Shown here: positions 1-64,000 of the stretch, in pieces | How the letters are laid out: each line of letters opens with the position of its first letter | Numbering within the stretch: position 1 is the stretch's first letter | Source: an uncultured Acidimicrobiia bacterium | Lineage (GTDB): Bacteria > Actinomycetota > Acidimicrobiia > Spongiisociales > UBA11373 | Direction of reading: 5' to 3' | Assembly (NCBI GenBank): GCA_964511945.1 | Contig: CAZEHO010000003.1 | Location: forward strand, 62,431-126,430 | Length of the DNA stretch: 64,000 bases | Made by a program: the position numbers and the translations under genes | The notes under the pieces: generated by a model | Databases searched by the model: none | What the model saw: the letters and a program-made list of their open reading frames with translations, nothing else | What the model was told of the DNA's origin: nothing

Positions 1-865
1 ACGCTGTCGGTCGTGGCTTCAGCTCCTGGCCGAGCTCGGGTACCTGGCCTTTGATTCGGACAGGTACGAACCGTCGCTGCAAGCCTGCCATGCGATCTTG
101 AACGCCTACAGCCGCGAGACGTGGGCATTCCTGGCACGGGAGGCACGCGAGCGCTTCCCTGCGGTCAGAGATCTCGCCGTTCAACTCGGCGACCCTGGGA
201 CACCGTGGGAAACGCAGGGGCTCGAACCACCCGACTACCTCGAGAATCTGCGCCGGGACCCGGTGCGGGCACGTGAGTTCACCCGCATGCTCTTCGAGGT
301 CCACCTCCCCCTTGCCGAGGCTATCGCCGACGCGGTCTCCCCCGGCGGCGTCGACCGGATCCTCGATGTCGGAGGTGGCTCCGGCGTCGTCTCGTTGGCG
401 CTGCTGCGCCGGCACCCCCAGGCCCGAGCGGTCGTCGTGGATCTCGACAACGTGTGCGTTGCCGGTCGGGAGATCGCGGCCGATCACGCCACGCACGACC
501 GAATCGAGTACCGGGCTCTGGATTTCCTCGCCGATGACCTGCCGTCCGGATTCGACCTCGTCGTCTACTGCGACGTCGGAGAGTTCGACGAGCAGGTCTT
601 GCACAAGCTCCGCAGTTCCCTTGATCCAGGGGGCCGATTGGTCATCGTCTACAAGTTCGGGTCACGTCCGGGACGGTCTCACCCGTCGCGAACCCACTGG
701 GCTCTTCTGGCTGAACTGGGCAACACCCCACGAGATACCCCAACCGTCGAAGAACTGGTGGCAGATCTCGGCCGCGCCGAGTTCACGGCCTCGACGGTGA
801 TTGACCTCCCGGATCTGGAGTCGCGGTGGTCGAGTGGCTGGACCTTGATTGAAGCCGCGGTTTGA
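1..865 (+). CDS. Class I SAM-dependent (O-)methyltransferase, 5' partial. The frame is open to the window start; the track's TTG at 98 is probably internal.
   Basis: Glycine-rich SAM-binding motif LDVGGGSGVVSLALLRRHPQARAVVVDL followed by an acidic-residue motif (VVDLDNV). GC3-rich frame with no in-frame stop from nt 2 to 865. Confidence 0.6.
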   Translation, partial: RCRSWLQLLAELGYLAFDSDRYEPSLQACHAILNAYSRETWAFLAREARERFPAVRDLAVQLGDPGTPWETQGLEPPDYLENLRRDPVRAREFTRMLFEVHLPLAEAIADAVSPGGVDRILDVGGGSGVVSLALLRRHPQARAVVVDLDNVCVAGREIAADHATHDRIEYRALDFLADDLPSGFDLVVYCDVGEFDEQVLHKLRSSLDPGGRLVIVYKFGSRPGRSHPSRTHWALLAELGNTPRDTPTVEELVADLGRAEFTASTVIDLPDLESRWSSGWTLIEAAV

Positions 866-938
866 CCGCTGCCCCTCCGCTCCGACCCCACCCACGCGGA
901 GCGTTTTGACCCCCCTCCGCCCCTTCGGGACATCTGAC

Positions 939-1214
939 TCAGGCTCCCCCCGCCAGGGCCACCAGGATCACGATCTCGTCGTCTCGGCTCACCAGGGTGC
1001 GATCGACATCGCCATGTTTGATGATCCGATCGTCGACCACCACCGAGAGGTGGTTGCGCACCTTCCCGTACGAATCGAACAGCCGCTCCTCGAGATCCGG
1101 ATGTGCTGCGACCACATCGCGCAGCACCTCGCCCACGGTGTTGCCCGCCGCCGGAACCCGCTCTGCACCGCCGGCGTACTTGTGGAACGTCGCCGGCAGC
1201 CGGACGGTGGTCAT
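939..1214 (-). CDS. MoaD/ThiS-family ubiquitin-like sulfur-carrier protein (C-terminal GG)
   Basis: 91 aa ending ...ALAGGA, with a beta-grasp-like composition. Its ATG overlaps the upstream LLM gene's stop as ATGA (plus strand 1211-1214 reads tcat). Confidence 0.65.
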   Translation of the reverse strand: MTTVRLPATFHKYAGGAERVPAAGNTVGEVLRDVVAAHPDLEERLFDSYGKVRNHLSVVVDDRIIKHGDVDRTLVSRDDEIVILVALAGGA

Positions 1215-2104
1215 GAGGCCAACTCGGCGATGAGCTCCCAGGTGGCTTCACGCTCCGCCCGCCGCCCGAAGACGTCGACGCCGATGACCGTGGCCCCGGC
1301 GGCCTCGATCTCGGCCAGCCGCTCCCGCACGTAGCCGGCCTCACCGACGACCGCCAGATCCTCGGGTCCCGACGCACCTTCGCGGTCCAGCATTGCCCGG
1401 TACGACGGCAGCACTCCGTACAGCGCGTAGACCCGGGCCGCCCGCTTTCGGGCCGCTTCGACTTCGGTGGTCACGCACACCGGATAGGTCGCCGTGATGT
1501 TCGGCTCCGGTCTCCCTGCCGCTTCGGCGGCGGCGAGGATCGTCGGCACGGTGTGCTCCACCAGGGTGCGGACTCCCACCATCCAGGTCAGGGTGCCGGC
1601 CGCCCGCTTCCCGGCAAGCTGCAGCATTTGGGGGCCGAGCGCGGCGATCATCACCGGAACCGGTGGAGCCTCGGCTCGGATCACCCATTGCGACGACACC
1701 AGCGTGCCCTCGGCACCGACCACCCGGTCGTCGAGCAGCGGCAGCAGCACATCGAGGTATTCGTTCATGAAGCGGACCGGGGGGTGCCAGGGCAGGCCCC
1801 AGTTCTGCTCGACTACTGGGCGATGCGACAGCCCGACGCCGAGCGTGAACCGGCCGTCTGAGATCTGGCTCAACGTGACGGCTTCCTGCGCCAGCAGCGT
1901 CGGATGTGTCGTCGGAATGGCGGCGACTCCGACTCCGAGGCGGATCCCCGGAACCTCGCGAGCGACGACCCCGAGCACGACCATGGGAGCCAGGCCTTCG
2001 ATCTGCGGCAACCACAGCGTCCCGACGCCGGCTTCGGCGGCACGCCGAGCCCCGGCCACGGTGTCATCGACGGTGCCGAAGTCACCCGAAATGTCAATGC
2101 GCAA
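1211..2104 (-). CDS. LLM-class (luciferase-like) F420-dependent oxidoreductase
   Basis: 297 aa, TIM-barrel LLM pattern (GTLWLPQ...GRFTLGVGLSH...), typical of actinobacterial F420 enzymes. Confidence 0.75.
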   Translation of the reverse strand: MRIDISGDFGTVDDTVAGARRAAEAGVGTLWLPQIEGLAPMVVLGVVAREVPGIRLGVGVAAIPTTHPTLLAQEAVTLSQISDGRFTLGVGLSHRPVVEQNWGLPWHPPVRFMNEYLDVLLPLLDDRVVGAEGTLVSSQWVIRAEAPPVPVMIAALGPQMLQLAGKRAAGTLTWMVGVRTLVEHTVPTILAAAEAAGRPEPNITATYPVCVTTEVEAARKRAARVYALYGVLPSYRAMLDREGASGPEDLAVVGEAGYVRERLAEIEAAGATVIGVDVFGRRAEREATWELIAELAS

Positions 2105-2233
2105 AGGTGCCCCTCCTACTCCTCGGGCTGAAGGTACACCTCACGGGCTCCCAATCTCGCAGTTCATAAGAAAACAAACCAATCTCATCTGATGGCTGCA
2201 GAATCCACACCTCCGAGTCGGTAGGATCGTGAT

Positions 2234-3205
2234 ATGCCGTACCAGCCCATTCCCCCAGCAGACCTGGACGACATCGACCGTCAGCTCGTCGGGCTCCTGA
2301 TTCGGGATGGGCGTGCCACGTACACGTCGCTGGCGCCGGCGGTCGGACTCTCGCACACCGCGGTGCGGGCCAGGGTGCAACGATTGCTCGACGACGAAAT
2401 CGTCACCGTCACCGCCAGGATCGATCCTCGCAGCCTCGGCGCCGGCGTGTTCGGCTTCGGGTTGGTCGGGGTCGATCAACCGGCCCGCCGGGTCGCCGCC
2501 CGGTTCGAGGACACCGACGAGGCCGTCTTCGCCGCTTGCCTCACCGGCAAATGGGCCCTGCTGCTAGAACTCCGCTGCCGCGACAACGACCATCTTCTCG
2601 AGACCCTCGACACGGTTCGGTCGGCCCCGGGAGTAGAGGAGCTGGAAAGCCTCACGGTGCTCGACTACTTCAAGCAGGGATGGACCGGCATCGCCGCTGA
2701 GGTCTTCGGACTCGAGGTGTCGCCGGCCCAGGAGAACCCGGTGCCGGCGCCGCGCTCCCTGGACGACGTGGATCGCCGGCTGGTCCGTGAGCTGGTGATC
2801 GATGGGCGGGCAACGTACGCCGATCTCGCCAGCGCCATCGGCCTTTCGCAGACCGCAATCCGTGCACGGGTGCAGCGTCTGCTCGATGAGGGCATCGTGG
2901 TGGTGCAGGCATATGCCAACGCGGTCGCCCTCGGCATCGCCTCGTTCTCGGCACTGCTGATCTCCGCCTCGGGTGAGGTGCGGGAGGTGGTGTCTCAACT
3001 GCAACCGATGCCGGAGATCACGCTGATCGCAGCCACCGGCGGACGTTTCGACATCGTGTGTGAGGTGTGGTGTCGTGACAACCGGCACCTCCTGCAGACC
3101 ATCGACGAGATACGTGCGTTCCCCGGTGTCGGCACGGTCGAGTCCGGCACCTTCCTCGAAGTGGTGAAACAGGAGTACCGCATCAGTGGCACCGACGGCA
3201 GCTAG
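2234..3205 (+). CDS. Lrp/AsnC-family transcriptional regulator, tandem-duplicated (two HTH plus RAM modules in one chain)
   Basis: Two repeats of the Lrp pattern: D(D)IDRQLV..L..DGRATY..LA.A.GLS.TA...RVQRLLD, each followed by a RAM-like domain. Divergent from the LLM gene. Confidence 0.8.
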   Translation: MPYQPIPPADLDDIDRQLVGLLIRDGRATYTSLAPAVGLSHTAVRARVQRLLDDEIVTVTARIDPRSLGAGVFGFGLVGVDQPARRVAARFEDTDEAVFAACLTGKWALLLELRCRDNDHLLETLDTVRSAPGVEELESLTVLDYFKQGWTGIAAEVFGLEVSPAQENPVPAPRSLDDVDRRLVRELVIDGRATYADLASAIGLSQTAIRARVQRLLDEGIVVVQAYANAVALGIASFSALLISASGEVREVVSQLQPMPEITLIAATGGRFDIVCEVWCRDNRHLLQTIDEIRAFPGVGTVESGTFLEVVKQEYRISGTDGS

Positions 3206-3369
3206 TGCCGTGTCTCATAACGTTGGCGAGGTTTCAGGGCGAGCTCAGGGCGTCGCCCGGCAAGGACGCAGTCCCGCAGGCGCACTCGGATGCGTGCGTC
3301 AAGGGCGAGGACACAGCCGGAGGCGTCCTGAGCCGCATCTGAACCCGCCAAACGTTTTGTGACGTGGCA

Positions 3370-5052
3370 CTAACCACTTCCGGTTGCCGCCCCGCAGATT
3401 CTGACCGCAGCCGAACCCGCCGGGACTCCAATCGTCACAGCCGTGTTCTCCTCGACCGGATCCGGCACCCTGATCCGGCCCGTCCCGTCGACCGGCTCGA
3501 CTCGCACCACCGACCCGAACTGATCGATCCAGGTCAGCTCGAGCACCGAACCGGCCTCACCGAGCACATTGAAGCCGAGGCTCCCGCGCCGGCGCGAGAC
3601 ACCCTCGACGACCGTCCCCGGCTCGATCGTGATACATCCATCGGCCTCGGCCGTCGTGATGATCACCGGATGGCCTCGCGGCTCCCCGTGCGGACCGACC
3701 TCGAAGCGCACCCTTGGCCGCAACTGCTCGATGACGCCCGAGTCCGCAGCGGCCGGCGGACGGTATCCATCCTCCACCAGCCTGCCGACCGCCGAGATCC
3801 GAACGATCATCCAGCGGTAATCACCGAGGTGGGACACCGGCTGATCCGCCATCGGCTCGCCGTTGAGGCTCATCGCAGCCACCGCGTCGAATCCGACCCG
3901 ATCCCCGGCAATGTCCTCAGCCCGCTCATGCTGGACCTCGACCCTATCGAGGGCGTTGACGACGACACCGAAGCCGGCGAGCCCCACCACCCCGGCCATC
4001 GCAGCCGTTCTGAGAGGAGGGGCACTCGGGAGGCGGATGTGGGGGGCAAAGCCGCCGAGGAGATACAGCGAAACCCACACCGCGTACCGGCCCTCTTCGG
4101 GTCCATGCCCGCTGGACGCGCGGACCAGGAGAACGGCCGACACGAACCCGGCCGCGGCGACCAGGAACACGACGTCTCCCGCCCGCAGCCGGCGCCGCCA
4201 CGCCAGCCAGACCACGAATCCGGTCACCGCCACCCCGAACCCCCACCGGAACCAATCGGGGAATCCGAGGATCCGTCCGACGGCGAGCCCCGCCGTCTCC
4301 ACCAGACCCAAGGGGATGTCCACCATGGCGGCGAGGTCGATCGTGTTCCTGCCCGAATCTGCACCCCACGTCAGCAGCCAGCTCACGTACGCAGCAGCGG
4401 GAAGCACAAACGCCGGCAGCCACCTGCGGTGCGCCGGCGAAACGGCCGCCACCAGCCCCGCCGCGGCGGCGATGATGACCCCCGAACTCCCGGACCCGAC
4501 CAGCACCAGCAGTGCCGCCATCAGCCAGACCCGGTGGTGGCGTGCCGGAATACCGATTCCGTTGAACCAGGCCGACAACAGGATCAGGCCGGCCAGCGAG
4601 ATCAGTGCACCGACGACCGTCGCATCGATGATGACCGCGCCTCCGATGAAGAGCGCCAGCAGCAGTGCCCCGAAGGCCGGAACCCGGTCGGTCCCGCGGG
4701 CCAGCAGCACCCGCCACAACAATACGCACGCAGCGCCGAACAGCAGCACATGGGGAATCAGGTACCAGGGGAAGTAGTCCATCCCCACGGCTCCGTACAG
4801 CACACGGTGCAGCAGGAACGCCGGAATCTGGAGGTGGCCGTTGTGGGGTTCCAGCCATTCGTCCACCGAGCCGATCTCACGCAGTGTGAGGAAATCCCAG
4901 GCATCGACAAAGAACCACATGTCGCGCGACGCGATGAACCAGACGATCGCTGCGAGGAGCGCGGCCGACAGGCCCAGGATCCATTCGATCGTGTCCGGCC
5001 GAGTCAGCGTCCGGCGGATCGAGGCATCGCTCATCGCCGACTCGCCGGTCAT
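3370..5052 (-). CDS. Polytopic integral membrane protein, paralog 2 (possible GT-C-like glycosyltransferase; family not recognised)
   Basis: About 10 predicted TM helices plus a C-terminal roughly 200-aa soluble domain. Strong paralogy to the upstream gene (WFIASRDMWFFVDAWDF...GHLQIPAFLLHRVLYG). Start chosen at ATG 5052, which overlaps the upstream stop as ATGA. Confidence 0.6.
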   Translation of the reverse strand: MTGESAMSDASIRRTLTRPDTIEWILGLSAALLAAIVWFIASRDMWFFVDAWDFLTLREIGSVDEWLEPHNGHLQIPAFLLHRVLYGAVGMDYFPWYLIPHVLLFGAACVLLWRVLLARGTDRVPAFGALLLALFIGGAVIIDATVVGALISLAGLILLSAWFNGIGIPARHHRVWLMAALLVLVGSGSSGVIIAAAAGLVAAVSPAHRRWLPAFVLPAAAYVSWLLTWGADSGRNTIDLAAMVDIPLGLVETAGLAVGRILGFPDWFRWGFGVAVTGFVVWLAWRRRLRAGDVVFLVAAAGFVSAVLLVRASSGHGPEEGRYAVWVSLYLLGGFAPHIRLPSAPPLRTAAMAGVVGLAGFGVVVNALDRVEVQHERAEDIAGDRVGFDAVAAMSLNGEPMADQPVSHLGDYRWMIVRISAVGRLVEDGYRPPAAADSGVIEQLRPRVRFEVGPHGEPRGHPVIITTAEADGCITIEPGTVVEGVSRRRGSLGFNVLGEAGSVLELTWIDQFGSVVRVEPVDGTGRIRVPDPVEENTAVTIGVPAGSAAVRICGAATGSG

Positions 5053-6788
5053 TCGCCGTCCACTCCGCACACGTCGATCGGCGCCTCTTCCGAAGGCACC
5101 CGCAGTGTCACCGTGGTGGCGTCGGCGGTGGGCTCGGCAAACTCGAGGCGCTGATCGCCTTCCAGTTCGATCGATTGCTCGACGATCCCGAACCGGTCCG
5201 ACCAGATGACGTCGAGGACGGTCGGCCGGTCGTTCGCCGGCTCGACCCGCACCGTCCCGGTCTTGTGCACCACCGCCTGAATCGATTGGCCGGCCCCGAT
5301 CCGCAGGCACCCATCGGCATCCACCCCCGGGGCGGTGATGGGGAGCCTGGCCGGCCTGCCGGGGCGGATCACCTCGACACGGACCAGCGGGCGCAGCTCA
5401 GCGAGGAGCTCCGGGTCGACGGCCTCCGGAGGCCGGTAGCCGTCACCAACAAACATCCTGACGCTGGCGGTGGTGAGGGTCATCCCCCGATAGCTGCCGA
5501 GCGAATCGACCCGCCGCTCGACGACCGGTTCGCCGGCAATGATGAACGAAGCCACCGCATCCACCCCGACCCGGTCGCGGGTGAGACGGGTGCCTCTGGT
5601 CTCCACCCGGTCGACACGGGCCGACGCGTTGTCGTACACCGCGTACCCGACGAGCAGCGCACCGGCAACCAGGACCGGGATCACGGCGCGCGCCGGTGGG
5701 CGCGGCAGGGCAGGCGCCAGCCCAACGATCAGATAGATGGCAGGGAAGATGGAGTAGCGATTGAGCGTCAGGTCGACACCGTCGGCGACTCTGATCAGCA
5801 GCACCGCAGCAACGAAGCCGAGGGCCGTCACCAGATAGAGCGCTTCGCCGGCACCGAGCCGCCCCTTCCACCCGAGCCAAGCGATCACCAGGAGGACTGC
5901 GATGCCGACCGCCCATCGCCAGGCCTCGGGGAAGCCGAGCGCCCTGCTCATCGCCAGCCCGATCAGTTCGACGGCATCTCTGGGGAAGGTGACCAGAGCA
6001 CCGAGATCGAAGTCGTTGTGCGAGGAATCCGACGCCCACGTCAGCCACCAGGCCAGGTAGGCGATGGCCGGCACGATGAACGACGGCAGCCACTTCCAGC
6101 GCCGCCGGTCGAACAGGACGATCAGCCCGGCCGAGCCGGCCACGATCACCCCGGAGCTCCCGGTCGCCAGCAGAAGGAGCACCATTCCTCCAATCACGAT
6201 GCGAGGGGCCCGGGTCGGCACCAACTGTCCCTCGAGCCACAGCGAGAGCAGCGCCATTGCACCGAGGACAATCACCGCACCGATCACCGTGGCGAAGATC
6301 ACCTCTGCGGTACCGATGAACAGCACCAGCAGAAACGCACCGAAGGCGATGAACCGGTCGGCCCCGCGATGCAGCATCGACCGCCACAGCAGGAGCGCCG
6401 CGATGCTGAACCCGATGGTGTGCGGCAGTACGTACCACGGGAAGTAGTCCAATTCGAAGATCCCGTAGAGCGCCCGGTGCACGAGGAATGCCGGGATCTG
6501 CAGATGCCCCAGATGCGGTGTCAGCCAGCCATCGACCGAACCGAACTCCCGGCGGGCGGTGAAGTCCCATGCGTCGGCAAAGAACCACAGATCCCGTGAG
6601 GCGACGATCCAGATGATCGTTGCGGCCGCCGCGACGAGGCCGGCCGCCACCCATTCGATGCGTGGAAGCGCCCCTTCCCAGCGATTCTCGGAGGCTGGTT
6701 GTGCTTCGGTCAACTGGTCTCTTCGTCGGTCACCGCATGGTATCCGCCGGCCCTGCGGTCCCCCCGGCAGCACGGTGGGCACTGCCAC
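5049..6788 (-). CDS. Polytopic integral membrane protein, paralog 1
   Basis: 579 aa with the same architecture as paralog 2 (WIVASRDLWFFADAWDF...GHLQIPAFLVHRALYG). Confidence 0.6.
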   Translation of the reverse strand: MAVPTVLPGGPQGRRIPCGDRRRDQLTEAQPASENRWEGALPRIEWVAAGLVAAAATIIWIVASRDLWFFADAWDFTARREFGSVDGWLTPHLGHLQIPAFLVHRALYGIFELDYFPWYVLPHTIGFSIAALLLWRSMLHRGADRFIAFGAFLLVLFIGTAEVIFATVIGAVIVLGAMALLSLWLEGQLVPTRAPRIVIGGMVLLLLATGSSGVIVAGSAGLIVLFDRRRWKWLPSFIVPAIAYLAWWLTWASDSSHNDFDLGALVTFPRDAVELIGLAMSRALGFPEAWRWAVGIAVLLVIAWLGWKGRLGAGEALYLVTALGFVAAVLLIRVADGVDLTLNRYSIFPAIYLIVGLAPALPRPPARAVIPVLVAGALLVGYAVYDNASARVDRVETRGTRLTRDRVGVDAVASFIIAGEPVVERRVDSLGSYRGMTLTTASVRMFVGDGYRPPEAVDPELLAELRPLVRVEVIRPGRPARLPITAPGVDADGCLRIGAGQSIQAVVHKTGTVRVEPANDRPTVLDVIWSDRFGIVEQSIELEGDQRLEFAEPTADATTVTLRVPSEEAPIDVCGVDGE

Positions 6789-6849
6789 CGGCGGTGGACG
6801 CGATGCGGGGAGCCCGCAGGCTCCCCGCTTCAGTCAATCGAAGTTTGGC

Positions 6850-7272
6850 TTACGCGTCCTTGATGAACGCTCCCACCACTGCAGCGATCCCGCCGATGAG
6901 CACGAGCCACAGCCCGAACCCAACGCTGACATCGACGCCCGGCAAGCCGCCGAGCTCGCCGGCGGCACGGCCGACGTCGACGATGTCGATGATCGACACC
7001 AGCACGATGATCGCCCCGGCCACGATGACACCGATCATCCGGGCCCGACCCTTGAGGAACAGTGCAAAGGCAGCTGCGGCGAGGCCGACGATCAGGGTGA
7101 TCGTTCCGTCCCCATCCATGCCGCCTACGGACTCGGAGCCGAAGCCCTCTACGCTCACCGAGGCCCAGGCCAGGAATGAACCGATCACCACGACGAGCGC
7201 CCCGATGAGCACAATCATCGTGGATCGGCTGGACGTCACCCTTTCCATCGAGAAACCACCACCGTCGGTCAT
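6850..7272 (-). CDS. Small hydrophobic membrane protein (3-4 TM)
   Basis: 140 aa, Gly/Ala/Val/Ile-rich TM segments. Same strand as the two membrane-protein paralogs and directly upstream of them. Confidence 0.5.
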   Translation of the reverse strand: MTDGGGFSMERVTSSRSTMIVLIGALVVVIGSFLAWASVSVEGFGSESVGGMDGDGTITLIVGLAAAAFALFLKGRARMIGVIVAGAIIVLVSIIDIVDVGRAAGELGGLPGVDVSVGFGLWLVLIGGIAAVVGAFIKDA

Positions 7273-7426
7273 GTCCTCCCCTCCCTTTGGGAATTTCGTC
7301 AGCGGGGGGACCCTACTCGGATCGGACCTCCGAGGCGACCGCTCCCGACCTCACACAATCTTGACAACCCGCCAACAGAGCTCCCATGGGGCTCATGTGC
7401 AATGCGATCAGCACGAAAGGAGCGAC

Positions 7427-7669
7427 ATGCTGTTGGCACTGTTTCATCCGGGGTACGGGTTCTTCTGGCTCGGACCGCTGCTGTTCTTCCTTCTGATGTT
7501 CGGGCTGTTCGCCTGGACCGGACGCAGGCGCGGTGAACGTCCGCCGCCGCTGCGGGACCGGCCCGGTCTCGGGATCCTCGAAGAGCGCTACGCCCGGGGC
7601 GAGATCGACCGGGACGAGTTCCTATCCCGCCGCCGGGACCTGCTCAACGGGGACGGTGAGGAGGAGTGA
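7427..7669 (+). CDS. SHOCT-domain small membrane protein
   Basis: RBS AAAGGAG 6 nt upstream of ATG 7427. N-terminal TM helix, then a C-terminal motif RYARGEIDRDEF..RR.DLL. Confidence 0.6.
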   Translation: MLLALFHPGYGFFWLGPLLFFLLMFGLFAWTGRRRGERPPPLRDRPGLGILEERYARGEIDRDEFLSRRRDLLNGDGEEE

Positions 7670-7754
7670 CCACACCCCTTCCCCCCCGGTGCGGGGGAAG
7701 GTCCTTCGGCGCCGGATGGCGCCGAACCGGAAGGGGGGTACTCAATGGGAAGAG

Positions 7755-9008
7755 CTACTCCACGTACGGGATCGTCAGCGGTCCCTCCGGCAGCACTGCG
7801 ATCGTCTTGCCGGCTGCGGCCGCCGCCGCCAGCACCGCCTCCATGTCCTCGACCTTTCCGAGGTGGCACTCGGCGAGTTCCTCGGCGCTGAGCCCATCGG
7901 TGACCACCGCCACTTCGCACCGCTCTTGGATCCGGGCCTGGACCTGGACCTGCCACTGATCGGGCCGCACCTCCGGATCCTCCCGGAACGCCTGAGCGAG
8001 CTGCACGATGTCGGGGACCTCCACCAGCATGTCGTGGTACTCGCTGCCGTGGGGAATCCCGTCGGCACACTCGGAGGCACACACGATCAGGCCGCCGTCG
8101 CGACAGATCTCGGCGGCGGCGGCGATGCCCTTGACCGCCTGATACAGGTTCTGGTCGAGCGGATAGCCGCTGTTGGTCGTGACGACCACGTCGAACCGTT
8201 CGGGCACCGCCACCATCGCCACATCCTTGGCAAAGGCACAGGCTGCGTCGTGCATCGGCTCCAGGTCCCCGGCGAATCCCCGAACGATCTCCTTGTCCCG
8301 ATTCAGTACAACGTCGAATGAGAAATCGGTGCCGGTGGCCGCGGCGAGGGCGCGAACGTCGTCGTGGACCGGATTGCCCGCCCGGACCCCCCAGGTAGCG
8401 CGGGGATCGCCGATCCGGCGCCCGTCGTGCAGCACCAGGACGGTGTCGAGCCCGGCGAGACCCGGAGCAACCATCTTGGGCCCGCCGGAGAAGCCGGCAA
8501 AGAAGTGCGGCTCCACGAACCCGGTAGTGATCCGAACATCGGCCTCCACCCACAGGCGGTTCAGTTCGACCGGCACATCTGCACCGCACGTACCCAGCGG
8601 CACCAGATCGTCGGCCCGGCAGTCGTGATTGATCACCCGGTACCGATCGAGCGTGTCCCTCCCGAGCATCTCAGCAAGCTCTTCCGGTGTGTTGCCGCGA
8701 TGGGTGCCGGTTGCAATCAGGATCGTGAAGTCGTCGTCGACGGCTATTCCGTCGAGTTCCCGCCGGATCGCGTCGAGCACCGGCCGGCGCGGCTGGGGGC
8801 GGGTCCCGTCGCACATGGAGATCGCGATCCGCTGACCGGACCGGACCCGATCTCGGAGCCGGGACCCGGCGATCGGTGAGGCAAGCGCATCGTCGAGCGC
8901 GGCGGGGACATTCGGAGCGGCGGGGACGTACCGGGGTTCGACGACCATCGCGCCGTCGGGGACCTCGACCTCCAATCCCTCGCGGCCGTACAGGAGGCGC
9001 ACCTTCAC
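7755..9008 (-). CDS. larA: LarA-family (lactate-racemase-like, nickel-pincer cofactor-dependent) 2-hydroxyacid racemase/epimerase
   Basis: 417 aa with DUF2088 N-terminal region. Motifs: TGTHRGNTPEE, HFFAGFSGGPKMVAPG, NLYQAVKG...GGLIVCASECADG. GTG start overlaps the HAD gene's stop as GTGA. Confidence 0.75.
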   Translation of the reverse strand: MKVRLLYGREGLEVEVPDGAMVVEPRYVPAAPNVPAALDDALASPIAGSRLRDRVRSGQRIAISMCDGTRPQPRRPVLDAIRRELDGIAVDDDFTILIATGTHRGNTPEELAEMLGRDTLDRYRVINHDCRADDLVPLGTCGADVPVELNRLWVEADVRITTGFVEPHFFAGFSGGPKMVAPGLAGLDTVLVLHDGRRIGDPRATWGVRAGNPVHDDVRALAAATGTDFSFDVVLNRDKEIVRGFAGDLEPMHDAACAFAKDVAMVAVPERFDVVVTTNSGYPLDQNLYQAVKGIAAAAEICRDGGLIVCASECADGIPHGSEYHDMLVEVPDIVQLAQAFREDPEVRPDQWQVQVQARIQERCEVAVVTDGLSAEELAECHLGKVEDMEAVLAAAAAAGKTIAVLPEGPLTIPYVE

Positions 9009-9634
9009 CCGGCGACCTCAATTCCGATCTCCGACCCGTTCACCGACACGCGCAGGGCGGCGAGCCCATCGACATGGAGATCCGCACCTTCCCCGGTGTC
9101 GCCCACGGCAATGACCCGGAACCCGCCGCGGCCGGCCGATTCGATGCCGGCGACCGCGTCTTCGATCACAACCGAGTCACCGACCCCGACCCCGAGCCGT
9201 TCCGCAGCCAGGAGGAACGGTTCCGGATCAGGCTTGCCGCACTCGACGTCGCGAGCAGTGATCAGGACCGATGGCTCGAGCAGCCCCCCGGCGGTGATCC
9301 GCGAGCGGGCAACGGGTTCGGTACCCGAGGTCACGATCGCCCATGCATCCGCCGGAAGCCGGCTCAACAGTTCGAGCGCTCCCGGCATTGCGGTCACTCC
9401 AACCGGATCGGCGGCTTGGCCGCCCTCGATCACGATCTCCTCCTCCGCAGGATCGAGATGCGGGGCGAAGCGGGCAACCACCTGCCGGGTGGGAACTCCG
9501 TGCATCCCATCCCGCAGGGTGGGCCAATCGATCCCGATGCGCTCCGCCCAGCGCTTCCAGTGGCGCTCGGTGGCCGGCAGCGAATCGACGAGGGTCCCGT
9601 CGAGATCGAAGAGGATGGCGCGACAGGTGAGCAT
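9005..9634 (-). CDS. HAD-superfamily hydrolase (beta-phosphoglucomutase-like subfamily IA)
   Basis: Motif I ILFDLDGTLVDS, a conserved Lys in GKPDPEPF, and a motif-IV acidic pair (VIEDAVAG). Start taken at ATG 9634. Confidence 0.8.
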   Translation of the reverse strand: MLTCRAILFDLDGTLVDSLPATERHWKRWAERIGIDWPTLRDGMHGVPTRQVVARFAPHLDPAEEEIVIEGGQAADPVGVTAMPGALELLSRLPADAWAIVTSGTEPVARSRITAGGLLEPSVLITARDVECGKPDPEPFLLAAERLGVGVGDSVVIEDAVAGIESAGRGGFRVIAVGDTGEGADLHVDGLAALRVSVNGSEIGIEVAG

Positions 9635-9775
9635 GAGCGGTGAGCATAGGAATGCCACGGGCGACGGGCGACGGGCAGCCCATCGCTCGTAGCTCGTAGC
9701 TCGGAGCTCACAGCCGCGAAGGAGCGCAGCGAGCGAGCTCAACCGAGCTCCCGAGGCCGCCGGTACCATCCTCTC

Positions 9776-10519
9776 GTGTCCCCCCTCGAGATCGGCATCG
9801 TATTCGTCGCCGGGATCGCCGCAGGGTTCGTCAACACGGTGGCCGGCGGCGGTTCGGTGATCTCGGTCCCGGTGCTCACCGAAATCATCGGGCCCAACAT
9901 CGCCAACGGCACGATCCGCGTCGCGATCCTCATGCAGAACGTGGTGGGTGTCGCCGGCTACACCCGCGGCGGCGCCATGCCGTGGAAGGCGGCCTCGGTT
10001 GTCATCCTCCCCATGATCGGCGGAGCAATCGGAGGCGCCTGGGTGGCGACCGAGTTGAGCGCCGGAACGATGCGCAAAGCCTTTGCGGTCGCGGTGGTCT
10101 TGGTTGCGCTTTCGGTTCTGATCAAGCCCTCGAAGTGGCAAGACGCCACCGAGCCCCTTCTCGCCGAACCGTGGCGCTCGATCGTCTTCGCCACCATCGG
10201 GTTCTACGGCGGCTTCGTGCAGGTTGGAGTGGGCTTCCCGCTGCTGGCCGGCACGGCCCTGGGACTCGGGCTCGGGCTGGTAAGGGGCAATGCCGCCAAG
10301 GTCCTGTTGATCCTTTGCTACGCACCGCTGGTCCTGCTGCTCTTCGCCCGGGCGGCGCAGGTTCACTGGGTAGGCGGCCTGGTGCTCGGGGTCGGCAGCA
10401 TGGTCGGCGCCTGGGTGTCGTCGCATCTCGCCGTCAAGGAGGGCGCCACCAAGTGGATCCGCTGGGTGCTGGTCGTTGCCGCTCTGGGAGCGGCCACCCG
10501 GATGGTCCTCGTCAGCTGA
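9776..10519 (+). CDS. TauE/SafE (DUF81) family sulfite/anion exporter
   Basis: 247 aa, two halves of 3-4 TM with the GxGGG motif (AGGGSVISVP). Confidence 0.8.
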   Translation: MSPLEIGIVFVAGIAAGFVNTVAGGGSVISVPVLTEIIGPNIANGTIRVAILMQNVVGVAGYTRGGAMPWKAASVVILPMIGGAIGGAWVATELSAGTMRKAFAVAVVLVALSVLIKPSKWQDATEPLLAEPWRSIVFATIGFYGGFVQVGVGFPLLAGTALGLGLGLVRGNAAKVLLILCYAPLVLLLFARAAQVHWVGGLVLGVGSMVGAWVSSHLAVKEGATKWIRWVLVVAALGAATRMVLVS

Positions 10520-10889
10520 TCGGCCGCCACTCGCCCACGGCCGCAGCGGGAACGGTGTACCGCCAGTCGTGCTCGGTGAGGCCAATCGAAGCGTCACCAC
10601 CCCAGCCGCCGTACTTGTCGCCCATCACCACGCCGACCCGGTGACGCTCGGCCGGATCGGAAACCTCTCGGGCGGTGCCGATCCAGGCACGGCCGTTGAT
10701 CCGGACCTCGACGGTTTCCTCGGCCAGCAGATTGCGGAACCAGTCCGCTCCCGGACCGTTGCCCGAGATGAAGTAGGCCGCGCCGTCGTCGATCCCGAAC
10801 CACATCTCGATGTCGTGGCGGCGGCCGGTCCTGCGCCCCGTGGTGATCAGGCGGCAGACGTCGGCGTCGGCAAAATCGGCTGGGGTCAT
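10512..10889 (-). CDS. Deazaflavin (F420H2)-dependent nitroreductase family (DUF385/DDN-like)
   Basis: 125 aa; ...TGRRTGRRHDIEMWFG...FISGNGPGADWFRNL... matches the PNPOx-like DDN fold family. Confidence 0.7.
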   Translation of the reverse strand: MTPADFADADVCRLITTGRRTGRRHDIEMWFGIDDGAAYFISGNGPGADWFRNLLAEETVEVRINGRAWIGTAREVSDPAERHRVGVVMGDKYGGWGGDASIGLTEHDWRYTVPAAAVGEWRPIS

Positions 10890-10963
10890 GGTGATGGAAA
10901 CCGCAGCCGCCGCCTCAAGATTCCCGTCTCTAGCATCGGTGCCGGAGACCGGGAGGAACAGAC

Positions 10964-11413
10964 ATGGCCATCGACGTCGACGTCCTCGCCGCCCGAATCG
11001 GTGAGGAGATCGGTGTCGGCGACTGGTTCGAGATCACTCAGGACCGGGTGGATGCCTTCGCCGACGCCACCGAAGATCACCAGTGGATCCACCGAGCCGG
11101 ACCGCAAGCCGATGCAGGGCCCTTCGGTGGCCCGATCGCCCACGGCTTCCTGACGATGTCGCTCATCCACCACCTGGTCGGCGACATCAGTCCCCTCGAC
11201 GAAGAGCCGGCAATGATCATCAACTACGGCGTCGACAAGGTTCGTTTCATCACGCCGGTCCCCGTCGGCTCGCGGGTCCGGGCCCGTGCGGTCCTGGCGG
11301 CGGCTGATCCGGTTGCCAACGGCGGCGTGCAGTTGAAGCAGGCACTCACGGTCGAACTGGAGGGATCCGAGAAGCCGGCCGCCTACGTGGAGAGTCTCAC
11401 CCGGGTGTTCTGA
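10964..11413 (+). CDS. MaoC-like (R)-specific dehydratase/hydratase
   Basis: Hot-dog fold motifs DHQWIH...GGPIAHGFLT. Confidence 0.8.
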   Translation: MAIDVDVLAARIGEEIGVGDWFEITQDRVDAFADATEDHQWIHRAGPQADAGPFGGPIAHGFLTMSLIHHLVGDISPLDEEPAMIINYGVDKVRFITPVPVGSRVRARAVLAAADPVANGGVQLKQALTVELEGSEKPAAYVESLTRVF

Positions 11414-11467
11414 GAAACCGCTTTCTCGAAACCTGCAAGAATCGGTCCGACCGCACCAGGAGGATCG

Positions 11468-11767
11468 ATGCTCATCATCGCCGGGCACTTCACCGTTGCA
11501 CCCGACAAGCAAGAGGTGTTTGCCGCCGCCGCCAAGGACCTGTGCGCCGAGACCATGAAGGAAGACGGCGTCACCTTCTACGAGTTCTGGGCAGACCTTG
11601 ACGGAAGCGGCCGCTACAGCGTGCTCGAGCTGTGGGAGAGCGAAGCACACCTCGAACGTCACCTGGAGACCCCCCACGTGAAGGCGTTCCAGGCCCGCGG
11701 CGCCGAACTCGGGATGGAGAACGTCGACCTCAAGCGCTACATCATCTCCGACGTCAAGCCACTTTGA
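11468..11767 (+). CDS. ABM-domain (antibiotic biosynthesis monooxygenase / quinol monooxygenase-like) protein
   Basis: 99 aa; FYEFWADLDGSGRYSVLELWESEAHLERHLETPH. Confidence 0.65.
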   Translation: MLIIAGHFTVAPDKQEVFAAAAKDLCAETMKEDGVTFYEFWADLDGSGRYSVLELWESEAHLERHLETPHVKAFQARGAELGMENVDLKRYIISDVKPL

Positions 11768-11777
11768 AGGAGCCGCG

Positions 11778-12077
11778 ATGATCATGATCGCCGCTCACCT
11801 GGCGGTGGCACCAGAGGACGCCGAAGCATTCGCAGCGGCGTGCCGTGAGATCACGGTGGAGACCCACAAGGAACCCGGCTGCCTCTTCTACGAGTTCTGG
11901 GCAGACCTCGATGGATCCGGCCGCTTCAGCGTGGTGGAAGCCTGGGCGACCGAGGCGAACTTCGAGGCGCACATCGCCACCCCGCATCTCCAGGAGTTTC
12001 GCCGCAAGCGAGAACAGATCGGCATGCTCCAATCCGACTTCGTTCGCTACGACGTCTCCGAAGTCAAGCCTCTGTAG
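11778..12077 (+). CDS. ABM-domain protein, tandem paralog of 11468-11767
   Basis: 99 aa, about 60% identical to the upstream paralog (FYEFWADLDGSGRFSVVEAW..). Confidence 0.65.
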   Translation: MIMIAAHLAVAPEDAEAFAAACREITVETHKEPGCLFYEFWADLDGSGRFSVVEAWATEANFEAHIATPHLQEFRRKREQIGMLQSDFVRYDVSEVKPL

Positions 12078-13485
12078 CGGCCGGCAGATCCCACTCGCCG
12101 GTGCGGAGATATTCGTCGATCGAGGCTGCGGCGCGCCGGCCGGCTCCCATCGCCAGGATGACGGTGGCGCCTCCGGTGACGATGTCGCCGCCTGCGAACA
12201 CGCCTTCTTTGGTCGTCCTTCCGGTGTCCTCGTCGGCAACGACGGTGCCCCACCGGGTCTGTTCGAGATCGGGGGTGGTCTTGGAGAGCAGCGGATTGGG
12301 AGCATTCCCGATGGCGACAACGGCCATGTCGATCGGGATCTCGTACTCGCTGCCCTCGACCGGCACCGGACGGCGCCGTCCGCTGTCATCGGGCTCTCCG
12401 AGCTCCATACGCTGCAGCTTCACCCCGGAGAGATGGCCCTTCTCGTCTCCGATGAACCCCAGCGGGTTGGTGAGGGTGACGAACTCGACACCCTCATCCT
12501 TGGCGTGATGGACCTCTTCGACCCGGGCAGGCATCTCGGCTTCCGATCGCCGATAGAGGATGCCGGCCCAGCCTGCGCCGAGCCGCAGTGAGGTGCGGAC
12601 CGCATCCATCGCGGTATTCCCGCCCCCAAAGACCGCAACCCGTTTGCCGAGCAGATCGAACACCGGGGTGTCGGCTCCGGCGGCATAGGCCTTCATCAGG
12701 TTGACCCGGGTAAGGAACTCGTTCGCCGAGTACACACCGACCAGGCTCTCGCCGGGCACGTTCAGGAAACGGGGCAATCCGGCCCCGACCCCGACGAACA
12801 CGGCGTCGTATCCCTCCTCGTCGAGGAGTTCATCGAGGGTGTCGACCATCCCGATCACCTGATTCGTTTCGAAGCGGACCCCCATCTTCTCGAGCCCGGC
12901 GATCTCGGCCGCCACGATGTCCTTGGGGAGACGGAACTCGGGGATCCCGTAAACCAGGACCCCACCGGCCTCATGCAGCGCCTCGAAGACCGTGACCTCA
13001 TGGCCGGCCCGGGCCAAATCTGTGGCACACGCCAGGCCCGACGGTCCGGATCCAACCACCGCAACCCGTTTGCCGGTCGGAGCTGCGATCGCGGGCAGTT
13101 CGCCCCCACCGCCTTCGCGCTCCCAGTCCGCCACAAAACGCTCCAGGTGCCCGATCGCCACCGGATCGTGCTTGACCCCGAGCACGCACACGCCCTCACA
13201 CTGGTCCTCCTGGGGACACACCCGCCCGCAGATCGCCGGCAGCGAGTTGTCCTCCTTGATGATCGCCGCCGCGGCCCCAAAATCGCCATCCGCGATCTTG
13301 CCGATGAACTCGTCGATCCGGATCCCGACCGGACAGCCCTCAATGCACTTGGGCCGGGTGCACATCAGGCAGCGTTCCGCCTCGAGGATCGCCAGTTGCG
13401 CGGTGAGCCCGAGATTGACCTCGTCGAAGTTCCAGCGCCGCTCCCCCGGCTCCTGTTCCGGCATGCCGGTCCGCGGCCGGGCCAT
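12064..13485 (-). CDS. GltD-like NADPH-dependent glutamate synthase small chain / NfnB (SudA)-type FAD and 2x[4Fe-4S] oxidoreductase
   Basis: Cys clusters CLMCTRPKCIEGCPVG and CGRVCPQEDQCEGVC, then the dinucleotide fold VAVVGSGPSGLACATDLARAGHEVTVFE. ATG 13485 chosen because the upstream gene stops at 13509. Confidence 0.8.
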   Translation of the reverse strand: MARPRTGMPEQEPGERRWNFDEVNLGLTAQLAILEAERCLMCTRPKCIEGCPVGIRIDEFIGKIADGDFGAAAAIIKEDNSLPAICGRVCPQEDQCEGVCVLGVKHDPVAIGHLERFVADWEREGGGGELPAIAAPTGKRVAVVGSGPSGLACATDLARAGHEVTVFEALHEAGGVLVYGIPEFRLPKDIVAAEIAGLEKMGVRFETNQVIGMVDTLDELLDEEGYDAVFVGVGAGLPRFLNVPGESLVGVYSANEFLTRVNLMKAYAAGADTPVFDLLGKRVAVFGGGNTAMDAVRTSLRLGAGWAGILYRRSEAEMPARVEEVHHAKDEGVEFVTLTNPLGFIGDEKGHLSGVKLQRMELGEPDDSGRRRPVPVEGSEYEIPIDMAVVAIGNAPNPLLSKTTPDLEQTRWGTVVADEDTGRTTKEGVFAGGDIVTGGATVILAMGAGRRAAASIDEYLRTGEWDLPAATEA

Positions 13486-13508
13486 CCGTTCCCTGCGGGA
13501 CAGAGTGT

Positions 13509-14360
13509 TCACGACACCTGCTCCCGCCGGCACGCTTCGAACTCCTCCATCCGCCACTCCTCCCACCACCGATAGGAGTCGTTGCGGCGCTGCAGCAAAT
13601 CGAAATCGACCTCATGGGCATCAAACTCCGGCCCATCAACACAAGCAAACAACGTCTCGCCGCCGACCCCTACCCGGCACCCGCCACACATCCCGGTGCC
13701 ATCCACCATGATCGGATTCAGGCTCACCACAGTCCGGATCCCATGAGGCTCAGTCACCTCGGAGACGGCCCGCATCATCGGAACCGGTCCCACCGCCAAC
13801 ACGTAATCGATCCGTTTGCCCTCATCTATGAGCGCCTGCAACTGCTGCGTCACAAACCCATCAAACCCATACGAACCGTCGTCGGTGCACGGCAGCACCT
13901 CGACGCCGGCAGAACGCAGCTCGTCCTCCAGGATCACGAACTCCTTCGAGCGCCCTCCGACGATGGCGGTCACATCGTTGCCCGCCTCCCGCAGCGCAAC
14001 ACTCACGGGATAGGCGATCGCAGTGCCGACGCCGCCGCCGACCGTGACCACGGTGCCGAAGTCCTCGATCTCCGACGGCATCCCCAGCGGTCCGGCGAGA
14101 TCCTGTATGAAGTCGCCGGCCCCCAACTCCCCCAGCATCGTGGTGGTCTTGCCGACCGCCTGCACGATGATGGCGATCCAGCCCTCATCCGGGTCGCCGT
14201 CGGCAATCGTGATCGGGATCCGCTCCCCGTCCTTCGTCACCCGGAGGATGACGAACTGCCCGGGCTTGCGCTTCCGGGCGATCTTCGGGGCAACGATCCG
14301 GTAATACGTCACCTTCGGCGCCAACACTCTGGTTTCAAGGATCTCGTTCACGGTGCCCAT
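13509..14360 (-). CDS. PyrK-like ferredoxin-NADP reductase-type subunit (NfnA/SudB-like, FAD and [2Fe-2S])
   Basis: 283 aa from ATG 14360. FNR-like RxPITI (ERIPITIADGD), a GGG(V)G NAD fold, and a C-terminal Cys cluster GTGMCGGCRV...CVDGPEF. Confidence 0.8.
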   Translation of the reverse strand: MGTVNEILETRVLAPKVTYYRIVAPKIARKRKPGQFVILRVTKDGERIPITIADGDPDEGWIAIIVQAVGKTTTMLGELGAGDFIQDLAGPLGMPSEIEDFGTVVTVGGGVGTAIAYPVSVALREAGNDVTAIVGGRSKEFVILEDELRSAGVEVLPCTDDGSYGFDGFVTQQLQALIDEGKRIDYVLAVGPVPMMRAVSEVTEPHGIRTVVSLNPIMVDGTGMCGGCRVGVGGETLFACVDGPEFDAHEVDFDLLQRRNDSYRWWEEWRMEEFEACRREQVS

Positions 14361-14472
14361 TATCCGGGTTCGAATCCGCTGTCGATGGGGCCGAAAGGCC
14401 CTACAGAACAGCCGCCTACGGCAGCGACACCGTACCGTAGCTTGAGACGGCCGACGACAGGAGGGATCGTCG

Positions 14473-15231
14473 ATGAGTGCGGTACTCGTGACGGGAGGAA
14501 CCGGAACCCTGGGAACTCGCCTGGTCCCGATCCTGCGTGATCGCGGCCACCACGTCTGGGTCCTGAGCCGCGGTCCGTCGGGTGATCCGGATGTCGTTCG
14601 AGGCGACCTGCTGACCGGAACCCGTCTCCACGACATCGTCGATGGGGCCGATGCAATCGTGCACGCCGCCACCGAACCGGTCGCCGGTGGCGTCGACCGG
14701 ACGGGCACCAAGCGGCTGGTGGCGGCAGCGGCCGAGGCCCGCATCCCGCACCTCATCCTCACTTCGATCGTCGGCATCGATCAGATCCCGTTGCGCCACT
14801 ACCGGGCGAAGCTGGCAGCCGAATACGCCGTGACCCGCGGAGACATCCCGTGGACGATTCAGCGCTTCACACAGTTTCACCAGGTCCTCTCCGCGTTCCT
14901 CCGCCGCTCCTACCGGCTGCGGCGCACCTGGATTCCCCGCGGCCTGTCGTTTCAACCGATCGACCCGGCGGCGGTCGCGGCAGCGGTCGTCGAGGCGGTC
15001 GAAGCAGGTCCCCGGGAGCGCATGCCCGATCTCGGCGGGCCCGAGGTCCTCGCGTTCGAGGATATGGCACGCTCCGTCTCCACCGCTCTCGGCCGCAGTG
15101 GCAGCATCGCCCGGTTGCCGGTGCTCGGCAGAACATGGAGAGCGGTGAAGCGCGGACACAATCTTGCCGATCTGATGGCAGAGGACACCACAACGTGGGC
15201 CGACCACCTGGAGGAACTCGAACCGGCATGA
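14473..15231 (+). CDS. NmrA-like / atypical SDR NAD(P)H-binding protein
   Basis: N-terminal VLVTGGTGTLGTRLV Rossmann motif; 252 aa. Confidence 0.7.
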   Translation: MSAVLVTGGTGTLGTRLVPILRDRGHHVWVLSRGPSGDPDVVRGDLLTGTRLHDIVDGADAIVHAATEPVAGGVDRTGTKRLVAAAAEARIPHLILTSIVGIDQIPLRHYRAKLAAEYAVTRGDIPWTIQRFTQFHQVLSAFLRRSYRLRRTWIPRGLSFQPIDPAAVAAAVVEAVEAGPRERMPDLGGPEVLAFEDMARSVSTALGRSGSIARLPVLGRTWRAVKRGHNLADLMAEDTTTWADHLEELEPA

Positions 15232-15884
15232 AACGGTTTGACGACCGGCTGCGAGCCTGGAGCTGCCGGTTCCAGTACCCGGTCCGAGCTGCGCAAGCAC
15301 CTCTGGTGGCTGGGTCAGATCGGGCTCGATCTCGACGGGTACCGCACGCTGCGCAACGACATCCTGGAGATCCCCAGGCCTCCGGCCTCGGCCGGTGAGA
15401 TCCGGCGTACCACAGGGCTGTCGGGACCGGCCGCCACCGGAGTGATCCAGCCGATGACCTTCGAGGGCGTGCTCCTCGAGCCCCGTTCGGAAGCCTGCGC
15501 GGCAACACGCTGAAGTACGTCGCAACCGACGCTTGGCTCGGCCGCGACCTCGGCCACCTCGACGAGGACAGGGCCTCACCCGACTCATCGAGCGCTACCT
15601 GTGCGCGTTCGGTCCGGTCCGGCCGGCTGATGACCGCATGGTGGACCGGCAGGCCCAAATCCCACATCGTCCATGCTCTCGAGATGCTCGACCTCGTCGA
15701 GATTGATTCGTTCACCAAGCTCAAAGGGGCGGTGCGCGACGTGCTCACTGCACGCTTCGAAGCGCTGCCGATCTCCTCGATGCCGATGGGATCATGTTCA
15801 CCCGCTCCGACGGGCCGCTTCACAATCCACGCCGTGCCCCGGACGGCTGATCAGCGATCTCCGAACTGCAGCACACAAGAGTGA
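15228..15884 (+). pseudogene. Frameshifted, N-terminally truncated remnant of a YcaQ/AlkZ-like (DUF1006) winged-helix DNA-binding protein
   Basis: Coding-like segments sit in three different frames. The key piece is ...RLIERYLCAFGPVRPADDR in one frame, continued by AWWTGRPKSHIVHALEMLDLVEID... in another. The conserved (Y/W)L.AFGPA...W(W)TG block is split by a frame change near 15625-15640. Confidence 0.35.
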
Positions 15885-16045
15885 GGTCGGCCCCTCACGG
15901 CTCACGGTCAGTTCCACCTCGTCGCCCGCTCCATGGCGGTGCAGTTCCGCTCGACCAGGACTCCAACGGGACGGCGCGCCGCGTGCTCCAACCGTGTCGG
16001 ATTCTGATGAGGAGCAGTGGGAATCCTCCGCCGCAGGGGCGGGGT

Positions 16046-17191
16046 CTACTCCTCGACGTCGGTGGAGCCGGTCGACAGAGCCCGGCCCTTCCACACCACG
16101 TCGCGCCCGGTCACGGTCAGCATCATCGACCAGAACAGCGTCGCTGCCCAAAACGCAATGGTGAGGGCATGCAGCGGAGCAGTCCAGACGGCGTCCCGCC
16201 CCAGGTTGGCGGTCAGCACCCGGTTCGCCGTCAGCAGCATCATCTGCCAGAGCACGAGCGACGCAACCTGTCCGTCGAGGAGACCGAGCACCAGCCGGAC
16301 CGCAGGGCTCAGCAGCAGCGGAGAAAGCACGAACACGACCGCCGATGCCACCAGCGGGTTGCGATCCAGTGCTGTGTAAGCGTTCTTGGCGAACCCGTTC
16401 CAGATTTCGCTGACTCCCCGGTACCACCGGGTTTCCACAAGATCAGTTCCGTTGAGGAGAACGATCGACCGGCCGGCCAGCTTCACACTGCGCGCCAGCC
16501 GCATGTCGTCCACAAGGTGATCCGGGTAGGCGGCGTGGCCTCCGGCTGCCTCGTACGCCGTTCGGGTCACCAGGATGAACGGCCCGAAAGCGGCTGCGAT
16601 CTCTCGGGCACGATCCGAATTGATCGCCGCCGCCGGGAACAGCGCAAACGCCGCGTGTGTGACCATCGGCAGCATCACCTTCCCGGCGAACGAACCCGGG
16701 GCCGTCCGCGGGAGTAACGAGATCAGTCCCGCACCGGCCGTCTCCATCTCACCCAGAGCTGCCGAGATGGTCTCGGGGGCAAGCACCGTGTCGGCATCGA
16801 CGAAACAAAGCACGTCGCCTTGGGCCACCTCCGCCAGCTGAGCGCATGCCCAGTTCTTGCCGGTCCAATCGGCCGGCAGCGGGGATCCGCTCATCACCCG
16901 GAGACGGGGATCATCAAAGCCCCCGATCACGTCCCGGGTGCCGTCGGTCGACCCGTCGTCGAGGACGACGATCTCGAGATTCGGGTAGTCCTGGCTCAGC
17001 AGACTGGCGATGCAGGTCCCGATCGTGTCCTGTTCGTCGCGGGCCGGAACCAGCACGCTGATCAGGGGGGCATCGCCGTTCCAGGTGTGGCGACGGGGCC
17101 GCCGGAGCACCCGGCGGTTCCAGAGAATCAGCGCTAGTTGGGCAACGAGGAGCCAGGGAACGACCCGATCGAAGAGGAACTCCCAGCTCAT
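16046..17191 (-). CDS. Family 2 glycosyltransferase (membrane-associated, C-terminal TM region)
   Basis: GT-A motifs ISVLVPARDE and VLDDGSTDGT plus a DxD motif (FVDADTV). ATG 17191 overlaps the plsY stop as ATGA. Confidence 0.8.
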   Translation of the reverse strand: MSWEFLFDRVVPWLLVAQLALILWNRRVLRRPRRHTWNGDAPLISVLVPARDEQDTIGTCIASLLSQDYPNLEIVVLDDGSTDGTRDVIGGFDDPRLRVMSGSPLPADWTGKNWACAQLAEVAQGDVLCFVDADTVLAPETISAALGEMETAGAGLISLLPRTAPGSFAGKVMLPMVTHAAFALFPAAAINSDRAREIAAAFGPFILVTRTAYEAAGGHAAYPDHLVDDMRLARSVKLAGRSIVLLNGTDLVETRWYRGVSEIWNGFAKNAYTALDRNPLVASAVVFVLSPLLLSPAVRLVLGLLDGQVASLVLWQMMLLTANRVLTANLGRDAVWTAPLHALTIAFWAATLFWSMMLTVTGRDVVWKGRALSTGSTDVEE

Positions 17192-17802
17192 GTGCTGCTC
17201 CCACCGCGCATCCGGTCCCAACCGGTGCGGGCTTCGATCTCCCGCATCCGCGGCTCGTCGACGACCCGCTTGGCGGCTACCAGAAGGAATGCACCGAGTG
17301 CGACGCCCGTCATCTTCCACTCATAGCCGACGAGTGGAGCGAGCACAAACATGAGAACGACCACCGTGATGACCGTGGGCAGGAACCGATGGGTCGCCAG
17401 CCAGACGAGGCCACACACCGCAATGCCGATCAGTGCGGCCCACGGGAGCAGGGCGGCCGCCAGACCACCGGCGGCGGCGAGACCCTTCCCGCCGGCGAAG
17501 CGGAGCCACACCGGATAGGCGTGGCCGATGATCAGGAAGGCGGTAGCGACGCACAACTGCCAGAAGGGGCGATCCCGAAAGATCAGTGCGGCGGCAACGC
17601 CCTTGCCGAAGTCGATCGCAAAGGTGACGATCCCCCACCGTTGACCGACCTCGTGGAAGACATTGCGTGAACCGACGTTTCCCTCACCGGCGACGCGCAC
17701 GTCTACTCCCGCTGCAAAACGCCCCACGAGGTAAGCGGCAGGAATCGACCCGAAGAGGTACCCGATGAGCGCGGCAAGGATCGCTGCCGCGAAAGTGTCC
17801 AC
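17188..17802 (-). CDS. plsY: Glycerol-3-phosphate acyltransferase PlsY
   Basis: 204 aa; FGSIPAAYLVGR...GEGNVGSRNV...FGKGVAA matches the PlsY signature. Confidence 0.8.
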   Translation of the reverse strand: MDTFAAAILAALIGYLFGSIPAAYLVGRFAAGVDVRVAGEGNVGSRNVFHEVGQRWGIVTFAIDFGKGVAAALIFRDRPFWQLCVATAFLIIGHAYPVWLRFAGGKGLAAAGGLAAALLPWAALIGIAVCGLVWLATHRFLPTVITVVVLMFVLAPLVGYEWKMTGVALGAFLLVAAKRVVDEPRMREIEARTGWDRMRGGSST

Positions 17803-17955
17803 GACCAGTGTCTCCGATATCCGTCAGAAAGACTTTAGGAGATCCAAGCGGTGCTCCCCCCTGGAGATGGCGTCAATCCCCCAGCGCACCCGACTAGCGG
17901 CAATCTCCGCCGCGGGCCGCCCGGTTCAGCCATCGAATAATCGGGAGGGAGCGCG

Positions 17956-18192
17956 ATGGCGGTCGATTGGACGTTCGGCGGAACCTGGCCGTTCGAGCCG
18001 AACTGGTTCGATACCACCAACGGACGTGTCCAATACGTTGACCATGGTCTCCGGGACGGCAGGCCGGTGGTGCTGGCTCTCGGCAACCCGACGCGGGGCT
18101 ACCTCTGCCGCCACTTCATCGGACCGCTCGCCACGGTTCGGTCCGGGTCGACAATCCCGAGTGTGAACGGTGCCTGGCCTCCCGGCCTGTGA
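17956..18192 (+). pseudogene. N-terminal fragment of an alpha/beta-hydrolase (haloalkane-dehalogenase-like), truncated
   Basis: Strong RBS GGGAGGGAG. WPFEPNWFDTTNGRVQYVDHG..GRPVVLALGNPT matches dehalogenase N-termini, but the ORF ends after 78 aa and diverges after RHFIGP. Confidence 0.4.
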
Positions 18193-18311
18193 TCTGGGAA
18201 GGGCGTCCGGTCGGAACATAGGGAACGGTCGCCCGCACGGTCGGTCAGGGTTCTCGTTAACACAGCCCCCGAAGCTGTCGAAGAAACCGGGAGACCCAAC
18301 AGAGAGCATCC

Positions 18312-20222
18312 GTGCGTTCGACAGTCATCGACGAACCCGGATCCGGCGCGGCCCGGCCGGTACCGCCGGCGCCCCCGGAGGCCGTCGTCGACGCGTTCGG
18401 CGTGGCGTGGAGCACCTTTACGCTCTACGAGCACCCCCAGCGTGTCGAGGCCTTTGCGCGCGCGGTCTCAATCATGGGTCGATGTCCCCGCTACCCATGG
18501 CGGGTCGAGGTCGGTCCAGAGGGTTTCATCCTGGATGAGCAGTCCGTGGGGCACCGCCGTGAGGCGACGCTCCGACTGGCACAGCGAATCTTCGCCCTGG
18601 GAACGGCCGCCCTCGAACTGGCCACTCCGCCATCGGCCGAGGATGTGCTGACGCTGTTTGGATTGCTGGCAGCTCCGGAACCGCCCACCGAACCCGGTGC
18701 CGCCCTGCAACGGCTTGGAGTGCACTCCATCGCCCTGCTCCACCGGGAGCTCTTCGGGTCAGGATCGAGCGGCGACGGTGGCAAGCCGTGGTACCTGTCG
18801 TACGACGGCAATCCCGAGCCCTTCGTCCACAAGCTGCTGGAGGGCCGGGAGAGCGATGCCAGCGGGGTCGCAGTCGACTTCGTCGCCGAGTATCAGCGGG
18901 TCCATGAACTGATCGACTCGGCCGACCCGTGGGGTCGCGAGGAGATGGTCCATGCCTTCATGGACGCCTTCTGGTATCTCCCCCAGCGCCACCAGGCGGA
19001 GGTATTCGAGCAACTCCTCCAGGGCCAGGAATCGGCGCAGAACCTCGAGCTTCTCGACCAGTTCGGCAGCCAGGAACTGGCCGAACTGAACCGGCTGTTC
19101 GGAGCCGCCGGCCATCCCCTGCTGGCGGAGTATGCCCGGGTGGCCTCCGATCAGGGAGGCCGTGAGCTGTCCGATATCGCCCCGCTGGTCGAGGAGAGCA
19201 GCGAAGCCGATTCGATCAGCAAGGCCGTCATGGACCACATCTCCCAGGTTCTCAGCGCCATCGATCCCGGCGGGACGCCGGCGGTGGCTGCCGCACTGGA
19301 CCGCCTCCGCTCGATCCGCCCTCGGCCGGCAGATGCTTGGAGGTCGGCGGTCAACGTGATCGGCGGCCTCATCGACCTCGAGATTCGGGGTGAGGAGGTC
19401 GAGCGCCCCGTCGAGTTGTGGGCCGACAAGATCGTTGCCGCGCTCGGGTCCGGAGATCTCATTGATGCTGACCGGTGGCTTACCGCACCCGGGAGACTCC
19501 GGCTCGATCCGGAGACCCGCACCAGGCTGCTGCGCACCCTGTCGGGCCGGATGGATCAGGCCTCGACCAATCGGATCGTCGCCGTGCTCATGGATGAGCG
19601 GCCCGACGGCTCGGGATCGAACGTCCGCAAGGTGGCTCCTCTCTTCGCAGCCGACGCGCTGGTGACACTCCTCGGAGCAGAGGAACGGCAGGCAAAGCGG
19701 CGCTTGCTGATCCGCGCCCTGATCCAGATCGCCGCAGTCAATCCCGGAGCGCTACTCCCCCATCTGCGCGATCCCCGCTGGTACCTGGTCCGCAACATCG
19801 CACTGATTCTCGGAGCCTGCGGCCATGCTGAGATCGCCCCGAGGCTCTCCGCCGTGCTGCACCATGACGACCACCGGGTCCGTGTCGAGGCCCTGAGCTC
19901 GTGGAGCCGCCTCGACCCCGCCGGCTCGGTACTGGTCGTCGTCGCCGGCCTCGACGACCCCAACGAGGCGGTCCGCAAGCGCGCCGACGAGTTGCTGGGC
20001 CGAATCGACCATCCATCGGTCGATGCAGCGCTCATCGACCGACTCGAGCGAGCGACACACCGAGGGGGAATGATCGCCGCCATCCACGCCCTGGGCCGGC
20101 GCGGCACTCCGGCGGCACGGCAGGTCCTGCAGCAGAGGGCAGCACGCCGATTCCCGTTCTGGGGCACGACTCGAGCCGTCCGTCGCACCGCCCGGGCAGC
20201 CCTGGAGGGACGCCATGAGTGA
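18312..20222 (+). CDS. HEAT/PBS-lyase-type repeat protein (GTG start)
   Basis: 636 aa. C-terminal HEAT-like repeats (WYLVRNIALILGACG..., HDDHRVRVEALSSW, GLDDPNEAVRKRADELLG). Its stop overlaps the next gene's ATG by 8 nt. Confidence 0.7.
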   Translation: MRSTVIDEPGSGAARPVPPAPPEAVVDAFGVAWSTFTLYEHPQRVEAFARAVSIMGRCPRYPWRVEVGPEGFILDEQSVGHRREATLRLAQRIFALGTAALELATPPSAEDVLTLFGLLAAPEPPTEPGAALQRLGVHSIALLHRELFGSGSSGDGGKPWYLSYDGNPEPFVHKLLEGRESDASGVAVDFVAEYQRVHELIDSADPWGREEMVHAFMDAFWYLPQRHQAEVFEQLLQGQESAQNLELLDQFGSQELAELNRLFGAAGHPLLAEYARVASDQGGRELSDIAPLVEESSEADSISKAVMDHISQVLSAIDPGGTPAVAAALDRLRSIRPRPADAWRSAVNVIGGLIDLEIRGEEVERPVELWADKIVAALGSGDLIDADRWLTAPGRLRLDPETRTRLLRTLSGRMDQASTNRIVAVLMDERPDGSGSNVRKVAPLFAADALVTLLGAEERQAKRRLLIRALIQIAAVNPGALLPHLRDPRWYLVRNIALILGACGHAEIAPRLSAVLHHDDHRVRVEALSSWSRLDPAGSVLVVVAGLDDPNEAVRKRADELLGRIDHPSVDAALIDRLERATHRGGMIAAIHALGRRGTPAARQVLQQRAARRFPFWGTTRAVRRTARAALEGRHE

Positions 20223-21576
20223 ACAGATCGCAGCCAGCTTGATCCGGGCGCTGCGCCGGGGCGTCAGCTACGCCAGGCTCTACGGAGCCGACCACACGCT
20301 CACCATGGAGGCGTGTGATGAGGCCGCCCGAGCCGCCAATGCATTCGGGCCGTCCTACCCGGGCACGCTCCTCGCGTTCGTCGACGAAACCCTGTTCGTG
20401 GACAGCTCGGCATGCGGGCACACGTCACTGCAGTTCAACGGCTTCTTGCGAGCGATCGAAGCGGCCGGCGTCGAGACTCTCCTGTTCACCGCCAACGTGG
20501 AGCCCGCAGAGATCAACCGGCTGGTTCAAGTGATCGCCGGCGAGATCGACGAGTTCGGGGCGGGACGGAACCTGCGGGTCAACGATGTCCATCTCGGAAC
20601 GGACGACCTCGACGAGAGCCCGACCTCCGAGTTCCGCAAGTCGTACGCCGCCTCGCTCGAGGCGCTGCGGCGCGTCGGCGCTGCCGTCACCGGCGGGGAG
20701 AAGCTGTCGATCGACGGAACCGCCGACGTGGTCCAGGACCTGCTGCGGCAGGTGGTGGAGAACCCCACCGCAGCCCTGCTGCTGGCGACGGTGAAGAGCC
20801 ATCACGAATACACCTTCTACCACTCGGTCAACACCTCGATTCTCTCGCTCGGGCTGGCGCACCTGGTGGGCCTGCCCGACGAGGACACACTGCTCCTCGG
20901 AACCGCCGCCATGCTCCATGACATCGGAAAGGTCGGCGTGTCGACGGCGGTCCTGCAGCACCCCGGTCGCCTCGACGCCGAGCAGTGGAAGGAGATCCGC
21001 AGGCACCCGCAGATCGGAGCCGAGAGCATCCTCGAAGCCGCCGGTCCCGGGCAGGAAGTGACTGCGGTGGTGGCCTTCGAACACCACGCCCGGTTCGACG
21101 GCAGTGGTTATCCCCGCCTCGTGTATCACGACGGGACGGACCACCACCATGCAACTAGCCATCCGCTGCACTTCTTCAGCCGTCTGGTCGCGGTCGCCGA
21201 CACCTACGATGCTCTCACCACCCGGCGCTCCTATCGCCGCGCCGAGCCGCCGAGCAGGGCACTCGAGATCCTGATCAGCGAAGCCGGCACCTCCTACGAC
21301 CCCGACTTCGTGCTCGCCTTCGCCCACCTCATGGGCCTGCATCCGCCGGGATCGTTCCTCCAGCTCCGATCGGGGGTCGTCGTGATGGTCACCGACGCTC
21401 CCACGATGACCGGGCAGCCTCCTCCGGTCGTGGCGATCCGCAGCGCCGCCGGTGCCCTGATCGCAGCCCCGGAGCCCATGGCATATCGGATGGAAGACGT
21501 CATCGGTCATGTCGCGCCGGCACTTATCGGCATCACACCGGCCGAGGTGCTCGAGAAGACCGGGATCGCTGCGTAG
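20215..21576 (+). CDS. HD-GYP domain phosphodiesterase with an N-terminal roughly 190-aa sensor region
   Basis: HD motif AAMLHDIGKV and GYP motif HHARFDGSGYPR. RBS GGAGGGA before ATG 20215. Confidence 0.8.
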   Translation: MSEQIAASLIRALRRGVSYARLYGADHTLTMEACDEAARAANAFGPSYPGTLLAFVDETLFVDSSACGHTSLQFNGFLRAIEAAGVETLLFTANVEPAEINRLVQVIAGEIDEFGAGRNLRVNDVHLGTDDLDESPTSEFRKSYAASLEALRRVGAAVTGGEKLSIDGTADVVQDLLRQVVENPTAALLLATVKSHHEYTFYHSVNTSILSLGLAHLVGLPDEDTLLLGTAAMLHDIGKVGVSTAVLQHPGRLDAEQWKEIRRHPQIGAESILEAAGPGQEVTAVVAFEHHARFDGSGYPRLVYHDGTDHHHATSHPLHFFSRLVAVADTYDALTTRRSYRRAEPPSRALEILISEAGTSYDPDFVLAFAHLMGLHPPGSFLQLRSGVVVMVTDAPTMTGQPPPVVAIRSAAGALIAAPEPMAYRMEDVIGHVAPALIGITPAEVLEKTGIAA

Positions 21577-21587
21577 CGATCGGGAGG

Positions 21588-22466
21588 TCAGGTCGAAGGA
21601 GTCGTCCGGCTGCGGAGCAGCCCAACCACCTTGTCGACATACCCGCTGTACGACTCGGACGGCAGCCGGTCCAGCGGTTGCCGCTCCCAATCGGTGTACC
21701 CGAATGCGGCCATCTCCTCGGCCAGCAGCGGACGCAGGAAGTCGAGGTCGCCGTCCGTCATGAAGCTCGCCCAGTTGCCGGCCGATTCACTGCGCCGTAC
21801 CCGATCGAGATTGCCCACATCCCGCTGCAGGATGATCGGGACGCCGAGCCCCTCCTCGAGAACCCGGTAGTACCCAGCGATGAAGTCCTCGTAGCGGATC
21901 GCCACGGATCGTGAGTCGCCCTCATGACGCCGAATGAGTTCCCAGTAGCGCGTGATGTTCTTGCACATCCTGCGGGTGACGGCGGGCCCGAGCTGGGCCG
22001 TCCCGAAGATGGTGTTGAACTCCTCGGCGAGGTCGAACAGCCCCTTCCCATCCGGGTGCTGTTCCTTGTCGACCAGCACCGCCCGCCACGCCGCCACCTT
22101 CTCCTCGGCGATCCCGTTGCGGGCAATGACGATGTGGAGCACGTACATCAGCCGGCTGATCAACTCGTCCCGGGGATCACGGGTGATGAAAACGAGACGG
22201 TCGAACTCAAGGTCCAGTTCCCCGGCGAGGATGGCATTGCGCAGGCGGGGCCGGGTCTCCCAGTGGTCGTTTATGAGCTTGGCCACCAGGGGTCCCTCAC
22301 GATCCGCATGTGCCGGATCGTCGAACAGCGAGATCTGCTTCGGTTCGAGGATGAATTCGCAGGGGCGACCCCACGCCTCACCCAGGCTGTGCTGGATCGA
22401 TTTCGCAATCACGGTGGTTCCGGTCTTGGCGCGACCAACGACCAGAACGTTCTTCGGTAGGGTCAT
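21588..22466 (-). CDS. PAPS-dependent sulfotransferase-family protein
   Basis: 5'-PSB-like P-loop VVGRAKTGTT and 3'-PB-like ITRDPRDELISR. ATG 22466 chosen (MTLPKNV...). Confidence 0.65.
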   Translation of the reverse strand: MTLPKNVLVVGRAKTGTTVIAKSIQHSLGEAWGRPCEFILEPKQISLFDDPAHADREGPLVAKLINDHWETRPRLRNAILAGELDLEFDRLVFITRDPRDELISRLMYVLHIVIARNGIAEEKVAAWRAVLVDKEQHPDGKGLFDLAEEFNTIFGTAQLGPAVTRRMCKNITRYWELIRRHEGDSRSVAIRYEDFIAGYYRVLEEGLGVPIILQRDVGNLDRVRRSESAGNWASFMTDGDLDFLRPLLAEEMAAFGYTDWERQPLDRLPSESYSGYVDKVVGLLRSRTTPST

Positions 22467-22592
22467 GGCTCCGGAGTCCCTGACTCCCCAATGGTCCACA
22501 ATTGATGGGGATCGCGATCCTGAGGGATCGTGGCGATTGTAGGCCGCAGGGGCCTCGGGCAGTCCCGGGGCACAGGCTGAACGGAGAAGAGC

Positions 22593-23699
22593 ATGGCTGG
22601 CAAACAGGCAAGCGTTCCCGAGTCCGGCATTCCGTTCCGACATGCTCCCGATGCCGCCCACCCACCCGCCGGCACGCTCGAAGGCGGCACGGTCGATGTC
22701 CTCGAGCACCTCGGTTCCTGGGCCCGGGTCCAAACCGGGGACGGCCGGGAGGTGTGGGTCGACGCCCGCCGCCTGACCACCATTGAGGCGGCCCCGGCGG
22801 CGGAGGCCGCCGCTGCAGAGGCCGCCACCCCGGAGGAACCGCTGCCGGTGCCTGCTCCGCCGCCACCGCCGCGCTCCCCTGGCGCTCGCCCACCCTGGCT
22901 CATCCCGGTTGCGGCGGTCGCGGGGATCGCACTGATCGTCGTGCTCATCGTCACCCTCACCGGTGGCGGCGATGACACCGCCCTCTCTACCACCAGCTCG
23001 ACGACGGCCGCCCCGACCACCACCGCGCCGACCACCACGGCGGCAACGATCGCGGCACCCACCACCACGACGACCACATCGACCACGACCACCACATCGA
23101 CGAGCACCACGACCTCCACGACGACGACCACGACGACCACCACGATCCCGCCGCTCCCCCGCGAGGAGTCATTCGACGACGGCACCACCCTGGGGACGGC
23201 ACTGTTCGACGGGATCATGAGCTGGGACATCGCCGAAGGGATCGGTGTCATCGAGGCCGGAGCGGGTGGCGTGCTCCCGGTCATGTACCCCTACGTCGTG
23301 ACCGACGGCTCGGTTGCCTTCGACTTCAGCGCAGCTCAGCTCGAGACCACCGGCGGCATCGGCGCGGTTCTTCGATCAGAAGATCCTTCCGACGGCGCGC
23401 TCGACTCCTACGTCCTTGGATACATCATCCCCGGGACCAGCCGTGCGGTGATGGCAACATTCGCCAACGGTCAATTCACCGACGTGCAGGAGTTCCCGTT
23501 CGCCCCCGGATTCCTCAACCCCACATGGAATCGGGTCGCGGTTGCGGTGCTGATCGACACCCTGGTGATCACGCTGAACGGAGAGCCGGTGGCCACCGTC
23601 GGCCTCGACAACGTGCTGCCCGAGGGATCGGTCGGCATCGTGCTGCTCACCGCGACGGCGGGTGATTGGGTCCTGATCGACAATGTGGAGATCAATTAG
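22593..23699 (+). CDS. Membrane-anchored secreted protein: SH3b-like N-domain, TM helix, poly-Thr/Ser linker, C-terminal beta-rich domain
   Basis: WARVQTGDGREVWVDARRL (SH3b-like), then TM WLIPVAAVAGIALIVVLIV, then roughly 70 aa of T/S/A/P low complexity. Confidence 0.6.
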   Translation: MAGKQASVPESGIPFRHAPDAAHPPAGTLEGGTVDVLEHLGSWARVQTGDGREVWVDARRLTTIEAAPAAEAAAAEAATPEEPLPVPAPPPPPRSPGARPPWLIPVAAVAGIALIVVLIVTLTGGGDDTALSTTSSTTAAPTTTAPTTTAATIAAPTTTTTTSTTTTTSTSTTTSTTTTTTTTTIPPLPREESFDDGTTLGTALFDGIMSWDIAEGIGVIEAGAGGVLPVMYPYVVTDGSVAFDFSAAQLETTGGIGAVLRSEDPSDGALDSYVLGYIIPGTSRAVMATFANGQFTDVQEFPFAPGFLNPTWNRVAVAVLIDTLVITLNGEPVATVGLDNVLPEGSVGIVLLTATAGDWVLIDNVEIN

Positions 23700-24159
23700 C
23701 GCCGACCGAGCGGAGGAGCGCTTCCGGAGTCTCGATCAGCCAGCACTCGGTGCCCTCGCATCCGCGTGAGCGGACGAGGACGATCACCTCACCCTCGACG
23801 CGGGCCTCGGCCCGGTCGGTCCCGGGACCCGTCTCTCGGATAGTGACATCTCCGATCCGGAGAGCCCCGAGCGCGTCGGCCTGATCCGCGCTGAGGGCAC
23901 CGGCCACCACAGAGATCACCTCAGAACAATCGACCCCGGCACCGAACCCGGAGGCAAACCCGGCCGGGTCGGCCAGCATCCCGCAGGCTGAGCTGTGATC
24001 CGCTGCCACGACCGCGACTGCAAATGACTCGAGACGCTCCCCAATCTCGGCGGCCTCGGCGGCACGTGGCGCATCGCGGAAGTACCACAGGAGTACGCCG
24101 CTGATGAGTACCACCGCCACTCCGAGGAGGAACAGACCGACAGGGAGCTTCGCTCCCAT
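23692..24159 (-). CDS. Hypothetical membrane-anchored protein
   Basis: N-terminal TM (LPVGLFLLGVAVVLISGVLLW). ATG 24159 chosen. No recognisable domain. Confidence 0.4.
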   Translation of the reverse strand: MGAKLPVGLFLLGVAVVLISGVLLWYFRDAPRAAEAAEIGERLESFAVAVVAADHSSACGMLADPAGFASGFGAGVDCSEVISVVAGALSADQADALGALRIGDVTIRETGPGTDRAEARVEGEVIVLVRSRGCEGTECWLIETPEALLRSVGAN

Positions 24160-24318
24160 GATGTTGATCGACCGGGGATCTCGTTCGGGAGTTGGTGGCG
24201 TATCCACGGGGAAGGAGCCTATCGAGCCGACCGGGGCAGGGCGTGATAGCGCTCTCCTTACCTCTATCACAGGACCCGCCGGGCAGACCGCATTCAGATC
24301 GGTACCATCACCGGTCCG

Positions 24319-25455
24319 ATGCGACGTGTCTGGATTCTCCTCGCCGTCGGGGCGCTAGCCGCCACAGCGTGCAGCAATCCCGCCACCGATTCCACGGCCA
24401 CCTCAGGAGCCGCGCCAACCACAACTCCACCGTCATCGACGACCACCGCGGCCGACCTGCTCCCGCTCGTCTCGACGTCCAGCACCACCTCTGCGTCGAC
24501 GACGAGCACGACCACTTCCAGCACCACCACGAGCACGACGACCACGACAACCACAGTTCCGTACTCGCCGGTCAACGGTCTGATCGTCGACGACGCCGAA
24601 CTCCGGGATCGCCGGGTCATCGCAGTCAAGATCGACAACCACCCGAAGGCCCGCCGTCAAAGCGGGCTCCAGGAGGCCGATGCGGTCATCGAACTGCTGG
24701 TGGAAGGGGTCACGCGGTTCATCGCACTGTTCCACACGAGTGACAGCACCTACCTCGGGCCGGTCCGGTCGATCCGCCCGACCGACTCGACGCTGCTCCG
24801 CGCATTCGGGGCCGCGTTCGTCGTCTCCGGTGGCCAGGAGTGGGTCAAGGCAATCACCACCGAACGTGGGGTCGACTTCGTAACCGAGGGCGTTTCCGGG
24901 CTCTACCGGATCTCGACCCGGGTCGCACCCCAGAATCTCTACGCCGACACCACGGAGCTGCGGGCCACCGCAGACGACCTCGGCTTCTCCGACACCGTCC
25001 ACGGCCCACTCCTCGTCTTCGGAGAGTGGGAAACAGCGCCGGCGGCAACCGCTTCCCAGATCGATCTGTACTGGGCCGTTGGAGCTCAGGTGCGCTGGCT
25101 CTTCTCCGAGGGCCGCTACTACCGGCTTGCCCAAACCACGCCACACCGGTGGGTGGATCTCGACGGCAACACCGACCAGTTGGCGTTCGACGTCCTCGTT
25201 GTGCTGGAGGGCATCCAGTACACCGCTCGACCCGGATCCGGATACGGGGGATCCTCGGTGCCGGCCACCGAAACGCTGGGGGGCGGCAGGATGGCGGTGT
25301 TCAGCAACGGCTACGTCGTGGAGGGAACCTGGGAGCGGAGCGCCATCACAGAGCCGTTCCATCTCTTCGACGACTCCGGCAACCCCGTCACCATCCCACC
25401 CGGGATCCCGTGGATCTCGATCTATCCCGAGGGCGTGGATTGGAGATGGCGGTAG
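24319..25455 (+). CDS. DUF3048 (YerB-like) lipoprotein with a poly-Thr/Ser linker
   Basis: Signal peptide and lipobox (LAATACS). Roughly 60-aa T/S run. DUF3048 core VIAVKIDNHPKARRQSGL..ADAVIELLVEGVTRFIALFH. Confidence 0.75.
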   Translation: MRRVWILLAVGALAATACSNPATDSTATSGAAPTTTPPSSTTTAADLLPLVSTSSTTSASTTSTTTSSTTTSTTTTTTTVPYSPVNGLIVDDAELRDRRVIAVKIDNHPKARRQSGLQEADAVIELLVEGVTRFIALFHTSDSTYLGPVRSIRPTDSTLLRAFGAAFVVSGGQEWVKAITTERGVDFVTEGVSGLYRISTRVAPQNLYADTTELRATADDLGFSDTVHGPLLVFGEWETAPAATASQIDLYWAVGAQVRWLFSEGRYYRLAQTTPHRWVDLDGNTDQLAFDVLVVLEGIQYTARPGSGYGGSSVPATETLGGGRMAVFSNGYVVEGTWERSAITEPFHLFDDSGNPVTIPPGIPWISIYPEGVDWRWR

Positions 25456-25500
25456 AGCCTCGACGGCCCGACGCAACGAGGACGCGATGGGCGGTGGCCG

Positions 25501-26229
25501 TCACGCACCGCGATGAAACACCGTCCGGCCGGCGACATCCTGAATTCGGCGGGCGTTGCCCGGCGGGTTCGGGCGGTCGCCACATCCGGGCGTCGGGGCC
25601 GACACAAGGCCCATGTGGGCGGCAACCTGCCGATCGGACGCTTGCAGGCGCTCGACGACCACGACCCAATTGACGCCATCCGTGAACGGTGCCGTCGTCA
25701 GTGATCCTCCATAGCGGTAGGTATCGAGTTGCGCCGGCAGCAGCCGGTCGAGCCTCATCGTCGCCGGCACCTCCTGGCCGTCGGCGGGCCCGATCACCGC
25801 CGGGTCGAATGCGCCGATGAGGTCGAACGCCGGAGCGATGTACTCGTCGTGGCCACCGACCTCCGAGCACACCCCGACCACTGTGAGATCTCCCGATTCA
25901 CTCCGGTGGACGAGATGCACCTCGAGCGGGAGGGTTTCCCCGTCGATCCAATGCTCCGAAGGGGTATGCCAATGAAGTGAATCGAGCTCGAAGCGAGTAC
26001 CGCCCAGCAGGATCGCTGCGATACCCGGGTCGACCTTCACGATGAGTTCCGGGACTACCTCGACACCGGCCGGGACATCGTCGCCGTCCTTGACCTCGAA
26101 GCACACCCGAACGGAGACCGGCTCCGACGGATACTCGAGTGTCAGAGCGGGGAGGCCGTCGTCCGGCCTCACCTCGGAGGTCCGGATGTCGATCGGGCTC
26201 TGGCCGGTGGGGAGGATCGTCGTCGCCAT
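25501..26229 (-). CDS. Alpha-class carbonic anhydrase
   Basis: SPIDI, HWHTPSEH, LEVHLVH (three Zn His) and YRYGGSLTTAPFTDGVNWVVV. No N-terminal signal peptide and no conserved Cys pair. Confidence 0.75.
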   Translation of the reverse strand: MATTILPTGQSPIDIRTSEVRPDDGLPALTLEYPSEPVSVRVCFEVKDGDDVPAGVEVVPELIVKVDPGIAAILLGGTRFELDSLHWHTPSEHWIDGETLPLEVHLVHRSESGDLTVVGVCSEVGGHDEYIAPAFDLIGAFDPAVIGPADGQEVPATMRLDRLLPAQLDTYRYGGSLTTAPFTDGVNWVVVVERLQASDRQVAAHMGLVSAPTPGCGDRPNPPGNARRIQDVAGRTVFHRGA

Positions 26230-26285
26230 GACCTGAACGTACCCCGTTCAGGATCAGCCGAATCCGGTTCGGGTACGGTGAGTCC

Positions 26286-27491
26286 ATGCGCCGCGCCGCC
26301 GTGGGAATCCTCGTTCTCGCCCTGATCCCGCTGTCGATTCCGGCTGCCGCCGACGAACCGGCCGACCTGGTGGCGGCGGTCACGGAGACCGTCACCCGGC
26401 AGATGGATTCGGTCGGGGTGGAAGGTGTTGGCGTTGCCCTGATCGACGAGTTCGAGGTCGTGTGGGTGGGCAGCTTCGGCGTTGCCGAACCCGGGCGGCC
26501 CATCGAGCCCACAACCCTCTTCCAGGCGGCGTCGCTCACCAAGCCGATGTCGGCGGTCGTGGCGGCCGCAGCCGCCGAGGACGGCTTGGTCGATCTCGAC
26601 GCCGACATCTTCAACATGCTGGTGTCGTGGCAGCACCCGCCGATGCCGTTTGGGGATGTGCCGGTCACGCTGCACCAACTGTTCGCTCATCGCGGCGGGG
26701 CGAACGTGTCCGGCTTCCCCGGGTACCGGCAGGACGAAACCCTGCCGACGCCGGTGGCGATCCTCGACGGGATCCTGGACAAGAACGAACCGATCCGCAT
26801 CTATGCCGAGCCCGGCACCGAGAAGTCCTACAGCGGTGGTGGATTCGTCATGGCCCAGGTTGCAATGGAGGACCACATCGGAATCACCTTCGAAAGCCTC
26901 GCCGAGCAGCTCGTCTTCGAGCCACTCGGGCTGGTGCATTCCACCTACCGGATTCTCGAAGCAGCCGACCGGCAGCGAGTTGCGGTCGGGTACCGGGCCG
27001 ACGGCTCAGAGATAGCCGGCGGTGGGTGGCACCTGTATCCCGAAACCGCGCCGGCGTCGCTCTGGACCACGCCCACCGAATACGCCGAGTTCGTGATCGA
27101 CGTGATGCGTTCCCACATCGGGGACGTCGGCGTCGTTCTCGACCAGGCGACGGCGGAGTATCTGTTGGATCCCCTGTATCCCGTGGGCTTCGGACTGAGC
27201 GCCCACAGCGACGTCACCTACATCGGCCATGAAGGTGCCAACGAGGGCTATCGGACCCAGTTTCTTGCGGTAGTCGAACGAGGTGAGGGCATCGTCGTGC
27301 TGACCAACAACGATGCGGGCCTCGAACTCACCCAGGCGGTGGTCGATACTGCCGCCGACGAGTTCGGCTGGCCGAAGCAGTGGAGCACACCGCTGTGGGT
27401 CGTGCTGATCGGATTCGTATTCCTGGCGGTGATCGTGGTGGGTGTCTGGCTGCTCTTCCTGACCCTGCGCAGGCGCTCGGCGGGAGCCTGA
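26286..27491 (+). CDS. Beta-lactamase-related serine hydrolase (class C/PBP-like fold), secreted with a C-terminal TM anchor
   Basis: Signal peptide and SxxK motif ASLTKP. C-terminal hydrophobic helix LWVVLIGFVFLAVIVVGVWLLFL. Confidence 0.8.
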   Translation: MRRAAVGILVLALIPLSIPAAADEPADLVAAVTETVTRQMDSVGVEGVGVALIDEFEVVWVGSFGVAEPGRPIEPTTLFQAASLTKPMSAVVAAAAAEDGLVDLDADIFNMLVSWQHPPMPFGDVPVTLHQLFAHRGGANVSGFPGYRQDETLPTPVAILDGILDKNEPIRIYAEPGTEKSYSGGGFVMAQVAMEDHIGITFESLAEQLVFEPLGLVHSTYRILEAADRQRVAVGYRADGSEIAGGGWHLYPETAPASLWTTPTEYAEFVIDVMRSHIGDVGVVLDQATAEYLLDPLYPVGFGLSAHSDVTYIGHEGANEGYRTQFLAVVERGEGIVVLTNNDAGLELTQAVVDTAADEFGWPKQWSTPLWVVLIGFVFLAVIVVGVWLLFLTLRRRSAGA

Positions 27492-27542
27492 CGCGATGGT
27501 GCCGGCCCGGAGGCCGGCACCGGACCACTTCCTCGGAATGGC

Positions 27543-28325
27543 CTAAGCGGCCTCGGCGAGTTCGATCACGAAGAACGGAGCACCCTGGGCGTCGGCGCAC
27601 ACCGCCATCCGGCCGACCGGTGATTCGAAGGGCCCACTCTGCACGATTCCACCGGCATCCTTCACCGCCGCCACGGTGGTATCGCAGTCCTCGACGGTGA
27701 AGTAGATCCCCCAATGGGACGGGATCTCATCGGGAAGCTGCATCGCGTTGGCGTCGTAGACACCGCCGTTCGGGCGATCCCCGACCAGGAACGTCGTGTA
27801 CTCCTGCCCGTTCCCCATCTCCGAGACGTGGGTGTTCCATCCAAAGAGGCTGGTGTAGAACTCGACCGATCCGGCGTAGTCGCGGGTGGCGAGCTCGTTC
27901 CAGCACATGAACCCCGCCGTGTTGAACTCGTCGGCACCGGTGTGATCCTGCGGCTGCCACAAACCGACCATCGCGCCCTGCGGATCCTGGATGAATGCCA
28001 TCCTCCCCGAGGTGAAGATCTGCATCACCGGCATGATGATGGTGGCCCCGAGCTCCTCAGCTCGGCCGACGGTGGCGTCCACGTCGTCGACGTTGAGGTA
28101 CGACGACCACACCGGGGGCTGCCCGGCTTCGATCTGATCCGGGCTGAGACCGCCCATTCCGGCGACCAGCTTTCCGTCGCGACGGAACATCCAGTAGGGC
28201 ATGCTCTCATCGGGTGAGGCCTGAGTCGCCTCCCAGCCGAACACCGCCTGATAGAACGCGGCCCCGGCTCCGGGATCGGCCTGGGCGACATCAGCCCAGG
28301 TGAAGAGGCCATTCGGGTGCGACAT
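27543..28325 (-). CDS. VOC (glyoxalase/bleomycin-resistance/dioxygenase) family protein, two tandem VOC modules
   Basis: 260 aa, duplicated pattern (FYQAVFGWE... / FYTSLFGWN...). Confidence 0.7.
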   Translation of the reverse strand: MSHPNGLFTWADVAQADPGAGAAFYQAVFGWEATQASPDESMPYWMFRRDGKLVAGMGGLSPDQIEAGQPPVWSSYLNVDDVDATVGRAEELGATIIMPVMQIFTSGRMAFIQDPQGAMVGLWQPQDHTGADEFNTAGFMCWNELATRDYAGSVEFYTSLFGWNTHVSEMGNGQEYTTFLVGDRPNGGVYDANAMQLPDEIPSHWGIYFTVEDCDTTVAAVKDAGGIVQSGPFESPVGRMAVCADAQGAPFFVIELAEAA

Positions 28326-28411
28326 CTTTTCCCTCCCGGTTGTGGTCTTGCCGTTCGCAGGGCCGACCGCGGGCGACGGTAGCGATGGTGCGGGAGTTGT
28401 GCAGGAGGAGC

Positions 28412-28431
28412 GGCCGCCCTCCAGTGCGGCC
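28412..28431 (-). terminator. Possible hairpin terminator just after the sdhB stop
   Basis: GGCCGC-N8-GCGGCC inverted repeat directly 3' of the sdhB stop (28432-28434) on the minus strand. No U-tract. Confidence 0.3.
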
Positions 28432-29184
28432 CTAGGAGCCGCCGAAGAGGTCCTTGAGGGTCTGCACCGTGGTCTGGCGGCCCAACTGGCCGATCGCAGT
28501 GGTCAGCGGGATTTCCTTCGGGCAGGCGCGCACGCAGTTCTGCGCGTTGCCGCAATCGGAGATGCCCCCGTCGCCCATGATGGTGTGGAGGCGCTCCTCC
28601 TTGGAGTACCGGCCCGTGGGATGCCCGTTCATCAGCCGCACCTGACCGAGCGGTGCGGGTCCGATGAAGTCGAGATCGGGGCCGAACTGCGGACACGCAT
28701 CCATACAGCACCCGCAGGTCATGCAGCGGGACAGGATGTAGTTCATCTCCCACTCTTGCGGGGAGATGCGGGGAGAGCCGACGCCGACGTCCCAACTGCC
28801 GTCGATCGGAATCCAGGCCTTGACGGTGCGCAGGCTGTCGAACATCCGGGAGCGATCGACCATCAGGTCGCGCACCGTGGGGAACTTCGACATCGGCTCG
28901 AGCGTGATCGGCTTCTCGAGGTCGTCGACGAGCGCCGAGCAGGCCTGGCGGACCTTGCCGTTGATCCGCATCGTGCAGGCTCCACAGACCTCTTCAAGGC
29001 AGTTCGATTCCCACAGCACCGGGTCCACCCGGGTGCCGTCGGCCGTGACCGGGTGCTCCCTGATCGCCATGAGCGCAGAGACGACGTTGTGGCCCCGCTT
29101 GTCGGGGATCTCGAACTCGTGCCAGTACCCGTCCCCGTCGGGCCGGTCCCGGCGCCAGATCTTGAAGCGGATCGTGTCGGACAT
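28432..29184 (-). CDS. sdhB: Succinate dehydrogenase/fumarate reductase iron-sulfur subunit
   Basis: [2Fe-2S] C.EEVCGAC and [4Fe-4S]/[3Fe-4S] CMTCGCCMDACP / CGNAQNCVRACP motifs. Confidence 0.9.
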   Translation of the reverse strand: MSDTIRFKIWRRDRPDGDGYWHEFEIPDKRGHNVVSALMAIREHPVTADGTRVDPVLWESNCLEEVCGACTMRINGKVRQACSALVDDLEKPITLEPMSKFPTVRDLMVDRSRMFDSLRTVKAWIPIDGSWDVGVGSPRISPQEWEMNYILSRCMTCGCCMDACPQFGPDLDFIGPAPLGQVRLMNGHPTGRYSKEERLHTIMGDGGISDCGNAQNCVRACPKEIPLTTAIGQLGRQTTVQTLKDLFGGS

Positions 29185-31067
29185 CAGCGGTAATCCCGTG
29201 GGGTTTCAGGTGGCAGCACCGACGTATCGACCGGGCGGAAGTCGATCGACGGTCCGTCGTCGCTGTGGGTCGCCACGGTCGACTTGAGCCACCGGTCGTT
29301 GTTGGCCTTCCACCGGTCGACGTACTCGTCCCACTCGGGATCACCCGGGAACTTCCCCTCGGGGATCTCGAGCGCGAACTCGGGCTTGTAGTGGGAGCCA
29401 CGGCATTCGTCACGGGCCCTGGCTCCGGCGGCGATGGCCCTGCCGAGCACGATCATGTCGTGCACCTGCCGGGCGTACGGCAGCGACGCATTGGCCCAGT
29501 CGCTCTGCTCGGCGAGGTCGACCCGACCCGCCCGCTCCTGGAGTTCGGCAAGACCGGCGATCGCCTCGTCCAGAGTGGCGTTGTCGCGCTCGATCCCGAC
29601 CTTGGCGGTCATCAGCTCTCCGAGTTCCCGGTGCAGGGTGTAGGGGTTCTCGGTTCCACCGGACCCGGCGAACGAGCGATTGATTTCGTCCTGCCGCTGC
29701 TGTTCGTCGGCAACGGCCGCGTCCGGGACGGCGTCGACACCCCGCCCGAGGCCTTTCACGTAGTTGGCCGCTGCTTCCCCGGCGACGCGGCCACTGAACG
29801 AAGCGCTCAGCAACGAATTGGCACCGAGCCGGTTGGCTCCGTGATAGGCCCCGTCGCATTCCCCACAGGCGAACAGGCCCGGGATCGAGGTCTGGTGGTT
29901 CCGAGCGCTGCCCGGCTTCATGCCACCGCTCTCGGGGTCCTTTTCGAAGTCGACCCACAAGCCGCCCATCGAGTAGTGCACGGCGGGGAAGATCTCCATC
30001 GGCACCTCGGTCGGGTCATTGCCGGTGAAGGTGTGATAGATCTCCATGATCGCCCCGAGGCGATTGAGGATGAACTCCTTCGGCAGATGGGTCAGGTCGA
30101 GATAGACCCGGTCCTCACCGCGAATGCCGAGGCCGAGTTCCTTCACCGCCTTCCAGATCGCGCGAGAGGCGACATCGCGCGGCACGGTGTTCCCGAACGC
30201 CGGGTACCACTCCTCGAGGAAGTAGAACCGCTCGGTTTCGGGTATCTCGAGAGGATCGCGCGGGTCCCCGGCGGTGCGGGGCACCCAGACCCGGCCACCC
30301 TCACCGCGGGATGCCTCGCTCATCAGCCGGTTCTTGTCGTCACCCGGCACGCCCGTGGGGTGGAACTGGATGAACTCGCCGTTGATGAACTCCGCACCCT
30401 GCTGGTACACCCGGCTGGCGGCGGACCCCGTGGAGTTGGTCGAGTTCGTGGATCGGCCGAAGATCAGCCCGAGACCGCCGGTAGCCAGCACCACGGCCTC
30501 GGCCGGGAATGCCTGGACGCCCATGTCCCGGAGACTCATGGCGGTGACGCCGCGGCAGCGACCGTCGCCGTCGCGGATGATCGAGAGGAACTCCCACCAC
30601 TCCAGCTTCTCGACCAGTCCCTGATCCTCGTAGCGGCGAACCTGCTCGTCCACGCCGTAGAGCAGTTGCTGGCCGGTGCTAGCCCCGGCGAACACCGTCC
30701 GCTTGTTCTTGACCCCTCCGAAGAGCCGCAGATCCATCAACCCTTCAGAGGTGCGGGAGAAAGTGACCCCCATCCGCTCGAAGGAGCGAATCAGCCCGGG
30801 AGCCTCCTCGCACATGGTCTTGATAGGCGGCTGATCGGCGAGGTAAGCGCCGCCTTTGATCGTGTCGACGATGTGCTGCTGCACCGAGTCGCGCTGGCCC
30901 TTGGTGTCCATGGCGGCGTTGATCCCGCCTTGGGCGCAGGCCGAATGGGAACGCTTCACCTCGAACAGGGAGAACAGCTTGACCTTGAAGCCGGCCTCGA
31001 CGATCCGCAGCGTCGCCCAGAGGCCCCCGAGGCCTCCGCCGACAACGATGATGGTGGGCTGGTTCAT
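29184..31067 (-). CDS. sdhA: Succinate dehydrogenase flavoprotein subunit
   Basis: FAD fold IIVVGGGLGGL, RSHSACAQGGINAA (covalent FAD His region), HYSMGGLWVD. Confidence 0.9.
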   Translation of the reverse strand: MNQPTIIVVGGGLGGLWATLRIVEAGFKVKLFSLFEVKRSHSACAQGGINAAMDTKGQRDSVQQHIVDTIKGGAYLADQPPIKTMCEEAPGLIRSFERMGVTFSRTSEGLMDLRLFGGVKNKRTVFAGASTGQQLLYGVDEQVRRYEDQGLVEKLEWWEFLSIIRDGDGRCRGVTAMSLRDMGVQAFPAEAVVLATGGLGLIFGRSTNSTNSTGSAASRVYQQGAEFINGEFIQFHPTGVPGDDKNRLMSEASRGEGGRVWVPRTAGDPRDPLEIPETERFYFLEEWYPAFGNTVPRDVASRAIWKAVKELGLGIRGEDRVYLDLTHLPKEFILNRLGAIMEIYHTFTGNDPTEVPMEIFPAVHYSMGGLWVDFEKDPESGGMKPGSARNHQTSIPGLFACGECDGAYHGANRLGANSLLSASFSGRVAGEAAANYVKGLGRGVDAVPDAAVADEQQRQDEINRSFAGSGGTENPYTLHRELGELMTAKVGIERDNATLDEAIAGLAELQERAGRVDLAEQSDWANASLPYARQVHDMIVLGRAIAAGARARDECRGSHYKPEFALEIPEGKFPGDPEWDEYVDRWKANNDRWLKSTVATHSDDGPSIDFRPVDTSVLPPETPRDYR

Positions 31068-31077
31068 GGGTGCTCGC

Positions 31078-31725
31078 TCACAAGAAGAAGCCGATGACGC
31101 CGTGTATGCCCAGGGCGGTCAGCAGGACGAAGACGCCCGCCGAAATGCCCTGCATGATCTTCTGCGACCTGGCCGTGGTGGTGAGACCCCAGACGATGCT
31201 CATCGACCAGAGCCCGTTGCAGAAGTGGTAGATCGCCAGGATCAGCCCGGCGAAGTAGATGACCAGGTAGAGCGGATTGGAGAACAGGGACTCCATGTGA
31301 CCGAACATGTCGCCGGCGACCTCGTCATCCCAGATCGCCAGGATCCGGGTCCCACCGACGTGCACGATCAGGAACAGCAGGACCACAATCCCCGAGATCC
31401 GCTGCAGCCACCACATCCAATTGCGGAAGTACCCGTAGGTGGTGATGTTGGAGTTGCCCCGGAGCCAGATCACCACGCCGTAGATGCCATGGAGCAGGAT
31501 CGGAAGGCCGATGATGAAGATCTCGATGAGCACCACGTAGTTGATCTCGCGGATCTTCTCCACGATGTAGGTGTTGTAGTGCTCGGCCCCGAAGCGGGAC
31601 TGGCTGTTCTCCCAGAGGTGGAAGATGAGGAACGCGCCCACCGGGATGAGACCCAGGAGCGAGTGGATGCGCCTGGCCAGGTAGTGGCGGTTCTGAATCG
31701 ACGCCGTCGTCACTCGGTCCTCCAC
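31078..31725 (-). CDS. sdhC: Succinate dehydrogenase cytochrome b subunit (single 5-TM b558-type, B-type SQR)
   Basis: 215 aa, 5 TM, His-containing helices. Directly upstream of sdhA and sdhB on the same strand. Confidence 0.7.
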   Translation of the reverse strand: MEDRVTTASIQNRHYLARRIHSLLGLIPVGAFLIFHLWENSQSRFGAEHYNTYIVEKIREINYVVLIEIFIIGLPILLHGIYGVVIWLRGNSNITTYGYFRNWMWWLQRISGIVVLLFLIVHVGGTRILAIWDDEVAGDMFGHMESLFSNPLYLVIYFAGLILAIYHFCNGLWSMSIVWGLTTTARSQKIMQGISAGVFVLLTALGIHGVIGFFL

Positions 31726-31844
31726 CGCGTCGGCGGTGCCACCGAGCCTATGCGAAGCGACGCAAGGGGTTCACGGCCGTTCGGTCCCGGAGCCCCGGGC
31801 ACAAGGTCCTTTGGATGGGAACCAGGCATGTATCTGATGGAGGT

Positions 31845-31909
31845 GGGAACTGGAAAGGCGAATCGCAACGCAGGCCCGTCCAGTTCCCGATCCACAGCAC
31901 CCAGTTCCC
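31845..31909. promoter_or_regulatory. Operator-like inverted plus direct repeat in the sdhC / P-loop-gene divergent intergenic region
   Basis: GGGAACTGG (31845-53) and CCAGTTCCC (31880-88) form a 9-bp inverted repeat. A second CCAGTTCCC copy lies at 31901-09. Confidence 0.3.
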
Positions 31910-31947
31910 TTCTTCGCATCCGAGCGGGTACCGTGCATCCCAACCTC

Positions 31948-32574
31948 ATGAACGCCACCTCTGCAGCCAAGATCGCTTTCATCGGGTCCCATTCCGTCCG
32001 CAAGACGAACGCCGTTCACTCGTTCGCAGGCGCGGTCGGCCGGAGCGGCCGCAGTGTCGAGGTCGGTCGTGAAGTCGTCCGGTTCAACCCGCTCGGGCTC
32101 AACGAAGGAGCCACCCCGGAGGCTCAGCTCTGGGTGCTGACCGCCCAGATCCAGCAGGAGCTTGAGCTGCGGAACCGCGCCGAGGTGTTGGTCACAGACC
32201 GGGCCGTGATCGACAACTACGCGTACTACCTGCGGACCACCGGAGGGGACGATCCCTTCGATGCCGAGCCACTCATGCGTAGATGGTGTTCGACCTACGA
32301 TCTGTTCGTTCGCTTGCTCCCCGACGTCGACCTGCTCGCCGACGGAGTCCGCAGTACCAACGACGCCTTCCGCGACGAGATCGAAGCCATCCTGGACCGG
32401 ATCCTTCCCGAGTACATCCCGCCGGGGAAGATGATCAGCCTGCCGGCCTCCGAGGTCACCGAGAGCTTCGATTGGGCCGGATTGGTGGAGCGCCTGGTCG
32501 GTCCGCCCGATCCGGAGCGTCTCCGGCAGGGCCCGCCACGCTTTGTGCGGCTCACCCGCAGCATCCGCACCTGA
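31948..32574 (+). CDS. P-loop NTPase-like protein (degenerate Walker A GSHSVRKT)
   Basis: KIAFIGSHSVRKTN near the N-terminus; 208 aa; ATG 31948. Confidence 0.5.
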   Translation: MNATSAAKIAFIGSHSVRKTNAVHSFAGAVGRSGRSVEVGREVVRFNPLGLNEGATPEAQLWVLTAQIQQELELRNRAEVLVTDRAVIDNYAYYLRTTGGDDPFDAEPLMRRWCSTYDLFVRLLPDVDLLADGVRSTNDAFRDEIEAILDRILPEYIPPGKMISLPASEVTESFDWAGLVERLVGPPDPERLRQGPPRFVRLTRSIRT

Positions 32575-32696
32575 GCAGTTTGGCGGGTTCAATCTCCCCG
32601 GATCAGCCAGAAAACCTGAGTCGCTTAGTATCAAGTTGGAAATAGGATGGGGGCTTAGACCGTTGCAGCGGTTCCAGAGCCAGGAGCACCCATCAC

Positions 32697-34994
<2,298 letters not shown>

Positions 34995-35001
34995 GTAACT
35001 C

Positions 35002-35060
35002 TCCCCCGGCGAAGCCGGGGGAGATGTCGCCGAAGGCGCCAGAGGGGGCAGCCTCCCCCC
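35002..35060. terminator. GC-rich hairpin terminator(s) between the convergent lon gene and the 35181-36896 gene
   Basis: CTCCCCCGG-cgaag-CCGGGGGAG, a perfect 9-bp stem 8 nt after the lon stop. A second GGGGG/CCCCC hairpin follows at about 35044-35060. Confidence 0.6.
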
Positions 35061-35180
35061 GGCGCAGTCTCCCGCTGCTCATTCCCGCACACCGTCACCC
35101 TGCGGGTTGACGACACCAGCGGCAACCGCGCCGAGGACTCGATCACCGTGACCGTTGACCGATCGTGCTGATCGAGGCGC

Positions 35181-36896
35181 TTAGGGAATCCGAAGGCAGA
35201 GTCCGGTCACACTGACCGGAATCGCGACGTCACCGTCGGTTGCCCAGTCCTGATTGCGTGCCTCGACGACCCATCGAATCGCGCCTCCGGATTCGACCGG
35301 ATACGAAGCCTCGAAATGGCCATCTGGACTGGCGAATCCGGCCCCCACGAGTCGTGAACCCGCCGGACAGGCCAGCCCAAGGTCGCCCGGTCCTACTTCG
35401 CCATCGGCAACCGAACCGGTGCGGGTCACCTCGATCACCTCCGCATTCAGGGTTCGGAGGCAATGAACGGTGACGAAGACGCGCGCCGGATCGTCGAGAG
35501 GATTGAACGCCGACACCCGCCAGCCGTTCTCATCCGGGGCACTGACGAGCACCTGGACGCCGGCCCTCGTGACAAATCCGCCACCGGTGACCGTCGCCGA
35601 GGCGCAATCCAGGACCTCCGAATCGAACCGGTTCGGACCGAGATCAAAGCCGATATCAGAGATCCAGGCGGCAACGGTCTCCCCTTCGATGCAGACCACG
35701 TACGCCTGCACCATCAGATCGCGCTCGGGCGGTGCTGTGACCTCAGCCGACCAGGAACCGGTCAGTCCGGTGCTCTCGCTGATCCACCCGGGGAGTGGCA
35801 GAGCGAACGCGTCCGGCCACACCCGGTGGCCACCGCTCAGCGCCGCCCACCCGGCAGGGCACGATGCGGTGGCGGTCCGCGCACCGCCACCGGACACCGT
35901 GACCCGGGGTCCGGCCACCACCATGATCTCCGGACACGGCTCGGTGTCGAAGCTCACCGATTCGCGATGCACTTCCACGCCGTCGCCGATGAAGGAGGCC
36001 AGGGTGAAGCCGACGGTGGTGCCGCAGTAGGCCTCTACCCAGAAGGTGCCGGCGCCCGGTGGATCCAGCCATCCGATGTCCTCGCCGACCATCTCACCCG
36101 CCGTGGAGACCTGATACTGCACCGCGAAGGACCCGTTCCGCTCCCAGAGAAACTCGACGCCGGCCCCTTCCGCCCGGGCACGGAGGTCGTGAGGCGGGCA
36201 GCCGATCAGCATCACTCCGGCGTACTCGATCTCCCTCAGAACGCCGCCATCGGCACCGATTGCCTGGAGGGCGTAGCCGAGCATCGGCGGCTCGTCGCAG
36301 GAGAACCCGTACTCATGCCGCGTGGTGTCTGCAGGAAGATCGATCACGATTGCACCCCTGCCCAGAGACAACCGGTAGGCACTCTCACCCGCGGCGTCGT
36401 TCCACAACAGCTCGATCGTCTGCATCATGCCGAGTTCGCTGGACCCGACCCTGAAGGACGGATCGGGCCAGGCGAAGACGAACTCGGCGGTCTCGACATC
36501 CCCCTCGCCACCCTCGGGATCGGCCTCCGGTGGATCGAGGCCACCACCCTCAGGATCTACAGTGGTGTCCGGTGCGGTGACATCGGGGGTTCCCGGATCC
36601 TCCTCTGTTGATGGTGGAGTCGTCCCCCCGGTCACCACCGGGGCAGTCGCCGGGGGCTCCGCCGCGGTGGGATCACCGGTGTCGAATGCAGCGGTCTCGG
36701 AGGTCGAGGTGACCTGGTCTGTCGCTGCCGACGGGTCGGGTTCATCGCCTCCCGTTGTCAGCACCACGATGAGGACGACGACCGCGATGCCAAGCATCAC
36801 AACGGTGGCAGCGATCCAGCCGACCGGAAGACCCGGCTCGGGAGGGGCCGGCGGTGGCCCGGCGTCGGATGGTGGCGGCTCGAACGGGTCAACCAT
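35181..36896 (-). CDS. Hypothetical single-pass membrane-anchored extracellular protein (Cys-containing beta-rich domain)
   Basis: 571 aa. N-terminal TM (WIAATVVMLGIAVVVLIVVL), a Pro/Thr/Glu/Asp-rich linker, and multiple paired Cys. Confidence 0.55.
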   Translation of the reverse strand: MVDPFEPPPSDAGPPPAPPEPGLPVGWIAATVVMLGIAVVVLIVVLTTGGDEPDPSAATDQVTSTSETAAFDTGDPTAAEPPATAPVVTGGTTPPSTEEDPGTPDVTAPDTTVDPEGGGLDPPEADPEGGEGDVETAEFVFAWPDPSFRVGSSELGMMQTIELLWNDAAGESAYRLSLGRGAIVIDLPADTTRHEYGFSCDEPPMLGYALQAIGADGGVLREIEYAGVMLIGCPPHDLRARAEGAGVEFLWERNGSFAVQYQVSTAGEMVGEDIGWLDPPGAGTFWVEAYCGTTVGFTLASFIGDGVEVHRESVSFDTEPCPEIMVVAGPRVTVSGGGARTATASCPAGWAALSGGHRVWPDAFALPLPGWISESTGLTGSWSAEVTAPPERDLMVQAYVVCIEGETVAAWISDIGFDLGPNRFDSEVLDCASATVTGGGFVTRAGVQVLVSAPDENGWRVSAFNPLDDPARVFVTVHCLRTLNAEVIEVTRTGSVADGEVGPGDLGLACPAGSRLVGAGFASPDGHFEASYPVESGGAIRWVVEARNQDWATDGDVAIPVSVTGLCLRIP

Positions 36897-36971
36897 GAAT
36901 CCGGTCTCCTTGGCCCCACAGCATGCAACCGAAGGCTGCCCTGCTTCCAGGGCCGAACGTCCCCACCCGGG

Positions 36972-37736
36972 CTATTCCGCCGTCCAGCCTCCATCGACGG
37001 CGAATGCGGCGCCGGTGATGAAGCTCGCCGCGTCGGAAGCCAGCAGCACCACGATTGGCCCGAGTTCGGCAGGATCACCAAAGCGGCCCAGCGGGATCGT
37101 CCCGACGAACCGATCGTGAGCCGCAGGATCGGCGATGAGTGAGGCGTTCATGTCGGTCCGGAACGGTCCCGGGAGCACCGCGTTCACGTTGATCCCGTAT
37201 GGTGCCCATTCGAGGGCCAGCGTCTTGGTCAGCGCCAGCACAGCTCCTTTCGACGCCGTGTACGGTGTTCGCTCGGCCATGCCGACTGTCGACAGCATCG
37301 AGGCGACGTTGATCACCCGGCCACTTCCCTGCTCCAGCATGTGCCGGCCGACTTCACGGCACATGAGCCAGGTGCCGGTCGTATTGACCCGCTGCACCTC
37401 CTCGAACTCGGCCAGTTCCAGCGAGGTGATCGGTCCGCGGTAATTGATCCCCGCGGAGTTCACGAGGATGTCGACCCGCCCGAATTCCGAGACCACCGCC
37501 TCGACCAGCGCCGACACCGCCCATTCCTCCGCCACGTCGCACTCGAACCCGACGCCACGGTTCGGGAGTTCGGCTGCGGTCTGCTCTGCTGAGGATTGGG
37601 CCCGGCCCACCACCGCAACGGTCGCTCCTGCCGCCGAGAGATACTCGGCTGCGGATCTGCCCAGCCCGCGGGTGCTTCCGGTCACGATCGCCACGCGACC
37701 GGACAGGTCGAACGACCGCTCGATCAGTTCGTGCAT
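36972..37736 (-). CDS. SDR-family oxidoreductase (3-oxoacyl-ACP reductase-like)
   Basis: TGSTRGLG cofactor motif; NSAG; YTASK catalytic motif. Confidence 0.85.
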   Translation of the reverse strand: MHELIERSFDLSGRVAIVTGSTRGLGRSAAEYLSAAGATVAVVGRAQSSAEQTAAELPNRGVGFECDVAEEWAVSALVEAVVSEFGRVDILVNSAGINYRGPITSLELAEFEEVQRVNTTGTWLMCREVGRHMLEQGSGRVINVASMLSTVGMAERTPYTASKGAVLALTKTLALEWAPYGINVNAVLPGPFRTDMNASLIADPAAHDRFVGTIPLGRFGDPAELGPIVVLLASDAASFITGAAFAVDGGWTAE

Positions 37737-37765
37737 TCCACCTCCTCGCCGGCAGTGTTGCAGGC

Positions 37766-38860
37766 TCAGACCGCGATCCCAGCGATCAGTGTGCGGTGGA
37801 TCCGATACTCCCGATCGACGATCACGACATCGGCAGGTGTTCCCGGCCGCAGCGTGCCAAGTTCCGGGCGGCCGATGAGACGGGCAGGCGTCGCCGTCGC
37901 CGCAGTGACCGCATCCTCCTCGGCGATGCCGGCATCGATGAGATTCCGAACCGCCCGGTCCATCGTGAGCACACTGCCGGCCAGCGTGCCGTCCGCAAGA
38001 CGAGCGGTCCCGTTGCGCACCGCCACTTCCCGCCCACCGAGGCTGTAGACCCCGCCGTGCATCGCTGCACCGGCGATGGCGTCGGTCACGATGGCGTATC
38101 GCCCGGTGGCCGCCCGGGCGACCGTACGAACGGTCTCGACCGCGAGATGGTCGCCGTCGGGAATGATCATCACGGTCACGTCGTCGCGGGCTAGAGCCAC
38201 ACCGGCGAGGCCCGGGTCGCGGTGACTGAAGGGGCGCATCGCATTGAACAGATGGGTGACGGCCGTCGCGCCCGCATCGAAGGCGTCATCGGCGGTCTCG
38301 GTACCGGCGTCGGTGTGACCGCACGACACGACCACATCGCGGTCACGCAACAGCGGGACCAGGTCGAGCGCACCCGGCAGTTCCGGCGCCAGCGTCAACA
38401 GTGAGACCGGCCCGGCGGCGAGTAGGCGCTCGAGAAGCGCAGCATCGGGCAACTGCAGGTGGTCGGAGTCGTGGGACCCGGGACGCAACGGCGACAGGAA
38501 CGGGCCCTCGAGGTGCGCACCGAGGATCCTGACACCCCGGGTGGCGGTGGTCGCAGCCGCAATCTGCTCCAGCGCGCGGGTCAAAGCCGCCTCGGGCAGG
38601 GTGATCAGCGTCGGCTGGTAGGCAGTGACCCCGGTCGCGGCGAGGGCACTCCCCACCGCGTCGTAATCGGCCGAATCGGCATCGGTGAAGTCGACCCCGG
38701 CAAAGCCGTTGACCTGGAGGTCGACAAATCCCGGCAGGGCGATCCGGGTACCGACCCCCGGGGCAAGGCCGACCGCACCGATCTCACCGTCGGTGATCTC
38801 GACGTCACCGTCGACGAATGCTCCGTCGACGAACGCTGCACGTACCCCAAGCCGCACCAT
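37766..38860 (-). CDS. nagA: N-acetylglucosamine-6-phosphate deacetylase
   Basis: PGFVDLQVNGFAGVDF, HLEGPF, HLFNAM. Amidohydrolase fold. Confidence 0.8.
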   Translation of the reverse strand: MVRLGVRAAFVDGAFVDGDVEITDGEIGAVGLAPGVGTRIALPGFVDLQVNGFAGVDFTDADSADYDAVGSALAATGVTAYQPTLITLPEAALTRALEQIAAATTATRGVRILGAHLEGPFLSPLRPGSHDSDHLQLPDAALLERLLAAGPVSLLTLAPELPGALDLVPLLRDRDVVVSCGHTDAGTETADDAFDAGATAVTHLFNAMRPFSHRDPGLAGVALARDDVTVMIIPDGDHLAVETVRTVARAATGRYAIVTDAIAGAAMHGGVYSLGGREVAVRNGTARLADGTLAGSVLTMDRAVRNLIDAGIAEEDAVTAATATPARLIGRPELGTLRPGTPADVVIVDREYRIHRTLIAGIAV

Positions 38861-38916
38861 TCCCCCCGACCGATGCGATCAGGATCATGGCAGGTTCGGG
38901 TGAACTGGTCGTGACG

Positions 38917-39633
38917 TCAGGCGTTCAGCTCCGCGAACAACTCGGCGGAGGTGATTTCCCCGGTGCGCCGGGTGATCGGATTCTGCAGCGAGCCGTCCGG
39001 GTTGATGGCAACCATCACCGGCCCATCCTCAACGACCAGCCCGGTGCCGGTGTACGTCGTTCCCTCCACCGTGATCGAGATTTCGCTCTCGGTCACTTCG
39101 ATGGTCGGGATCCACGCCGTCATCGGCGGGAAGTCCTCCGGCGTCTCGGATTCCTCGAATCCAAACCCATCGGGTGTTTGGTAGAGGCACTGCGTGAGGC
39201 CGACCCCGTCCGCCTCAAAGCTGCTGCAGCTGACGAACACGCCCTCGGGCGTTCCGAACAGCTGAGCGGTGGGATCTCCGTGCTCGACCATGTCGAACGT
39301 GAAGCCAACATGCCCGTCCCGGGTGGTGGTCAGCGAAACACCGTCCAGTTCCAGGACTGTCTCCAGCGGATCGGTCGATTCGACCGACGACGGCGCCAGG
39401 TCGATCGGGGTGGAACTCGATGGGGGCATCGTGGTGGTCGTTGTCGACGTCGAGGTGGTCGTCGACGTGGTAGTCGTTGTCGACGTCGAGGTGGTCGTCG
39501 ATGTCGTCGAAGTGGTAGATGAGGTGGTCGACGAGGTCGCACTCGACAACGGTGTGGTCGAACCGGTGTCGTCGTCGCCGCACGCCGCGGCCACCATCGC
39601 CAGGACGAACAGGATTGCCAGCACCCGCTTCAT
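38917..39633 (-). CDS. Lipoprotein with a poly-Thr/Ser linker, unknown function
   Basis: RBS GGAGGGGCT before ATG 39633. Signal and lipobox (MVAAACG). Roughly 50-aa S/T run. Confidence 0.65.
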   Translation of the reverse strand: MKRVLAILFVLAMVAAACGDDDTGSTTPLSSATSSTTSSTTSTTSTTTSTSTTTTTSTTTSTSTTTTTMPPSSSTPIDLAPSSVESTDPLETVLELDGVSLTTTRDGHVGFTFDMVEHGDPTAQLFGTPEGVFVSCSSFEADGVGLTQCLYQTPDGFGFEESETPEDFPPMTAWIPTIEVTESEISITVEGTTYTGTGLVVEDGPVMVAINPDGSLQNPITRRTGEITSAELFAELNA

Positions 39634-39698
39634 AGCCCCTCCAGATGTGTCGCGCACGGCACCATAGCCGTAGCCCCGGGCTTGTTGAGGAGCGCGCC

Positions 39699-40469
39699 TC
39701 AGGTGTCCGGGAACGGCGACTTCAACTGGAGTTCGCACTCTTCGTGGTATTCGACGTCGCCGATCGGACTCTGGCTCGTGGTGGTTCCGTCCTGCGCCCT
39801 GCGGGCGATCAGCGGGGTTCCGGGGAGCGTCCAGATATCGACCCGATTCGTCCCGAATGTCTCTCCTGCAACGTCCGTCCATCTCCGGACGTGCAGCACC
39901 TCGACCTCGGTCCCACCGATCATCAAGGTCTCCAGACCGATGACCTCGTGGTGCATCGTCTCGAGCGACCCTTCCTTGCCACACGTCACCGACCACTGCT
40001 CCCCGACCTCGCCCGTCGTTCGGAACGGTTCGGGATACGTGAACTGGTCTAGGTTCCCGACACCGAACCATTCGTGATATGACAGCCATCCGGCGAGCAG
40101 GCCGTCATCGCAGTAGTCCCATTCGGTCCATCGCTGGGCGAAGGCGTGCCACCGCACCAGGGTCCCGCAGCCTCCGGGCTGCAGGGTCAGGCAGGTCTCG
40201 AGCGGGAAATCGTGGCGGGCACCTCCGAGTGCATCGGCGGTTTCGAGGCCCGTCGTGACGTAGCGGTAGAGCCCGTAGTCGCCGGGCTGGCCGCCTCCGG
40301 CGACCACACTCATGGTCACGGTGACGTCCTCTGCGCTGACGGGTGTCCCCCGGTCCCACAACAGGGTCGTCACGGTGACGATCCCGGCGATCAGGAGGGC
40401 GCCGGCGGCCCCGAGCCAGATCCACAGCCTCTTGCGAGACGGCCGTTCAGTCGAAGCATCCCCGGTCAA
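39699..40469 (-). CDS. Hypothetical membrane-anchored protein
   Basis: N-terminal TM (WIWLGAAGALLIAGIVTVTTLLW); 256 aa; no recognisable domain. Confidence 0.5.
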   Translation of the reverse strand: MTGDASTERPSRKRLWIWLGAAGALLIAGIVTVTTLLWDRGTPVSAEDVTVTMSVVAGGGQPGDYGLYRYVTTGLETADALGGARHDFPLETCLTLQPGGCGTLVRWHAFAQRWTEWDYCDDGLLAGWLSYHEWFGVGNLDQFTYPEPFRTTGEVGEQWSVTCGKEGSLETMHHEVIGLETLMIGGTEVEVLHVRRWTDVAGETFGTNRVDIWTLPGTPLIARRAQDGTTTSQSPIGDVEYHEECELQLKSPFPDT

Positions 40470-40473
40470 CGAA

Positions 40474-40887
40474 TCAGACGAAGAGCCCCTGCACGAAGGT
40501 GCACACCGCGATGATCACGAACCAATGAGCCACATCAATGAGGAGCACCAGCGGTGACCGTCGCGCCCAGATCACCGCGCTGAGCAGCACCGGGAGGATG
40601 ATCAGCACCCCGAGAGCGAGGCCCATCACGATTGCGTGCCCGAAATCGTCGGCGACACCCCACCACGCCAGTCCCACGTTGAGTACGACCATGTAGATCG
40701 CGGTCGCAGCAATCTTCGCCGGCGGTGGCGACGAGTCCATCCTCACCCCGGCCGCACGTGACCACGGCTTCCCGAACAGCGGCCCGTACCAGAGAGTCCC
40801 GATGATCATCGCCGCAACGGTTCCGACCACCACCCCAATCCAGTCCAAGTCGCCGAACCGGTCGAAGAATTGGTCGGTCGAGAGCAC
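40474..40887 (-). CDS. DUF1761-family small membrane protein
   Basis: GTLWYGPLFGKPW motif; 4 TM; 137 aa. Confidence 0.55.
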   Translation of the reverse strand: MLSTDQFFDRFGDLDWIGVVVGTVAAMIIGTLWYGPLFGKPWSRAAGVRMDSSPPPAKIAATAIYMVVLNVGLAWWGVADDFGHAIVMGLALGVLIILPVLLSAVIWARRSPLVLLIDVAHWFVIIAVCTFVQGLFV

Positions 40888-40965
40888 CGACTTCCCCCTT
40901 CTTATGTCCGCTGACGGTCAGACTACCGATGTCCGGACTCGCCGAAGGAGGCCACGCCGCAGGAG

Positions 40966-42414
40966 TCACCCGAGACCGATCGGGCTCCACACCGCTGTGT
41001 CGGGATTGAATTGGCTCCAGGCGAACCAGAAGGCCTGGTGGGTGGATATCGGGTCCCCCGCCGAGGTCTCGGCGGTCAGTCCGGCCCCGTCGGTCACGAC
41101 CCGCACGTCACCGAATTCCACCGGAGTCCCGCCCTCGAGAGCTCGGACTACTTCACCCACCGGGAAGGCGACGGCTGTACCGTCGGGTGCGACAACCCCG
41201 AGCACCGGCTCCTGCACCGGCAACCGCGGATCGACCTCGCCGATCGGGAAGATCGGTCCATCGTCGTCACGACCCCCCAGTGGGTCGTCGATGTAGCGCC
41301 TGCCGATGCCGCCGTCCTCGGCGACGATGGAGGTGTCGGGGTGCGCCGCCTTCCAATCCCCCCAGGTCGCGGTGATGACCGTCACCGGCTCGAGCTGATG
41401 GCCCTGGAGTGGTCCGGAGAGGCCGAGACCCGTGAAGGTGTCGAACACCGATCGGGTGTGGAACTCGTACGTGACCTTGTTGGAGCGCGACAGCAGCCCG
41501 GAGGTCCGCAGTTCCAGCGTCTCCAAGCCCTCGGGCGCATCGTCCGTCAAGTACGCCTGAGCCGAGCCGCACAGCGTGCAGTACGGCATCCCGACCCGGC
41601 GGCCGCCCACGGTGTCGTTCACCATTTCGTGGACTTCCATCATGTTCTTCGGATAGGCCCGGGCCTCGCCGTTCACCACAATGCCGAAGATGGTTCGATC
41701 GTCCGGGTACCAATCCCCGCCGGCGGCATCGGTGACGGCCGGATCGTTGAGGGCAGGAATACACCCGTCCGGGCACGGGAGGTGGGTCTGATCGATCGGA
41801 CGGTCGTCGATCAACACACCCCCCCAGGAGAGCCACCGCCAGTCGATGTCGGCATCGGCATCGTCGAAGAACGGCGCCCACCCGGGCTCGAGGAACTCGA
41901 ACAACAGCCGCTTCCAATCGGTGTATCCGGGAGGGGCCGGGATGTCCCAGGCGATCATCCGGTCGGTCACCTGGCCCCAGGCGAACGTGGCGGTGATGTC
42001 GGTTCCGGTGAGTTCTTCGAATGCTGCCACCGCGGTGTCGGCGATGAATCCCCGCTGGGCAAACCGCAGGAGATCGGCGAGCAGCCAGCCGATGCGAACA
42101 TCGCCCGACTTGCCGAGTCGAGTGATGGCCTCGGCGTCGACCACATTGCCGAGATCGCCGAACACGAGATCGAGGTCTGCCGCAACCGAGTCCGCCAGGG
42201 CGCCCATCGCGATGAAGGCCGGGGCGTCCGGGATCGGAGATCCGATCGAATCGCGCGAAACGGACGGCTCGATCGTGGTCGTCGTGGTGACCGCTGTGGT
42301 CGCGACCGCCTGGTCGTCGTCCGATGAATCGGCGTCGTCCGATGAGTCGGTGCCGTCCGACGAACATGCCGCGGCCAGGAGCGCGATGAGGATCAACAGG
42401 GAGAGTCGCTTCAC
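40966..42414 (-). CDS. DUF3179-domain lipoprotein
   Basis: Signal and lipobox (LLAAACS), an acidic S/D linker, and a DUF3179-like core (GIVVNGEARAYPKNMM...YEFHTRS.FDT.TG). Confidence 0.65.
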   Translation of the reverse strand: MKRLSLLILIALLAAACSSDGTDSSDDADSSDDDQAVATTAVTTTTTIEPSVSRDSIGSPIPDAPAFIAMGALADSVAADLDLVFGDLGNVVDAEAITRLGKSGDVRIGWLLADLLRFAQRGFIADTAVAAFEELTGTDITATFAWGQVTDRMIAWDIPAPPGYTDWKRLLFEFLEPGWAPFFDDADADIDWRWLSWGGVLIDDRPIDQTHLPCPDGCIPALNDPAVTDAAGGDWYPDDRTIFGIVVNGEARAYPKNMMEVHEMVNDTVGGRRVGMPYCTLCGSAQAYLTDDAPEGLETLELRTSGLLSRSNKVTYEFHTRSVFDTFTGLGLSGPLQGHQLEPVTVITATWGDWKAAHPDTSIVAEDGGIGRRYIDDPLGGRDDDGPIFPIGEVDPRLPVQEPVLGVVAPDGTAVAFPVGEVVRALEGGTPVEFGDVRVVTDGAGLTAETSAGDPISTHQAFWFAWSQFNPDTAVWSPIGLG

Positions 42415-42518
42415 GGCCGGTGTAACGCCGGAGGCGCCGAAGGCGTTCCCGATGCACCGGGAACCTCCGGCGGGTTCCGCAACGTCACAGTCGCAGAAGA
42501 CACAGGAGGGGTCACCTC

Positions 42519-43082
42519 ATGAAGATCACTCTCAAACTGGGTGTACTTGCGGTCGCGGCGCTGCTCCTCGTTGCCGCGTGCGGCGATACCGAGCCCGAGA
42601 CCGCATCCGCGCCGACCACATCGGCACCCGTGGCTGTCCCGGATGACACGCTGCCACCTAATCCGGCTGCCGGTGCCTGCTCGGAGGGCGACCCGGACTG
42701 CAACGACATCCCGGGCCTCGAGCCGGAGCCTCCGATCCTCGCCGACGAACCGGATCTCGGTGTCGATCCGGGGACCGGAAGCAGCGGCTTCATCGTCGGC
42801 GGCGGTCTCAGTGTCGAAGAGGCTCTCGGCGGCAACGCAACGGGTGTGATCGCCGTTTCGGGGTTCGTGGTCAGCGATGCGAGCGGCCATCGGCTCTGCG
42901 ACCTGCTGGCCGAGTCCATGCCACCGCAGTGCGGTGGAGCCTCGATCGACGTTGCGAATCTCGACATCGTCGACCCCGACGAACTCAAGAGCTCTCAGGG
43001 GGTGATCTGGACCGACTTCCCCGTCACCATCGTCGGTGAGATCGTCGACGGGGTCCTGATCCCGACTCCGGCGTCCGCCTAA
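42519..43082 (+). CDS. Small lipoprotein, unknown function
   Basis: Signal and lipobox (LLVAACG); several Cys; 187 aa. Confidence 0.6.
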   Translation: MKITLKLGVLAVAALLLVAACGDTEPETASAPTTSAPVAVPDDTLPPNPAAGACSEGDPDCNDIPGLEPEPPILADEPDLGVDPGTGSSGFIVGGGLSVEEALGGNATGVIAVSGFVVSDASGHRLCDLLAESMPPQCGGASIDVANLDIVDPDELKSSQGVIWTDFPVTIVGEIVDGVLIPTPASA

Positions 43083-43100
43083 CCCGGCAGTCCACCCGCT

Positions 43101-43131
43101 CAAAGCCCCGGGCCTGTGTCCCGGGGCTTTG
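43101..43131 (+). terminator. Hairpin terminator after the 42519-43082 gene
   Basis: CAAAGCCCCGG-gcctgtgtc-CCGGGGCTTTG, a perfect 11-bp stem 19 nt after the stop, ending in CTTTGG. Confidence 0.6.
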
Positions 43132-43306
43132 GCATGCGCCTTGGACAACCGTCTCTGCACGACTCAGGTGAGCTCCGCTCGCATCACCAGACCGGCACCA
43201 TCGACGTCGGCGGCACCGGACCTGCGCTCACCGATCAGTTCGTCAACGGCGCAGTCGGATGCTGATCTCCGGGAAGAGCCCGCGAGGCACTAGCCTCACC
43301 GCCACT

Positions 43307-43531
43307 ATGGACATCAGCATTGAATACTGCGTCGTCTGAAACTACGAACCGCGGGCGTCCAGTTTGGGCGCCGAAATCGAAAGAGCGATCCCCGAGGCTT
43401 CGGTGACGCTGATTCCCGGCGGGCGTGGCGACTTGATCGTCAAGCGCGGCGATGAGTTCGTTTGGGACAGGAAGGGCATGGGCAACATGTGGCCGGAGAC
43501 CGACGAGCTGATCGCCAAGCTCAAGGAGTAG
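43307..43531 (+). CDS. selW: SelW/Rdx-family selenoprotein (SelW-like). In-frame TGA at 43337-43339 is predicted to encode selenocysteine in a CxxU motif.
   Basis: Translation MDISIEYCVVU*NYEPRASSLGAEIERAIPEASVTLIPGGRGDLIVKRGDEFVWDRKGMGNMWPETDELIAKLKE, with Sec at the TGA. The frame stays GC3-rich and coding-like on both sides of the TGA. The IEYC..U redox motif and the C-terminal GG..(D/E)..V(W)(D/S)(R/K)K..G.(F/W)P pattern match Rdx/SelW proteins. A candidate SECIS hairpin (GGCGUC-CAGUUUG-GGCGCC) lies at 43354-43372, 15 nt 3' of the UGA. Confidence 0.7.
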
Positions 43532-43533
43532 CG

Positions 43534-44109
43534 CTACCCGCCGCGAGGGTTGTACACCTGGCCGTCGCTCGCCGCGAAGTCGCTATATACCCGGCACGCC
43601 TCATCGGTGAGCACTCCGTCGATCACTTCGACACCCCGTTCCGCCAGTTCGCCCTTCCACTCCGGGTGCACCGGACCCTCGTCGAACCCGGTGATCTGCT
43701 CCAGCTCCGGACCGCTCCCGGCAACGGCGAGCGACCGGACTCCCGACCACAGGGTGGCACCGAGGCACATGGCGCATGGCCGCCAGTTGACGACGAGTTG
43801 GTGTACCGGCATCCCGGACTCGCCGAGGTCGAAGGTCCCGAGCTGTTGCTGAGCGAGTGACAGTGCCATGACCTCGGCGTGCGCCGATGAGCAGTTCGAC
43901 GGTATGACACGGTTTACGCCGATCACGACGAGCTTCCCGCTGAGCTTCTCGAACACCCCGGCAGCAAACGGTCCACCGGTCCCGTGCTCGAAATTGAGAC
44001 GGGAGAACCGGATGACCTGGGCCATCCGGCGCTCGAGGTCGGGAAGGTGGCTGGGAAGACGCCGGTGCTCTTCGATCGCCCATTCGGGCATCGTCAGCGT
44101 GAACTCCAT
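43534..44109 (-). CDS. CMP/dCMP-type zinc-dependent nucleoside/nucleotide deaminase (TadA/guanine-deaminase-like)
   Basis: HAEVMAL and PCAMCLGA zinc-binding motifs. Confidence 0.8.
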   Translation of the reverse strand: MEFTLTMPEWAIEEHRRLPSHLPDLERRMAQVIRFSRLNFEHGTGGPFAAGVFEKLSGKLVVIGVNRVIPSNCSSAHAEVMALSLAQQQLGTFDLGESGMPVHQLVVNWRPCAMCLGATLWSGVRSLAVAGSGPELEQITGFDEGPVHPEWKGELAERGVEVIDGVLTDEACRVYSDFAASDGQVYNPRGG

Positions 44110-44187
44110 GGACCCTCCCTCGTTGCCACTCGGCTGCGGGCAGTATCGCGGATCGAGACGGCCTACCGGATGAGAGGTCCGGGTCGC

Positions 44188-47100
44188 CTATTCCTTCCCT
44201 GATCCCGAGTCGGTGGACGCGGCCTCCCCCGGATCAGCGATCCCCGGAGCCGGACCTGGAGAGCTCCCCTGCTGTGGTGGCCCCTGCATAGTCTGACCCG
44301 AAGGAGGTGACGGCGGTGGAGGCGGAGGCGGGGGCGGGGTGGTCCCCGGCTTGACGGTCGGCGACAGCGGTTCGGCGGGCGGTGACGGCGCCGACGGGGT
44401 GATCGACTCCGACAGCCGATTGGCGTCCTCGGGTGAAAGCGACTGCAGGATTCGCTGGGCATCGGCCGCCCGCCCGTCGCGGACCGCCGCTTCGAGTTGC
44501 CCTCTCGCCTGTTCGAGACCGACCTGGTGGTCCACGGCGCTGGTCGCACCTTGGAGGCGTTCGGTCTCCAGGGTGTTCCTGATGTGGGTGAGGGTGTCGA
44601 TCGGCTGTCCGGTACGAGGGTCGGTGAGGTTCGGCGGCAGCTTGTCGAGCAGCTCCTGGATATCGGGATTGGACGAAGGGTCGAGGAGAGCGTCGACATC
44701 GCTGCCCGGCTGCAGCGGTCCGACCACCTCACGCACCTGATCGGTCGCCGCATCCAGTACCCGGGTGTTCATGCGCTCGAGGATGTCCGCCTCGACGGCA
44801 GCCCGGGTGTCCGGATCGAGTGAGTCCAGGTAGTCGCGAACCCGCGGGTTCTCGGCCAGCGTCGTTCGCGGGTCGGTGCTGGTGACCACCCGCTCGGCAT
44901 CGATGTCGCTGGGATCGAGCGGCGTATTCGGACCCGCCTCCGGCCCGAGGTGCTGCTCGAACGCGTCGCGGGTCTCATCGTCCAAGCCGTCCCAGAAGTC
45001 ATTGATCGGACCCGGGTTGCCGCCCTGCTGGGTCGACTGATCCATGGCCTCCTGCAACCTCACGACCAGGCCCTCGTTCTCGAAGATGGTCCACCCGGTA
45101 TCGCCGGCTCCCTGCAACCGCTCCGCCTCCAAGGTGTTGCGGATCTGTTCGAGCGGGTCGATCTGATCGCCGGTGTTCGGATCGGTCAGGCGATGGGGCA
45201 GCTGATCGAGCAACTCCTGCAGGTCTGGGTTCCGGGACGGGTCGAGGAGGACGTCGATCTCGTCACCCGGTCCGAGTGGTCCGACGATGTCGCGTACCCG
45301 GTCGGTGGCCGCCTCGATGACCCGGCCGTTCATCCGATCGAGGAGGCTTGCCTCGACCGCCGCTCTCGTCTCGTGATCCAGCGAGTCCAGGTAATCCCGG
45401 AGTTGTGGAGTCTCGATGAGGACGGCTCCGGGATCGTCGGCGGTAACGACCCGTTCCGGATCGAGCGCATCGGGTCGTCCGCCACCCGACGTCGGTCCCC
45501 CATCGCCCCCGGGTGGGAATCGTTCATCGAGATAGTCCCGCTCGGCGTCACTCAGACCTTCCCAGAACTTATCGACGGGTCCCGGGTCGCCGCCCTGCAG
45601 GCGCGACTGCTCCAACGCGTCCTGGAACTTGATGACGACACCCTCACCACGGAAGATCGTCCACGCCATCTCCTCGGCGACTTCCACCCGTTCTGCCTCG
45701 AGCACGTTGTGGATGTGGATGAGCGGATCGATCCGCTCGCCCGTCCTCGGATCCGTCAGGTGCTCGGGCAGGCGGTTGATCAGATCCTGCAGATCGGGAT
45801 TCGCCGATGGATCCAGCAGTCGATCGAGATCGGCGTCGGGCCCGATCGGCCCGATCACGTTACGGACCTGGTCGGTCGCTGAATCCAGCAGCCGGTCATT
45901 CAGCCGGTCGACCAGCTCCTGCGTCACTGCGATGGCGTCGCCGTGCGGCAGATCATTCAGCGCTTCGCGGACCGCATCGGATTGCAGGAGTTCATCGGGA
46001 TCGAAGAAGTCCTGCGGAGTACCCGACCCGCTCGGCTGCATCGGCGCCGATTCGCTGATGAGATCCCGCAGTCCGGACCAACTGCCGTCCTGCCACGCAC
46101 CCAGAATCCGCTCCACCGACATCCCGGCGTTGGCAAGGGCGGTCGCCAGCAGCAGTGCTTCTCCGACGAGTCCGGCCACCGAGAGCCGTACTGCTGCCGA
46201 CGGCGGCAAGCCGGATTCCCCGGCGAGCAGCTGCTGTGCAAGGGGATCGTTGCTCAGGTCGATGCCGTCGGTGGCCCCCCACATGGCGTTGACGGCCGAG
46301 ATGTCCCATTCGCCCCGTTCGTTGATGTTCTCGGCGGTTCGCACGACCTGCGGATCGGCCATACCGCCCGGGGTGAAGACCTCGCCCGACCCGGGCACGC
46401 CGTCGTTCTTTTCGCCGCAGAACGCGATGATCACGTCGGTCTGCACCTCGCCCTCCGGCGTCTCGGGACGAACGGCGATCACTTCGCCACCGGCCGTGAT
46501 CATGGTCTGCACCGATGTGTCGCCGGGCGTGAGCTGCAGTCCGATCGGCACGCGGATGTAAATGGTCTCCGCGGTTGAATTGGTTGTCCGCACCCGGATC
46601 GACGATCCGTAGTAGGAGCCGTTTCCGCGGAGTTCGACGGTCAGCCCGTCAACCTTGCCGGCGTCGGTGAACAGGTCCGAGAGGTCATGGACCGTGGCTC
46701 CGACTGGGGCCTGATCGACGGTTTCGGCCGTTGCGGTGCCGGGGAGGCTCAGCAGCAACCCCAGAGCGAGGACGGCGTAAACCGTTGTTCGCGCCTGCGC
46801 CGCGCCGAGGGCATTCGACCGCCCGAGCATGAGTCCGCCGAGCAGGGCGGCGCCGAAAAACGACCCGGCCGTCCCCAAGGGGATCAGCCCCGAGCGGTTG
46901 AGGGCGCCGGCCAGCTGCATCAGGGTGATCCCGGCTCCCCACCCGACGATGCCGAGCACGCTACGGCTGGCGAAGGCGGCTCCATCGGCGACCCGGATCA
47001 TCAACTGCCTGCCCTGGAAGACGCCAATGCCGAGACCGGCCGCCAGGCCCAACACGAGGTAGACGGGAGGCGTCTCGGCACCGTGGACCAGAGTCAGGAC

Positions 47101-47250
47101 GATCGCGGTAGCAGCCGAGAGCAGGAACCTGACCAGCTCCAGGCGGGGCCGGATCCGGGTTTCCCGCCGAACCATGAAGACCGCGAGGAGCAACGCGGCG
47201 ATCGACAGCGGGATCAGGACGATGCTGATGATTCGGGCGACGGCACCCAT
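44188..47250 (-). CDS. Large membrane protein: N-terminal multi-TM region, signal-like segment, three internal roughly 155-aa repeats, Pro-rich C-terminal tail
   Basis: 1020 aa. Repeats of D(S/A)ATDQVR(N/D/E)V(I/V)GP(I/L)GP..(D/E)(L/I)D.LLDPS.NPD(L/I)Q(D/E)L(I/L).(R/Q/K)LP..LTDP.TG..IDPL..I.N.LE.ER... The tail runs ...GTTPPPPPPPPPSPPSG. Confidence 0.65.
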   Translation of the reverse strand: MGAVARIISIVLIPLSIAALLLAVFMVRRETRIRPRLELVRFLLSAATAIVLTLVHGAETPPVYLVLGLAAGLGIGVFQGRQLMIRVADGAAFASRSVLGIVGWGAGITLMQLAGALNRSGLIPLGTAGSFFGAALLGGLMLGRSNALGAAQARTTVYAVLALGLLLSLPGTATAETVDQAPVGATVHDLSDLFTDAGKVDGLTVELRGNGSYYGSSIRVRTTNSTAETIYIRVPIGLQLTPGDTSVQTMITAGGEVIAVRPETPEGEVQTDVIIAFCGEKNDGVPGSGEVFTPGGMADPQVVRTAENINERGEWDISAVNAMWGATDGIDLSNDPLAQQLLAGESGLPPSAAVRLSVAGLVGEALLLATALANAGMSVERILGAWQDGSWSGLRDLISESAPMQPSGSGTPQDFFDPDELLQSDAVREALNDLPHGDAIAVTQELVDRLNDRLLDSATDQVRNVIGPIGPDADLDRLLDPSANPDLQDLINRLPEHLTDPRTGERIDPLIHIHNVLEAERVEVAEEMAWTIFRGEGVVIKFQDALEQSRLQGGDPGPVDKFWEGLSDAERDYLDERFPPGGDGGPTSGGGRPDALDPERVVTADDPGAVLIETPQLRDYLDSLDHETRAAVEASLLDRMNGRVIEAATDRVRDIVGPLGPGDEIDVLLDPSRNPDLQELLDQLPHRLTDPNTGDQIDPLEQIRNTLEAERLQGAGDTGWTIFENEGLVVRLQEAMDQSTQQGGNPGPINDFWDGLDDETRDAFEQHLGPEAGPNTPLDPSDIDAERVVTSTDPRTTLAENPRVRDYLDSLDPDTRAAVEADILERMNTRVLDAATDQVREVVGPLQPGSDVDALLDPSSNPDIQELLDKLPPNLTDPRTGQPIDTLTHIRNTLETERLQGATSAVDHQVGLEQARGQLEAAVRDGRAADAQRILQSLSPEDANRLSESITPSAPSPPAEPLSPTVKPGTTPPPPPPPPPSPPSGQTMQGPPQQGSSPGPAPGIADPGEAASTDSGSGKE
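44500..46020 (-). repeat. Three diverged tandem intragenic repeats (about 465 nt each) inside the 44188-47250 gene
   Basis: Protein-level triplication visible in the translation; the nucleotide copies are diverged. Confidence 0.6.
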
Positions 47251-47422
47251 TTCTCACCTCGCCCCTTCACCTTGCGGTACCCGGACGCGCTTTCCCAGGG
47301 GCGGAAGGCCCTAGCTGATTGGCGGTGATCTCCCGTCAGCGGATCTTCCACACCCGGAACAGTGCCGCTGCTCCCGCGATTCCACAGCTAGAAGCCGAAG
47401 GGCCCTTCGGTAGGGTCCTCGC

Positions 47423-47806
47423 TCAGCGCTTCTTCGCCGAGCCGCGCACTTCGTCGGCCGGGTAGCGCAGGGCGTTCCGGGCGAACTTGTCCTCAAACGC
47501 CTCGGCGAGGTCGACGTCCATGACATCGGCGAGGCGAATCAGGTACTGCAGGATGTCGACGATCTCATCGGCGACGGCCCGCTTCTGCTCCGGATCGTCC
47601 GCCACCGCAGCCGCCTGCTCCGGCGTGAGCCATTGGAAGATCTCGAGGAGTTCACCCGCTTCACCGGCGAGCGCCATGGCGAGGTTCTTCGGGAGGTGGA
47701 ATTGCTCCCAATCACGGTCCACGGCCCAATCGCGCAGGAACCGGCGGGCCTGTTCCATATCGAACGTCTCGGTCACGAAGCCGACGCTAGCGGGATGACC
47801 AATCAC
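47423..47806 (-). CDS. MazG-like nucleotide pyrophosphohydrolase (all-alpha NTP-PPase)
   Basis: 127 aa; EAGELLEIFQW...EIVDILQYLIRLA pattern. Confidence 0.75.
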   Translation of the reverse strand: MIGHPASVGFVTETFDMEQARRFLRDWAVDRDWEQFHLPKNLAMALAGEAGELLEIFQWLTPEQAAAVADDPEQKRAVADEIVDILQYLIRLADVMDVDLAEAFEDKFARNALRYPADEVRGSAKKR

Positions 47807-47911
47807 ACCGAGAGCGGGCGGGCGGTCACCAGCGTGCGCAGATGTCGATTGCGCCTGAGCACGGATTCACCCCCTCCCGGTCGGGGAGCGTACCCGCATG
47901 AGTCGGAGCCG

Positions 47912-49945
47912 TCAGTTGGTCAGATGGTGCAGCAGGAACCCGAAGGTGTCGGCGGTCTCTTCGATGAGCTTCGAGGTCGGCTTGCCCAGGCCGTGACCGG
48001 CCCTGGTTTCCACCCGCACGAGGAGCGGGTTCCCCGAACTCCCACCGGCCGCATACTGCAGCGCGGCGGCGAACTTCAGCGAGTGCATCGGCACCACTCG
48101 GTCGTCGCTCTCGGCAGTCATGATCAACGTCGGTGGATAGGTCGACGCATCACCCACGTTGTGGAGCGGCGAGTAGGCGGACAGCCACCGGAATGCTTCG
48201 GGGTCATTGATGGCGTCGCCGTATTCGACCGTCCAGAAACGCCCGGCCGTGAAGAGCTGATACCGGAACATGTCGGCGACCGGCACCTGGGTCACGACGG
48301 CACCGAACAGATCTGGTCGCTGCACGAGAGTCGCCGCCGTCAGCAGGCCTCCGTTGGAGCGGCCCCGGATCCCGAGCTGAGGTGTCGTGGTAACGCCCTC
48401 AGCAATGAGCTGCTCGGCACAAGCGATGAAGTCGTCGAACACCTGCTGCTTGTTTCCCAGCATCCCCTGTTCGTGCCAGGTCTCGCCCTGCTCGGTCCCG
48501 CCGCGGATGTTGGCAACGACAACCACCCCACCCGCCTCCAGCCAGGCCAGGCGGGCCGGGTCGTACATCGGGGTGCTGGTCGCGGTGAATCCGCCGTACC
48601 CGTAGAGCTCGGTCGGTGCCGGCAGTGGAGTCTCCGCCAACCGCACGCAGAACATGCCCACGGCGGCTCCATCGGTCGAGGTGGCATGGCGGCGCTCCAC
48701 GATCACCCGGTCGGGATCGAGGCGGGGCTCGGCCCCGGCGAACACCGAGGTGACACCGTCTTCCCAGCGCAGCGCACCCGGTGGATGTAGGAACGATTGG
48801 AACGAGACGAACACCGTTGGTTCCTGCGGCCGGCCGTGGATCTCGGTCACCGTTCCGGCGGCGGGGAGGGCGAACTCGCCGTCCGGGGTCCCATCGATAC
48901 CAAACACCCGGATGCGATGGGACGCTTCGTCGAGTGAAACCAGCAGCAGGCGATTCGCTGCCGCCATAGCGATCTCGACCGGCATGGAGCCTTCGGGAAT
49001 CAGCTCGATGCGATCCTCCGGCGAATCGAGCGGGATGCCGACGACCCTGCCGTTTGGCGCATCGAGATCGGTGAGCACGATCAAGTTCCCATCGTCGTGC
49101 AGCAGAAACTCGTGCATCGCAACACCGGTGTCGACGATCCTGACGAACTGGGCATCCGGTTCGTCGAGGGGCAGGACGAGCAGTCCGGTCTGTCGGGATG
49201 TGCCGTCGAACTCGGTCAGCATCAGGAACGCCTCGTCGTGGGTCACCTCGGCCCAGTACCCCAGATCGGGACGCTCCGGATTGGCAAAGATCAGAACGTC
49301 CTCATCCTGCGGCGTGCCGAGCCGGTGGTAGTAGACGGTCTCGTTCTCGAAGAGGCCGACGTCACCCTCCGGCAGATCGGGGAAGCGGCTGTAGAAGAAC
49401 CCCTCCCGATACCAGGCAATCCCGGTGAAACGCAGGTGGTGAAGTTCATCCGGTAGATCCTCTCCCGTCGCCGTGTCACGCACCCGAGCGATCTGACGGT
49501 CCGACCCGGCTTCGGAGACCGTGTAGCCGAGCAGGCGGCCGTCGGGTGAGAGCGACCACACACTGATTGCAACGGCGCCGTCGTCGGACATCGTGTTGGG
49601 GTCGATGAGCACCTCGGGCTCCGACCCCTCCCGGGACCGGTAGATGCTGGGCTGTTCGGCAATGCCATCGTTGTGGGTCCACACGGTGACGCCGTTGCAA
49701 AGCACGGGTGCCGACGTACGCGGTGTGTCCCAGAGCGCAGCGATACGTTCCCGGAGTGAAACCACCTCTGGAAGCGATGCCAGGTAGGGGAAGGTGACGT
49801 CGTTCTGGGCACGAACGAACTCCTTCGTCTCGGGAGCGTCGGGATCTTCGGTCCAGCGGTATGGGTCGGCGACCGGGGTCCCGTGGTAGTCGTCGATTTG
49901 GTCGGAGCGTCGTGCGGACGGGTACGTGAAGGCCATGGCCCGCAA
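47912..49945 (-). CDS. Prolyl oligopeptidase (S9A family serine peptidase)
   Basis: N-terminal beta-propeller signature (DDYHG..V.DPYRWLED) and catalytic GRSNGGLL. Confidence 0.85.
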   Translation of the reverse strand: MRAMAFTYPSARRSDQIDDYHGTPVADPYRWTEDPDAPETKEFVRAQNDVTFPYLASLPEVVSLRERIAALWDTPRTSAPVLCNGVTVWTHNDGIAEQPSIYRSREGSEPEVLIDPNTMSDDGAVAISVWSLSPDGRLLGYTVSEAGSDRQIARVRDTATGEDLPDELHHLRFTGIAWYREGFFYSRFPDLPEGDVGLFENETVYYHRLGTPQDEDVLIFANPERPDLGYWAEVTHDEAFLMLTEFDGTSRQTGLLVLPLDEPDAQFVRIVDTGVAMHEFLLHDDGNLIVLTDLDAPNGRVVGIPLDSPEDRIELIPEGSMPVEIAMAAANRLLLVSLDEASHRIRVFGIDGTPDGEFALPAAGTVTEIHGRPQEPTVFVSFQSFLHPPGALRWEDGVTSVFAGAEPRLDPDRVIVERRHATSTDGAAVGMFCVRLAETPLPAPTELYGYGGFTATSTPMYDPARLAWLEAGGVVVVANIRGGTEQGETWHEQGMLGNKQQVFDDFIACAEQLIAEGVTTTPQLGIRGRSNGGLLTAATLVQRPDLFGAVVTQVPVADMFRYQLFTAGRFWTVEYGDAINDPEAFRWLSAYSPLHNVGDASTYPPTLIMTAESDDRVVPMHSLKFAAALQYAAGGSSGNPLLVRVETRAGHGLGKPTSKLIEETADTFGFLLHHLTN

Positions 49946-49969
49946 GGGTAGGTCGGAGCCGTCCCGGTC

Positions 49970-52900
49970 CTACTTATAGATGCTGATCGAGCCGACCGCC
50001 CCGGAGCCGTCACCCGACCAATTGGTGGTGTCGTCACCCGGCTTACCGATCACGATCAGATCGCCGCCCGCTGCCACCGACCAACCCATGAAGTCGTCGG
50101 CGTCGGCGTCGTTGTCGTCCAGTCGAGTCTCGTACCAGGTGTCGTTAGTGGAGTGATGGAAGATGAAGGCCGCGCCGCCGTTCGTCGCCTCGCCGTCGTC
50201 CATCGAGGCGCCAACCACGACCCAGCGGCCGACGACCCCGACGGCACACCCGAAGTCGTCGCTGGTGGACGGGGTCGCGGGTTGCAGCATGGTGGCTTGG
50301 GACCATGCGGCTCCGCCCCAGTCGTAGACGTACGCAGCGCCGTGGTTCCCGCCGTAGCCGGTGGCCCCAACCACCAACCGGTCGCCGGAGACCGCCACCG
50401 CGGTTCCGAAACTGTCGTTGGCATCGCCGGCGGTGAGCTTGGCTTCGTTCCAGGCCGAACCGCTCCAGCGATAGGCGTAGGCCGCCCCGGCGCCGTCGCC
50501 GCTGGCGTCCTCACCGGCGGCACCCACCACCACGAAGTCGCCGGCCGTCGCCACTGCGGCACCGAATCGGTCATCGGACTCAGCGTCGGATGCCGTCAGC
50601 TTCGTCTCGACCCAGGCGGATCCATTCCAGTCGTAGACGTATACCGCGCCGCCGGGGGCATCCTTCGGAGCACCGACGATGATGCGATCGCCGTCGATGG
50701 CGACTGCGGCGCCGAACTGGTCGTTCGCCGTGCCGTCCGAAGCCTGGAGCGTGGCAGTCTTCGACCAGGTGCCTCCGCTGTTGGTGTAGACGTAGGCGGC
50801 GCCCTCGCTCCAATCCTGACCCGGTGCTCCCACAACGATGCGGTTGCCGGAAACGGCCACCGACCGGCCGAACTTCATCCAGGTCGGGGTCCCGACCGGG
50901 ACCGGTGCGTTGACAATGGCCTCATTCCAGGCGCCGCCGGCGCCGGGGGTGTAGATCTGGATCCGACCGTGGTTGCCCGAACCGGTGAAGTCGGCTCCTC
51001 CAACCACCGTTGCGCCGTCCGTCGCCACCGAGATCCCGTGGCTCTCCCAGGCGGCGTTGGCTCGATCGAACCATATCTCGAGCCAGTTCTTCGGGCCGAC
51101 GTCGAAGGTGACCGTTGCCGTGTTCGAGTCCTCGAAGCCGTCGCTGGCTCGATACGTGAAGGTGTCGCTGCCGATGAAGTCGCCTTCCGGGGTGTAGGTG
51201 AACGACCCATCGGCGCTCAGGTCGAGGGTGCCGTGGGCCGGGCTTGTTTCGGGCTGAACCCCGGCGGTCCCAGCATCGGTGTCGACGACCGTGAGGTCGT
51301 TGCCGTCGGGGTCGGTGTCGTTGGACAGGATGCCGGATGCAGCGTTGCGGCTGATCGGCCACTCCATCACCGTGGCTAACGGGCCATCGTTCACCGCCGT
51401 CGGTGGATCGTTGGGCGGGTTGATCGTGATGGTCACCGTCGCCACGTTCGATTCGAGGCTCCCGTCCGTTGCCCTGTAGGTGAAGGTGTCCTCGGTGGCC
51501 GTGCCGCCATCGTGGACGTAGGTGAACGTGCCGTCGAGGTTGAGGGTGAGGTCACCGTGATCGACGTTGCCTACCGGCTGGACGCCTGCGGTGCCCGCAT
51601 CGTTGTCGACCACCTGAAGCGCATCGCCGTTGGCATCGGTGTCGTTGTCGAGCACCCCGTTGACGACGAGAGTTTCGCCCTGCTCGACCGAGTAGCCGTC
51701 GTCGTTCGCCAGCGGCGCAACATTCACAGCCGGGATCACCTTGATCTTGATGCCGTCGCCGGGTCCTCCCGTGTTGTGGTAGTAGAGCGCGTTGTTGGCG
51801 CCCGGATTCACATACGGAGTGATCTCGATCCAACTCCAATGCCCGTCGCTTCCCTTCGTCACGGCATCCCACTCGATGTCCCAGTAGTAGGAGTCGTCGG
51901 TGAAGTAGCGCCACTCCGAGATCCGGGTCCCGTTGATGTCGAGCCGGCCCTGCCAGGAGCCGAACCGCCACGTATCCCACTCCCGCGGGACGCACCCGCC
52001 GAAGCCGTCGTTGTCGCAGCCGTAGTGGGCGACAAACACCGCGGTGTAGCTCGACGGGAGGGTGAACGGGTATTGGGTCGTGCCGAACGTATCCGTGCCG
52101 AGCCACATGACGTCGGCAGGCTCGATGGTCAGCGTCACCGTGGCCAGGTTCGAGTTGCCCGATCCGTCGGTCGCCCGGTACGTAAAAGAGTCTGCAGACG
52201 CCGCGGAGCCATCGTGGACGTACATGAAGGATCCGTCGGCATTCAGTGTGAGCGCACCATGGGCCGGCGGCGTGACCGGCGCAGGACCGGCAACGGTGAT
52301 CGGGTCGCTCCCGGGATCCGAGTCGTTGTCGAGCACCCCGTCGGCCGGGACGAACAGCGTGTCCTCCCGGTGCACCGTGTAGGCATCGTCGGCGGCACAC
52401 GGATCGCAGATGGTGATGGTGACCGTGGCGGGATCGGACAACGCGGTTCCGTCCCAGATCCGATAGGTGAACGAGTCCGCAGTGGTGTCCGAACCATCGT
52501 GGGTGTAGGTCACCCGGCCGCTGCCGTACACGGTTGCGTTGCCGTGCACCGGATTCGTGTAGGACCACACGGAGAGGGCATCGTCTTCGGCGTCCGCGTC
52601 GTTCTCGAGTACACCGGGAGCGGCGTCATCGATCGCCCCGCCCTTCGCCACCGCATACCCATCGTCCACAGCCACCGGGTCGTCGTTGACCGGGTTGATC
52701 GTGATCGTGACCGTGGCCTCGTTCGATTCGGCCGCGCCGTCGGTCGCCTTGTAGGTGAACGAATCCGTCGTCGTCTCGGAACCGTCGTGGGTGTAAGTGA
52801 ACGACCCGTCGGCGGCCAGGTTCAGGGTCCCGTGGGACGGCCCGCTCTGTGCCTGGGCGTCGACCACCTGCAGCGGATTCGGCCCGTCCGGGTCGATATC

Positions 52901-55900
52901 GTTGTCCAGCACCCCGTTCACGTTCAGGATCCCGCCCTCGTCGACGCTGTACCCATCGTCCACAGCCACCGGGTCGTCGTTGACCGGGTTGATCGTGATC
53001 GTGACCGTGGCCTCGTTCGATTCGGCCGCGCCGTCGGTCGCCTTGTAGGTGAACGAATCCGTCGTCGTCTCGGAACCGTCGTGGGTGTAAGTGAACGACC
53101 CGTCGGCGGCCAGGTTCAGGGTCCCGTGGGACGGCCCGCTCTGTGCCTGGGCGTCGACCACCTGCAGCGGATTCGGCCCGTCCGGGTCGATATCGTTGTC
53201 CAGCACCCCGTTCACGTTCAGGGTCCCGCCCTCAGTGACGGCGTGGGAATCGTCGACCACCGTCGGAGGATCGTTCACCGGAGTGATCGTCAGAGTGACC
53301 GTGGCGGGGTCGGAATCATCGGTTCCGTCGTTGGCGGTGTAGGTGAACGAATCCGTCGTGGTCTCGGAACCGTCGTGGGTGTAGCTGAACGTGCCGTTGG
53401 CATTGAGCGTGAACGCGGCATCGTGATCGGGTTCGTCGACGACCACCGCCGTCAACCGACCCCCTTCCACGTCGGTGTCGTTGGCGAGCACTCCGTCCGG
53501 CACGAGGTAGTCGAGCCCCCCGCCTTCAAAGAGCGTGGTGTCACCTTCCGACCCGGCGGCGGGATCGTCGACGGCAGCCGGCGGGTCGTTGACTGGAATG
53601 CCGAGGATGTCGTAGCAGCCAACCTCTGTGGCACCGTCGAATCCGGTGATCTTGACCGGGAAGTCCTCACCGCCGTCGTGGGTGTAGGAGAAAGTGCCGT
53701 CGGCATTCACATTGAATGCGGCGGCAAAGGCCGCGCCCTCGGCGTGCGTGGTCGGCGCACCGAAGTCGCCGTCGAAGCTGCCGCCTTCGGTGACCGGCGC
53801 TTGATCGCAGGTCTGGACTCCGTCGAGCGGGTTGCTGACCGTGCGCTCGATTGGCGTCGGATCCTGCTCGTCCAGCTCGATGTCCCACACGATGACGGGA
53901 TCGGGATCGATCACCTGATCGGGCGGAACCGAGAACACCAGATCGTTGATGTGGGCGGCGAACTCCTTGGGGATGGTGAGCACATACTCGAAGGGGTCGG
54001 AACCGGGTCCGCCGCCCACCGCCCACACCCGGATGACCATCTGCAGGAAGTGTCCGACCGATCCGTCGCCCGCGTTCGTGCGGATCGCCCGGTACCTGGT
54101 CCCGGTGGCCACCGTGCCCGCGCCGTTCTGGGTCACTATCTCTTCGGTCTCGGCGGTGACCGTCTGGGCAGGCGCAGTCATGGTGGCGCTGTCGAGGTCG
54201 TCCTCCACCGCCGCATCGCCGGGTGTCGAGTCGGGGTCCGCTTGATCGGAGGCCGCGACGGACGCCGTGTTTTCGATCTGTCCTTCACCACTGACCCGAG
54301 TCGTGATCTGGAGGCTCGCGGACGCACCCGGTGCAAGTGCACCGACCGTCCACACGCCGGTCGCGGCGTCGTAGGTGCCGCCCCCATCATCCGAGATGTA
54401 GTTCAACCCGTCGGGCAGTTGGTCGCTCACGGAGACTCCGGTGGCCTGGCCGGGCCCGCCGTTGCTCACCACGATCGTGAAGACGACTGCATCGAGGTAG
54501 CCGGGGTTCGCTTCGTCGACGCTCTTGGTAAGGGAAAGGTCGGCGGAAGTCCCGGCAGGGTCGTAGCCCTGACATTCACTGATAGTGCCGGCCCAGTTGC
54601 ACACCTGGAAGGGGTCCGAGTCGCCCCAGGAGCCGATCCCGTAGCGGTCGAGCCGTGCAGCCGAGAGCTCCCATGCGGCGCCGGTATCGACGTAGATGAG
54701 CACATCGATCCCGGGCGGATCCTCGTTCGGTTTGTAGTCACTGCGGCGCGGATAGAACGGCTCGTACACCATGGCGGCGCGTTGACCGCCGACGATCCCG
54801 ACGGCCCACTGGCCCCGAAACTCGAGCGGCACCCGCAGGAAGCTCCGGTTGATCCCACCGAGCCAGGCCGCCAGTCCGGCAGGCATCTGGGGTTGCGGGT
54901 TCGTTCCCGGGTTCGCGATCCACCCTGCAAACGCATCCACTGCAGCGATCAGATCCGCCGGGGCACCGTCGAGAATCACCGAAGTCTCGGGCTGCTCACA
55001 CGTCGCGAACACCGGACCGTCGATGCACGACTGGGTGCCCCACGACCCAATGATCAGATCGACACCAATCCCACCGTCGACCTGATCCGGCGGATCCCCC
55101 TCCTTGGTGCCGCGGGCTTTGACAATGTCTTCACCCTGCCCCCCAATCAGGGTCTCCCCACCATCCGTCGATCCAAAGATCCGATCGTTCTGGCCCCCAC
55201 CATCCATGTAGTCGCGCCCGGCGCCACCAAAGATGATGTCCTTGCCGGTCCCCCCGAAGATCTGATCGTTGCCCTTCCCGCCGTCCAGACCAACCGCCCC
55301 TCCAGCCATGACTGATTCGAATTGCTGCAGATTCACGGACGGGTCGAGATTCGGCGGGTAATCGTGACCCGGACCACCGTAGATCTTGTCCGGCCCGTTG
55401 CCGCCGAAGATCTGATCCCGACCCTTGTTCCCAGACAGGTTGTCGGGACCCGGACCCCCAAAGATGATGTCGTCGCCGGAGTTCCCCCAAATCCAGTCCG
55501 CTCCACCATGGGCCCCGTAGTCGGCGATCCCGATTCCGTACCACTGGCCATTCACGAACGCCTTGCCGCCACCGATCAGGATGTCGTTGCCGCCAAACCC
55601 GCAAATCATGTCATTGCCCAACCCGGCGTCAATGAAGTCGTCGCCCGACGTGCCGGCGATCACATCGTCGCCGTCCGTTCCGGGGAAGACCACGTCGTCC
55701 GGCCACTCCTCGGGGACCACGTGAGTGGCCTTTTGCCCGCCGCAGTAGGTCTCTGCCGAGGCCACACCGCCCACCATCACCAGCACCGACGCAATCACCG
55801 CCGACACCAGAGCGACCGAGGAGAGATGACGACAGCGGTTGCGCGACGGGGAGGGGTAGCTCGGCACCCTGGTTGTCTCGGACGTGGCCGGGAAGGGGAC

Positions 55901-56017
55901 GCGTTCCGATGTGAGACGGGAACGCCTCGATCTCAATGGCCGCTCTCTTATCCAGTGCAGCACGAAAGGCCTCATTCGCGCTCTCGCCAATCTCCCCCAT
56001 CTCCTGTAAGGGTGCAA
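49970..56017 (-). CDS. Giant (about 2000 aa) secreted multi-repeat adhesin-like protein. Domains in order: RTX-type Ca-binding GGxGxD repeats, a DUF11 domain, tandem cadherin-like/VCBS (T-95-type) repeats, C-terminal FG-GAP beta-propeller repeats.
   Basis: GNDMICGFGGNDILIGG and GGPGPDNLSGNKGRDQIFGGNGPDKIYGG (RTX nonapeptides). LSLTKSVD...VFTIVVSNGGPG (DUF11). Many VNDPP.AVDD...TYTHDGSETTTDSFTY..TDG repeats. FGAAVA..GD..VVGAP (FG-GAP) repeated about 6 times. Signal-like segment LSSVALVSAVIASVLVMVGGVASA. The exact start is uncertain (ATG 55975 or a nearby GTG). Confidence 0.8.
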   Translation of the reverse strand: MHPYRRWGRLARARMRPFVLHWIRERPLRSRRSRLTSERVPFPATSETTRVPSYPSPSRNRCRHLSSVALVSAVIASVLVMVGGVASAETYCGGQKATHVVPEEWPDDVVFPGTDGDDVIAGTSGDDFIDAGLGNDMICGFGGNDILIGGGKAFVNGQWYGIGIADYGAHGGADWIWGNSGDDIIFGGPGPDNLSGNKGRDQIFGGNGPDKIYGGPGHDYPPNLDPSVNLQQFESVMAGGAVGLDGGKGNDQIFGGTGKDIIFGGAGRDYMDGGGQNDRIFGSTDGGETLIGGQGEDIVKARGTKEGDPPDQVDGGIGVDLIIGSWGTQSCIDGPVFATCEQPETSVILDGAPADLIAAVDAFAGWIANPGTNPQPQMPAGLAAWLGGINRSFLRVPLEFRGQWAVGIVGGQRAAMVYEPFYPRRSDYKPNEDPPGIDVLIYVDTGAAWELSAARLDRYGIGSWGDSDPFQVCNWAGTISECQGYDPAGTSADLSLTKSVDEANPGYLDAVVFTIVVSNGGPGQATGVSVSDQLPDGLNYISDDGGGTYDAATGVWTVGALAPGASASLQITTRVSGEGQIENTASVAASDQADPDSTPGDAAVEDDLDSATMTAPAQTVTAETEEIVTQNGAGTVATGTRYRAIRTNAGDGSVGHFLQMVIRVWAVGGGPGSDPFEYVLTIPKEFAAHINDLVFSVPPDQVIDPDPVIVWDIELDEQDPTPIERTVSNPLDGVQTCDQAPVTEGGSFDGDFGAPTTHAEGAAFAAAFNVNADGTFSYTHDGGEDFPVKITGFDGATEVGCYDILGIPVNDPPAAVDDPAAGSEGDTTLFEGGGLDYLVPDGVLANDTDVEGGRLTAVVVDEPDHDAAFTLNANGTFSYTHDGSETTTDSFTYTANDGTDDSDPATVTLTITPVNDPPTVVDDSHAVTEGGTLNVNGVLDNDIDPDGPNPLQVVDAQAQSGPSHGTLNLAADGSFTYTHDGSETTTDSFTYKATDGAAESNEATVTITINPVNDDPVAVDDGYSVDEGGILNVNGVLDNDIDPDGPNPLQVVDAQAQSGPSHGTLNLAADGSFTYTHDGSETTTDSFTYKATDGAAESNEATVTITINPVNDDPVAVDDGYAVAKGGAIDDAAPGVLENDADAEDDALSVWSYTNPVHGNATVYGSGRVTYTHDGSDTTADSFTYRIWDGTALSDPATVTITICDPCAADDAYTVHREDTLFVPADGVLDNDSDPGSDPITVAGPAPVTPPAHGALTLNADGSFMYVHDGSAASADSFTYRATDGSGNSNLATVTLTIEPADVMWLGTDTFGTTQYPFTLPSSYTAVFVAHYGCDNDGFGGCVPREWDTWRFGSWQGRLDINGTRISEWRYFTDDSYYWDIEWDAVTKGSDGHWSWIEITPYVNPGANNALYYHNTGGPGDGIKIKVIPAVNVAPLANDDGYSVEQGETLVVNGVLDNDTDANGDALQVVDNDAGTAGVQPVGNVDHGDLTLNLDGTFTYVHDGGTATEDTFTYRATDGSLESNVATVTITINPPNDPPTAVNDGPLATVMEWPISRNAASGILSNDTDPDGNDLTVVDTDAGTAGVQPETSPAHGTLDLSADGSFTYTPEGDFIGSDTFTYRASDGFEDSNTATVTFDVGPKNWLEIWFDRANAAWESHGISVATDGATVVGGADFTGSGNHGRIQIYTPGAGGAWNEAIVNAPVPVGTPTWMKFGRSVAVSGNRIVVGAPGQDWSEGAAYVYTNSGGTWSKTATLQASDGTANDQFGAAVAIDGDRIIVGAPKDAPGGAVYVYDWNGSAWVETKLTASDAESDDRFGAAVATAGDFVVVGAAGEDASGDGAGAAYAYRWSGSAWNEAKLTAGDANDSFGTAVAVSGDRLVVGATGYGGNHGAAYVYDWGGAAWSQATMLQPATPSTSDDFGCAVGVVGRWVVVGASMDDGEATNGGAAFIFHHSTNDTWYETRLDDNDADADDFMGWSVAAGGDLIVIGKPGDDTTNWSGDGSGAVGSISIYK
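52750..53345. repeat. Perfect or near-perfect 294-bp tandem duplication inside the giant adhesin gene (two identical 98-aa cadherin-like repeat units)
   Basis: Nucleotide stretches 52797-52935 and 53091-53229 are identical (the shadow ORFs 52797..53048 and 53091..53342 share 46 identical N-terminal residues). The minus-strand protein repeats NVNGVLDNDIDPDGPNPLQVVDAQAQSGPSHGTLNLAADGSFTYTHDGSETTTDSFTYKATDGAAESNEATVTITINPVNDDPVAVDDGY exactly twice. Confidence 0.8.
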
Positions 56018-56112
56018 CGGACGAAAGTCACAATTGGTGACGATGCGTGGTCACCGACACTGTGCACACAAGATCGCTACCCTGCGTAGTCGAGAGCGTC
56101 GAGGGGTTCGGC

Positions 56113-57087
56113 GTGACGGGACCACGAAGAATCCGCCGGTTGCTGGTGCTGCTGGCCTCAGCTGCGGCGCTGGTCGTCGCCGGGGTCGTCCCGATGGCAG
56201 CTGCCGACGAGGAGTCGGCCGAACGCCTCGCCGCATCGGACTACCTGCTCGCCATGGGTGCCGCCGGTGACCTGGTCGCCGATCTCCAGCGATCCCTCAC
56301 CGACTTCGGCATCGACGCCGGGCCGATCGACGGCATCTTCGGAGCGCTCACCGAGGCGGCAGTGCTCGAATTCCAATCCCGTGCGGAGATCGACGTCGAC
56401 GGCTACGTCGGCCCCAAGACCAAGGCCGCCATTCTTCGAGCTGTCACCGGCGACACGCCCGATCCCACACCGCCTCCGGTCGTCACGGGTCCCGCCCTCT
56501 CCCCCGGAGCCGGCGGCGACGTCGTCGTCACGCTGCAGGAGGAACTGACCCGCACGGGCTTCTACCGGGGTGAACTCGATGGTGACTTCGGACCGCTCAC
56601 GGCGTCGGCGGTGGTCGCGTTCCACAAGGTGTGGGGTCTCGACCGAACCTCCACCTGGAACAGCTCGGATTGGGACCGAATCGACGGCTGGTTCCCCGCT
56701 CCCCCCGGATACGGCTCGGCGGCGTTCCGTCTCGAGATCGATCTCACCCGCGAGGTGGTCTTCGTCGTTCGCAACGGTACGGTCGCAGCGGTGATGCCGG
56801 TGTCGTCCGGGAACGGCGAGCTCTACACCAGCCGCTCCGGTGCGGTGGTCCCGGCACGGACACCACAGGGCGACTTCACGATGTTCCGCTCCGTCGACGA
56901 GTGGGAACGCTCCTACCTCGGTGAGATGTACGAGCCGTGGTACTTCTACGGGGGATACGCCCTGCACGGGTCGACCTTCGTACCGGCGTATCCGGCGTCA
57001 CACGGATGTGTGCGGGTGATTGTCGCCGACATGGACTGGCTCGACGGGCGCCTGTGGATCGGGATGCCGGTCCATGTTTGGGGCTGA
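56113..57087 (+). CDS. L,D-transpeptidase (YkuD domain) with two peptidoglycan-binding (PG_binding_1) repeats
   Basis: GTG 56113 with RBS GAGGGG. Signal peptide. Two LQ..L...G...G..DG.FG..T..AV..FQ PGBD repeats. Catalytic HGSTFVPAYPASHGCVRV. Confidence 0.8.
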   Translation: MTGPRRIRRLLVLLASAAALVVAGVVPMAAADEESAERLAASDYLLAMGAAGDLVADLQRSLTDFGIDAGPIDGIFGALTEAAVLEFQSRAEIDVDGYVGPKTKAAILRAVTGDTPDPTPPPVVTGPALSPGAGGDVVVTLQEELTRTGFYRGELDGDFGPLTASAVVAFHKVWGLDRTSTWNSSDWDRIDGWFPAPPGYGSAAFRLEIDLTREVVFVVRNGTVAAVMPVSSGNGELYTSRSGAVVPARTPQGDFTMFRSVDEWERSYLGEMYEPWYFYGGYALHGSTFVPAYPASHGCVRVIVADMDWLDGRLWIGMPVHVWG

Positions 57088-57149
57088 TCGCTCCCGGTGC
57101 CGGCACTCCACCCGTGCGTTTGCAGGCCCCGCCCCGTACCATGCGCGCC

Positions 57150-57953
57150 ATGCCAATGTTCATGGATGTTCATCCCGGGCTCGGGGACGCCACCCCTGAG
57201 GACGTCGCCGAAGCTCACGCCAAGGATCTCGCCATGCAGGACGAGTACGGGGTCCGCTGGCTGAGCTACTGGTTCAACGACCCCGAGGGCAAGGCGTTCT
57301 GCCTCGCCGAGGCGCCATCCGCCGATGCCCTCAAGCAATGCCACAAGGCGGCGCACGGGTTGATGCCGAACGAGATCGTCGAGGTCCCGGCACCGACCCT
57401 GGCAATGTTCATGGGGACCTGGAACAGCAACTCGGAAGATCGTGCCATGCAGGGCGAGGACCCCGACAGCGGTCTCCGAACGATCATGTTCACCGACATC
57501 GAGGGTTCGACCGCCCTCAGCACCCGGGAGGGTGACGCGGCTGCGATGGAGGTCGTTCGCCTTCACGATGCGATCGTCCGGGGATGTCTGGAGGAACACA
57601 GCGGCCGGGAGATCAAACACACCGGCGACGGTGTGCTGGCATCGTTCACGTCGGTGGCCGGAGCAGTGGAGACCGCCGCCGAGATTCAGCGCAAGGCGGC
57701 AACGCACGAAAACCTCGGGATCAAGGTCGGTCTCAGCGCCGGCGAACCCGTTGCCGAGAGCGACGACCTCTACGGCGCCGCAGTGAACCTGGCGGCCAGG
57801 ATCTGTGCTCACGCCCAGGGCGGGCAGGCGCTGGCGGCCTCCACGGTCCGCGATCTATCGATAGGCAAGCACGCTGAGTTCGTGGAGCAGGGCACCATCG
57901 CCCTCAAGGGATTCCCGGAGCCGGTTCGGCTCTTCGAGATCGTTTGGCAGTGA
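57150..57953 (+). CDS. Fusion protein: N-terminal DUF4242 (SCO4226-like metal-binding) domain plus C-terminal class III adenylate/guanylate cyclase domain
   Basis: N-term MPMFMDVH...YGVRWLSYWFND..G.AFCLAEAPSADA (DUF4242 pattern). C-term FTDIEGSTAL, HTGDGVLASF, GLSAGEPV...YGAAVNLAARI (CHD cyclase motifs). Confidence 0.7.
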   Translation: MPMFMDVHPGLGDATPEDVAEAHAKDLAMQDEYGVRWLSYWFNDPEGKAFCLAEAPSADALKQCHKAAHGLMPNEIVEVPAPTLAMFMGTWNSNSEDRAMQGEDPDSGLRTIMFTDIEGSTALSTREGDAAAMEVVRLHDAIVRGCLEEHSGREIKHTGDGVLASFTSVAGAVETAAEIQRKAATHENLGIKVGLSAGEPVAESDDLYGAAVNLAARICAHAQGGQALAASTVRDLSIGKHAEFVEQGTIALKGFPEPVRLFEIVWQ

Positions 57954-58756
57954 GCACAGCCGCTCGACGCCGGCTGCTCGCCGGACTCGTTGCGATTGCC
58001 GGGGCGGCAGCCGTCATGGCGTTCCTGCTGGCAAGCCGTGACGAGATCGTCATCTACCGGATCACCGTCGTCGAGGGTTTGACGGTGCCAGCCACCCTCG
58101 ATCGCCTGGCGAATCAGACCGGGTTCACGGTCGACGCATATACGACGGCCCTTCTCGACGGATCGGTGACATCCTCCCTGCTGCCCGCCGACCCGGACGG
58201 CCTGACGTCCTGGGAGGGGCTGTTGTTCCCCGACACCTACGAGGTGACGGACCAGGAAGGACCGGCGGAGATCCTGCAGCGGCTCGCCGACACCGCATTG
58301 GCCCGGGTCGAATCGGTCGATTGGAGCTACGTGGAGGACCGCGGGCTCAGCGTGTATGACGGAATCGTGATCGCTTCGATGATCGAGCGGGAGGCCGGCG
58401 TCGATGCCGACCGGCCCCTGATCGCCAGTGTGATCTACAACCGGCTCGACATCGGCATGCGTCTCCAGATCGATGCCACCGTCGTCTACGCACTCGGTGG
58501 ATACCCGCCCGGGGGCCTGACCTTCGACGATCTCGAAATCGAATCGCCGTACAACACCTACGCGGTCGACGGGCTCCCGCCGACCCCGATTGCCGGAGTC
58601 CGATTGGCATCTATGCAGGCGGCGGCCGACCCGGCGGACACCGACTACTTCTTCTACGTCCTGGCCGATTCAACGGGCCGCCACGAGTTCACCACCACCT
58701 ACGAGGAGCACCTGGCTGCGATCGAACGAGCCCGGGCGGCGGGAGCGCTGCCGTAG
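57950..58756 (+). CDS. mltG: Endolytic murein transglycosylase MltG/YceG-like (short form)
   Basis: N-terminal TM. YNTYAVDGLPPTPIAGV and the FYVL..STG.HEFTTTYEEH C-terminal signature. GTG start overlaps the cyclase stop as GTGA. Confidence 0.7.
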   Translation: MSTAARRRLLAGLVAIAGAAAVMAFLLASRDEIVIYRITVVEGLTVPATLDRLANQTGFTVDAYTTALLDGSVTSSLLPADPDGLTSWEGLLFPDTYEVTDQEGPAEILQRLADTALARVESVDWSYVEDRGLSVYDGIVIASMIEREAGVDADRPLIASVIYNRLDIGMRLQIDATVVYALGGYPPGGLTFDDLEIESPYNTYAVDGLPPTPIAGVRLASMQAAADPADTDYFFYVLADSTGRHEFTTTYEEHLAAIERARAAGALP

Positions 58757-58759
58757 GAA

Positions 58760-59689
58760 TCAGTCCCTGAAGGTGGCCGGGCCGAGGCGGCTGCGATCGA
58801 CTTCCACCGAGATCACATCTCCCCGGAAGTAGTGGCCCGCCGGATCGAAGTTCTGCCGCTCCCCGCGCACCACGGCGGGATCGATGTCGGCGGCAACGAG
58901 CCGCTCCTCACCCGATAGCGGCTCCGCCAGCCAGGTGCCGTCGGGAGCGGCGATTGCCGAGCCGCCGTCGTACATGAGGTCTCCATCACCAAACGCTTCG
59001 TCACGGAGTTCGAACGTGTCGGGGATCGAGCTGCGCCGCAGCACAGAGCCCGCGGAGAGCACGTAGCAGCGGCCCTCAAGTGCGATGAACCGGGTGATGT
59101 CGCGGGTCAGGCCGGTCGACCCGGGCCAGCCGGCAACATGGAGATCAATCCCCTGGGCGTACAGGGCGTGGCGAACCGCCGGGACCCAGTTCTCCCAGCA
59201 GTTGAGGCCGCCCACCATCATGGCGCCGACCCGGTGGGCTCGCAGCCCGTGACCGTCACCGGTGCCCCACACCATGCGCTCGTCGTAGGTGGGCATGAGC
59301 TTGCGATGCGCACTGACGATGCCATCGGTCGGATCGATCGCGACGAAGGTCGCGTACACGGTGCCCCGCGATGGGGACCGCTCCGTGATCCCCACGTAGG
59401 TGAACACCCCTGTGTCGGTGACGGCCGCAGTGATCGACGCAAGTTCGGGCCCGTCGAGGCCGACAGCGGCATCCAGATACGCGGCGTACGCCACCTTCTG
59501 CACCGGCCGGTTCCAACGCGAGCCGTCGGTGTTGCCGATCCAGAACGGGTATCCGCTCAGGAAGGTCTCACCGAAAGCGAGGAGATCGACACCGTCGTCG
59601 GCGGCACGTCCGATCCAGTCGACGACGATGGCTGCGGTGGCCTCGGGGTTTCCCCAGGCGGGAGAGGTTTGGGCGGCGGCGATACGCAT
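58760..59689 (-). CDS. Nitrilase-superfamily carbon-nitrogen hydrolase (nitrilase / cyanide-hydratase branch)
   Basis: Catalytic triad context AFGETF (Glu), RKLMPT (Lys), GGLNCWEN (Cys). ATG 59689 chosen (MRIAAAQTSP...). Confidence 0.8.
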   Translation of the reverse strand: MRIAAAQTSPAWGNPEATAAIVVDWIGRAADDGVDLLAFGETFLSGYPFWIGNTDGSRWNRPVQKVAYAAYLDAAVGLDGPELASITAAVTDTGVFTYVGITERSPSRGTVYATFVAIDPTDGIVSAHRKLMPTYDERMVWGTGDGHGLRAHRVGAMMVGGLNCWENWVPAVRHALYAQGIDLHVAGWPGSTGLTRDITRFIALEGRCYVLSAGSVLRRSSIPDTFELRDEAFGDGDLMYDGGSAIAAPDGTWLAEPLSGEERLVAADIDPAVVRGERQNFDPAGHYFRGDVISVEVDRSRLGPATFRD

Positions 59690-59855
59690 CGGGTCAATGT
59701 AGTGGTGGGGCGACTGCTGCAGCCTCCGCAGATCGAATGCGCTGTGGATCATGGCAAGGCCCGGATTCGGCGACACCGTTCCGTTGCATCGTCTACTGTC
59801 ATGGCGGGCGAACGGGAGCGGGCGTGTCGGCGACGCCGACGATCGGGAGTGTCCC

Positions 59856-60152
59856 GTGCCACTGCCATTCATCCGGACCTACCCCATCACCCCGAGGTAT
59901 GCGTTCGAGACCTGCCTGGTAGCAGCGGCCGAGATCGGGTTCGAGCCCACCATGGTGGATCCGTCGGCCTTCCATCTGTGGTTGAAAGGGCGCAAGCAGG
60001 GTCAGAAGATCTCACTGTCGATTACCGACAACGGCCTCGGCGGGGTGACCATCCACATCACACCCGAGAAGGAGCGCCGGTTCGGCGGCGGCGGCCCCAC
60101 CCGCCGGTTCATTCGCAGCTTCGAGAAGGTCCTGCGGCGCGCTTCCGCGTAA
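59856..60152 (+). CDS. Hypothetical small basic protein (possible GTG start), adjacent to the AmmeMemoRadiSam genes
   Basis: GC3-rich 99-codon frame. GGGAG 5 nt upstream of GTG 59856. No recognisable domain. Confidence 0.3.
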   Translation: MPLPFIRTYPITPRYAFETCLVAAAEIGFEPTMVDPSAFHLWLKGRKQGQKISLSITDNGLGGVTIHITPEKERRFGGGGPTRRFIRSFEKVLRRASA

Positions 60153-60162
60153 CGTTGAGACC

Positions 60163-60957
60163 ATGGTCTCGATCCGGCCGCCGGCGGTCGCGGGGACCTT
60201 CTACCCCGCTGATCCCGAAGAACTCGAACAAGCGGTTCGCGAACTGATCGAGGCTGCTGCGCCCGCCAAACCGTCGGTGGTCCCGAGGATTCTCATAGTC
60301 CCTCATGCGGGGTATGTGTACTCCGGCCCCGTGGCGGCCGCCGCCTACCGGCTCCTGCCGGATCTGGGACGATCCCGGTTCGTCCTCCTCGGGCCGTCGC
60401 ACTTCATCGGCTTTGCCGGCCTGGCAACTCCCGGGGTCGGTTCCCTGGCGACCCCTCTGGGCGATGTCACAGTTGATGCCGATTTGACCCGCCTCGCCGA
60501 GGAGCACCGGCAGGTCAGGTCCGACCCCAGAGCACACGCACAGGAGCACAGCCTCGAGGTGCAACTCCCGTTCCTGCAAGTGGCTCCTTCAGACTCCGGT
60601 GTGATAGCGCTCGTGACCGGAGACGTGGACCCGCATCCGGCTGCGGAGGTCCTCGACGCACTGCTCGACGAGAACGACACGATCGGCATCATCTCCACGG
60701 ACCTGTCGCACTACCTCCCCGACCACGAAGCCCGAATCCGGGATCGGCGAACGACGGCTGCCATCACCGAATTGCGTCCCGAGGACCTCTCCCCCGGCGA
60801 CGCGTGCGGATACACCGCTCTCGCCGCAGCACTCCACGTAGCTCGGCGCCGGTCGTGGCGTTGCGAACTCCTGAGCCTGGGCAATTCGAGCGATACGATC
60901 GGGCCCAAGGACCGGGTGGTCGGATATGGAGCGTTCGTGCTGGGCCGACCCCGATAG
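60163..60957 (+). CDS. AmmeMemoRadiSam system protein B (MEMO1-family)
   Basis: N-terminal PAVAGTFYPADPEEL and ILIVPHAGYVYSGPVAAAAY; 264 aa; ATG 60163. Confidence 0.8.
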   Translation: MVSIRPPAVAGTFYPADPEELEQAVRELIEAAAPAKPSVVPRILIVPHAGYVYSGPVAAAAYRLLPDLGRSRFVLLGPSHFIGFAGLATPGVGSLATPLGDVTVDADLTRLAEEHRQVRSDPRAHAQEHSLEVQLPFLQVAPSDSGVIALVTGDVDPHPAAEVLDALLDENDTIGIISTDLSHYLPDHEARIRDRRTTAAITELRPEDLSPGDACGYTALAAALHVARRRSWRCELLSLGNSSDTIGPKDRVVGYGAFVLGRPR

Positions 60958-60960
60958 TGC

Positions 60961-62034
60961 TCAGCCACTGATTCGAACCGGAACCCTCTTCCCACCCCAG
61001 GCTCCCGGCTCAGGTTCGAACACTCCGGAGCACCGGGTACCGCATCCTTGACAGGCACCGGCACCGTCGAGGCCCCACGCACTGAGGTGATAGCGGCTGC
61101 GGACGATCAAGACGCGGCCACACTCGTGGCAATAGGTGCTCTCGGCAGCCGGGTCGTGCACGTTGCCGACGTACACGTGGCGCAGCCCGTTGTCGATTCC
61201 GATGGCTCGGGCCCTTCGCAGTGTTGCCGCCGGTGTCGGCGGAGAATCGGTCATCCTGAAGTCGGGATGGAACGCGCTGAAGTGCACGGGCACTTCCGGT
61301 CCGAGGTGTTCGACGATCCACGTGGTGAGCGCGTCCACCTCCCCGTCGGAGTCGTTGTATCCGGGAATGAGCAGCGTGGTCACTTCGAGCCAGGTCCTGC
61401 TGCCGGCCACGTACTCGAGCGTGTCCAGAACGACGCCGAGGCGCCCTCCGCAGGTGCGCCGGTAGAAGTCCTCGTTGAAGCTCTTGAGATCGATGTTGGC
61501 CGCATCGATGTGTCCGTAGAACTCCGCTCTCGGCTCCGGGGTGACGTACCCGGCGGTCACGGCGACGGTGGCAACGCCCTCCTCATGGCAGGCGGCGGCA
61601 ACATCGATGGCGTACTCATGGAAGACGACCGGATCGTTGTAGGTGAAGGCGACGCTGCGGCACTCGAGTTGGCGAGCGCGTCGGGCGATCGCCTGCGGTG
61701 TCGCCTGCTCGCCCAGTCGGTCGAACTCACGAGCCTTCGAGATCTCCCAGTTCTGACAGAACCGGCAGGCGAGGTTGCAGCCGGCTGTGCCGAACGACAG
61801 CACCGGTGTGCCGGGGAGGAAGTGGTTGAGCGGCTTCTTCTCGATGGGGTCGATGCAGAAGCCACTGGAACGGCCATACGTCGTGAGCACGATCTCATCG
61901 TCGTGACGGGCGCGAACGAAGCACAGCCCGCGCTGTCCGTCGTGCAGCTTGCAGAACCGGGGGCACAGGTCGCACTGGATCCGGCCGTCATCGAGATCGT
62001 GCCAGTAGCTGGTGGAGACAATCGAGGCACTCAT
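60961..62034 (-). CDS. AmmeMemoRadiSam system radical SAM enzyme
   Basis: CIDPIEKKPLNHFLPGTPVLSFGTAGCNLACRFCQNWEISK (CxxxCxxC radical SAM cluster with a family-specific flank). ATG 62034 overlaps the upstream radical SAM gene's stop as ATGA. Confidence 0.8.
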   Translation of the reverse strand: MSASIVSTSYWHDLDDGRIQCDLCPRFCKLHDGQRGLCFVRARHDDEIVLTTYGRSSGFCIDPIEKKPLNHFLPGTPVLSFGTAGCNLACRFCQNWEISKAREFDRLGEQATPQAIARRARQLECRSVAFTYNDPVVFHEYAIDVAAACHEEGVATVAVTAGYVTPEPRAEFYGHIDAANIDLKSFNEDFYRRTCGGRLGVVLDTLEYVAGSRTWLEVTTLLIPGYNDSDGEVDALTTWIVEHLGPEVPVHFSAFHPDFRMTDSPPTPAATLRRARAIGIDNGLRHVYVGNVHDPAAESTYCHECGRVLIVRSRYHLSAWGLDGAGACQGCGTRCSGVFEPEPGAWGGKRVPVRISG

Positions 62035-62996
62035 GCGACGGCTCCATCGATGCGCCACAGGCCGGCCCGGCGGGCGGCGTCGTGGGCTGCGGTGAGTTCA
62101 TCGCTGCGGGGCCTGCGGTTGATGTCGAGATGGCGGGGGCTGGTCGGAACCCGGTGAGCAGGCCGGTACTGACCCATGATGTTGATGTAGGTGTCCGCTG
62201 AGAGATCATGGAGCCACTCGAAGATGGCGGCGGACTCGTCGATCAGGCCCGGCATCACCAGGTGGCGGATCAGGACACCGCGGCGGGCGAGGCCGTCGGA
62301 CCCGAATCGCAGCGGGCCAACCTGGCGGTGCATCTCAGCAATCGCAGCCCTGGCGGCGTCGGGGTAATCGGCGGCCCGCAGCAACCGGCGCGCGGTATCC
62401 GCCTCCCACACCTTGAAGTCGGGCATGTAGATGTCGACCAGTCCGTCCATCAATTGCAGTGAACTCAGCGCGTCGTACGCCGAGGTGTTGTAGACGATCG
62501 GGATCTCGAGCCCGAGCGGCACCGCCAGGGCGATGGCCTCGACGAGCTCGGGGGCGACGTGTTCCGGGGTCACGAAGTTGATGTTGTGGCACCCGGCGCC
62601 CTGTAGCCCGAGCATCAGATCGGCGATTTGCTCTGCGGTCATCTCCCGTCCGGCGCCGCCGGCCGAGATGTCCCAGTTCTGACAGAACACACACTTGAGA
62701 TTGCAGTAGGAGAAGAAGATGGTGCCCGACCCGCGCCGGCCCGACAGGCATCGTTCCTCCCCGTGATGGGGGGCGGCCTGGGCGACGATCGCGTTCCGGC
62801 CGGTGTGGCAGACGCCGCGTTCGTCGGCCAGCCGATCGACGCTGCAGTCGCGGGGACAGGCGCGACAGTTACCGAGTTCCCGCCGGGCGGCTTCCACCTT
62901 GCCGGGCAGGAGCCCGCGACGGGCGGTGCGCAGGTAGGCGGGCTCGAAGCGGCCGATCAGGAATCGCTCGTCGAGTCCCGCCGCTCTCGGGTTCAT
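62031..62996 (-). CDS. PflX-like (COG1313) radical SAM protein
   Basis: SGTIFFSYCNLKCVFCQNWDIS radical SAM motif; 321 aa; paralogous to the downstream AmmeMemoRadiSam radical SAM gene. Confidence 0.75.
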   Translation of the reverse strand: MNPRAAGLDERFLIGRFEPAYLRTARRGLLPGKVEAARRELGNCRACPRDCSVDRLADERGVCHTGRNAIVAQAAPHHGEERCLSGRRGSGTIFFSYCNLKCVFCQNWDISAGGAGREMTAEQIADLMLGLQGAGCHNINFVTPEHVAPELVEAIALAVPLGLEIPIVYNTSAYDALSSLQLMDGLVDIYMPDFKVWEADTARRLLRAADYPDAARAAIAEMHRQVGPLRFGSDGLARRGVLIRHLVMPGLIDESAAIFEWLHDLSADTYINIMGQYRPAHRVPTSPRHLDINRRPRSDELTAAHDAARRAGLWRIDGAVA

Positions 62997-63035
62997 CTCA
63001 GATCAAGGTACTCCCGGCCGGCAGAGAAGGGTGGC

Positions 63036-63320
63036 TCAGACCAGATCGCCAATCAGCCATGCGAGGCACCCGAACCCCAGGGCAGCCGCAGCGATCATCA
63101 CCATCACCAGCAGCGCAATCATCCGCATCTCCGTTGGGCTCGCCGGGTCCGTTGAGCCGCGCAGATGGCGGTAAGACCGGCGGGCCGCCAGCGAAACCAC
63201 AGCGGCACCGATTCCTGTTCCGATTGCGCCCCACCGTCCCCCGGCGGCGAAACCGGCGATCGCCGCCACGGGTCCGGCGACCACAAGCGCCAGCAGGAAT
63301 CGCACGTGAGGATGCCGCAT
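63036..63320 (-). CDS. Small hypothetical membrane protein (3 TM)
   Basis: Hydrophobic segments LLALVVAGPVAAIAGFAAG, IGTGIGAAVVSLAA, MIALLVMVMIAAAALGFGCLAWLI. ATG 63320 chosen. Confidence 0.4.
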   Translation of the reverse strand: MRHPHVRFLLALVVAGPVAAIAGFAAGGRWGAIGTGIGAAVVSLAARRSYRHLRGSTDPASPTEMRMIALLVMVMIAAAALGFGCLAWLIGDLV

Positions 63321-63324
63321 CAGC

Positions 63325-64000
63325 TCAGGGGAAGATCTTGCCCGGGTTGAGAATCCCCGCCGGATCAAACGTCGAGCGGATCCTGCGCATCAGGTCCAAT
63401 TGCTCGGGCTCCATTGCCATCGGCAGATAACTCCGGCGTGTCACCCCCACCCCGTGCTCACCGGTGATCTGGCCGCCCAGGCCCAGCGCCAGAGCGAAGA
63501 TCTCCTCACTGATCGCCGGAGTCAGCGCCTTCCAGCGGTGATCGGCGATCTCGTCCTTCAGAACGTTGATGTGAATGTTCCCGTCGCCGGCATGACCGAA
63601 GCAGACGATCCGAACGTCGTGGCGGGCGGCCGTCTGCTTGATGCCTGCAAGCAGGGTCGGGATTTCGGCCCGGGGAACGACGACGTCCTCCATGTGGTTG
63701 ATCGGGCTCTCGTTGTTGAGCGCATCGATGATCTTGCGGCGGGCGTCCCACAGCCGGTCGCGGGTGGCCGAGTCGTCGGCGACCAGGACCTCACGGGCGC
63801 CGTGGGCGAGGCACAGCTCTCCGACGATCTCGAGATCTGCGTCGACGGCCTCCCGGCCGTTCCCGTCGAGCTGAATGAGCAAATGGGCTGCGGCGTCGTT
63901 GAAGGGAACCTCCGCGCCGGTGAGCCGATCCACAGCGGCGATGCTGTCGCGCTCCATGAACTCGATCGCCGTCGGGAGTATCCGCCTGGCGAGGATCGCC
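63325..64000 (-). CDS. FAD-linked oxidase (GlcD / D-lactate dehydrogenase-like), C-terminal part. The N-terminus lies beyond the window end.
   Basis: FAD-oxidase C-terminal domain pattern ...ITGEHGVGVTRRSYL...DLMRRIRSTFDPAGILNPGKIF. The frame is open to nt 64000. Confidence 0.7.
   Translation of the reverse strand, partial: AILARRILPTAIEFMERDSIAAVDRLTGAEVPFNDAAAHLLIQLDGNGREAVDADLEIVGELCLAHGAREVLVADDSATRDRLWDARRKIIDALNNESPINHMEDVVVPRAEIPTLLAGIKQTAARHDVRIVCFGHAGDGNIHINVLKDEIADHRWKALTPAISEEIFALALGLGGQITGEHGVGVTRRSYLPMAMEPEQLDLMRRIRSTFDPAGILNPGKIFP

What the first reader, a model, noticed from the sequence alone, without database searches (positions are those of the whole stretch)
18312..21576. 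HEAT-repeat protein translationally coupled (8-nt overlap) to an HD-GYP phosphodiesterase that has an uncharacterised N-terminal sensor
HD-GYP c-di-GMP (or cGAMP) phosphodiesterases are usually fused to REC or GAF domains. Here the HD-GYP domain follows a roughly 190-aa region with no recognisable domain. It is co-transcribed with a 636-aa protein whose C-terminus is PBS-lyase/HEAT repeats. The pairing suggests a scaffold plus enzyme signalling module. A 500-bp upstream leader (17803-18311) carries only a dehalogenase-like gene fragment.
Basis: partly seen in the sequence, partly recalled or inferred. Interest (0 to 1): 0.5.

Follow-up and report, generated by a model that had tools for sequence, protein, structure and literature searches.

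The report
HEAT partner plus HD-GYP phosphodiesterase operon
Two overlapping genes encode a likely active c-di-GMP-degrading enzyme and a HEAT-repeat partner that begin with the same previously undescribed 110-residue domain, and the pair is kept together in every related genome that could be checked, so it is probably a two-subunit signalling enzyme that nobody has described.

Summary
ORF1 (18312-20222, 636 aa, C-terminal PBS-type HEAT repeats) overlaps ORF2 (20215-21576, 453 aa, HD-GYP) by 8 nt. A 509-bp upstream gap holds only a haloalkane-dehalogenase N-terminal fragment.

Neither refutation test is met. All HD-GYP metal and GYP residues are invariant in 32 homologues. An ORF1 homologue sits directly upstream of the HD-GYP gene in 78 of 78 testable Acidimicrobiia loci, overlapping it in 76 of 77 measurable junctions. 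The same holds in 4 of 4 more distant lineages.

In one major Acidimicrobiia clade the pair follows a NarL-type response regulator between hpf and secA. The window's clade lacks this.

Best reading (inferred): a two-subunit c-di-GMP phosphodiesterase in which the shared domains dock the HEAT regulatory or targeting subunit onto the enzyme. New variant of a known kind; moderate interest.

The parts
17956..18192 (+). Context only: truncated haloalkane-dehalogenase N-terminal fragment (78 aa) in the 509-bp gap upstream of ORF1.
   Evidence: NCBIfam PRK03204 E 1.1e-8, matching profile positions 11-57 of 286. No 3' remainder was found downstream of the pair. It is not conserved next to the pair in relatives.
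18312..20222 (+). ORF1, the 636-aa HEAT-repeat partner protein (GTG start).
   Evidence: Full-length homologues (residues ~20-634) lie directly upstream of the HD-GYP gene in 78 of 80 loci; the other two loci have too little upstream sequence to test.
18372..18698 (+). ORF1 N-dom (residues 21-129): the shared N-terminal domain, with family consensus motifs ALG.AW...LYPDP, VGP..F and REGA.RLA.
   Evidence: hhalign ORF1 family vs ORF2 family: ORF1 21-129 aligns with ORF2 5-117, P 90-95%, E 1.7e-6 to 4e-8. Thirty column-shuffled controls scored at most 21 against 61. The ORF1-family HMM hits the N-termini of HD-GYP proteins, e.g. P0247 at 1.3e-12.
18699..19427 (+). ORF1 middle region (residues 130-372): conserved but unannotated, with motifs GREEVV.AFVEAFFYLP, FLDQFAGHELA and LLLDYARVATD.
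   Evidence: Conservation profile. No Pfam hit at E<=10. No PDB sequence hit. No internal repeats.
19428..20219 (+). ORF1 HEAT-like solenoid (residues ~373-636). Clear PBS-lyase-type HEAT repeats run from ~461 to 636.
   Evidence: Pfam HEAT_2 543-612. The family profile matches alphaRep, CpcE and MTH187 HEAT repeats over profile positions 461-609, E down to 9e-61. Weak internal repeats from ~373 onward.
20203..20222 (+). Translational-coupling junction: Shine-Dalgarno-like GGAGGGA (20203-20209), ORF2 ATG (20215-20217), ORF1 TGA (20220-20222), giving an 8-nt overlap.
   Evidence: In relatives the overlap is 4 nt in 67 loci, 8 nt in 5 and 1 nt in 4; one locus has a 9-nt gap.
20215..21576 (+). 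ORF2, the 453-aa HD-GYP phosphodiesterase.
20215..20589 (+). ORF2 N-dom (residues 1-125): alpha/beta domain (H2-23, H28-42, E51-56, E59-62, H68-73, H75-83, E88-91, H97-107, E120-122). Y23, H27 and S71 are invariant (RLYG..HP motif).
20590..20784 (+). ORF2 helical linker (residues 126-190), S-helix-like, connecting the N-dom to the catalytic domain.
20785..21333 (+). HD-GYP catalytic domain (residues 191-373). It carries H203, H235-D236, K239, H264, H290-H291, D295-G296-x-G298-Y299-P300, D329 and R338-S-Y340-R341. Tyr199 sits at the PmGH E185 position. A His-rich variable loop spans 296-315.
21334..21573 (+). ORF2 C-terminal beta-rich domain (residues 374-453) with the conserved motif G.YPPGS.L.L..G.VV.V; unannotated.
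   Evidence: AF2 strands 381-384, 389-392, 405-409 and 429-433. G374, P377, G379, L382 and G387 are invariant. No Pfam hit at E<=10.

Best explanation
ORF1 and ORF2 form a self-contained, translationally coupled two-gene operon. It most likely encodes a two-subunit cyclic-di-GMP phosphodiesterase.

ORF2 is the catalytic subunit. It has an intact HD-GYP domain of the binuclear class, with Tyr at the position of the third-metal glutamate. It is therefore expected to open c-di-GMP mainly to pGpG. The domain is preceded by a novel roughly 125-aa alpha/beta domain (N-dom) and a helical linker, and followed by a small beta domain.

ORF1 is a non-catalytic partner. It starts with a diverged copy of the same N-dom, continues with a conserved unannotated region, and ends in a HEAT-repeat solenoid.

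Proposed mechanism (inferred, not shown): the two N-doms pair with each other, docking the HEAT subunit onto the enzyme in about 1:1 stoichiometry. The solenoid supplies the input, either a bound protein or ligand, or localisation. This input is passed through the linker helices to control the phosphodiesterase.

Shown here: the gene pair and its coupling are conserved, the catalytic residues are conserved, the N-dom is shared, and the N-dom has no known structural or family relative.

Inferred: physical association, the direction of regulation, and the substrate.
For: Pairing. An ORF1 homologue lies immediately upstream on the same strand in 78 of 78 testable Acidimicrobiia loci. Stop and start codons overlap in 76 of 77 measurable junctions. 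The arrangement recurs in 4 of 4 more distant lineages sampled, loci L084 and L087-L091. No other window gene is conserved next to the pair. Pairwise identities of the two families correlate at Pearson 0.96, so partners were not swapped.

Shared domain. hhalign P 90-95%, E 1.7e-6 to 4e-8, against shuffled controls of 21 bits or less. Reciprocal HMM hits.

N-doms come in twos. One sits in each coupled gene here. Two sit in tandem in GGDEF-AAA_16-HEAT proteins, in P0227 (N-dom...N-dom-HD), and in small 300-350-aa proteins.

Link to c-di-GMP turnover. 54 of 66 mid-length N-dom proteins carry HD_5. The whole ORF1-like module is fused to a GGDEF cyclase in 1400-aa proteins.

Different conserved residues. 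The two families conserve different residues in the N-dom: R14, H27, S71 and N123 in ORF2 against W33, F48, R50, F72 and R88 in ORF1. This fits complementary surfaces better than one common ligand site.
Against: No physical interaction was tested, and no complex model could be built with the tools available.

The conserved Glu of the canonical HHE motif is Ala in this family (HHARFDGSGYP), and the KPG motif is HPG. Activity and substrate are therefore predictions.

No GGDEF cyclase is present in the 64-kb window or within 5 kb of the pair in the 80 loci. Whether these genomes make c-di-GMP was not shown here.

The ORF1 N-dom is weakly similar at the sequence level. BLASTP finds nothing, and the ORF2 N-dom HMM hits individual ORF1 homologues only at E 1e-5 to 1.

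High co-variation of the two families is expected from shared ancestry alone.
Confidence: 0.55

Rival explanations
1. The N-dom is a small-molecule or redox sensor domain. Both proteins sense the same signal independently, and the HEAT protein is a separate effector rather than a bound subunit.
For: The N-dom sits where sensor domains (GAF, PAS, REC, DUF3391) sit in other HD-GYP proteins. It also precedes other outputs, namely REC-SpoIIE in P0329 and GGDEF proteins. The ORF2 family has invariant polar residues (Y23, H27, S71, N123) that could line a pocket.
Against: The residues invariant in the ORF2 N-dom are not conserved in the ORF1 N-dom, and the reverse also holds. The N-dom repeatedly occurs in pairs, either in tandem or across coupled genes. 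No fold similarity to any known ligand-binding domain was found.
Confidence: 0.2
2. ORF2 is not a c-di-GMP enzyme. It hydrolyses another nucleotide (3'3'-cGAMP, pGpG, c-di-AMP), or it is a trigger-type protein acting mainly through protein contacts.
For: HD-GYP relatives include the cGAMP-specific V-cGAP3 and the c-di-AMP enzyme PgpH, which is a structural neighbour. The HHE Glu is Ala and the KPG Lys is His in this family. No GGDEF gene lies nearby. Catalytically weak RpfG-type proteins act through protein interactions.
Against: The RxY[K/R] motif that specifies c-di-GMP is intact (RSYR), not the RxxQ or RxxN seen in cGAMP-shifted enzymes (rule). All metal ligands and the GYP motif are invariant. 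The ORF1-like module is fused to GGDEF cyclases elsewhere, which ties it to c-di-GMP.
Confidence: 0.15
3. The two genes are merely co-transcribed neighbours with no physical or regulatory link between their products.
For: No interaction data exist. Operon membership alone does not prove complex formation.
Against: The pair stays adjacent with overlapping codons in 78 of 78 and 76 of 77 loci while every flanking gene changes. It moves as a unit between genomic sites and when duplicated, as in MAGs JBFGCM01 and JBFJZV01. The two products share a domain.
Confidence: 0.07

Closest known systems
Bd1817 family (DUF3391-HD-GYP; Bd1817, PA4108, VC2497, Borrelia PdeB)
   Different: The N-terminal domain is not DUF3391. 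There is no PF11871 hit even at E<=10. The order of secondary structure is opposite: two long helices come first here, whereas Bd1817 has four beta strands followed by two helices. No dedicated HEAT partner gene is described for that family. Bd1817 lacks the GYP tyrosine; ORF2 has it.
Binuclear-class HD-GYP c-di-GMP phosphodiesterases (PA4781; PmGH as the trinuclear reference)
   Same: Same catalytic fold and the same metal, GYP and RxY[K/R] residues. Lacks the E185-type third-metal ligand, as PA4781 does.
   Different: PA4781 is REC-HD-GYP and PmGH is GAF-HD-GYP. ORF2 has the novel N-dom, a C-terminal beta domain, HHA instead of HHE, and a His-rich loop after the GYP motif.
PBS-lyase-type HEAT-repeat proteins (CpcE/NblB, MTH187, alphaRep scaffolds)
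   Same: ORF1 residues ~461-636 match this repeat type strongly.
   Different: The match to NblB is far below threshold (16 bits against a cutoff of 300). ORF1 residues 1-460 have no counterpart in those proteins. The context is nucleotide signalling, not phycobilisomes.
GGDEF-AAA_16-(N-dom x2)-HEAT proteins (uncharacterised, about 1400 aa; P0235, P0311; loci L085 and L086)
   Same: They carry the same N-dom and an ORF1-like C-terminal region collinear with ORF1 over about 590 residues. They also occur as overlapping gene pairs.
   Different: They are single polypeptides with a cyclase (GGDEF) and a STAND-type NTPase in place of a separate HD-GYP subunit. They are uncharacterised themselves.
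RpfG-type response regulators (REC-HD-GYP)
   Same: In the sister clade a REC-containing NarL-type regulator is encoded immediately upstream and is coupled to the pair. Phosphorelay input to an HD-GYP unit is therefore plausible there.
   Different: That REC domain is on a separate DNA-binding protein, not fused to the HD-GYP domain. The window's clade has no such gene nearby.

Membership tests
HD-GYP phosphodiesterase domain | HD-superfamily metal ligands H...HD...H...HH...D | tested here: met
   H203, H235-D236, H264, H290-H291 and D329 are invariant in 32 sequences. They align to the PmGH ligands.
HD-GYP phosphodiesterase domain | HHExh(D/N)GxGYP motif | tested here: inconclusive
   The sequence is HHARFDGSGYP. 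HH, D, G and GYP are invariant, but the Glu is replaced by a nearly invariant Ala292.
HD-GYP phosphodiesterase domain | Fold of solved HD-GYP domains | tested here: met
HD-GYP phosphodiesterase domain | c-di-GMP specificity motif RxY[K/R] and the KPG motif | tested here: inconclusive
   R338-S-Y340-R341 is present (R338 and Y340 invariant, R341 nearly invariant). KPG reads H249-P250-G251, with PG invariant.
HD-GYP phosphodiesterase domain | Hydrolysis of c-di-GMP | not testable with these tools
   Needs an enzyme assay.
Trinuclear HD-GYP subgroup (PmGH-like, full hydrolysis to GMP) | Acidic residue at the PmGH E185 position | tested here: not met
   E185 aligns with the invariant Tyr199 (alignment). 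A Tyr at this site marks the binuclear group.
Bd1817 family (DUF3391-HD-GYP) | N-terminal DUF3391 (PF11871): four beta strands followed by two long helices | tested here: not met
   No Pfam hit at E<=10. The N-dom starts with two long helices followed by a beta hairpin.
RpfG family (REC-HD-GYP) | REC domain fused N-terminally to the HD-GYP domain | tested here: not met
   No Response_reg hit in ORF2.
PBS-lyase / HEAT_2 repeat proteins (ORF1 C-terminus) | Tandem ~31-aa HEAT-like repeats | tested here: met
   Pfam HEAT_2 at 49.7 bits against a cutoff of 27.7. Profile hits to alphaRep, CpcE and MTH187.
NblB / CpcE-type bilin lyases | Full-length match to the equivalog model | tested here: not met
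   NblB model scores 16.2 bits against a cutoff of 300.
Known anti-phage defence systems | Match to a PADLOC system protein | tested here: not met
   Only a weak generic HEAT-ARM hit for ORF1 (E 1e-4) and none for ORF2.

The most novel reading that the evidence does not exclude
The N-dom is a new pairing domain. It defines a class of two-subunit c-di-GMP turnover enzymes in high-GC Gram-positive lineages. A HEAT-solenoid 'input' subunit, ORF1-like, plugs into an HD-GYP phosphodiesterase through an N-dom:N-dom heterodimer. In fused form, the same unit plugs into a STAND-GGDEF cyclase. The same sensory solenoid would then drive either synthesis or breakdown of the messenger. In most Acidimicrobiia the unit would work together with an orphan NarL-type regulator encoded between hpf and secA.
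Probability: 0.35. Interest if true: 0.65.

Novelty: new variant of a known kind. Interest (0 to 1): 0.5.

Why it matters
HD-GYP enzymes are the less understood of the two classes of c-di-GMP phosphodiesterase, and their inputs are mostly unknown. The census of HD-GYP architectures that I read does not mention this N-terminal domain or a HEAT partner.

This locus points to an obligate partner subunit and a shared domain family of about 1000 clusters. That family has no curated model and no solved structure. It also recurs in GGDEF cyclases and in a PP2C phosphatase.

If the docking model holds, it gives a concrete and testable regulatory principle for c-di-GMP turnover in Acidimicrobiia, a class known here only from metagenome-assembled genomes. 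It would also supply a new domain for the databases.

It does not overturn anything known and does not address a long-standing open question, so interest is moderate.

Tried and rejected
- BLASTP of ORF1 against ORF2 found nothing significant. The shared domain appears only with profiles.
- The word-indexed search with the ORF1-family alignment was swamped by generic HEAT proteins and added few true members. This is why the ORF1 structure was not predicted; the second structure job went to the N-dom alone.
- The idea that the N-dom is DUF3391, as in Bd1817, was rejected: no Pfam hit and a different secondary-structure order.
- The N-dom profile against PDB sequences gave only chance-level short-chain dehydrogenase hits.
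- P0218, a 2016-aa protein with 12 'stretches' in the N-dom search, is a spurious low-complexity repeat hit.
- Streptomyces HdgA and HdgB are 6TM-HD-GYP proteins, not this family.
- Defence-system reading: no PADLOC support.
- Leader RNA: no Rfam family, including c-di-GMP riboswitches, at E<=1 in 17000-22500.
- No sigma-70-like promoter or intrinsic terminator was found. This is uninformative in a 67% GC actinobacterial sequence.
- No GGDEF gene in the window or in the 80 loci.
- No response regulator, hpf, secA or prfB homologue in the window.
- No 3' remainder of the dehalogenase downstream of the pair.
- The afdb50 fold library was unavailable.
- No literature was found for HD-GYP with HEAT repeat, PBS lyase or Acidimicrobiia.
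Full report
**1. Observation**

The window is 65-68% GC throughout. ORF1 runs 18312..20222 on the + strand, starts with GTG and is 636 aa. ORF2 runs 20215..21576 on the + strand, starts with ATG and is 453 aa. An independent gene caller on a public contig that carries the identical proteins gives the same calls.

The junction reads GGAGGGAcgccATGAGTGA. The ORF2 ATG is at 20215 and the ORF1 TGA is at 20220-20222, so the overlap is 8 nt. A Shine-Dalgarno-like GGAGGGA lies 6 nt upstream of the ATG.

The GTG at 18312 is the only usable start for ORF1. The next in-frame start codon falls inside the conserved ALG.AW motif.

Pfam finds only HEAT_2 (residues 543-612) in ORF1, and only HD_5 (194-364) and HD in ORF2. 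Even at E<=10 nothing is found in ORF2 1-190, ORF1 1-500 or ORF2 371-453.

Upstream, plsY (17188..17802, - strand) is divergent. The 509-bp gap contains a 78-aa ORF (17956..18192) that matches only positions 11-57 of 286-aa haloalkane dehalogenase models.

**2.

(a) Catalytic residues. ORF2 has many full-length homologues at 44-85% identity, named where named at all as HD-GYP proteins of Acidimicrobiia MAGs. In a 32-sequence alignment the following are invariant: H203, H235, D236, K239, H264, H290, H291, D295, G296, G298, Y299, P300, D329, R338 and Y340.

Three departures from the textbook motif are fixed in the family:
- HHE is HHA (A292).
- KPG is HPG.
- The residue aligned with PmGH E185, the third-metal ligand, is the invariant Tyr199.

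According to Galperin and Chou (bioRxiv 10.1101/2021.11.05.467447), a Tyr at that site marks the binuclear subgroup, which usually stops at pGpG. The RxY[K/R] motif, here RSYR, is the main c-di-GMP specificity determinant, whereas cGAMP-shifted enzymes have RxxQ or RxxN.

(b) Conservation of the pair. A scan of one genome per GTDB species found 424 relatives of ORF2. The best 80 loci are all from metagenome-assembled genomes, mostly labelled Acidimicrobiia. A full-length ORF1 homologue, covering ORF1 residues ~20-634, lies immediately upstream on the same strand in 78 of them. The remaining two loci have only 50-125 nt of upstream sequence and cannot be tested.

The stop and start codons overlap by 4 nt in 67 loci, by 8 nt in 5 and by 1 nt in 4. 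One locus has a 9-nt gap.

None of the window's other genes is conserved beside the pair. Pairwise identities of the two families track each other (Pearson 0.96 over 2211 pairs). ORF1 evolves faster: median identity to the window is 29%, against 44% for ORF2.

**3.

By eye the two N-termini look alike (LY..HP, then G[VI]..L). BLASTP does not see this. Profile-profile comparison of the two families built from the loci aligns ORF1 21-129 with ORF2 5-117 at P 90%, E 1.7e-6. Against the ORF2 N-terminal 135 columns alone the figures are P 94.9%, E 4.3e-8 and score 61.4. Thirty column-shuffled controls reached at most 21.1, and the reversed alignment reached 16.3.

Independent support comes from three directions:
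- The ORF1-family HMM hits the N-termini of HD-GYP proteins, e.g. P0247 at 1.3e-12.
- The ORF2 N-dom HMM hits the N-termini of HEAT proteins of other lineages at 2e-16 and 4e-15.
- It hits individual Acidimicrobiia ORF1 homologues weakly, but always in the same register.

**4. What the domain is**

It is not DUF3391, the N-terminal domain of Bd1817. That domain has four beta strands followed by two helices. The extra residues aligned with Bd1817 are most simply the long linker helices (inference).

A filter-free profile search of 1.84 billion cluster representatives finds 1027 proteins at E<=1e-3 and 72 at E<=1e-10. Of 66 hits of 330-1100 aa, 57 carry HD and 54 carry HD_5. Other architectures are:
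- N-dom...HEAT (P0276, P0318, P0297).
- N-dom-REC-SpoIIE (P0329).
- N-dom...N-dom-HD (P0227).
- GGDEF-AAA_16-[two N-doms]-HEAT proteins of about 1400 aa. Their C-terminal ~590 residues are collinear with ORF1.

The census of HD-GYP architectures that I read mentions neither this domain nor a HEAT partner. Full-text searches for HD-GYP with HEAT repeat, PBS lyase or Acidimicrobiia returned nothing relevant.

**5. The pairing extends beyond the close family**

Four more distant N-dom proteins were looked up. The loci have 64-74% GC and their taxonomy is unknown. In each case an ORF1-like gene directly precedes an N-dom-HD-GYP gene with a 1-4-nt overlap:
- P0318 with a 483-aa HD_5 protein (L084).
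- P0229 (L088 and L089).
- P0257 (L090 and L091).
- P0247 (L087, where the upstream gene is cut by the contig end but matches the ORF1 HEAT region). Searches cover these three.

In a Holophagaceae MAG, a 248-aa HD protein overlaps by 4 nt an N-dom-HEAT protein, which is followed by a second one (L082). The GGDEF-AAA_16-N-dom-HEAT genes themselves occur as overlapping tandem pairs.

**6. Genomic context**

In about 50 of the 80 loci the gene order is hpf (ribosome hibernation factor), NarL-type response regulator (REC plus LuxR-type HTH), ORF1 homologue, ORF2 homologue, secA, prfB, ABC ATPase, all on one strand. The regulator's stop codon overlaps the ORF1-homologue start or lies within 4 nt of it in 48 of 51 loci with an upstream regulator.

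A neighbour-joining tree of the ORF2 family splits it into two clades. Clade II has this context. Clade I contains the window and the loci closest to it (L001-L011, L013, L014 and others) and has variable flanks with no regulator.

Two MAGs carry two copies each, both in clade II. One copy sits in the hpf-secA site and one sits elsewhere. The pair therefore moves and duplicates as a unit.

The window has no homologue of the regulator, hpf, secA or prfB, and no second N-dom protein. The dehalogenase fragment beside ORF1 is consistent with a rearrangement at this site (inference). No 3' remainder of the dehalogenase was found.

**7. Anatomy of ORF1**

- N-dom: residues 21-129.
- Conserved, non-repetitive, unannotated region: residues 130-372, with motifs GREEVV.AFVEAFFYLP, FLDQFAGHELA and LLLDYARVATD.
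- Solenoid: weak internal repeats begin at ~373, and clear PBS-lyase-type HEAT repeats cover ~461-636.

ORF1 is not an NblB/CpcE-type lyase: the model scores 16 bits against a cutoff of 300.

**8. Mechanism**

Shown here: co-inheritance, translational coupling, an intact active site, and a shared novel domain.

Inferred: the two N-doms pair. Three observations point that way.
- N-doms appear in twos, either in tandem in one chain or one in each of two coupled chains.
- The two families conserve different residues within the domain. This fits complementary surfaces better than a common ligand pocket.
- Overlapping codons favour equimolar synthesis (established knowledge about translational coupling).

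The HEAT solenoid would then be the input or targeting arm. This role resembles that of the repeat arms of STAND proteins, and in the GGDEF-AAA_16 relatives the ORF1-like module occupies exactly that position. The direction of control (activation or inhibition) and the signal are unknown.

c-di-GMP as the substrate rests on the RSYR motif and on the GGDEF fusions. No cyclase gene lies in the window or near any of the 80 loci. The presence of c-di-GMP synthesis in these genomes is therefore assumed, not shown.

**9. Other checks**

- No PADLOC defence match.
- No Rfam family in the leader or operon.
- No consensus promoter or terminator.
- Streptomyces HdgA and HdgB are membrane 6TM-HD-GYP proteins and are unrelated in architecture.

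**10. Verdict**

This is a real, strongly conserved and uncharacterised two-gene module. The enzyme belongs to a known kind, HD-GYP of the binuclear subgroup. The obligate HEAT partner and the shared N-terminal domain are new. I rate it a new variant of a known kind, with interest 0.5.

Noticed in passing
L015-L074 (e.g. L046:1875-6317): In the sister clade the pair is the distal part of a tightly coupled three-gene unit: NarL-type response regulator, HEAT protein, HD-GYP. It is inserted between hpf and secA-prfB. No histidine kinase was seen within 5 kb.
   Followed up: partly
L085:686-9036; L086:763-9332: Tandem, 4-nt-overlapping genes encode ~1400-aa GGDEF-AAA_16-(two N-doms)-HEAT proteins. 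This is a STAND-like diguanylate cyclase family that reuses the ORF1-like module.
   Followed up: partly
L082:5258-10983: In a Holophagaceae MAG, a 248-aa plain HD protein overlaps by 4 nt an 875-aa N-dom-HEAT protein. A second N-dom-HEAT protein of 783 aa follows.
   Followed up: no
window 21100-21159 (ORF2 residues 296-315): A low-confidence His/Gly/Asp-rich loop follows directly after the GYP motif. Its length varies from 0 to about 40 aa among homologues and it is often His-rich (e.g. GGHHHGHGHG in P0029). It may be a metal-binding loop.
   Followed up: no
window 17956-18192: A 78-aa remnant of a haloalkane dehalogenase (profile positions 11-57 of 286) with no detectable remainder. It suggests a past rearrangement next to the operon.
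   Followed up: partly
window 21334-21573 (ORF2 residues 374-453): A conserved C-terminal beta-rich domain (G.YPPGS.L.L..G.VV.V) with no Pfam hit. The motif is also visible in the consensus of distant N-dom-HD-GYP proteins.
   Followed up: no
P0329 (777 aa): The N-dom also precedes a REC-SpoIIE (PP2C phosphatase) output, so the domain is not restricted to c-di-GMP enzymes.
   Followed up: no
window 22593-23699 and 24319-25455: Two + strand genes encode proteins with long Thr/Ser/Pro-rich linkers, likely secreted or wall-associated. One has an SH3_3 domain and the other DUF3048.
   Followed up: no
window 21588-22466 (- strand): A 292-aa convergent gene ends 11 nt after ORF2. It has no Pfam or NCBIfam match and is not conserved beside the pair in relatives.
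   Followed up: partly
L031/L076 and L017/L077: Two MAGs (JBFGCM01 and JBFJZV01) carry two copies of the HEAT/HD-GYP pair. One copy is at hpf-secA with the regulator and one is elsewhere without it.
   Followed up: partly

What the first reader, a model, noticed from the sequence alone, without database searches (positions are those of the whole stretch)
43307..43531. Unannotated SelW/Rdx-like selenoprotein gene with in-frame UGA (CxxU) and a candidate bacterial SECIS hairpin
A 75-codon GC3-rich frame (ATG 43307 to TAG 43529-31) is interrupted only by TGA at 43337-39, so standard ORF calling misses it. The conceptual protein MDISIEYCVV[U]NYEPRASSLGAEIERAIPEASVTLIPGGRGDLIVKRGDEFVWDRKGMGNMWPETDELIAKLKE has the Rdx/SelW fold signature, with the TGA exactly at the second redox position (C-V-V-U). 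A 6-bp GC hairpin (GGCGUC / GGCGCC, loop CAGUUUG containing G and U) starts 15 nt after the UGA, the usual place for a bacterial SECIS. Selenoproteins are sparse in Actinobacteria.
Basis: partly seen in the sequence, partly recalled or inferred. Interest (0 to 1): 0.85.

Follow-up and report, generated by a model that had tools for sequence, protein, structure and literature searches.

The report
SelW-like selenoprotein gene with SECIS
This is a real but ordinary small redox-protein gene whose in-frame UGA most likely encodes selenocysteine; gene callers cut it short, but it belongs to a bacterial selenoprotein family known since 2004-2005.

Summary
Window 43307-43531 (+) is a 74-codon frame with one in-frame TGA at 43337-39, at the second position of a C-V-V-U motif. 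A hairpin lies at 43354-43372.

- With U read as C, the protein passes the curated cut-offs of Pfam Rdx (54.3 vs 22.6 bits) and NCBIfam TIGR02174 CXXU_selWTH (36.4 vs 34.2).
- The TGA is kept in all 6 close-relative contigs and in all 53 homologous loci from GTDB genomes of many phyla.
- The hairpin meets all four criteria of the published bacterial SECIS model.
- Covariation supports the hairpin, including a pair of third codon positions.
- Both sides of the TGA are under purifying selection.
- TGA is also the commonest ordinary stop in the window, so the code is not reassigned.

Not shown: selA, selB, selC and selD are absent from the 64 kb window and from about 11 kb of flanks. The rest of the genome could not be searched.

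The organism is probably an uncultured high-GC Acidimicrobiia. Another order of that class has recently been reported to have Sec machinery.

SelW-like CxxU proteins were the most abundant selenoprotein family in the Sargasso Sea survey. This is therefore a new, mis-annotated member of a known kind. Interest is low to moderate.

The parts
43307..43531 (+). Complete coding sequence of a 74-residue SelW-like (Rdx family) selenoprotein: ATG 43307, Sec-UGA 43337-39, stop TAG 43529-31.
   Evidence: Translation. Pfam PF10262 at 54.3 bits, E = 1.6e-14; TIGR02174 at 36.4 bits against a cut-off of 34.2. pN/pS is 0.25-0.28 for codons 26-74 and pN = 0 for codons 1-25. The same start peptide MDISIEYC is preceded by a GGAGG Shine-Dalgarno in most homologues from other phyla.
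43328..43339 (+). Redox motif codons TGC GTC GTC TGA = Cys8-Val-Val-Sec11 (CxxU).
   Evidence: Aligns with the CTQC of SAV_2001 (PDB 3DEX) and Atu0228 (2FA8). TGA is at this codon in 6 of 6 close contigs and 53 of 53 GTDB loci.
43337..43339 (+). In-frame UGA, inferred to be the selenocysteine codon.
   Evidence: TGA is also the ordinary stop of 14 of 25 confident genes in the window, so the recoding is local and not a change of genetic code.
43354..43372 (+). Bacterial SECIS hairpin inside the coding sequence. 5' arm 43354-43360 (GGCGUCC), apical loop 43361-43365 (AGUUU), 3' arm 43366-43372 (GGGCGCC). 21 nt lie between the UGA and the loop.
   Evidence: Folds at -14.2 kcal/mol, z = -2.96. Meets all four bSECIS criteria quoted in PMC13188914. 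Across 53 distinct sequences, 88.7% of cells are paired against 19-60% in slid registers; the covariation score is 0.229 against 0.106 in shuffles, reached by 0 of 500. Pairs 30-42 and 31-41 each give p about 5e-5 by column shuffling; the loop G and the last loop U are invariant. The region from codon 6 to about codon 23 is nucleotide-invariant in three lineages whose downstream pS is 0.42-0.47.
43291..43296 (+). Conserved TAGCCT box (TANNNT, -10-like) 10 nt upstream of the ATG. There is no Shine-Dalgarno. Possible promoter of a leaderless or near-leaderless mRNA (inferred only).
   Evidence: CACTAGCCTC / CACTAACCTC is the only conserved upstream element among the window, L003 and L004. The four Actinomycetota loci also lack an SD. 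The sigma-70 consensus scan finds nothing here.
43403..43531 (+). The part that public gene callers report: a 42-aa ORF from GTG 43403. It is an annotation artefact of reading UGA as stop.
   Evidence: P0003 = MTLIPGG...KLKE, from NCBI and Logan. Relatives are called as 55-aa ORFs that start at the TTG inside the SECIS.

Best explanation
The locus encodes a 74-residue SelW-like (Rdx family) selenoprotein.

**Translation.** It starts at ATG 43307. At codon 11 the UGA is decoded as selenocysteine rather than stop. The mRNA folds, 15-33 nt downstream, into a 7-bp hairpin with apical loop A-G-U-U-U, a bacterial SECIS. By the established bacterial mechanism (E. coli fdhF; SelB-SECIS structures), SelB.GTP.Sec-tRNA(Sec) binds the loop G/U of such a hairpin and delivers Sec to the ribosomal A site when the UGA arrives.

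**Product.** It is a small protein that carries Cys8 and Sec11 as a CxxU redox pair. In the solved Cys-form homologues this motif lies near the N-terminus. The pair most likely cycles between a selenenylsulfide and a reduced thiol/selenol, so the protein acts as a thiol-dependent oxidoreductase. Its substrate is unknown.

**Shown here:** the frame, family membership, conservation of the UGA, the SECIS structure with covariation, purifying selection, and standard use of TGA as stop elsewhere in the window.

**Inferred:** actual Sec insertion, the presence of selABCD elsewhere in the genome, redox function, and a leaderless transcript.
For: - Frame and motif.
- Family: PF10262 E = 1.6e-14; TIGR02174 above its cut-off.
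- Best solved relative is SAV_2001 (3DEX), E = 2.9e-7, with the UGA aligned to the second Cys of CTQC.
- UGA conserved in L001-L006, which are independent assemblies from several samples at 80-100% protein identity.
- UGA conserved in 53 of 53 GTDB loci. These were retrieved by the peptide MDISIEYC, which does not include the Sec position. They come from Acidobacteriota, Planctomycetota, KSB1, Myxococcota, Marinimicrobia, Desulfuromonadales and Actinomycetota.
- The parallel pattern VVCNYEPR, which requires Cys, found no Cys form.
- In an exhaustive search, 10 of the 11 short relatives retrieved for inspection are N-truncated ORFs. Only one is a full-length Cys form, at 38% identity.
- SECIS: all four bSECIS criteria are met. 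Covariation is strong, including between third codon positions.
- There are no substitutions between codon 6 and about codon 23 in three lineages that differ at 42-47% of downstream synonymous sites.
- An SD sequence precedes the same ATG in most homologues.
- TGA terminates 14 of 25 other genes in the window.
- In one homologous locus (L042), selA and selB lie 3-6 kb from the gene.
- Sec machinery is reported for another Acidimicrobiia order.
Against: - No tRNA-Sec, SelA, SelB or SelD in the 64 kb window, nor in about 7.8 kb to the left and about 3.6 kb to the right. This is under 3% of a typical genome, so it is uninformative, but the key requirement stays untested.
- No Rfam hit. This is expected, since bacterial SECIS elements are poorly represented in Rfam.
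- In a 64-nt context the fold energy is not better than shuffles.
- The column-shuffle p-values are not corrected for phylogeny.
- No second selenoprotein gene was found in the window.
- Bacterial SelW-like proteins are listed in the 2026 review as 'predicted with high confidence', not as experimentally verified.
Confidence: 0.88

Rival explanations
1. Pseudogene: a former CxxC Rdx gene inactivated by a TGC/TGT-to-TGA nonsense mutation and now decaying.
For: Gene callers see only truncated ORFs. Sec machinery was not found in the sequence available. One distant homologue (L053) does carry a frameshift.
Against: - TGA is at the same codon in 59 of 59 loci across many phyla.
- pN/pS is 0.25-0.28 downstream and pN = 0 upstream of the TGA.
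- The hairpin is conserved and covaries.
- Cys forms are rare among the nearest relatives.
Confidence: 0.02
2. Sequencing or assembly error: the true codon is TGC/TGT and the protein is an ordinary CxxC Rdx protein.
Against: The identical TGA appears in independent contigs from different runs and assemblies: SRR8146443, SRR24302413, SRR6963308, ERZ23491188, ERZ27256790 and ERZ27256780. It also appears in 53 GTDB genomes.
Confidence: 0.01
3. The UGA is a true stop. The functional product is the downstream ORF (55 aa from TTG 43364, or 42 aa from GTG 43403), with or without a separate 10-residue upstream peptide.
For: These are the ORFs that public gene callers report.
Against: - The downstream ORF would lack the N-terminal segment that aligns with the solved Rdx structures, including the CxxC/U redox motif.
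- TTG 43364 lies inside the SECIS loop/stem and has no SD.
- MDISIEYC plus an SD upstream is conserved across phyla.
- The HMM match runs continuously across the UGA, residues 3-73.
Confidence: 0.03
4. The full-length protein is made, but the UGA is read by something other than Sec-tRNA(Sec). Examples are near-cognate Cys or Trp read-through, or Cys charged on tRNA(Sec) when selenium is scarce, because this organism lacks or has lost part of the Sec pathway.
For: Sec machinery is unverified for this genome. From general knowledge, Cys can be inserted at UGA through the Sec pathway under selenium limitation in some systems.
Against: - A conserved SelB-type hairpin with an invariant loop G and U makes sense only if SelB is used.
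- TGA is the main ordinary stop, so general read-through would be harmful.
- Relatives in the same class have complete Sec machinery.
Confidence: 0.06

Closest known systems
Bacterial SelW-like selenoproteins (CxxU; Pfam PF10262 Rdx, NCBIfam TIGR02174 CXXU_selWTH). Described in Geobacter sulfurreducens, Desulfotalea psychrophila and Symbiobacterium thermophilum, and as the most abundant selenoprotein family of the Sargasso Sea (PMC1088965, PMC1794560).
   Same: - Size of about 75 aa, with an N-terminal IEYCxxU motif.
- Sec at the second redox position.
- SECIS hairpin immediately downstream of the UGA, inside the ORF, with G in a small apical loop.
- Few Cys homologues among close relatives.
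   Different: - The window clade is only 54% identical or less to any GTDB representative found.
- It has its own C-terminal half (GRGDLIVKRGDE...MWPETDELIA).
- It lacks a Shine-Dalgarno.
- It sits in a probable high-GC Acidimicrobiia.
SAV_2001 of Streptomyces avermitilis (PDB 3DEX) and other solved Cys-form Rdx proteins (Atu0228 2FA8; 2OJL, 2OKA, 2P0G, 2OBK).
   Same: Same family by sequence (E = 2.9e-7 for 3DEX). The alignment covers residues 3-63, with IEYC..C.. aligned to IEYCVVU.
   Different: Those proteins are about 105 residues and have CxxC (Cys, not Sec), so they need no recoding signal. The fold of the window protein was not modelled here.
Mammalian selenoprotein W (SELENOW) and the eukaryotic Rdx group (SelT, SelH, SelV, Rdx12).
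   Same: Same Pfam family and the same CxxU redox motif near the N-terminus. A thiol-oxidoreductase role is proposed (PMC1088965).
   Different: Eukaryotic genes carry a kink-turn SECIS in the 3' UTR, read by SBP2/eEFSec. Here the SECIS is a simple hairpin inside the ORF, of the bacterial SelB type.
E. coli fdhF/fdnG SECIS-SelB recoding system.
   Same: What it works like: a hairpin directly 3' of the UGA with an exposed G-U in the apical loop. The loop here is A-G-U-U-U, 21 nt after the UGA, within the 16-37 nt range of the consensus model.
   Different: There is no sequence similarity to the fdhF element and no bulged U in the stem. SelB of this organism was not identified.
NF041051 SelTWH_Campy (Campylobacter-type SelT/W/H equivalog).
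   Same: Best-scoring NCBIfam model (68.7 bits, E = 3.8e-19).
   Different: The score is below the curated equivalog cut-off of 88 bits, so it is not a member of that equivalog.

Membership tests
Rdx / SelW-like family (PF10262; TIGR02174 CXXU_selWTH) | Profile-HMM score above the curated family cut-off over the whole domain | tested here: met
   PF10262: 54.3 bits against 22.6, residues 3-73 on profile positions 2-73 of 74. TIGR02174: 36.4 bits against 34.2. Sec was replaced by Cys for scoring.
Rdx / SelW-like family (PF10262; TIGR02174 CXXU_selWTH) | CxxC/CxxU redox motif near the N-terminus, aligned with that of characterised members | tested here: met
   C8-V-V-U11 aligns with the CTQC of 3DEX and 2FA8. 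CxxU is present in all 53 GTDB homologues.
Rdx / SelW-like family (PF10262; TIGR02174 CXXU_selWTH) | Thioredoxin-like alpha/beta fold | not tested
The only support is sequence alignment to solved Rdx structures.
Bacterial selenoprotein gene (SelB/SECIS-dependent UGA recoding) | In-frame UGA aligned with Cys in homologues (Sec/Cys pair) | tested here: met
   The UGA aligns with Cys in 3DEX and 2FA8 and with Cys in the Cys-form P0018, CKPC.
Bacterial selenoprotein gene (SelB/SECIS-dependent UGA recoding) | UGA conserved in orthologues, with coding conservation on both sides | tested here: met
   59 of 59 loci. pN = 0 upstream; pN/pS is 0.25-0.28 downstream.
Bacterial selenoprotein gene (SelB/SECIS-dependent UGA recoding) | bSECIS consensus: apical loop of 3-9 nt, upper stem of 4-16 bp, G in the first two loop positions, 16-37 nt from UGA to loop, MFE of -7.5 kcal/mol or lower (PMC13188914) | tested here: met
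   Loop AGUUU (5 nt, G at position 2, matching the N1-G-[G|U]-N-N2 pattern). Stem of 7 bp. Spacing of 21 nt. MFE of -14.2 kcal/mol.
Bacterial selenoprotein gene (SelB/SECIS-dependent UGA recoding) | The structure is supported by covariation, not only by one sequence | tested here: met
   Pair 30-42, which joins two third codon positions, shows CG 39, UG 4, GC 3, UA 3, AU 1 and GU 1. 51 of 53 are paired against 40.0 expected. The shuffle controls are not corrected for phylogeny.
Bacterial selenoprotein gene (SelB/SECIS-dependent UGA recoding) | selA, selB, selC (tRNA-Sec) and selD present in the same genome | not testable with these tools
   Absent from the window (ARAGORN; tblastn with E. coli SelA/B/D gives a best E of 0.19; Pfam of the 30 largest ORFs). 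Absent from about 11 kb of flanks.
Bacterial selenoprotein gene (SelB/SECIS-dependent UGA recoding) | Selenium demonstrably incorporated at the UGA position | not testable with these tools
   Requires 75Se labelling or mass spectrometry.
NF041051 SelTWH_Campy equivalog | Score at or above the equivalog cut-off of 88 bits | tested here: not met
   68.7 bits. It is related to, but not a member of, this equivalog.

The most novel reading that the evidence does not exclude
In this high-GC Acidimicrobiia lineage the selenoprotein is translated from a leaderless or near-leaderless mRNA. There is no Shine-Dalgarno, and a conserved TANNNT box lies 10 nt before the ATG. The Sec-UGA would then lie only about 30 nt, and the SECIS about 48 nt, from the 5' end. 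The gene may also have been acquired horizontally: its N-terminus and SECIS resemble the Acidobacteriota/Myxococcota type, not the versions in the other Actinomycetota loci, which are 37-44% identical and in L055 have a shifted hairpin. This would be a natural test case for SelB-dependent recoding during the first rounds of elongation on a leaderless transcript.
Probability: 0.2. Interest if true: 0.4.

Novelty: new member of a known kind. Interest (0 to 1): 0.25.

Why it matters
- **Annotation.** It corrects a public annotation: a 42-aa 'hypothetical' fragment is really a 74-aa selenoprotein.
- **A marker of Sec decoding.** It implies that this uncultured, probably Acidimicrobiia bacterium decodes UGA as Sec. 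That in turn predicts selABCD and further mis-called selenoprotein genes elsewhere in its genome.
- **A reference set.** It yields 53 distinct sequences, counting the window and two close relatives, of one SelW-like subfamily with a clean, covarying SECIS. The set could serve as a covariance model, which Rfam currently lacks for bacterial SECIS elements.
- **Limits.** It does not open a new biological question. The family, the motif and the recoding mechanism are well known, and the biochemical function of bacterial SelW-like proteins is as unknown as before.

Tried and rejected
1. Rfam at gathering thresholds over the whole window found nothing.
2. ARAGORN found no tRNA in the window and no tRNA-Sec within 10 kb of the gene in any of the 53 related loci.
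3. A single-sequence word-indexed homologue search gave only 3 truncated hits.
It was rerun with the exact 63-aa post-UGA segment.
5. A scan of the window for other coding frames interrupted by TGA found only antisense frames and gene junctions.
6. Synteny between the window and the 53 GTDB loci: none.
7. Organism identity by exact look-ups gave no names or accessions; the NCBI record is not shown.
8. A literature search for the run and sample accessions found nothing.
9. A plasmid tblastn with the S9 peptidase was uninformative: at most 44% identity, with mixed phyla.
10. Both metagenome-contig scans (clade-specific peptides, then the exact 50-nt UGA-SECIS string) found nothing.
11. Window-edge walking:
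   - The right-edge ORF 63325-63957 is not on record.
   - The left flank (L061) and right flank (L064) hold no sel genes.
12. The syntenic position next to Lon in two related Acidimicrobiia contigs has no conserved synteny and no SelW-like gene.
13. The sigma-70 promoter scan of 43000-43700 found no site. Its one terminator-like hit, at 43436-43453, lies inside the CDS and is regarded as chance.
14. A genome-wide UGA reassignment (code 4 or 25) was considered and rejected, because TGA ends 14 of 25 confident genes.

Full report
**1. The observation**

Window 43307-43531 on the + strand translates to MDISIEYCVV*NYEPRASSLGAEIERAIPEASVTLIPGGRGDLIVKRGDEFVWDRKGMGNMWPETDELIAKLKE*. The only internal stop is the TGA at 43337-39, and the terminal TAG is at 43529-31. 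Standard ORF listing shows only a 55-aa ORF from TTG 43364.

The window has 66.3% G+C. The post-TGA part of the frame has GC1/GC2/GC3 of 0.58/0.44/0.84, the coding pattern of this genome.

GGCGUC (43354-59) pairs with GGCGCC (43367-72). One further C-G pair (43360/43366) gives a 7-bp stem and the loop AGUUU (43361-65). Taken alone, the 26-nt hairpin is more stable than shuffles (-14.2 kcal/mol, z = -2.96, 2 of 200). In a 64-nt context the energy is ordinary for this composition (z = -0.07). One sequence alone would not establish the structure.

**2. Family**

With Sec written as Cys, the protein matches:
- Pfam Rdx (PF10262) end to end: E = 1.6e-14, 54.3 bits against a gathering score of 22.6.
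- NCBIfam TIGR02174 'CXXU_selWTH': 36.4 bits against 34.2.
- NF041051 (Campylobacter-type), the best-scoring model, but below its equivalog cut-off: 68.7 bits against 88.

Among solved structures the best match is SAV_2001 of Streptomyces avermitilis (3DEX, E = 2.9e-7), followed by Atu0228 (2FA8). In both, the window's UGA aligns with the second Cys of a CTQC motif.

**3. Conservation of the UGA**

The word-indexed protein search returned only three N-terminally truncated ORFs of 55, 55 and 42 aa. Gene callers produce exactly this result from Sec genes.

The DNA behind these hits comes from six contigs in five or more independent runs or assemblies. All carry TGA at the same codon.

A scan of one genome per GTDB species returned 53 loci from these groups:
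- Acidobacteriota (Thermoanaerobaculia, Sulfomarinibacteraceae)
- Planctomycetota
- KSB1
- Myxococcota
- Marinimicrobia
- Desulfuromonadales
- four Actinomycetota MAGs

All of these loci carry the peptide MDISIEYC, which lies upstream of the Sec position and so does not bias the result. All 53 have TGA at the CxxU position. The second pattern used in that scan (VVCNYEPR) required a Cys codon and brought in no Cys form.

An exhaustive phmmer search used the exact 63 residues after the UGA against 1.84 billion representatives. It gave 17 hits at E of 0.001 or better, six of which were much longer proteins (695-3046 aa). Of the 11 short hits retrieved for inspection, 10 are N-truncated ORFs of 39-62 aa. 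One is a full-length Cys form (CKPC, 38% identity). This agrees with the published remark that SelW-like selenoproteins have few Cys homologues (PMC1794560).

**4. The SECIS**

The published consensus model for bacterial SECIS elements requires four things (PMC13188914):
- an apical loop of 3-9 nt on an upper stem of 4-16 bp;
- a G in the first two loop positions, usually as N1-G-[G|U]-N-N2;
- 16-37 nt between the UGA and the loop;
- an MFE of -7.5 kcal/mol or lower.

The window has loop A-G-U-U-U, a 7-bp stem, 21 nt of spacing and -14.2 kcal/mol. All four criteria are met.

I aligned 53 distinct sequences without gaps (A3) and counted pairs for the named helix:

| Measure | Named helix | Control |
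|---|---|---|
| Cells forming a standard pair | 88.7% | 19-60% with the 3' arm slid by 1-3 columns |
| Covariation score | 0.229 | 0.106 in shuffles (0 of 500 reach it) |
| Cells changed on both sides | 19 | 7.0 expected |

The helix is symmetric about one codon, so pairs 27-45, 30-42 and 33-39 each join two third codon positions.
- Pair 30-42 shows CG 39, UG 4, GC 3, UA 3, AU 1 and GU 1. 51 of 53 are paired against 40.0 expected (p about 5e-5).
- Pair 31-41 has 46 of 53 paired against 35.1 expected (p about 5e-5).
- The loop G and the last loop U are invariant. The base after the G is U or G in 51 of 53.

These shuffle controls do not correct for relatedness. The slid-register control does, and it agrees.

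The window's own stem differs from the family consensus by a swapped pair: G-C where most have C-G, and U-G where most have G-C.

Within the close clade, the stretch from codon 6 to about codon 23 has no substitution at all in three lineages. Downstream synonymous divergence among the same lineages is 0.42-0.47. This is the expected trace of an RNA constraint overlaid on the coding sequence.

The Acidimicrobiia MAG L055 uses a hairpin shifted 4 nt upstream, with loop CGUGA. This accounts for some of the 'unpaired' cells in the fixed-register count.

**5. Is the upstream part translated?**

- pN is 0 for codons 1-25, and pN/pS is 0.25-0.28 for codons 26-74.
- Most homologues outside Actinomycetota have a GGAGG Shine-Dalgarno 5-9 nt before the same ATG.
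- The window frame has an upstream in-frame ATG at 43259. Nothing upstream of a short box is conserved among the window, L003 and L004, and every homologue starts at MDISIEYC.
- The window clade and the four Actinomycetota loci lack an SD. The only conserved upstream element is CAC-TAGCCT-C (TAACCT in L003), a TANNNT box 10 nt before the ATG. A leaderless or near-leaderless mRNA is a reasonable inference, but it is untested. The sigma-70 consensus scan finds nothing there.

**6. Alternatives excluded**

- **Sequencing error:** excluded by the independent assemblies.
- **Pseudogene:** excluded by the conservation and selection data.
- **Reassigned genetic code:** excluded, because TGA ends 14 of 25 confident genes in the window.
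- **Downstream-only ORF:** it would lack the N-terminal segment of the Rdx domain and the redox motif. Its TTG start lies inside the hairpin.

**7. What could not be shown**

The window has no tRNA gene. Six-frame tblastn with the E. coli proteins found no SelA, SelB or SelD homologue (best E = 0.19). Pfam scans of the 30 largest genuine ORFs found none either. No second TGA-interrupted coding frame was found.

About 7.8 kb beyond the left edge (L061) and about 3.6 kb beyond the right edge (L064) also hold none. This is a small fraction of a genome and says nothing either way. The NCBI record (a 172,968-bp contig) is not exposed by the tools.

Indirect support:
- In the Phycisphaerae MAG L042, selA and selB lie 3-6 kb from its SelW-like gene.
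- A hairpin with an invariant G/U loop is hard to explain without SelB.

**8. Organism**

Lon protease relatives at 78-80% identity that carry an organism label are 'Acidimicrobiia bacterium' ten times, Actinomycetota twice and Acidobacteriota twice.

An F420-dependent LLM oxidoreductase above the TIGR03564 cut-off and the SD-less starts are consistent with this.

The window is therefore probably from an uncultured high-GC Acidimicrobiia.
- The 2006 survey listed Actinobacteria among the three phyla richest in selenoprotein families, although its richest example there was Symbiobacterium (PMC1794560).
- Sec-trait transfers among actinobacteria are documented (PMC5029168).
- A 2026 preprint reports selA/B/C/D and about 5 selenoproteins in every Actinomarina genome. 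Actinomarina is also in Acidimicrobiia. The commonest family there is an 'uncharacterised' 78-aa protein (bioRxiv 10.64898/2026.04.03.716425).

**9. Comparison with the known, and verdict**

Bacterial SelW-like CxxU selenoproteins were the most abundant selenoprotein family in the Sargasso Sea data, with 48 genes (PMC1088965). The 2026 review lists them under PF10262 as 'predicted with high confidence'.

The window gene is a member by every criterion I could test. The untested criteria are the thioredoxin-like fold, the Sec machinery of this genome and actual selenium incorporation.

It is a new, mis-annotated member of a known kind. I put confidence that it is a genuine Sec-encoding gene at about 0.88.

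Interest is low to moderate, at 0.25:
- It is a sound annotation correction.
- It is a marker of Sec decoding in this lineage.
- The family alignment is a ready-made bacterial SECIS model.
- A specialist would not be surprised by any of it.

**10. Local context**

- The gene sits between a lipoprotein-like gene (42519-43082, +) and a convergent CMP/dCMP-deaminase-family gene (43534-44109, -).
- The lipoprotein-like gene is followed by an 11-bp terminator-like hairpin at 43102-43130.
- The deaminase gene's stop codon is 2 nt from the selenoprotein's stop codon.
- This arrangement is kept in the close relatives.
- There is no sign of an operon partner that would indicate a substrate.

Noticed in passing
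window 43291-43306; also 24294-24318 and 26261-26285: The SelW-like gene and several other genes in the window have no Shine-Dalgarno but have a TANNNT box 6-10 nt before the start codon (TAGCCT, TACCAT, TACGGT). This suggests frequent leaderless transcripts, as in many Actinomycetota.
   Followed up: partly
L042:3662-6930 (Phycisphaerae MAG DAORAL010000028.1): selA (43% identical to E. coli, E = 4e-88) and selB (30%, E = 4e-70) lie 3-6 kb from that genome's SelW-like selenoprotein gene at 10001-10216. This is the only one of the 53 loci where Sec machinery lies next to the gene.
   Followed up: partly
L054 (CAXQPB010000193.1, labelled Nitrosopumilus sp. MAG): The contig has 66.8% G+C and carries a bacterial-type SelW-like gene with an in-ORF SECIS. 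From general knowledge, Nitrosopumilus genomes are about 33-34% G+C, so this contig is almost certainly mis-binned.
   Followed up: partly
L053:10001-10240 (Sulfomarinibacteraceae MAG): This SelW-like copy keeps the UGA and SECIS but needs a +1 frameshift after about residue 33 to continue the conserved protein. It is either an assembly indel or a decaying copy.
   Followed up: partly
L055:4350-4395 (Acidimicrobiia MAG): Its SECIS hairpin sits 4 nt closer to the UGA than in the rest of the family, with loop CGUGA and 17 nt of spacing. The element has shifted register within the same coding context.
   Followed up: partly
window 44188-47250 (-): A 1020-aa protein with N-terminal membrane segments, three internal repeats of about 190 aa (each containing ...LLDPSxNPDLQELLxxLPxxLTDPxTGxxIDPL...LEAERL...) and a Pro-rich C-terminus. 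It has no Pfam or NCBIfam match and is conserved next to the deaminase gene in L001.
   Followed up: no
window 49970-56017 (-): A 2015-aa surface-type giant protein with Big_9, cadherin-like, FG-GAP, DUF11 and RTX calcium-binding repeats.
   Followed up: no
window 60961-62996 (-): An AmmeMemoRadiSam-system radical SAM enzyme (TIGR04337, 613 bits) is preceded by a second radical SAM gene that overlaps it by 28 nt. The AmmeMemo partner proteins were not looked for.
   Followed up: no
window 7755-9008, 12064-14777; L061:5743-7536; L064:381-2770: Gene content typical of an anaerobic or facultative lifestyle. It includes a LarA-type lactate racemase, an NfnAB-like Fe-S flavoprotein pair, an aldehyde:ferredoxin oxidoreductase (AFOR) and two HGD-D dehydratase subunits. 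Published surveys find selenoproteins commonest in such niches.
   Followed up: no
window 43102-43130 and 43529-43536: An 11-bp GC-rich hairpin follows the upstream lipoprotein-like gene. Its structure is conserved in L003 and L004 but its sequence is not. The selenoprotein gene and the convergent deaminase-family gene have stop codons only 2 nt apart, which leaves no room for separate terminators.
   Followed up: partly
bioRxiv 10.64898/2026.04.03.716425 (literature): The commonest predicted Actinomarina selenoprotein is a 78-aa family 'with no UniRef90 hit'. Its size and class suggest it could be the same SelW-like family.
   Followed up: no

Follow-up and report, generated by a model that had tools for sequence, protein, structure and literature searches.

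We find that one large gene of an uncultured Acidimicrobiia bacterium encodes a mosaic adhesin-like protein in whose repeat stalk two neighbouring units share an exactly identical tract of 273 nt. In our view the product is probably a fibrillar, adhesin-like protein which depends on calcium and is exported by the Sec route to the cell surface or beyond, and the tract probably originated by recent recombination. The gene was analysed within a stretch of 64 kb of DNA, which we call the window.

The gene and its host

The open reading frame (49970..56017, minus strand) reaches to its first in-frame TTG and encodes 2015 amino acids. Its GC content at the three codon positions (0.63/0.51/0.82) is the coding signature of this genome. 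The gene call and the length given in the earlier note are confirmed. GC and GC3 (0.82) are like those of the surroundings and the gene is native. The deposited protein of the public annotation (P0001) has 2001 amino acids and starts at the ATG at 55975; a further alternative start, the GTG at 55867, would give a protein of 1965 amino acids. The Lon proteases of many Acidimicrobiia MAGs share 70-82% identity with the one encoded in the window and, as placed by this protein, the host is a monoderm member of the Acidimicrobiia (Actinomycetota).

The gene context described before is borne out as well. On one side lies a prolyl oligopeptidase gene, which begins about 25-35 nt past the stop codon of the large gene and whose product has no visible signal peptide, and on the other side the gene of an L,D-transpeptidase (Table 1).

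Table 1. Features of the large gene and its neighbours (positions in the window)
Feature	Position (nt)	Strand	Basis or remark
Prolyl oligopeptidase (S9)	47912-49945	minus	Downstream neighbour, same strand as the large gene
C-terminal 7-bladed FG-GAP beta-propeller (aa 1660-2015)	49973..51040	minus	Pfam, motif, AF2, Foldseek; runs to the last residue
Tandem-95 units U6 and U7	51065..51694	minus	Pfam, NCBIfam
Undescribed beta-sandwich insert domain, about 110-125 aa	51722..52090	minus	In line between U5 and U6
Tandem-95 / Big_9 / cadherin-like units U0 (degenerate) to U5	52091..53776	minus	Pfam, NCBIfam
Near-identical pair (U2/U3)	52656..53222	minus	273-nt tract twice with a 21-nt junction between
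Orphan region B (aa 600-747)	53777..54220	minus	Includes the 38-aa motif VLTIPKEFAAHINDLVFSVPPDQVIDPDPVIVWDIELD
DUF11 domain (aa 493-599)	54221..54541	minus	Pfam PF01345 and TIGR01451
Orphan region A (aa 330-492)	54542..55030	minus	Four Cys: 331, 340, 473, 482
RTX (GGxGxD) calcium-binding nonapeptide block (about aa 113-325)	55043..55681	minus	Pfam and motif count
Hydrophobic segment (about aa 62-88)	55757..55834	minus	The sole one; putative Sec-type signal peptide or signal anchor, ends ASA↓ET
L,D-transpeptidase (YkuD), exported, two PG_binding_1 domains	56047-57087	plus	Divergent neighbour

Domain organization

From the N- to the C-terminus the protein is composed of a putative signal peptide, the RTX block, orphan region A, the DUF11 domain and orphan region B, followed by the degenerate unit U0 and the units U1-U5, the beta-sandwich insert, U6 and U7, and finally the FG-GAP propeller. 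Matches to Pfam and NCBIfam and the structure model of the propeller thus bear out the mosaic of RTX, DUF11, cadherin-like and FG-GAP parts which had been noticed from the sequence.

Only at aa 62-92 do Kyte-Doolittle windows exceed 1.6; in the rest of the protein they reach at most 1.35. The N-terminus is composed of a basic stretch and this hydrophobic segment, and an ASA-E motif is found at aa 86-89; hydrophobicity and motif together suggest cleavage of a signal peptide at ASA↓E. The RTX block is matched by HemolysinCabind (Pfam PF00353; 86.4 bits, cutoff 23, four stretches), contains eight GGxGxD motifs from aa 187 to aa 323, and retrieves from the PDB by sequence the RTX blocks of CyaA and a lipase entry. 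The DUF11 assignment is clear with both models (PF01345, 110.6 bits against 24.6; TIGR01451, 49.4 against 24). For orphan region A we found no Pfam match at E<=10 and no homologue by a word-index search of low sensitivity. Orphan region B has no Pfam match either, and its 38-aa motif shows 50% identity to a protein (P0121) which itself bears an insert-type domain.

The stalk is made up of repeats of the tandem-95 type. The NCBIfam model NF012211 (cutoff 90 bits) scores 278.9 bits with seven stretches in tandem, and Big_9, Cadherin_4 and Cadherin_5 of Pfam each match seven stretches. There are thus seven scoring units and one degenerate N-terminal unit, fewer than the "more than 8" first counted.

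The insert domain has no Pfam match at E<=10. Structure prediction gives a confident beta-sandwich, whose nearest solved folds are CBM35 and the sugar-binding beta-sandwiches of glycosidases (GH2, GH78, GH35). These are of similar size and consistently the best structural matches; however, the Foldseek TM-scores are low (0.3-0.4, a weak similarity), membership in a Pfam family is lacking, and the insert has a conserved motif of its own (GW..L.VNG ... D.T ... G.N ... H...G.G). The domain is very rare, with about 20 representative proteins in 1.84 billion.

The propeller is matched by FG-GAP_2 (PF14312) with 192.6 bits in six stretches, and seven blades are recognized by the motif [FHM]GxxV[AG]. 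Its AF2 model (pLDDT 87, pTM 0.90) has 28 strands, and the top PDB matches in Foldseek are the propellers of integrin alpha chains (E about 1e-12, TM 0.70-0.74). The N-terminal propeller of integrin alpha likewise has seven FG-GAP blades and superposes on the predicted fold. The identity, however, is only 14-19%, the organism is a bacterium and there is no beta-subunit partner; the comparison concerns the fold.

Export and relation to known adhesins

Very large single chains with a Ca2+-binding RTX beta-roll and many consecutive Ig-like extender domains linked by Ca2+ are known from the RTX adhesins of Gram-negative bacteria (LapA, MpIBP/MpAFP, FrhA, SiiE, BapA). The present protein has eight tandem-95 units in the place of the extenders, and its candidate ligand-binding modules, the CBM-like domain and the propeller, lie opposite the presumed cell-proximal end. 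In RTX adhesins the ligand-binding domains are carried at the distal end and the beta-roll is C-terminal, ahead of the signal for type I secretion (bioRxiv 10.1101/2025.09.30.679566). Here the polarity is reversed, as the beta-roll (aa 113-325 of 2015) is N-terminal behind a Sec-type signal peptide, and the insert domain stands in line between stalk units. Judged from this domain order, from the monoderm host and from the lack, in our searches, of type I secretion genes and of sortase, lipobox or PEP-CTERM signals, the protein is similar to an RTX or fibrillar adhesin turned end for end and falls outside the family of type I-secreted RTX adhesins.

We consider it extremely improbable that the protein is a classical type I-secreted RTX adhesin or toxin. 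The presence of RTX nonapeptides would fit, and there are weak, sub-threshold matches to the models of RTX hemolysins and of the large adhesins BapA/Bap/LapF (NF045619), but these NCBIfam scores are far under their cutoffs (72 bits for a cutoff of 1000 and 118 for one of 180). Further, the C-terminus is a propeller blade and carries no secretion signal. The secretion genes that the earlier note proposed to look for (ABC, MFP, TolC) are absent from the 42 ORFs of the window by Pfam scan, and the host is a monoderm actinobacterium. To our knowledge, a TolC-type system is not to be expected in an actinobacterium of the Acidimicrobiia. With the RTX block at the N-terminus behind a signal peptide, the propeller at the C-terminus and no type I secretion genes in the window, this candidate is effectively refuted.

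The sorting signals suggested before are likewise absent: regular expressions detect no LPXTG or LAXTG motif, there is no PEP-CTERM signal, and the protein ends in its last propeller blade. By regular expressions, Pfam and hydropathy we also found no lipobox, no S-layer-homology domain and no C-terminal transmembrane segment, nor any hydrophobic segment beyond aa 92, and no retention-module family of Pfam or NCBIfam matches the N-terminus. Given that no retention device was found, the protein might be released.

It is thus conceivable, although unlikely in our judgement, that we are not dealing with an adhesin but with a released polysaccharide-binding protein, a matrix or S-layer-like structural protein, or an unknown enzyme or toxin whose activity resides in orphan regions A and B. 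The lack of any known retention motif is in keeping with this, as is the finding that the folds closest to the insert belong to accessory domains of glycoside hydrolases. The two orphan regions, about 310 residues without a family assignment, could be the seat of the real activity. However, searches with Pfam, NCBIfam and PDB sequences reveal no catalytic domain, and with its about 21 residues the N-terminal hydrophobic segment might anchor the protein in the membrane. A stalk with a distal binding module is, moreover, the defining layout of fibrillar adhesins (bioRxiv 10.1101/2025.09.30.679566; PMC9210967). We keep to the adhesin-like reading as the more probable one; the "giant adhesin" architecture proposed earlier holds in this form, given the Pfam and NCBIfam domains, the AF2 propeller and its integrin-like Foldseek matches.

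An orthologue was found neither in two collection scans nor among the 120 matches listed by one protein search. The best non-self match of comparable coverage among those listed has 30% identity over 49% of the length. With seven units well above the curated cutoff the protein belongs with the tandem-95 proteins (NF012211; Big_9, Cadherin_4, Cadherin_5), and many of the tandem-95 matches listed are giant alphaproteobacterial proteins which combine these repeats with RTX repeats. Few of the 120 join tandem-95 repeats with DUF11 (P0079) or FG-GAP_2 (P0008) and none joins all; the insert domain has no Pfam model, and its presence in these proteins is not readable from the list.

Proposed organization at the cell surface

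We suggest the following arrangement. The signal peptide or signal anchor would take the chain across the single membrane with the N-terminus leading. The RTX nonapeptide block would then emerge first and fold outside the cell into a Ca2+-bound beta-roll. The DUF11 domain and the eight tandem-95 units with their Asp/Asn-rich VNDxP...DNDxD linkers could form a stalk stiffened by Ca2+, as Ca2+ in the linkers is known to stiffen tandem beta-sandwich extenders (PMC7493085). At its far end the stalk would hold two candidate ligand-binding modules, the CBM-like beta-sandwich and the terminal seven-bladed, integrin-alpha-like propeller.

One might go further and speculate, with a rather low probability in our judgement, that the protein is the mirror image of an RTX fibrillar adhesin, fitted to the Sec route of a monoderm actinobacterium. 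Substrates of type I secretion systems leave the cell C-terminus first. In the present protein, too, the beta-roll would be located at the end emerging first, so that its folding with Ca2+ might provide the same ratchet for export or a proximal base. On this view the distal end would carry a previously undescribed, very rare family of ligand-binding beta-sandwiches beside the integrin-like propeller.

Origin of the identical tract

U2 and U3 are 98% identical in their DNA, whereas every other pair of units is only 43-68% identical. At a shift of 294 the exact tract measures 273 nt (52656-52928 in U3 equals 52950-53222 in U2) and the exact protein repeat 91 amino acids (933-1023 equals 1031-1121). 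The period of 294 bp, that is 98 codons or one structural unit, had been recognized correctly in the earlier note; its "perfect" identity over the full 294 bp and an exact repeat of 98 amino acids were overstated, and the two units, placed at nt about 52750-53345, are located at 52658-53245. TRF reports one array (52656-53391, period 294, 2.5 copies), and no other exact repeat of 40 nt or longer occurs in the window, which puts the pair far beyond chance.

The best full-period register leaves six mismatches, all of them inside the junction 52929-52949, which encodes SVDEGGI (AGC GTC GAC GAG GGC GGG ATC). The junction differs from the head of U2 at 6 of 21 positions and from the head of U4 at 10 of 21; the background between these two heads, counted by hand, is 7 of 21. 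The six differences sit in three codons, one of which differs at all three positions (GAC against ACT), and the four unchanged codons are identical at their synonymous sites, too. A second patch of 46 nt with one mismatch and the same synonymous choices links U1 and U2.

A single step of tandem duplication or unequal crossover leaves exact identity over one full period (294 nt) or more. As the exact tract is shorter and the junction is at background divergence, a single clean duplication is a poor fit. If mutations had accumulated uniformly after a 294-bp duplication, the chance that all six differences fall in one terminal block of 21 nt and none in the other 273 nt would be (21/294)^6 = 1.3e-7, and the codon changed at all three positions also speaks against such a course. 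Thus, although a period of exactly one structural unit, the unit-specific features common to U2 and U3 (for example the PNPLQVVDAQAQSGP loop) and the synonymous matches in the four junction codons favour it, we regard a single very recent duplication by strand slippage or unequal crossover, with later changes in the junction, as distinctly unlikely.

An assembly artefact has to be considered as well. The true number of 294-bp units could differ, or one consensus could have been imposed on two similar but non-identical units when this metagenome-assembled contig was put together or polished. As a singleton, the protein comes from one NCBI contig of 172,968 bp, and its nearest relatives are all from MAGs. 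An exact repeat of 273 nt presumably exceeds the usual k-mer sizes, and an assembly graph would contain a loop of core, junction and core, whose number of turns it could hardly fix without spanning reads. Published work warns against relying on short-read assemblies for adhesin genes with tandem repeats (bioRxiv 10.1101/2025.09.30.679566; PMC8201768). However, the junction is unique, is flanked by the core on both sides and is no mixture of the other two junctions; the reads must therefore hold at least two tandem copies. The reading frame is unbroken through the array, and unique sequence is found on both flanks. An artefact is thus rather unlikely in our opinion.

We infer that recent intragenic recombination between the neighbouring units U2 and U3 is the most likely origin of the 273-bp tract. 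It could have proceeded by a gene-conversion tract, or by an unequal crossover and then a second short event. With 273 identical bases where 294 or more would be expected, gene conversion or a multi-step event fits better than one fresh duplication. From the alternatives named in the earlier note, a very recent slipped-strand or recombination event, we accordingly retain recent recombination, which the contrast between U2/U3 and all other pairs supports, and give up the slipped-strand or one-step duplication. The patch shared by U1 and U2 hints at recurrent short conversion tracts. The conversion model is not clean either, as homologous recombination usually needs long identical seeds, which units of just about 60-70% identity would not have offered.

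Among other surface proteins, MpAFP likewise contains tandem extenders of identical sequence (PMC4083281). Like the present protein in the arrangement proposed above, the periscope proteins (SasG, Aap, Sgo_0707, Rib, Esp) have a stalk of tandem globular repeats which projects a binding domain, but here only two of eight units are near-identical and a LPXTG cell-wall anchor is lacking. In periscope proteins high DNA identity between repeats is the proposed driver of length variation, as it favours intragenic recombination and a change in repeat number (PMC8201768).

We see in the identical tract a commonplace mark of recent recombination among repeats rather than a novel type of system. Such tracts serve as the substrate by which other surface proteins with repeats gain and lose units of the stalk.

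The gene and its start codon

The open reading frame at 49970-56017 on the minus strand comprises 2015 codons when counted from the first in-frame TTG, which is the length claimed by the earlier note. Its GC content by codon position (0.63/0.51/0.82) is as in the neighbouring genes and its overall GC content equals that of the rest of the window. An antisense open reading frame of 1267 aa (51512-55315, plus strand) was rejected as a gene because the GC3 signature sits on the minus strand; it is the usual shadow reading frame of a genome with 66% GC.

Three candidate start codons are found on the minus strand between 55865 and 56017, namely TTG 56017, ATG 55975 and GTG 55867. The deposited protein, P0001 (2001 aa, a singleton cluster from an NCBI contig), starts at the ATG, which leaves a gap of only about 70 nt to the start of the divergent L,D-transpeptidase gene at 56047. 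Starting from the in-frame GTG, the leader would be more conventional and resembles a standard actinobacterial signal peptide: its n-region is basic, the hydrophobic core spans about 21 residues, and ASA|ET follows. A scan for promoters and terminators gave only background level, and no tRNAs are present within the window.

Domain architecture and propeller

The mosaic of RTX, DUF11, cadherin-like and FG-GAP domains proposed before was recovered with Pfam and NCBIfam, and as judged from these matches the gene product qualifies as a genuine tandem-95 repeat protein. The eight units of its stalk are called U0 (degenerate) to U7 here. By motif scan the C-terminal propeller has seven blades. An AlphaFold2 model, for which an alignment of homologous propeller windows was the input, has 28 strands (pLDDT 87, pTM 0.90), and its best matches in the PDB are the propellers of integrin alpha-subunits (E ~1e-12, TM 0.70-0.74). 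Three stretches of the protein belong to no family: orphan region A, orphan region B (aa 600-747) and an insert domain within the stalk.

Features of the repeat protein encoded at 49970-56017
Feature	Position	Strand	Remarks
RTX nonapeptides	N-terminal, between signal peptide and orphan region A	minus	PF00353; eight GGxGxD motifs in the RTX block
Orphan region A, ~160 aa	54542-55030, aa 330-492	minus	between RTX block and DUF11
DUF11	aa 493-599	minus	Pfam/NCBIfam
38-aa motif VLTIPKEFAAHINDLVFSVPPDQVIDPDPVIVWDIELD	aa ~679-716, within 53777-54220 (orphan region B)	minus	50% identical to a stretch of protein P0121
Tandem-95/Big_9/cadherin-like units		minus	seven scoring units and one degenerate unit in front
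Insert domain, ~120-aa beta-sandwich	51722-52090, aa 1310-1432	minus	between U5 and U6
FG-GAP_2 repeats	up to the very last residue	minus	Pfam

Origin of the near-identical repeat pair

Compared position by position at a shift of 294 nt, units U2 and U3 are exactly identical over 273 nt (52656-52928 = 52950-53222), and this core encodes 91 identical residues (933-1023 = 1031-1121). The perfect duplication of 294 bp and the exact repeat of 98 aa described in the earlier note are therefore overstated. TRF reports a single array (52656-53391, period 294, 2.5 copies), and nowhere else in the 64 kb of the window does an exact repeat reach 40 nt. When all eight units are aligned by codon, U2 and U3 share 98% of their nucleotides and all other pairs 43-68%.

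The two cores are joined by a junction of 21 nt, AGC GTC GAC GAG GGC GGG ATC (SVDEGGI). It differs at 6 of 21 positions from the corresponding head of U2 (GCC GTC ACT GAG GGC GGG ACC) and at 10 of 21 from the head of U4. Since the heads of U2 and U4 themselves differ at 7 of 21 positions (hand count), the junction is at background divergence. A tandem duplication or an unequal crossover in one step leaves an exact run of at least 294 nt, and the mechanism is thus constrained by the 273 nt observed. If mutations had later accumulated uniformly, the probability that all six differences fall into one terminal block of 21 nt would be (21/294)^6, that is about 1e-7. Unequal crossover further predicts a junction which is a hybrid of both adjacent junctions, and this was rejected by sequence comparison. 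These sequences are most simply read as the result of gene conversion, over a tract of at least 273 nt, between adjacent units that already existed, or else of a duplication and a later, second short-patch event.

A patch of 46 nt is common to U1 and U2 except for one synonymous mismatch (53339-53384 versus 53045-53090, minus strand; codons for YTHDGSETTTDSFTY). Synonymous codon choices in the patch are identical, yet the two units are overall just 66% identical. The patch fits recurrent short conversion in the array and may be a trace of one more such event. By conversion or by duplication and patch alike, recent intragenic recombination is most likely the cause of the near-identical pair. 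Of the slipped-strand or recombination expansion suggested previously, the general idea of a recent recombination stands; its specific form does not agree with an exact tract shorter than 294 nt and a non-hybrid junction.

As the unique junction is bounded by the core on both sides, we infer that at least two tandem copies are present in the data. Core, junction and core form a loop in an assembly graph, and so two copies are a minimum if the assembly did not draw on spanning reads. For repeat-bearing genes of this type, published work warns against relying on short-read assemblies (bioRxiv 10.1101/2025.09.30.679566; PMC8201768). The main use of this case is as a flag against trusting the copy number at 52656-53222 without spanning reads.

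Orphan regions, insert domain and relatives

Neither the two orphan regions nor the insert domain gave any match to Pfam at E<=10. For orphan region A, which contains four cysteines (331, 340, 473 and 482), a word-index search returned zero homologues at a poor sensitivity, as the parent protein itself was missed. It is possible that this region is a wall-binding or otherwise functional domain. The insert domain belongs to a family with only 20 representative proteins among 1.84 billion at E<=1e-3. Some members carry two copies and most are without any Pfam domain. The family shares the motif GW..L.VNG ... D.T ... G.N ... H...G.G, to which the copy described here adds a Cys-Cys loop (C1334..C1342). 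Against PDB sequences the family profile gave matches at chance level only. One protein with an insert-type domain, P0121 (429 aa), has it at the C-terminal end and also carries the motif of orphan region B; at least two proteins thus combine the two uncharacterised modules.

The GTDB representative genomes and the JGI metagenomes were scanned with six unique 8-mer peptide patterns, and no orthologue was found in either. The word-index protein search recovered P0001 itself; the other matches listed have at most 53% identity. Those with high identity cover just 6-9% of the query, and among the matches listed proteins of comparable coverage reach at most 30% identity.

Host, gene neighbourhood and export

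The Lon protease encoded in the window shares 70-82% identity with its counterparts in dozens of Acidimicrobiia MAGs, which places the host among the uncultured Actinomycetota. Many MAGs among the closest Lon relatives (L001-L080) are titled "Acidobacteriota", even "Gammaproteobacteria" or "Boseongicola". Yet they group with Acidimicrobiia sequences (77-82% identity), and the bins are probably mislabelled.

The flanking genes are those named before. A cytoplasmic-looking prolyl oligopeptidase is encoded on the same strand and starts about 25-35 nt downstream, and on the other side the L,D-transpeptidase, which is exported and has peptidoglycan-binding domains, is transcribed divergently. The latter gene is directly followed by one in which a SCO4226-like (nickel-responsive) domain is fused to an adenylate/guanylate cyclase catalytic domain (56937-57953, plus strand). 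Further on, two radical-SAM genes (60961-62097 and 62031-63002, minus strand) lie side by side with a slight overlap, adjoining the C-terminal domain of a FAD-linked oxidase. At 44188-47250 (minus strand) lies a reading frame of 1020 aa with coding GC3 and without significant Pfam match. It has several N-terminal hydrophobic segments, three internal repeats of about 170 aa (..RDYLDSLD..TRAAVEA..DRVR..VGPL..LLDPS.NPD.QELL..LP..LTDP.TG..IDPL..IRN.LE.ERLQG..) and then a proline-rich tail.

Export by a type I secretion system (T1SS) or sorting by a C-terminal signal, both considered in the earlier note, found no support. In a Pfam scan of 42 reading frames across the window, no ABC exporter, membrane-fusion protein, TolC or sortase came up. 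Regular expressions for LPXTG/LAXTG, lipobox and PEP-CTERM had no match in the protein, whose one hydrophobic segment is N-terminal. As the Actinomycetota are monoderm, a T1SS that depends on TolC would not be expected in this lineage.

Proposed mode of action

We suggest that the protein would work in the following steps. Export by the Sec pathway with the N-terminus leading. Then, folding of the RTX block once extracellular Ca2+ is met. DUF11 and the tandem-95 units, with their Asp/Asn-rich boundaries, could form a stalk stiffened by Ca2+, as has been demonstrated for the extenders of RTX adhesins (PMC7493085). Finally, the distal CBM-like domain and the propeller would bind the target, perhaps a glycan. 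The weakest point of this scheme is how the protein stays on the cell; an uncleaved signal anchor or non-covalent wall binding by an orphan region might achieve it, and release into the medium is possible as well.

In this way of working the protein would resemble RTX and fibrillar adhesins. It is, however, not a T1SS RTX adhesin, because the beta-roll is at the opposite end, a retention module and a T1SS signal are absent, and the 42 reading frames scanned include no T1SS genes. The NCBIfam scores for the RTX hemolysin and BapA/LapF models are far under the cutoffs. The likeness to Periscope proteins is limited to one near-identical pair of units, whereas the remaining stalk has diverged.

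In summary, the earlier observation holds, although its details were overstated. A giant Ca2+-binding protein whose repeats are locally homogenised is of a known kind, and this one is a routine example of a repeat-bearing surface protein. Of modest value are three further aspects. A rare and unannotated beta-sandwich family is exposed which may be a new binding module, an adhesin-like architecture is documented in the poorly studied uncultured Acidimicrobiia, and in a monoderm host the RTX repeats follow a signal peptide at the N-terminus, which is a reversed placement.
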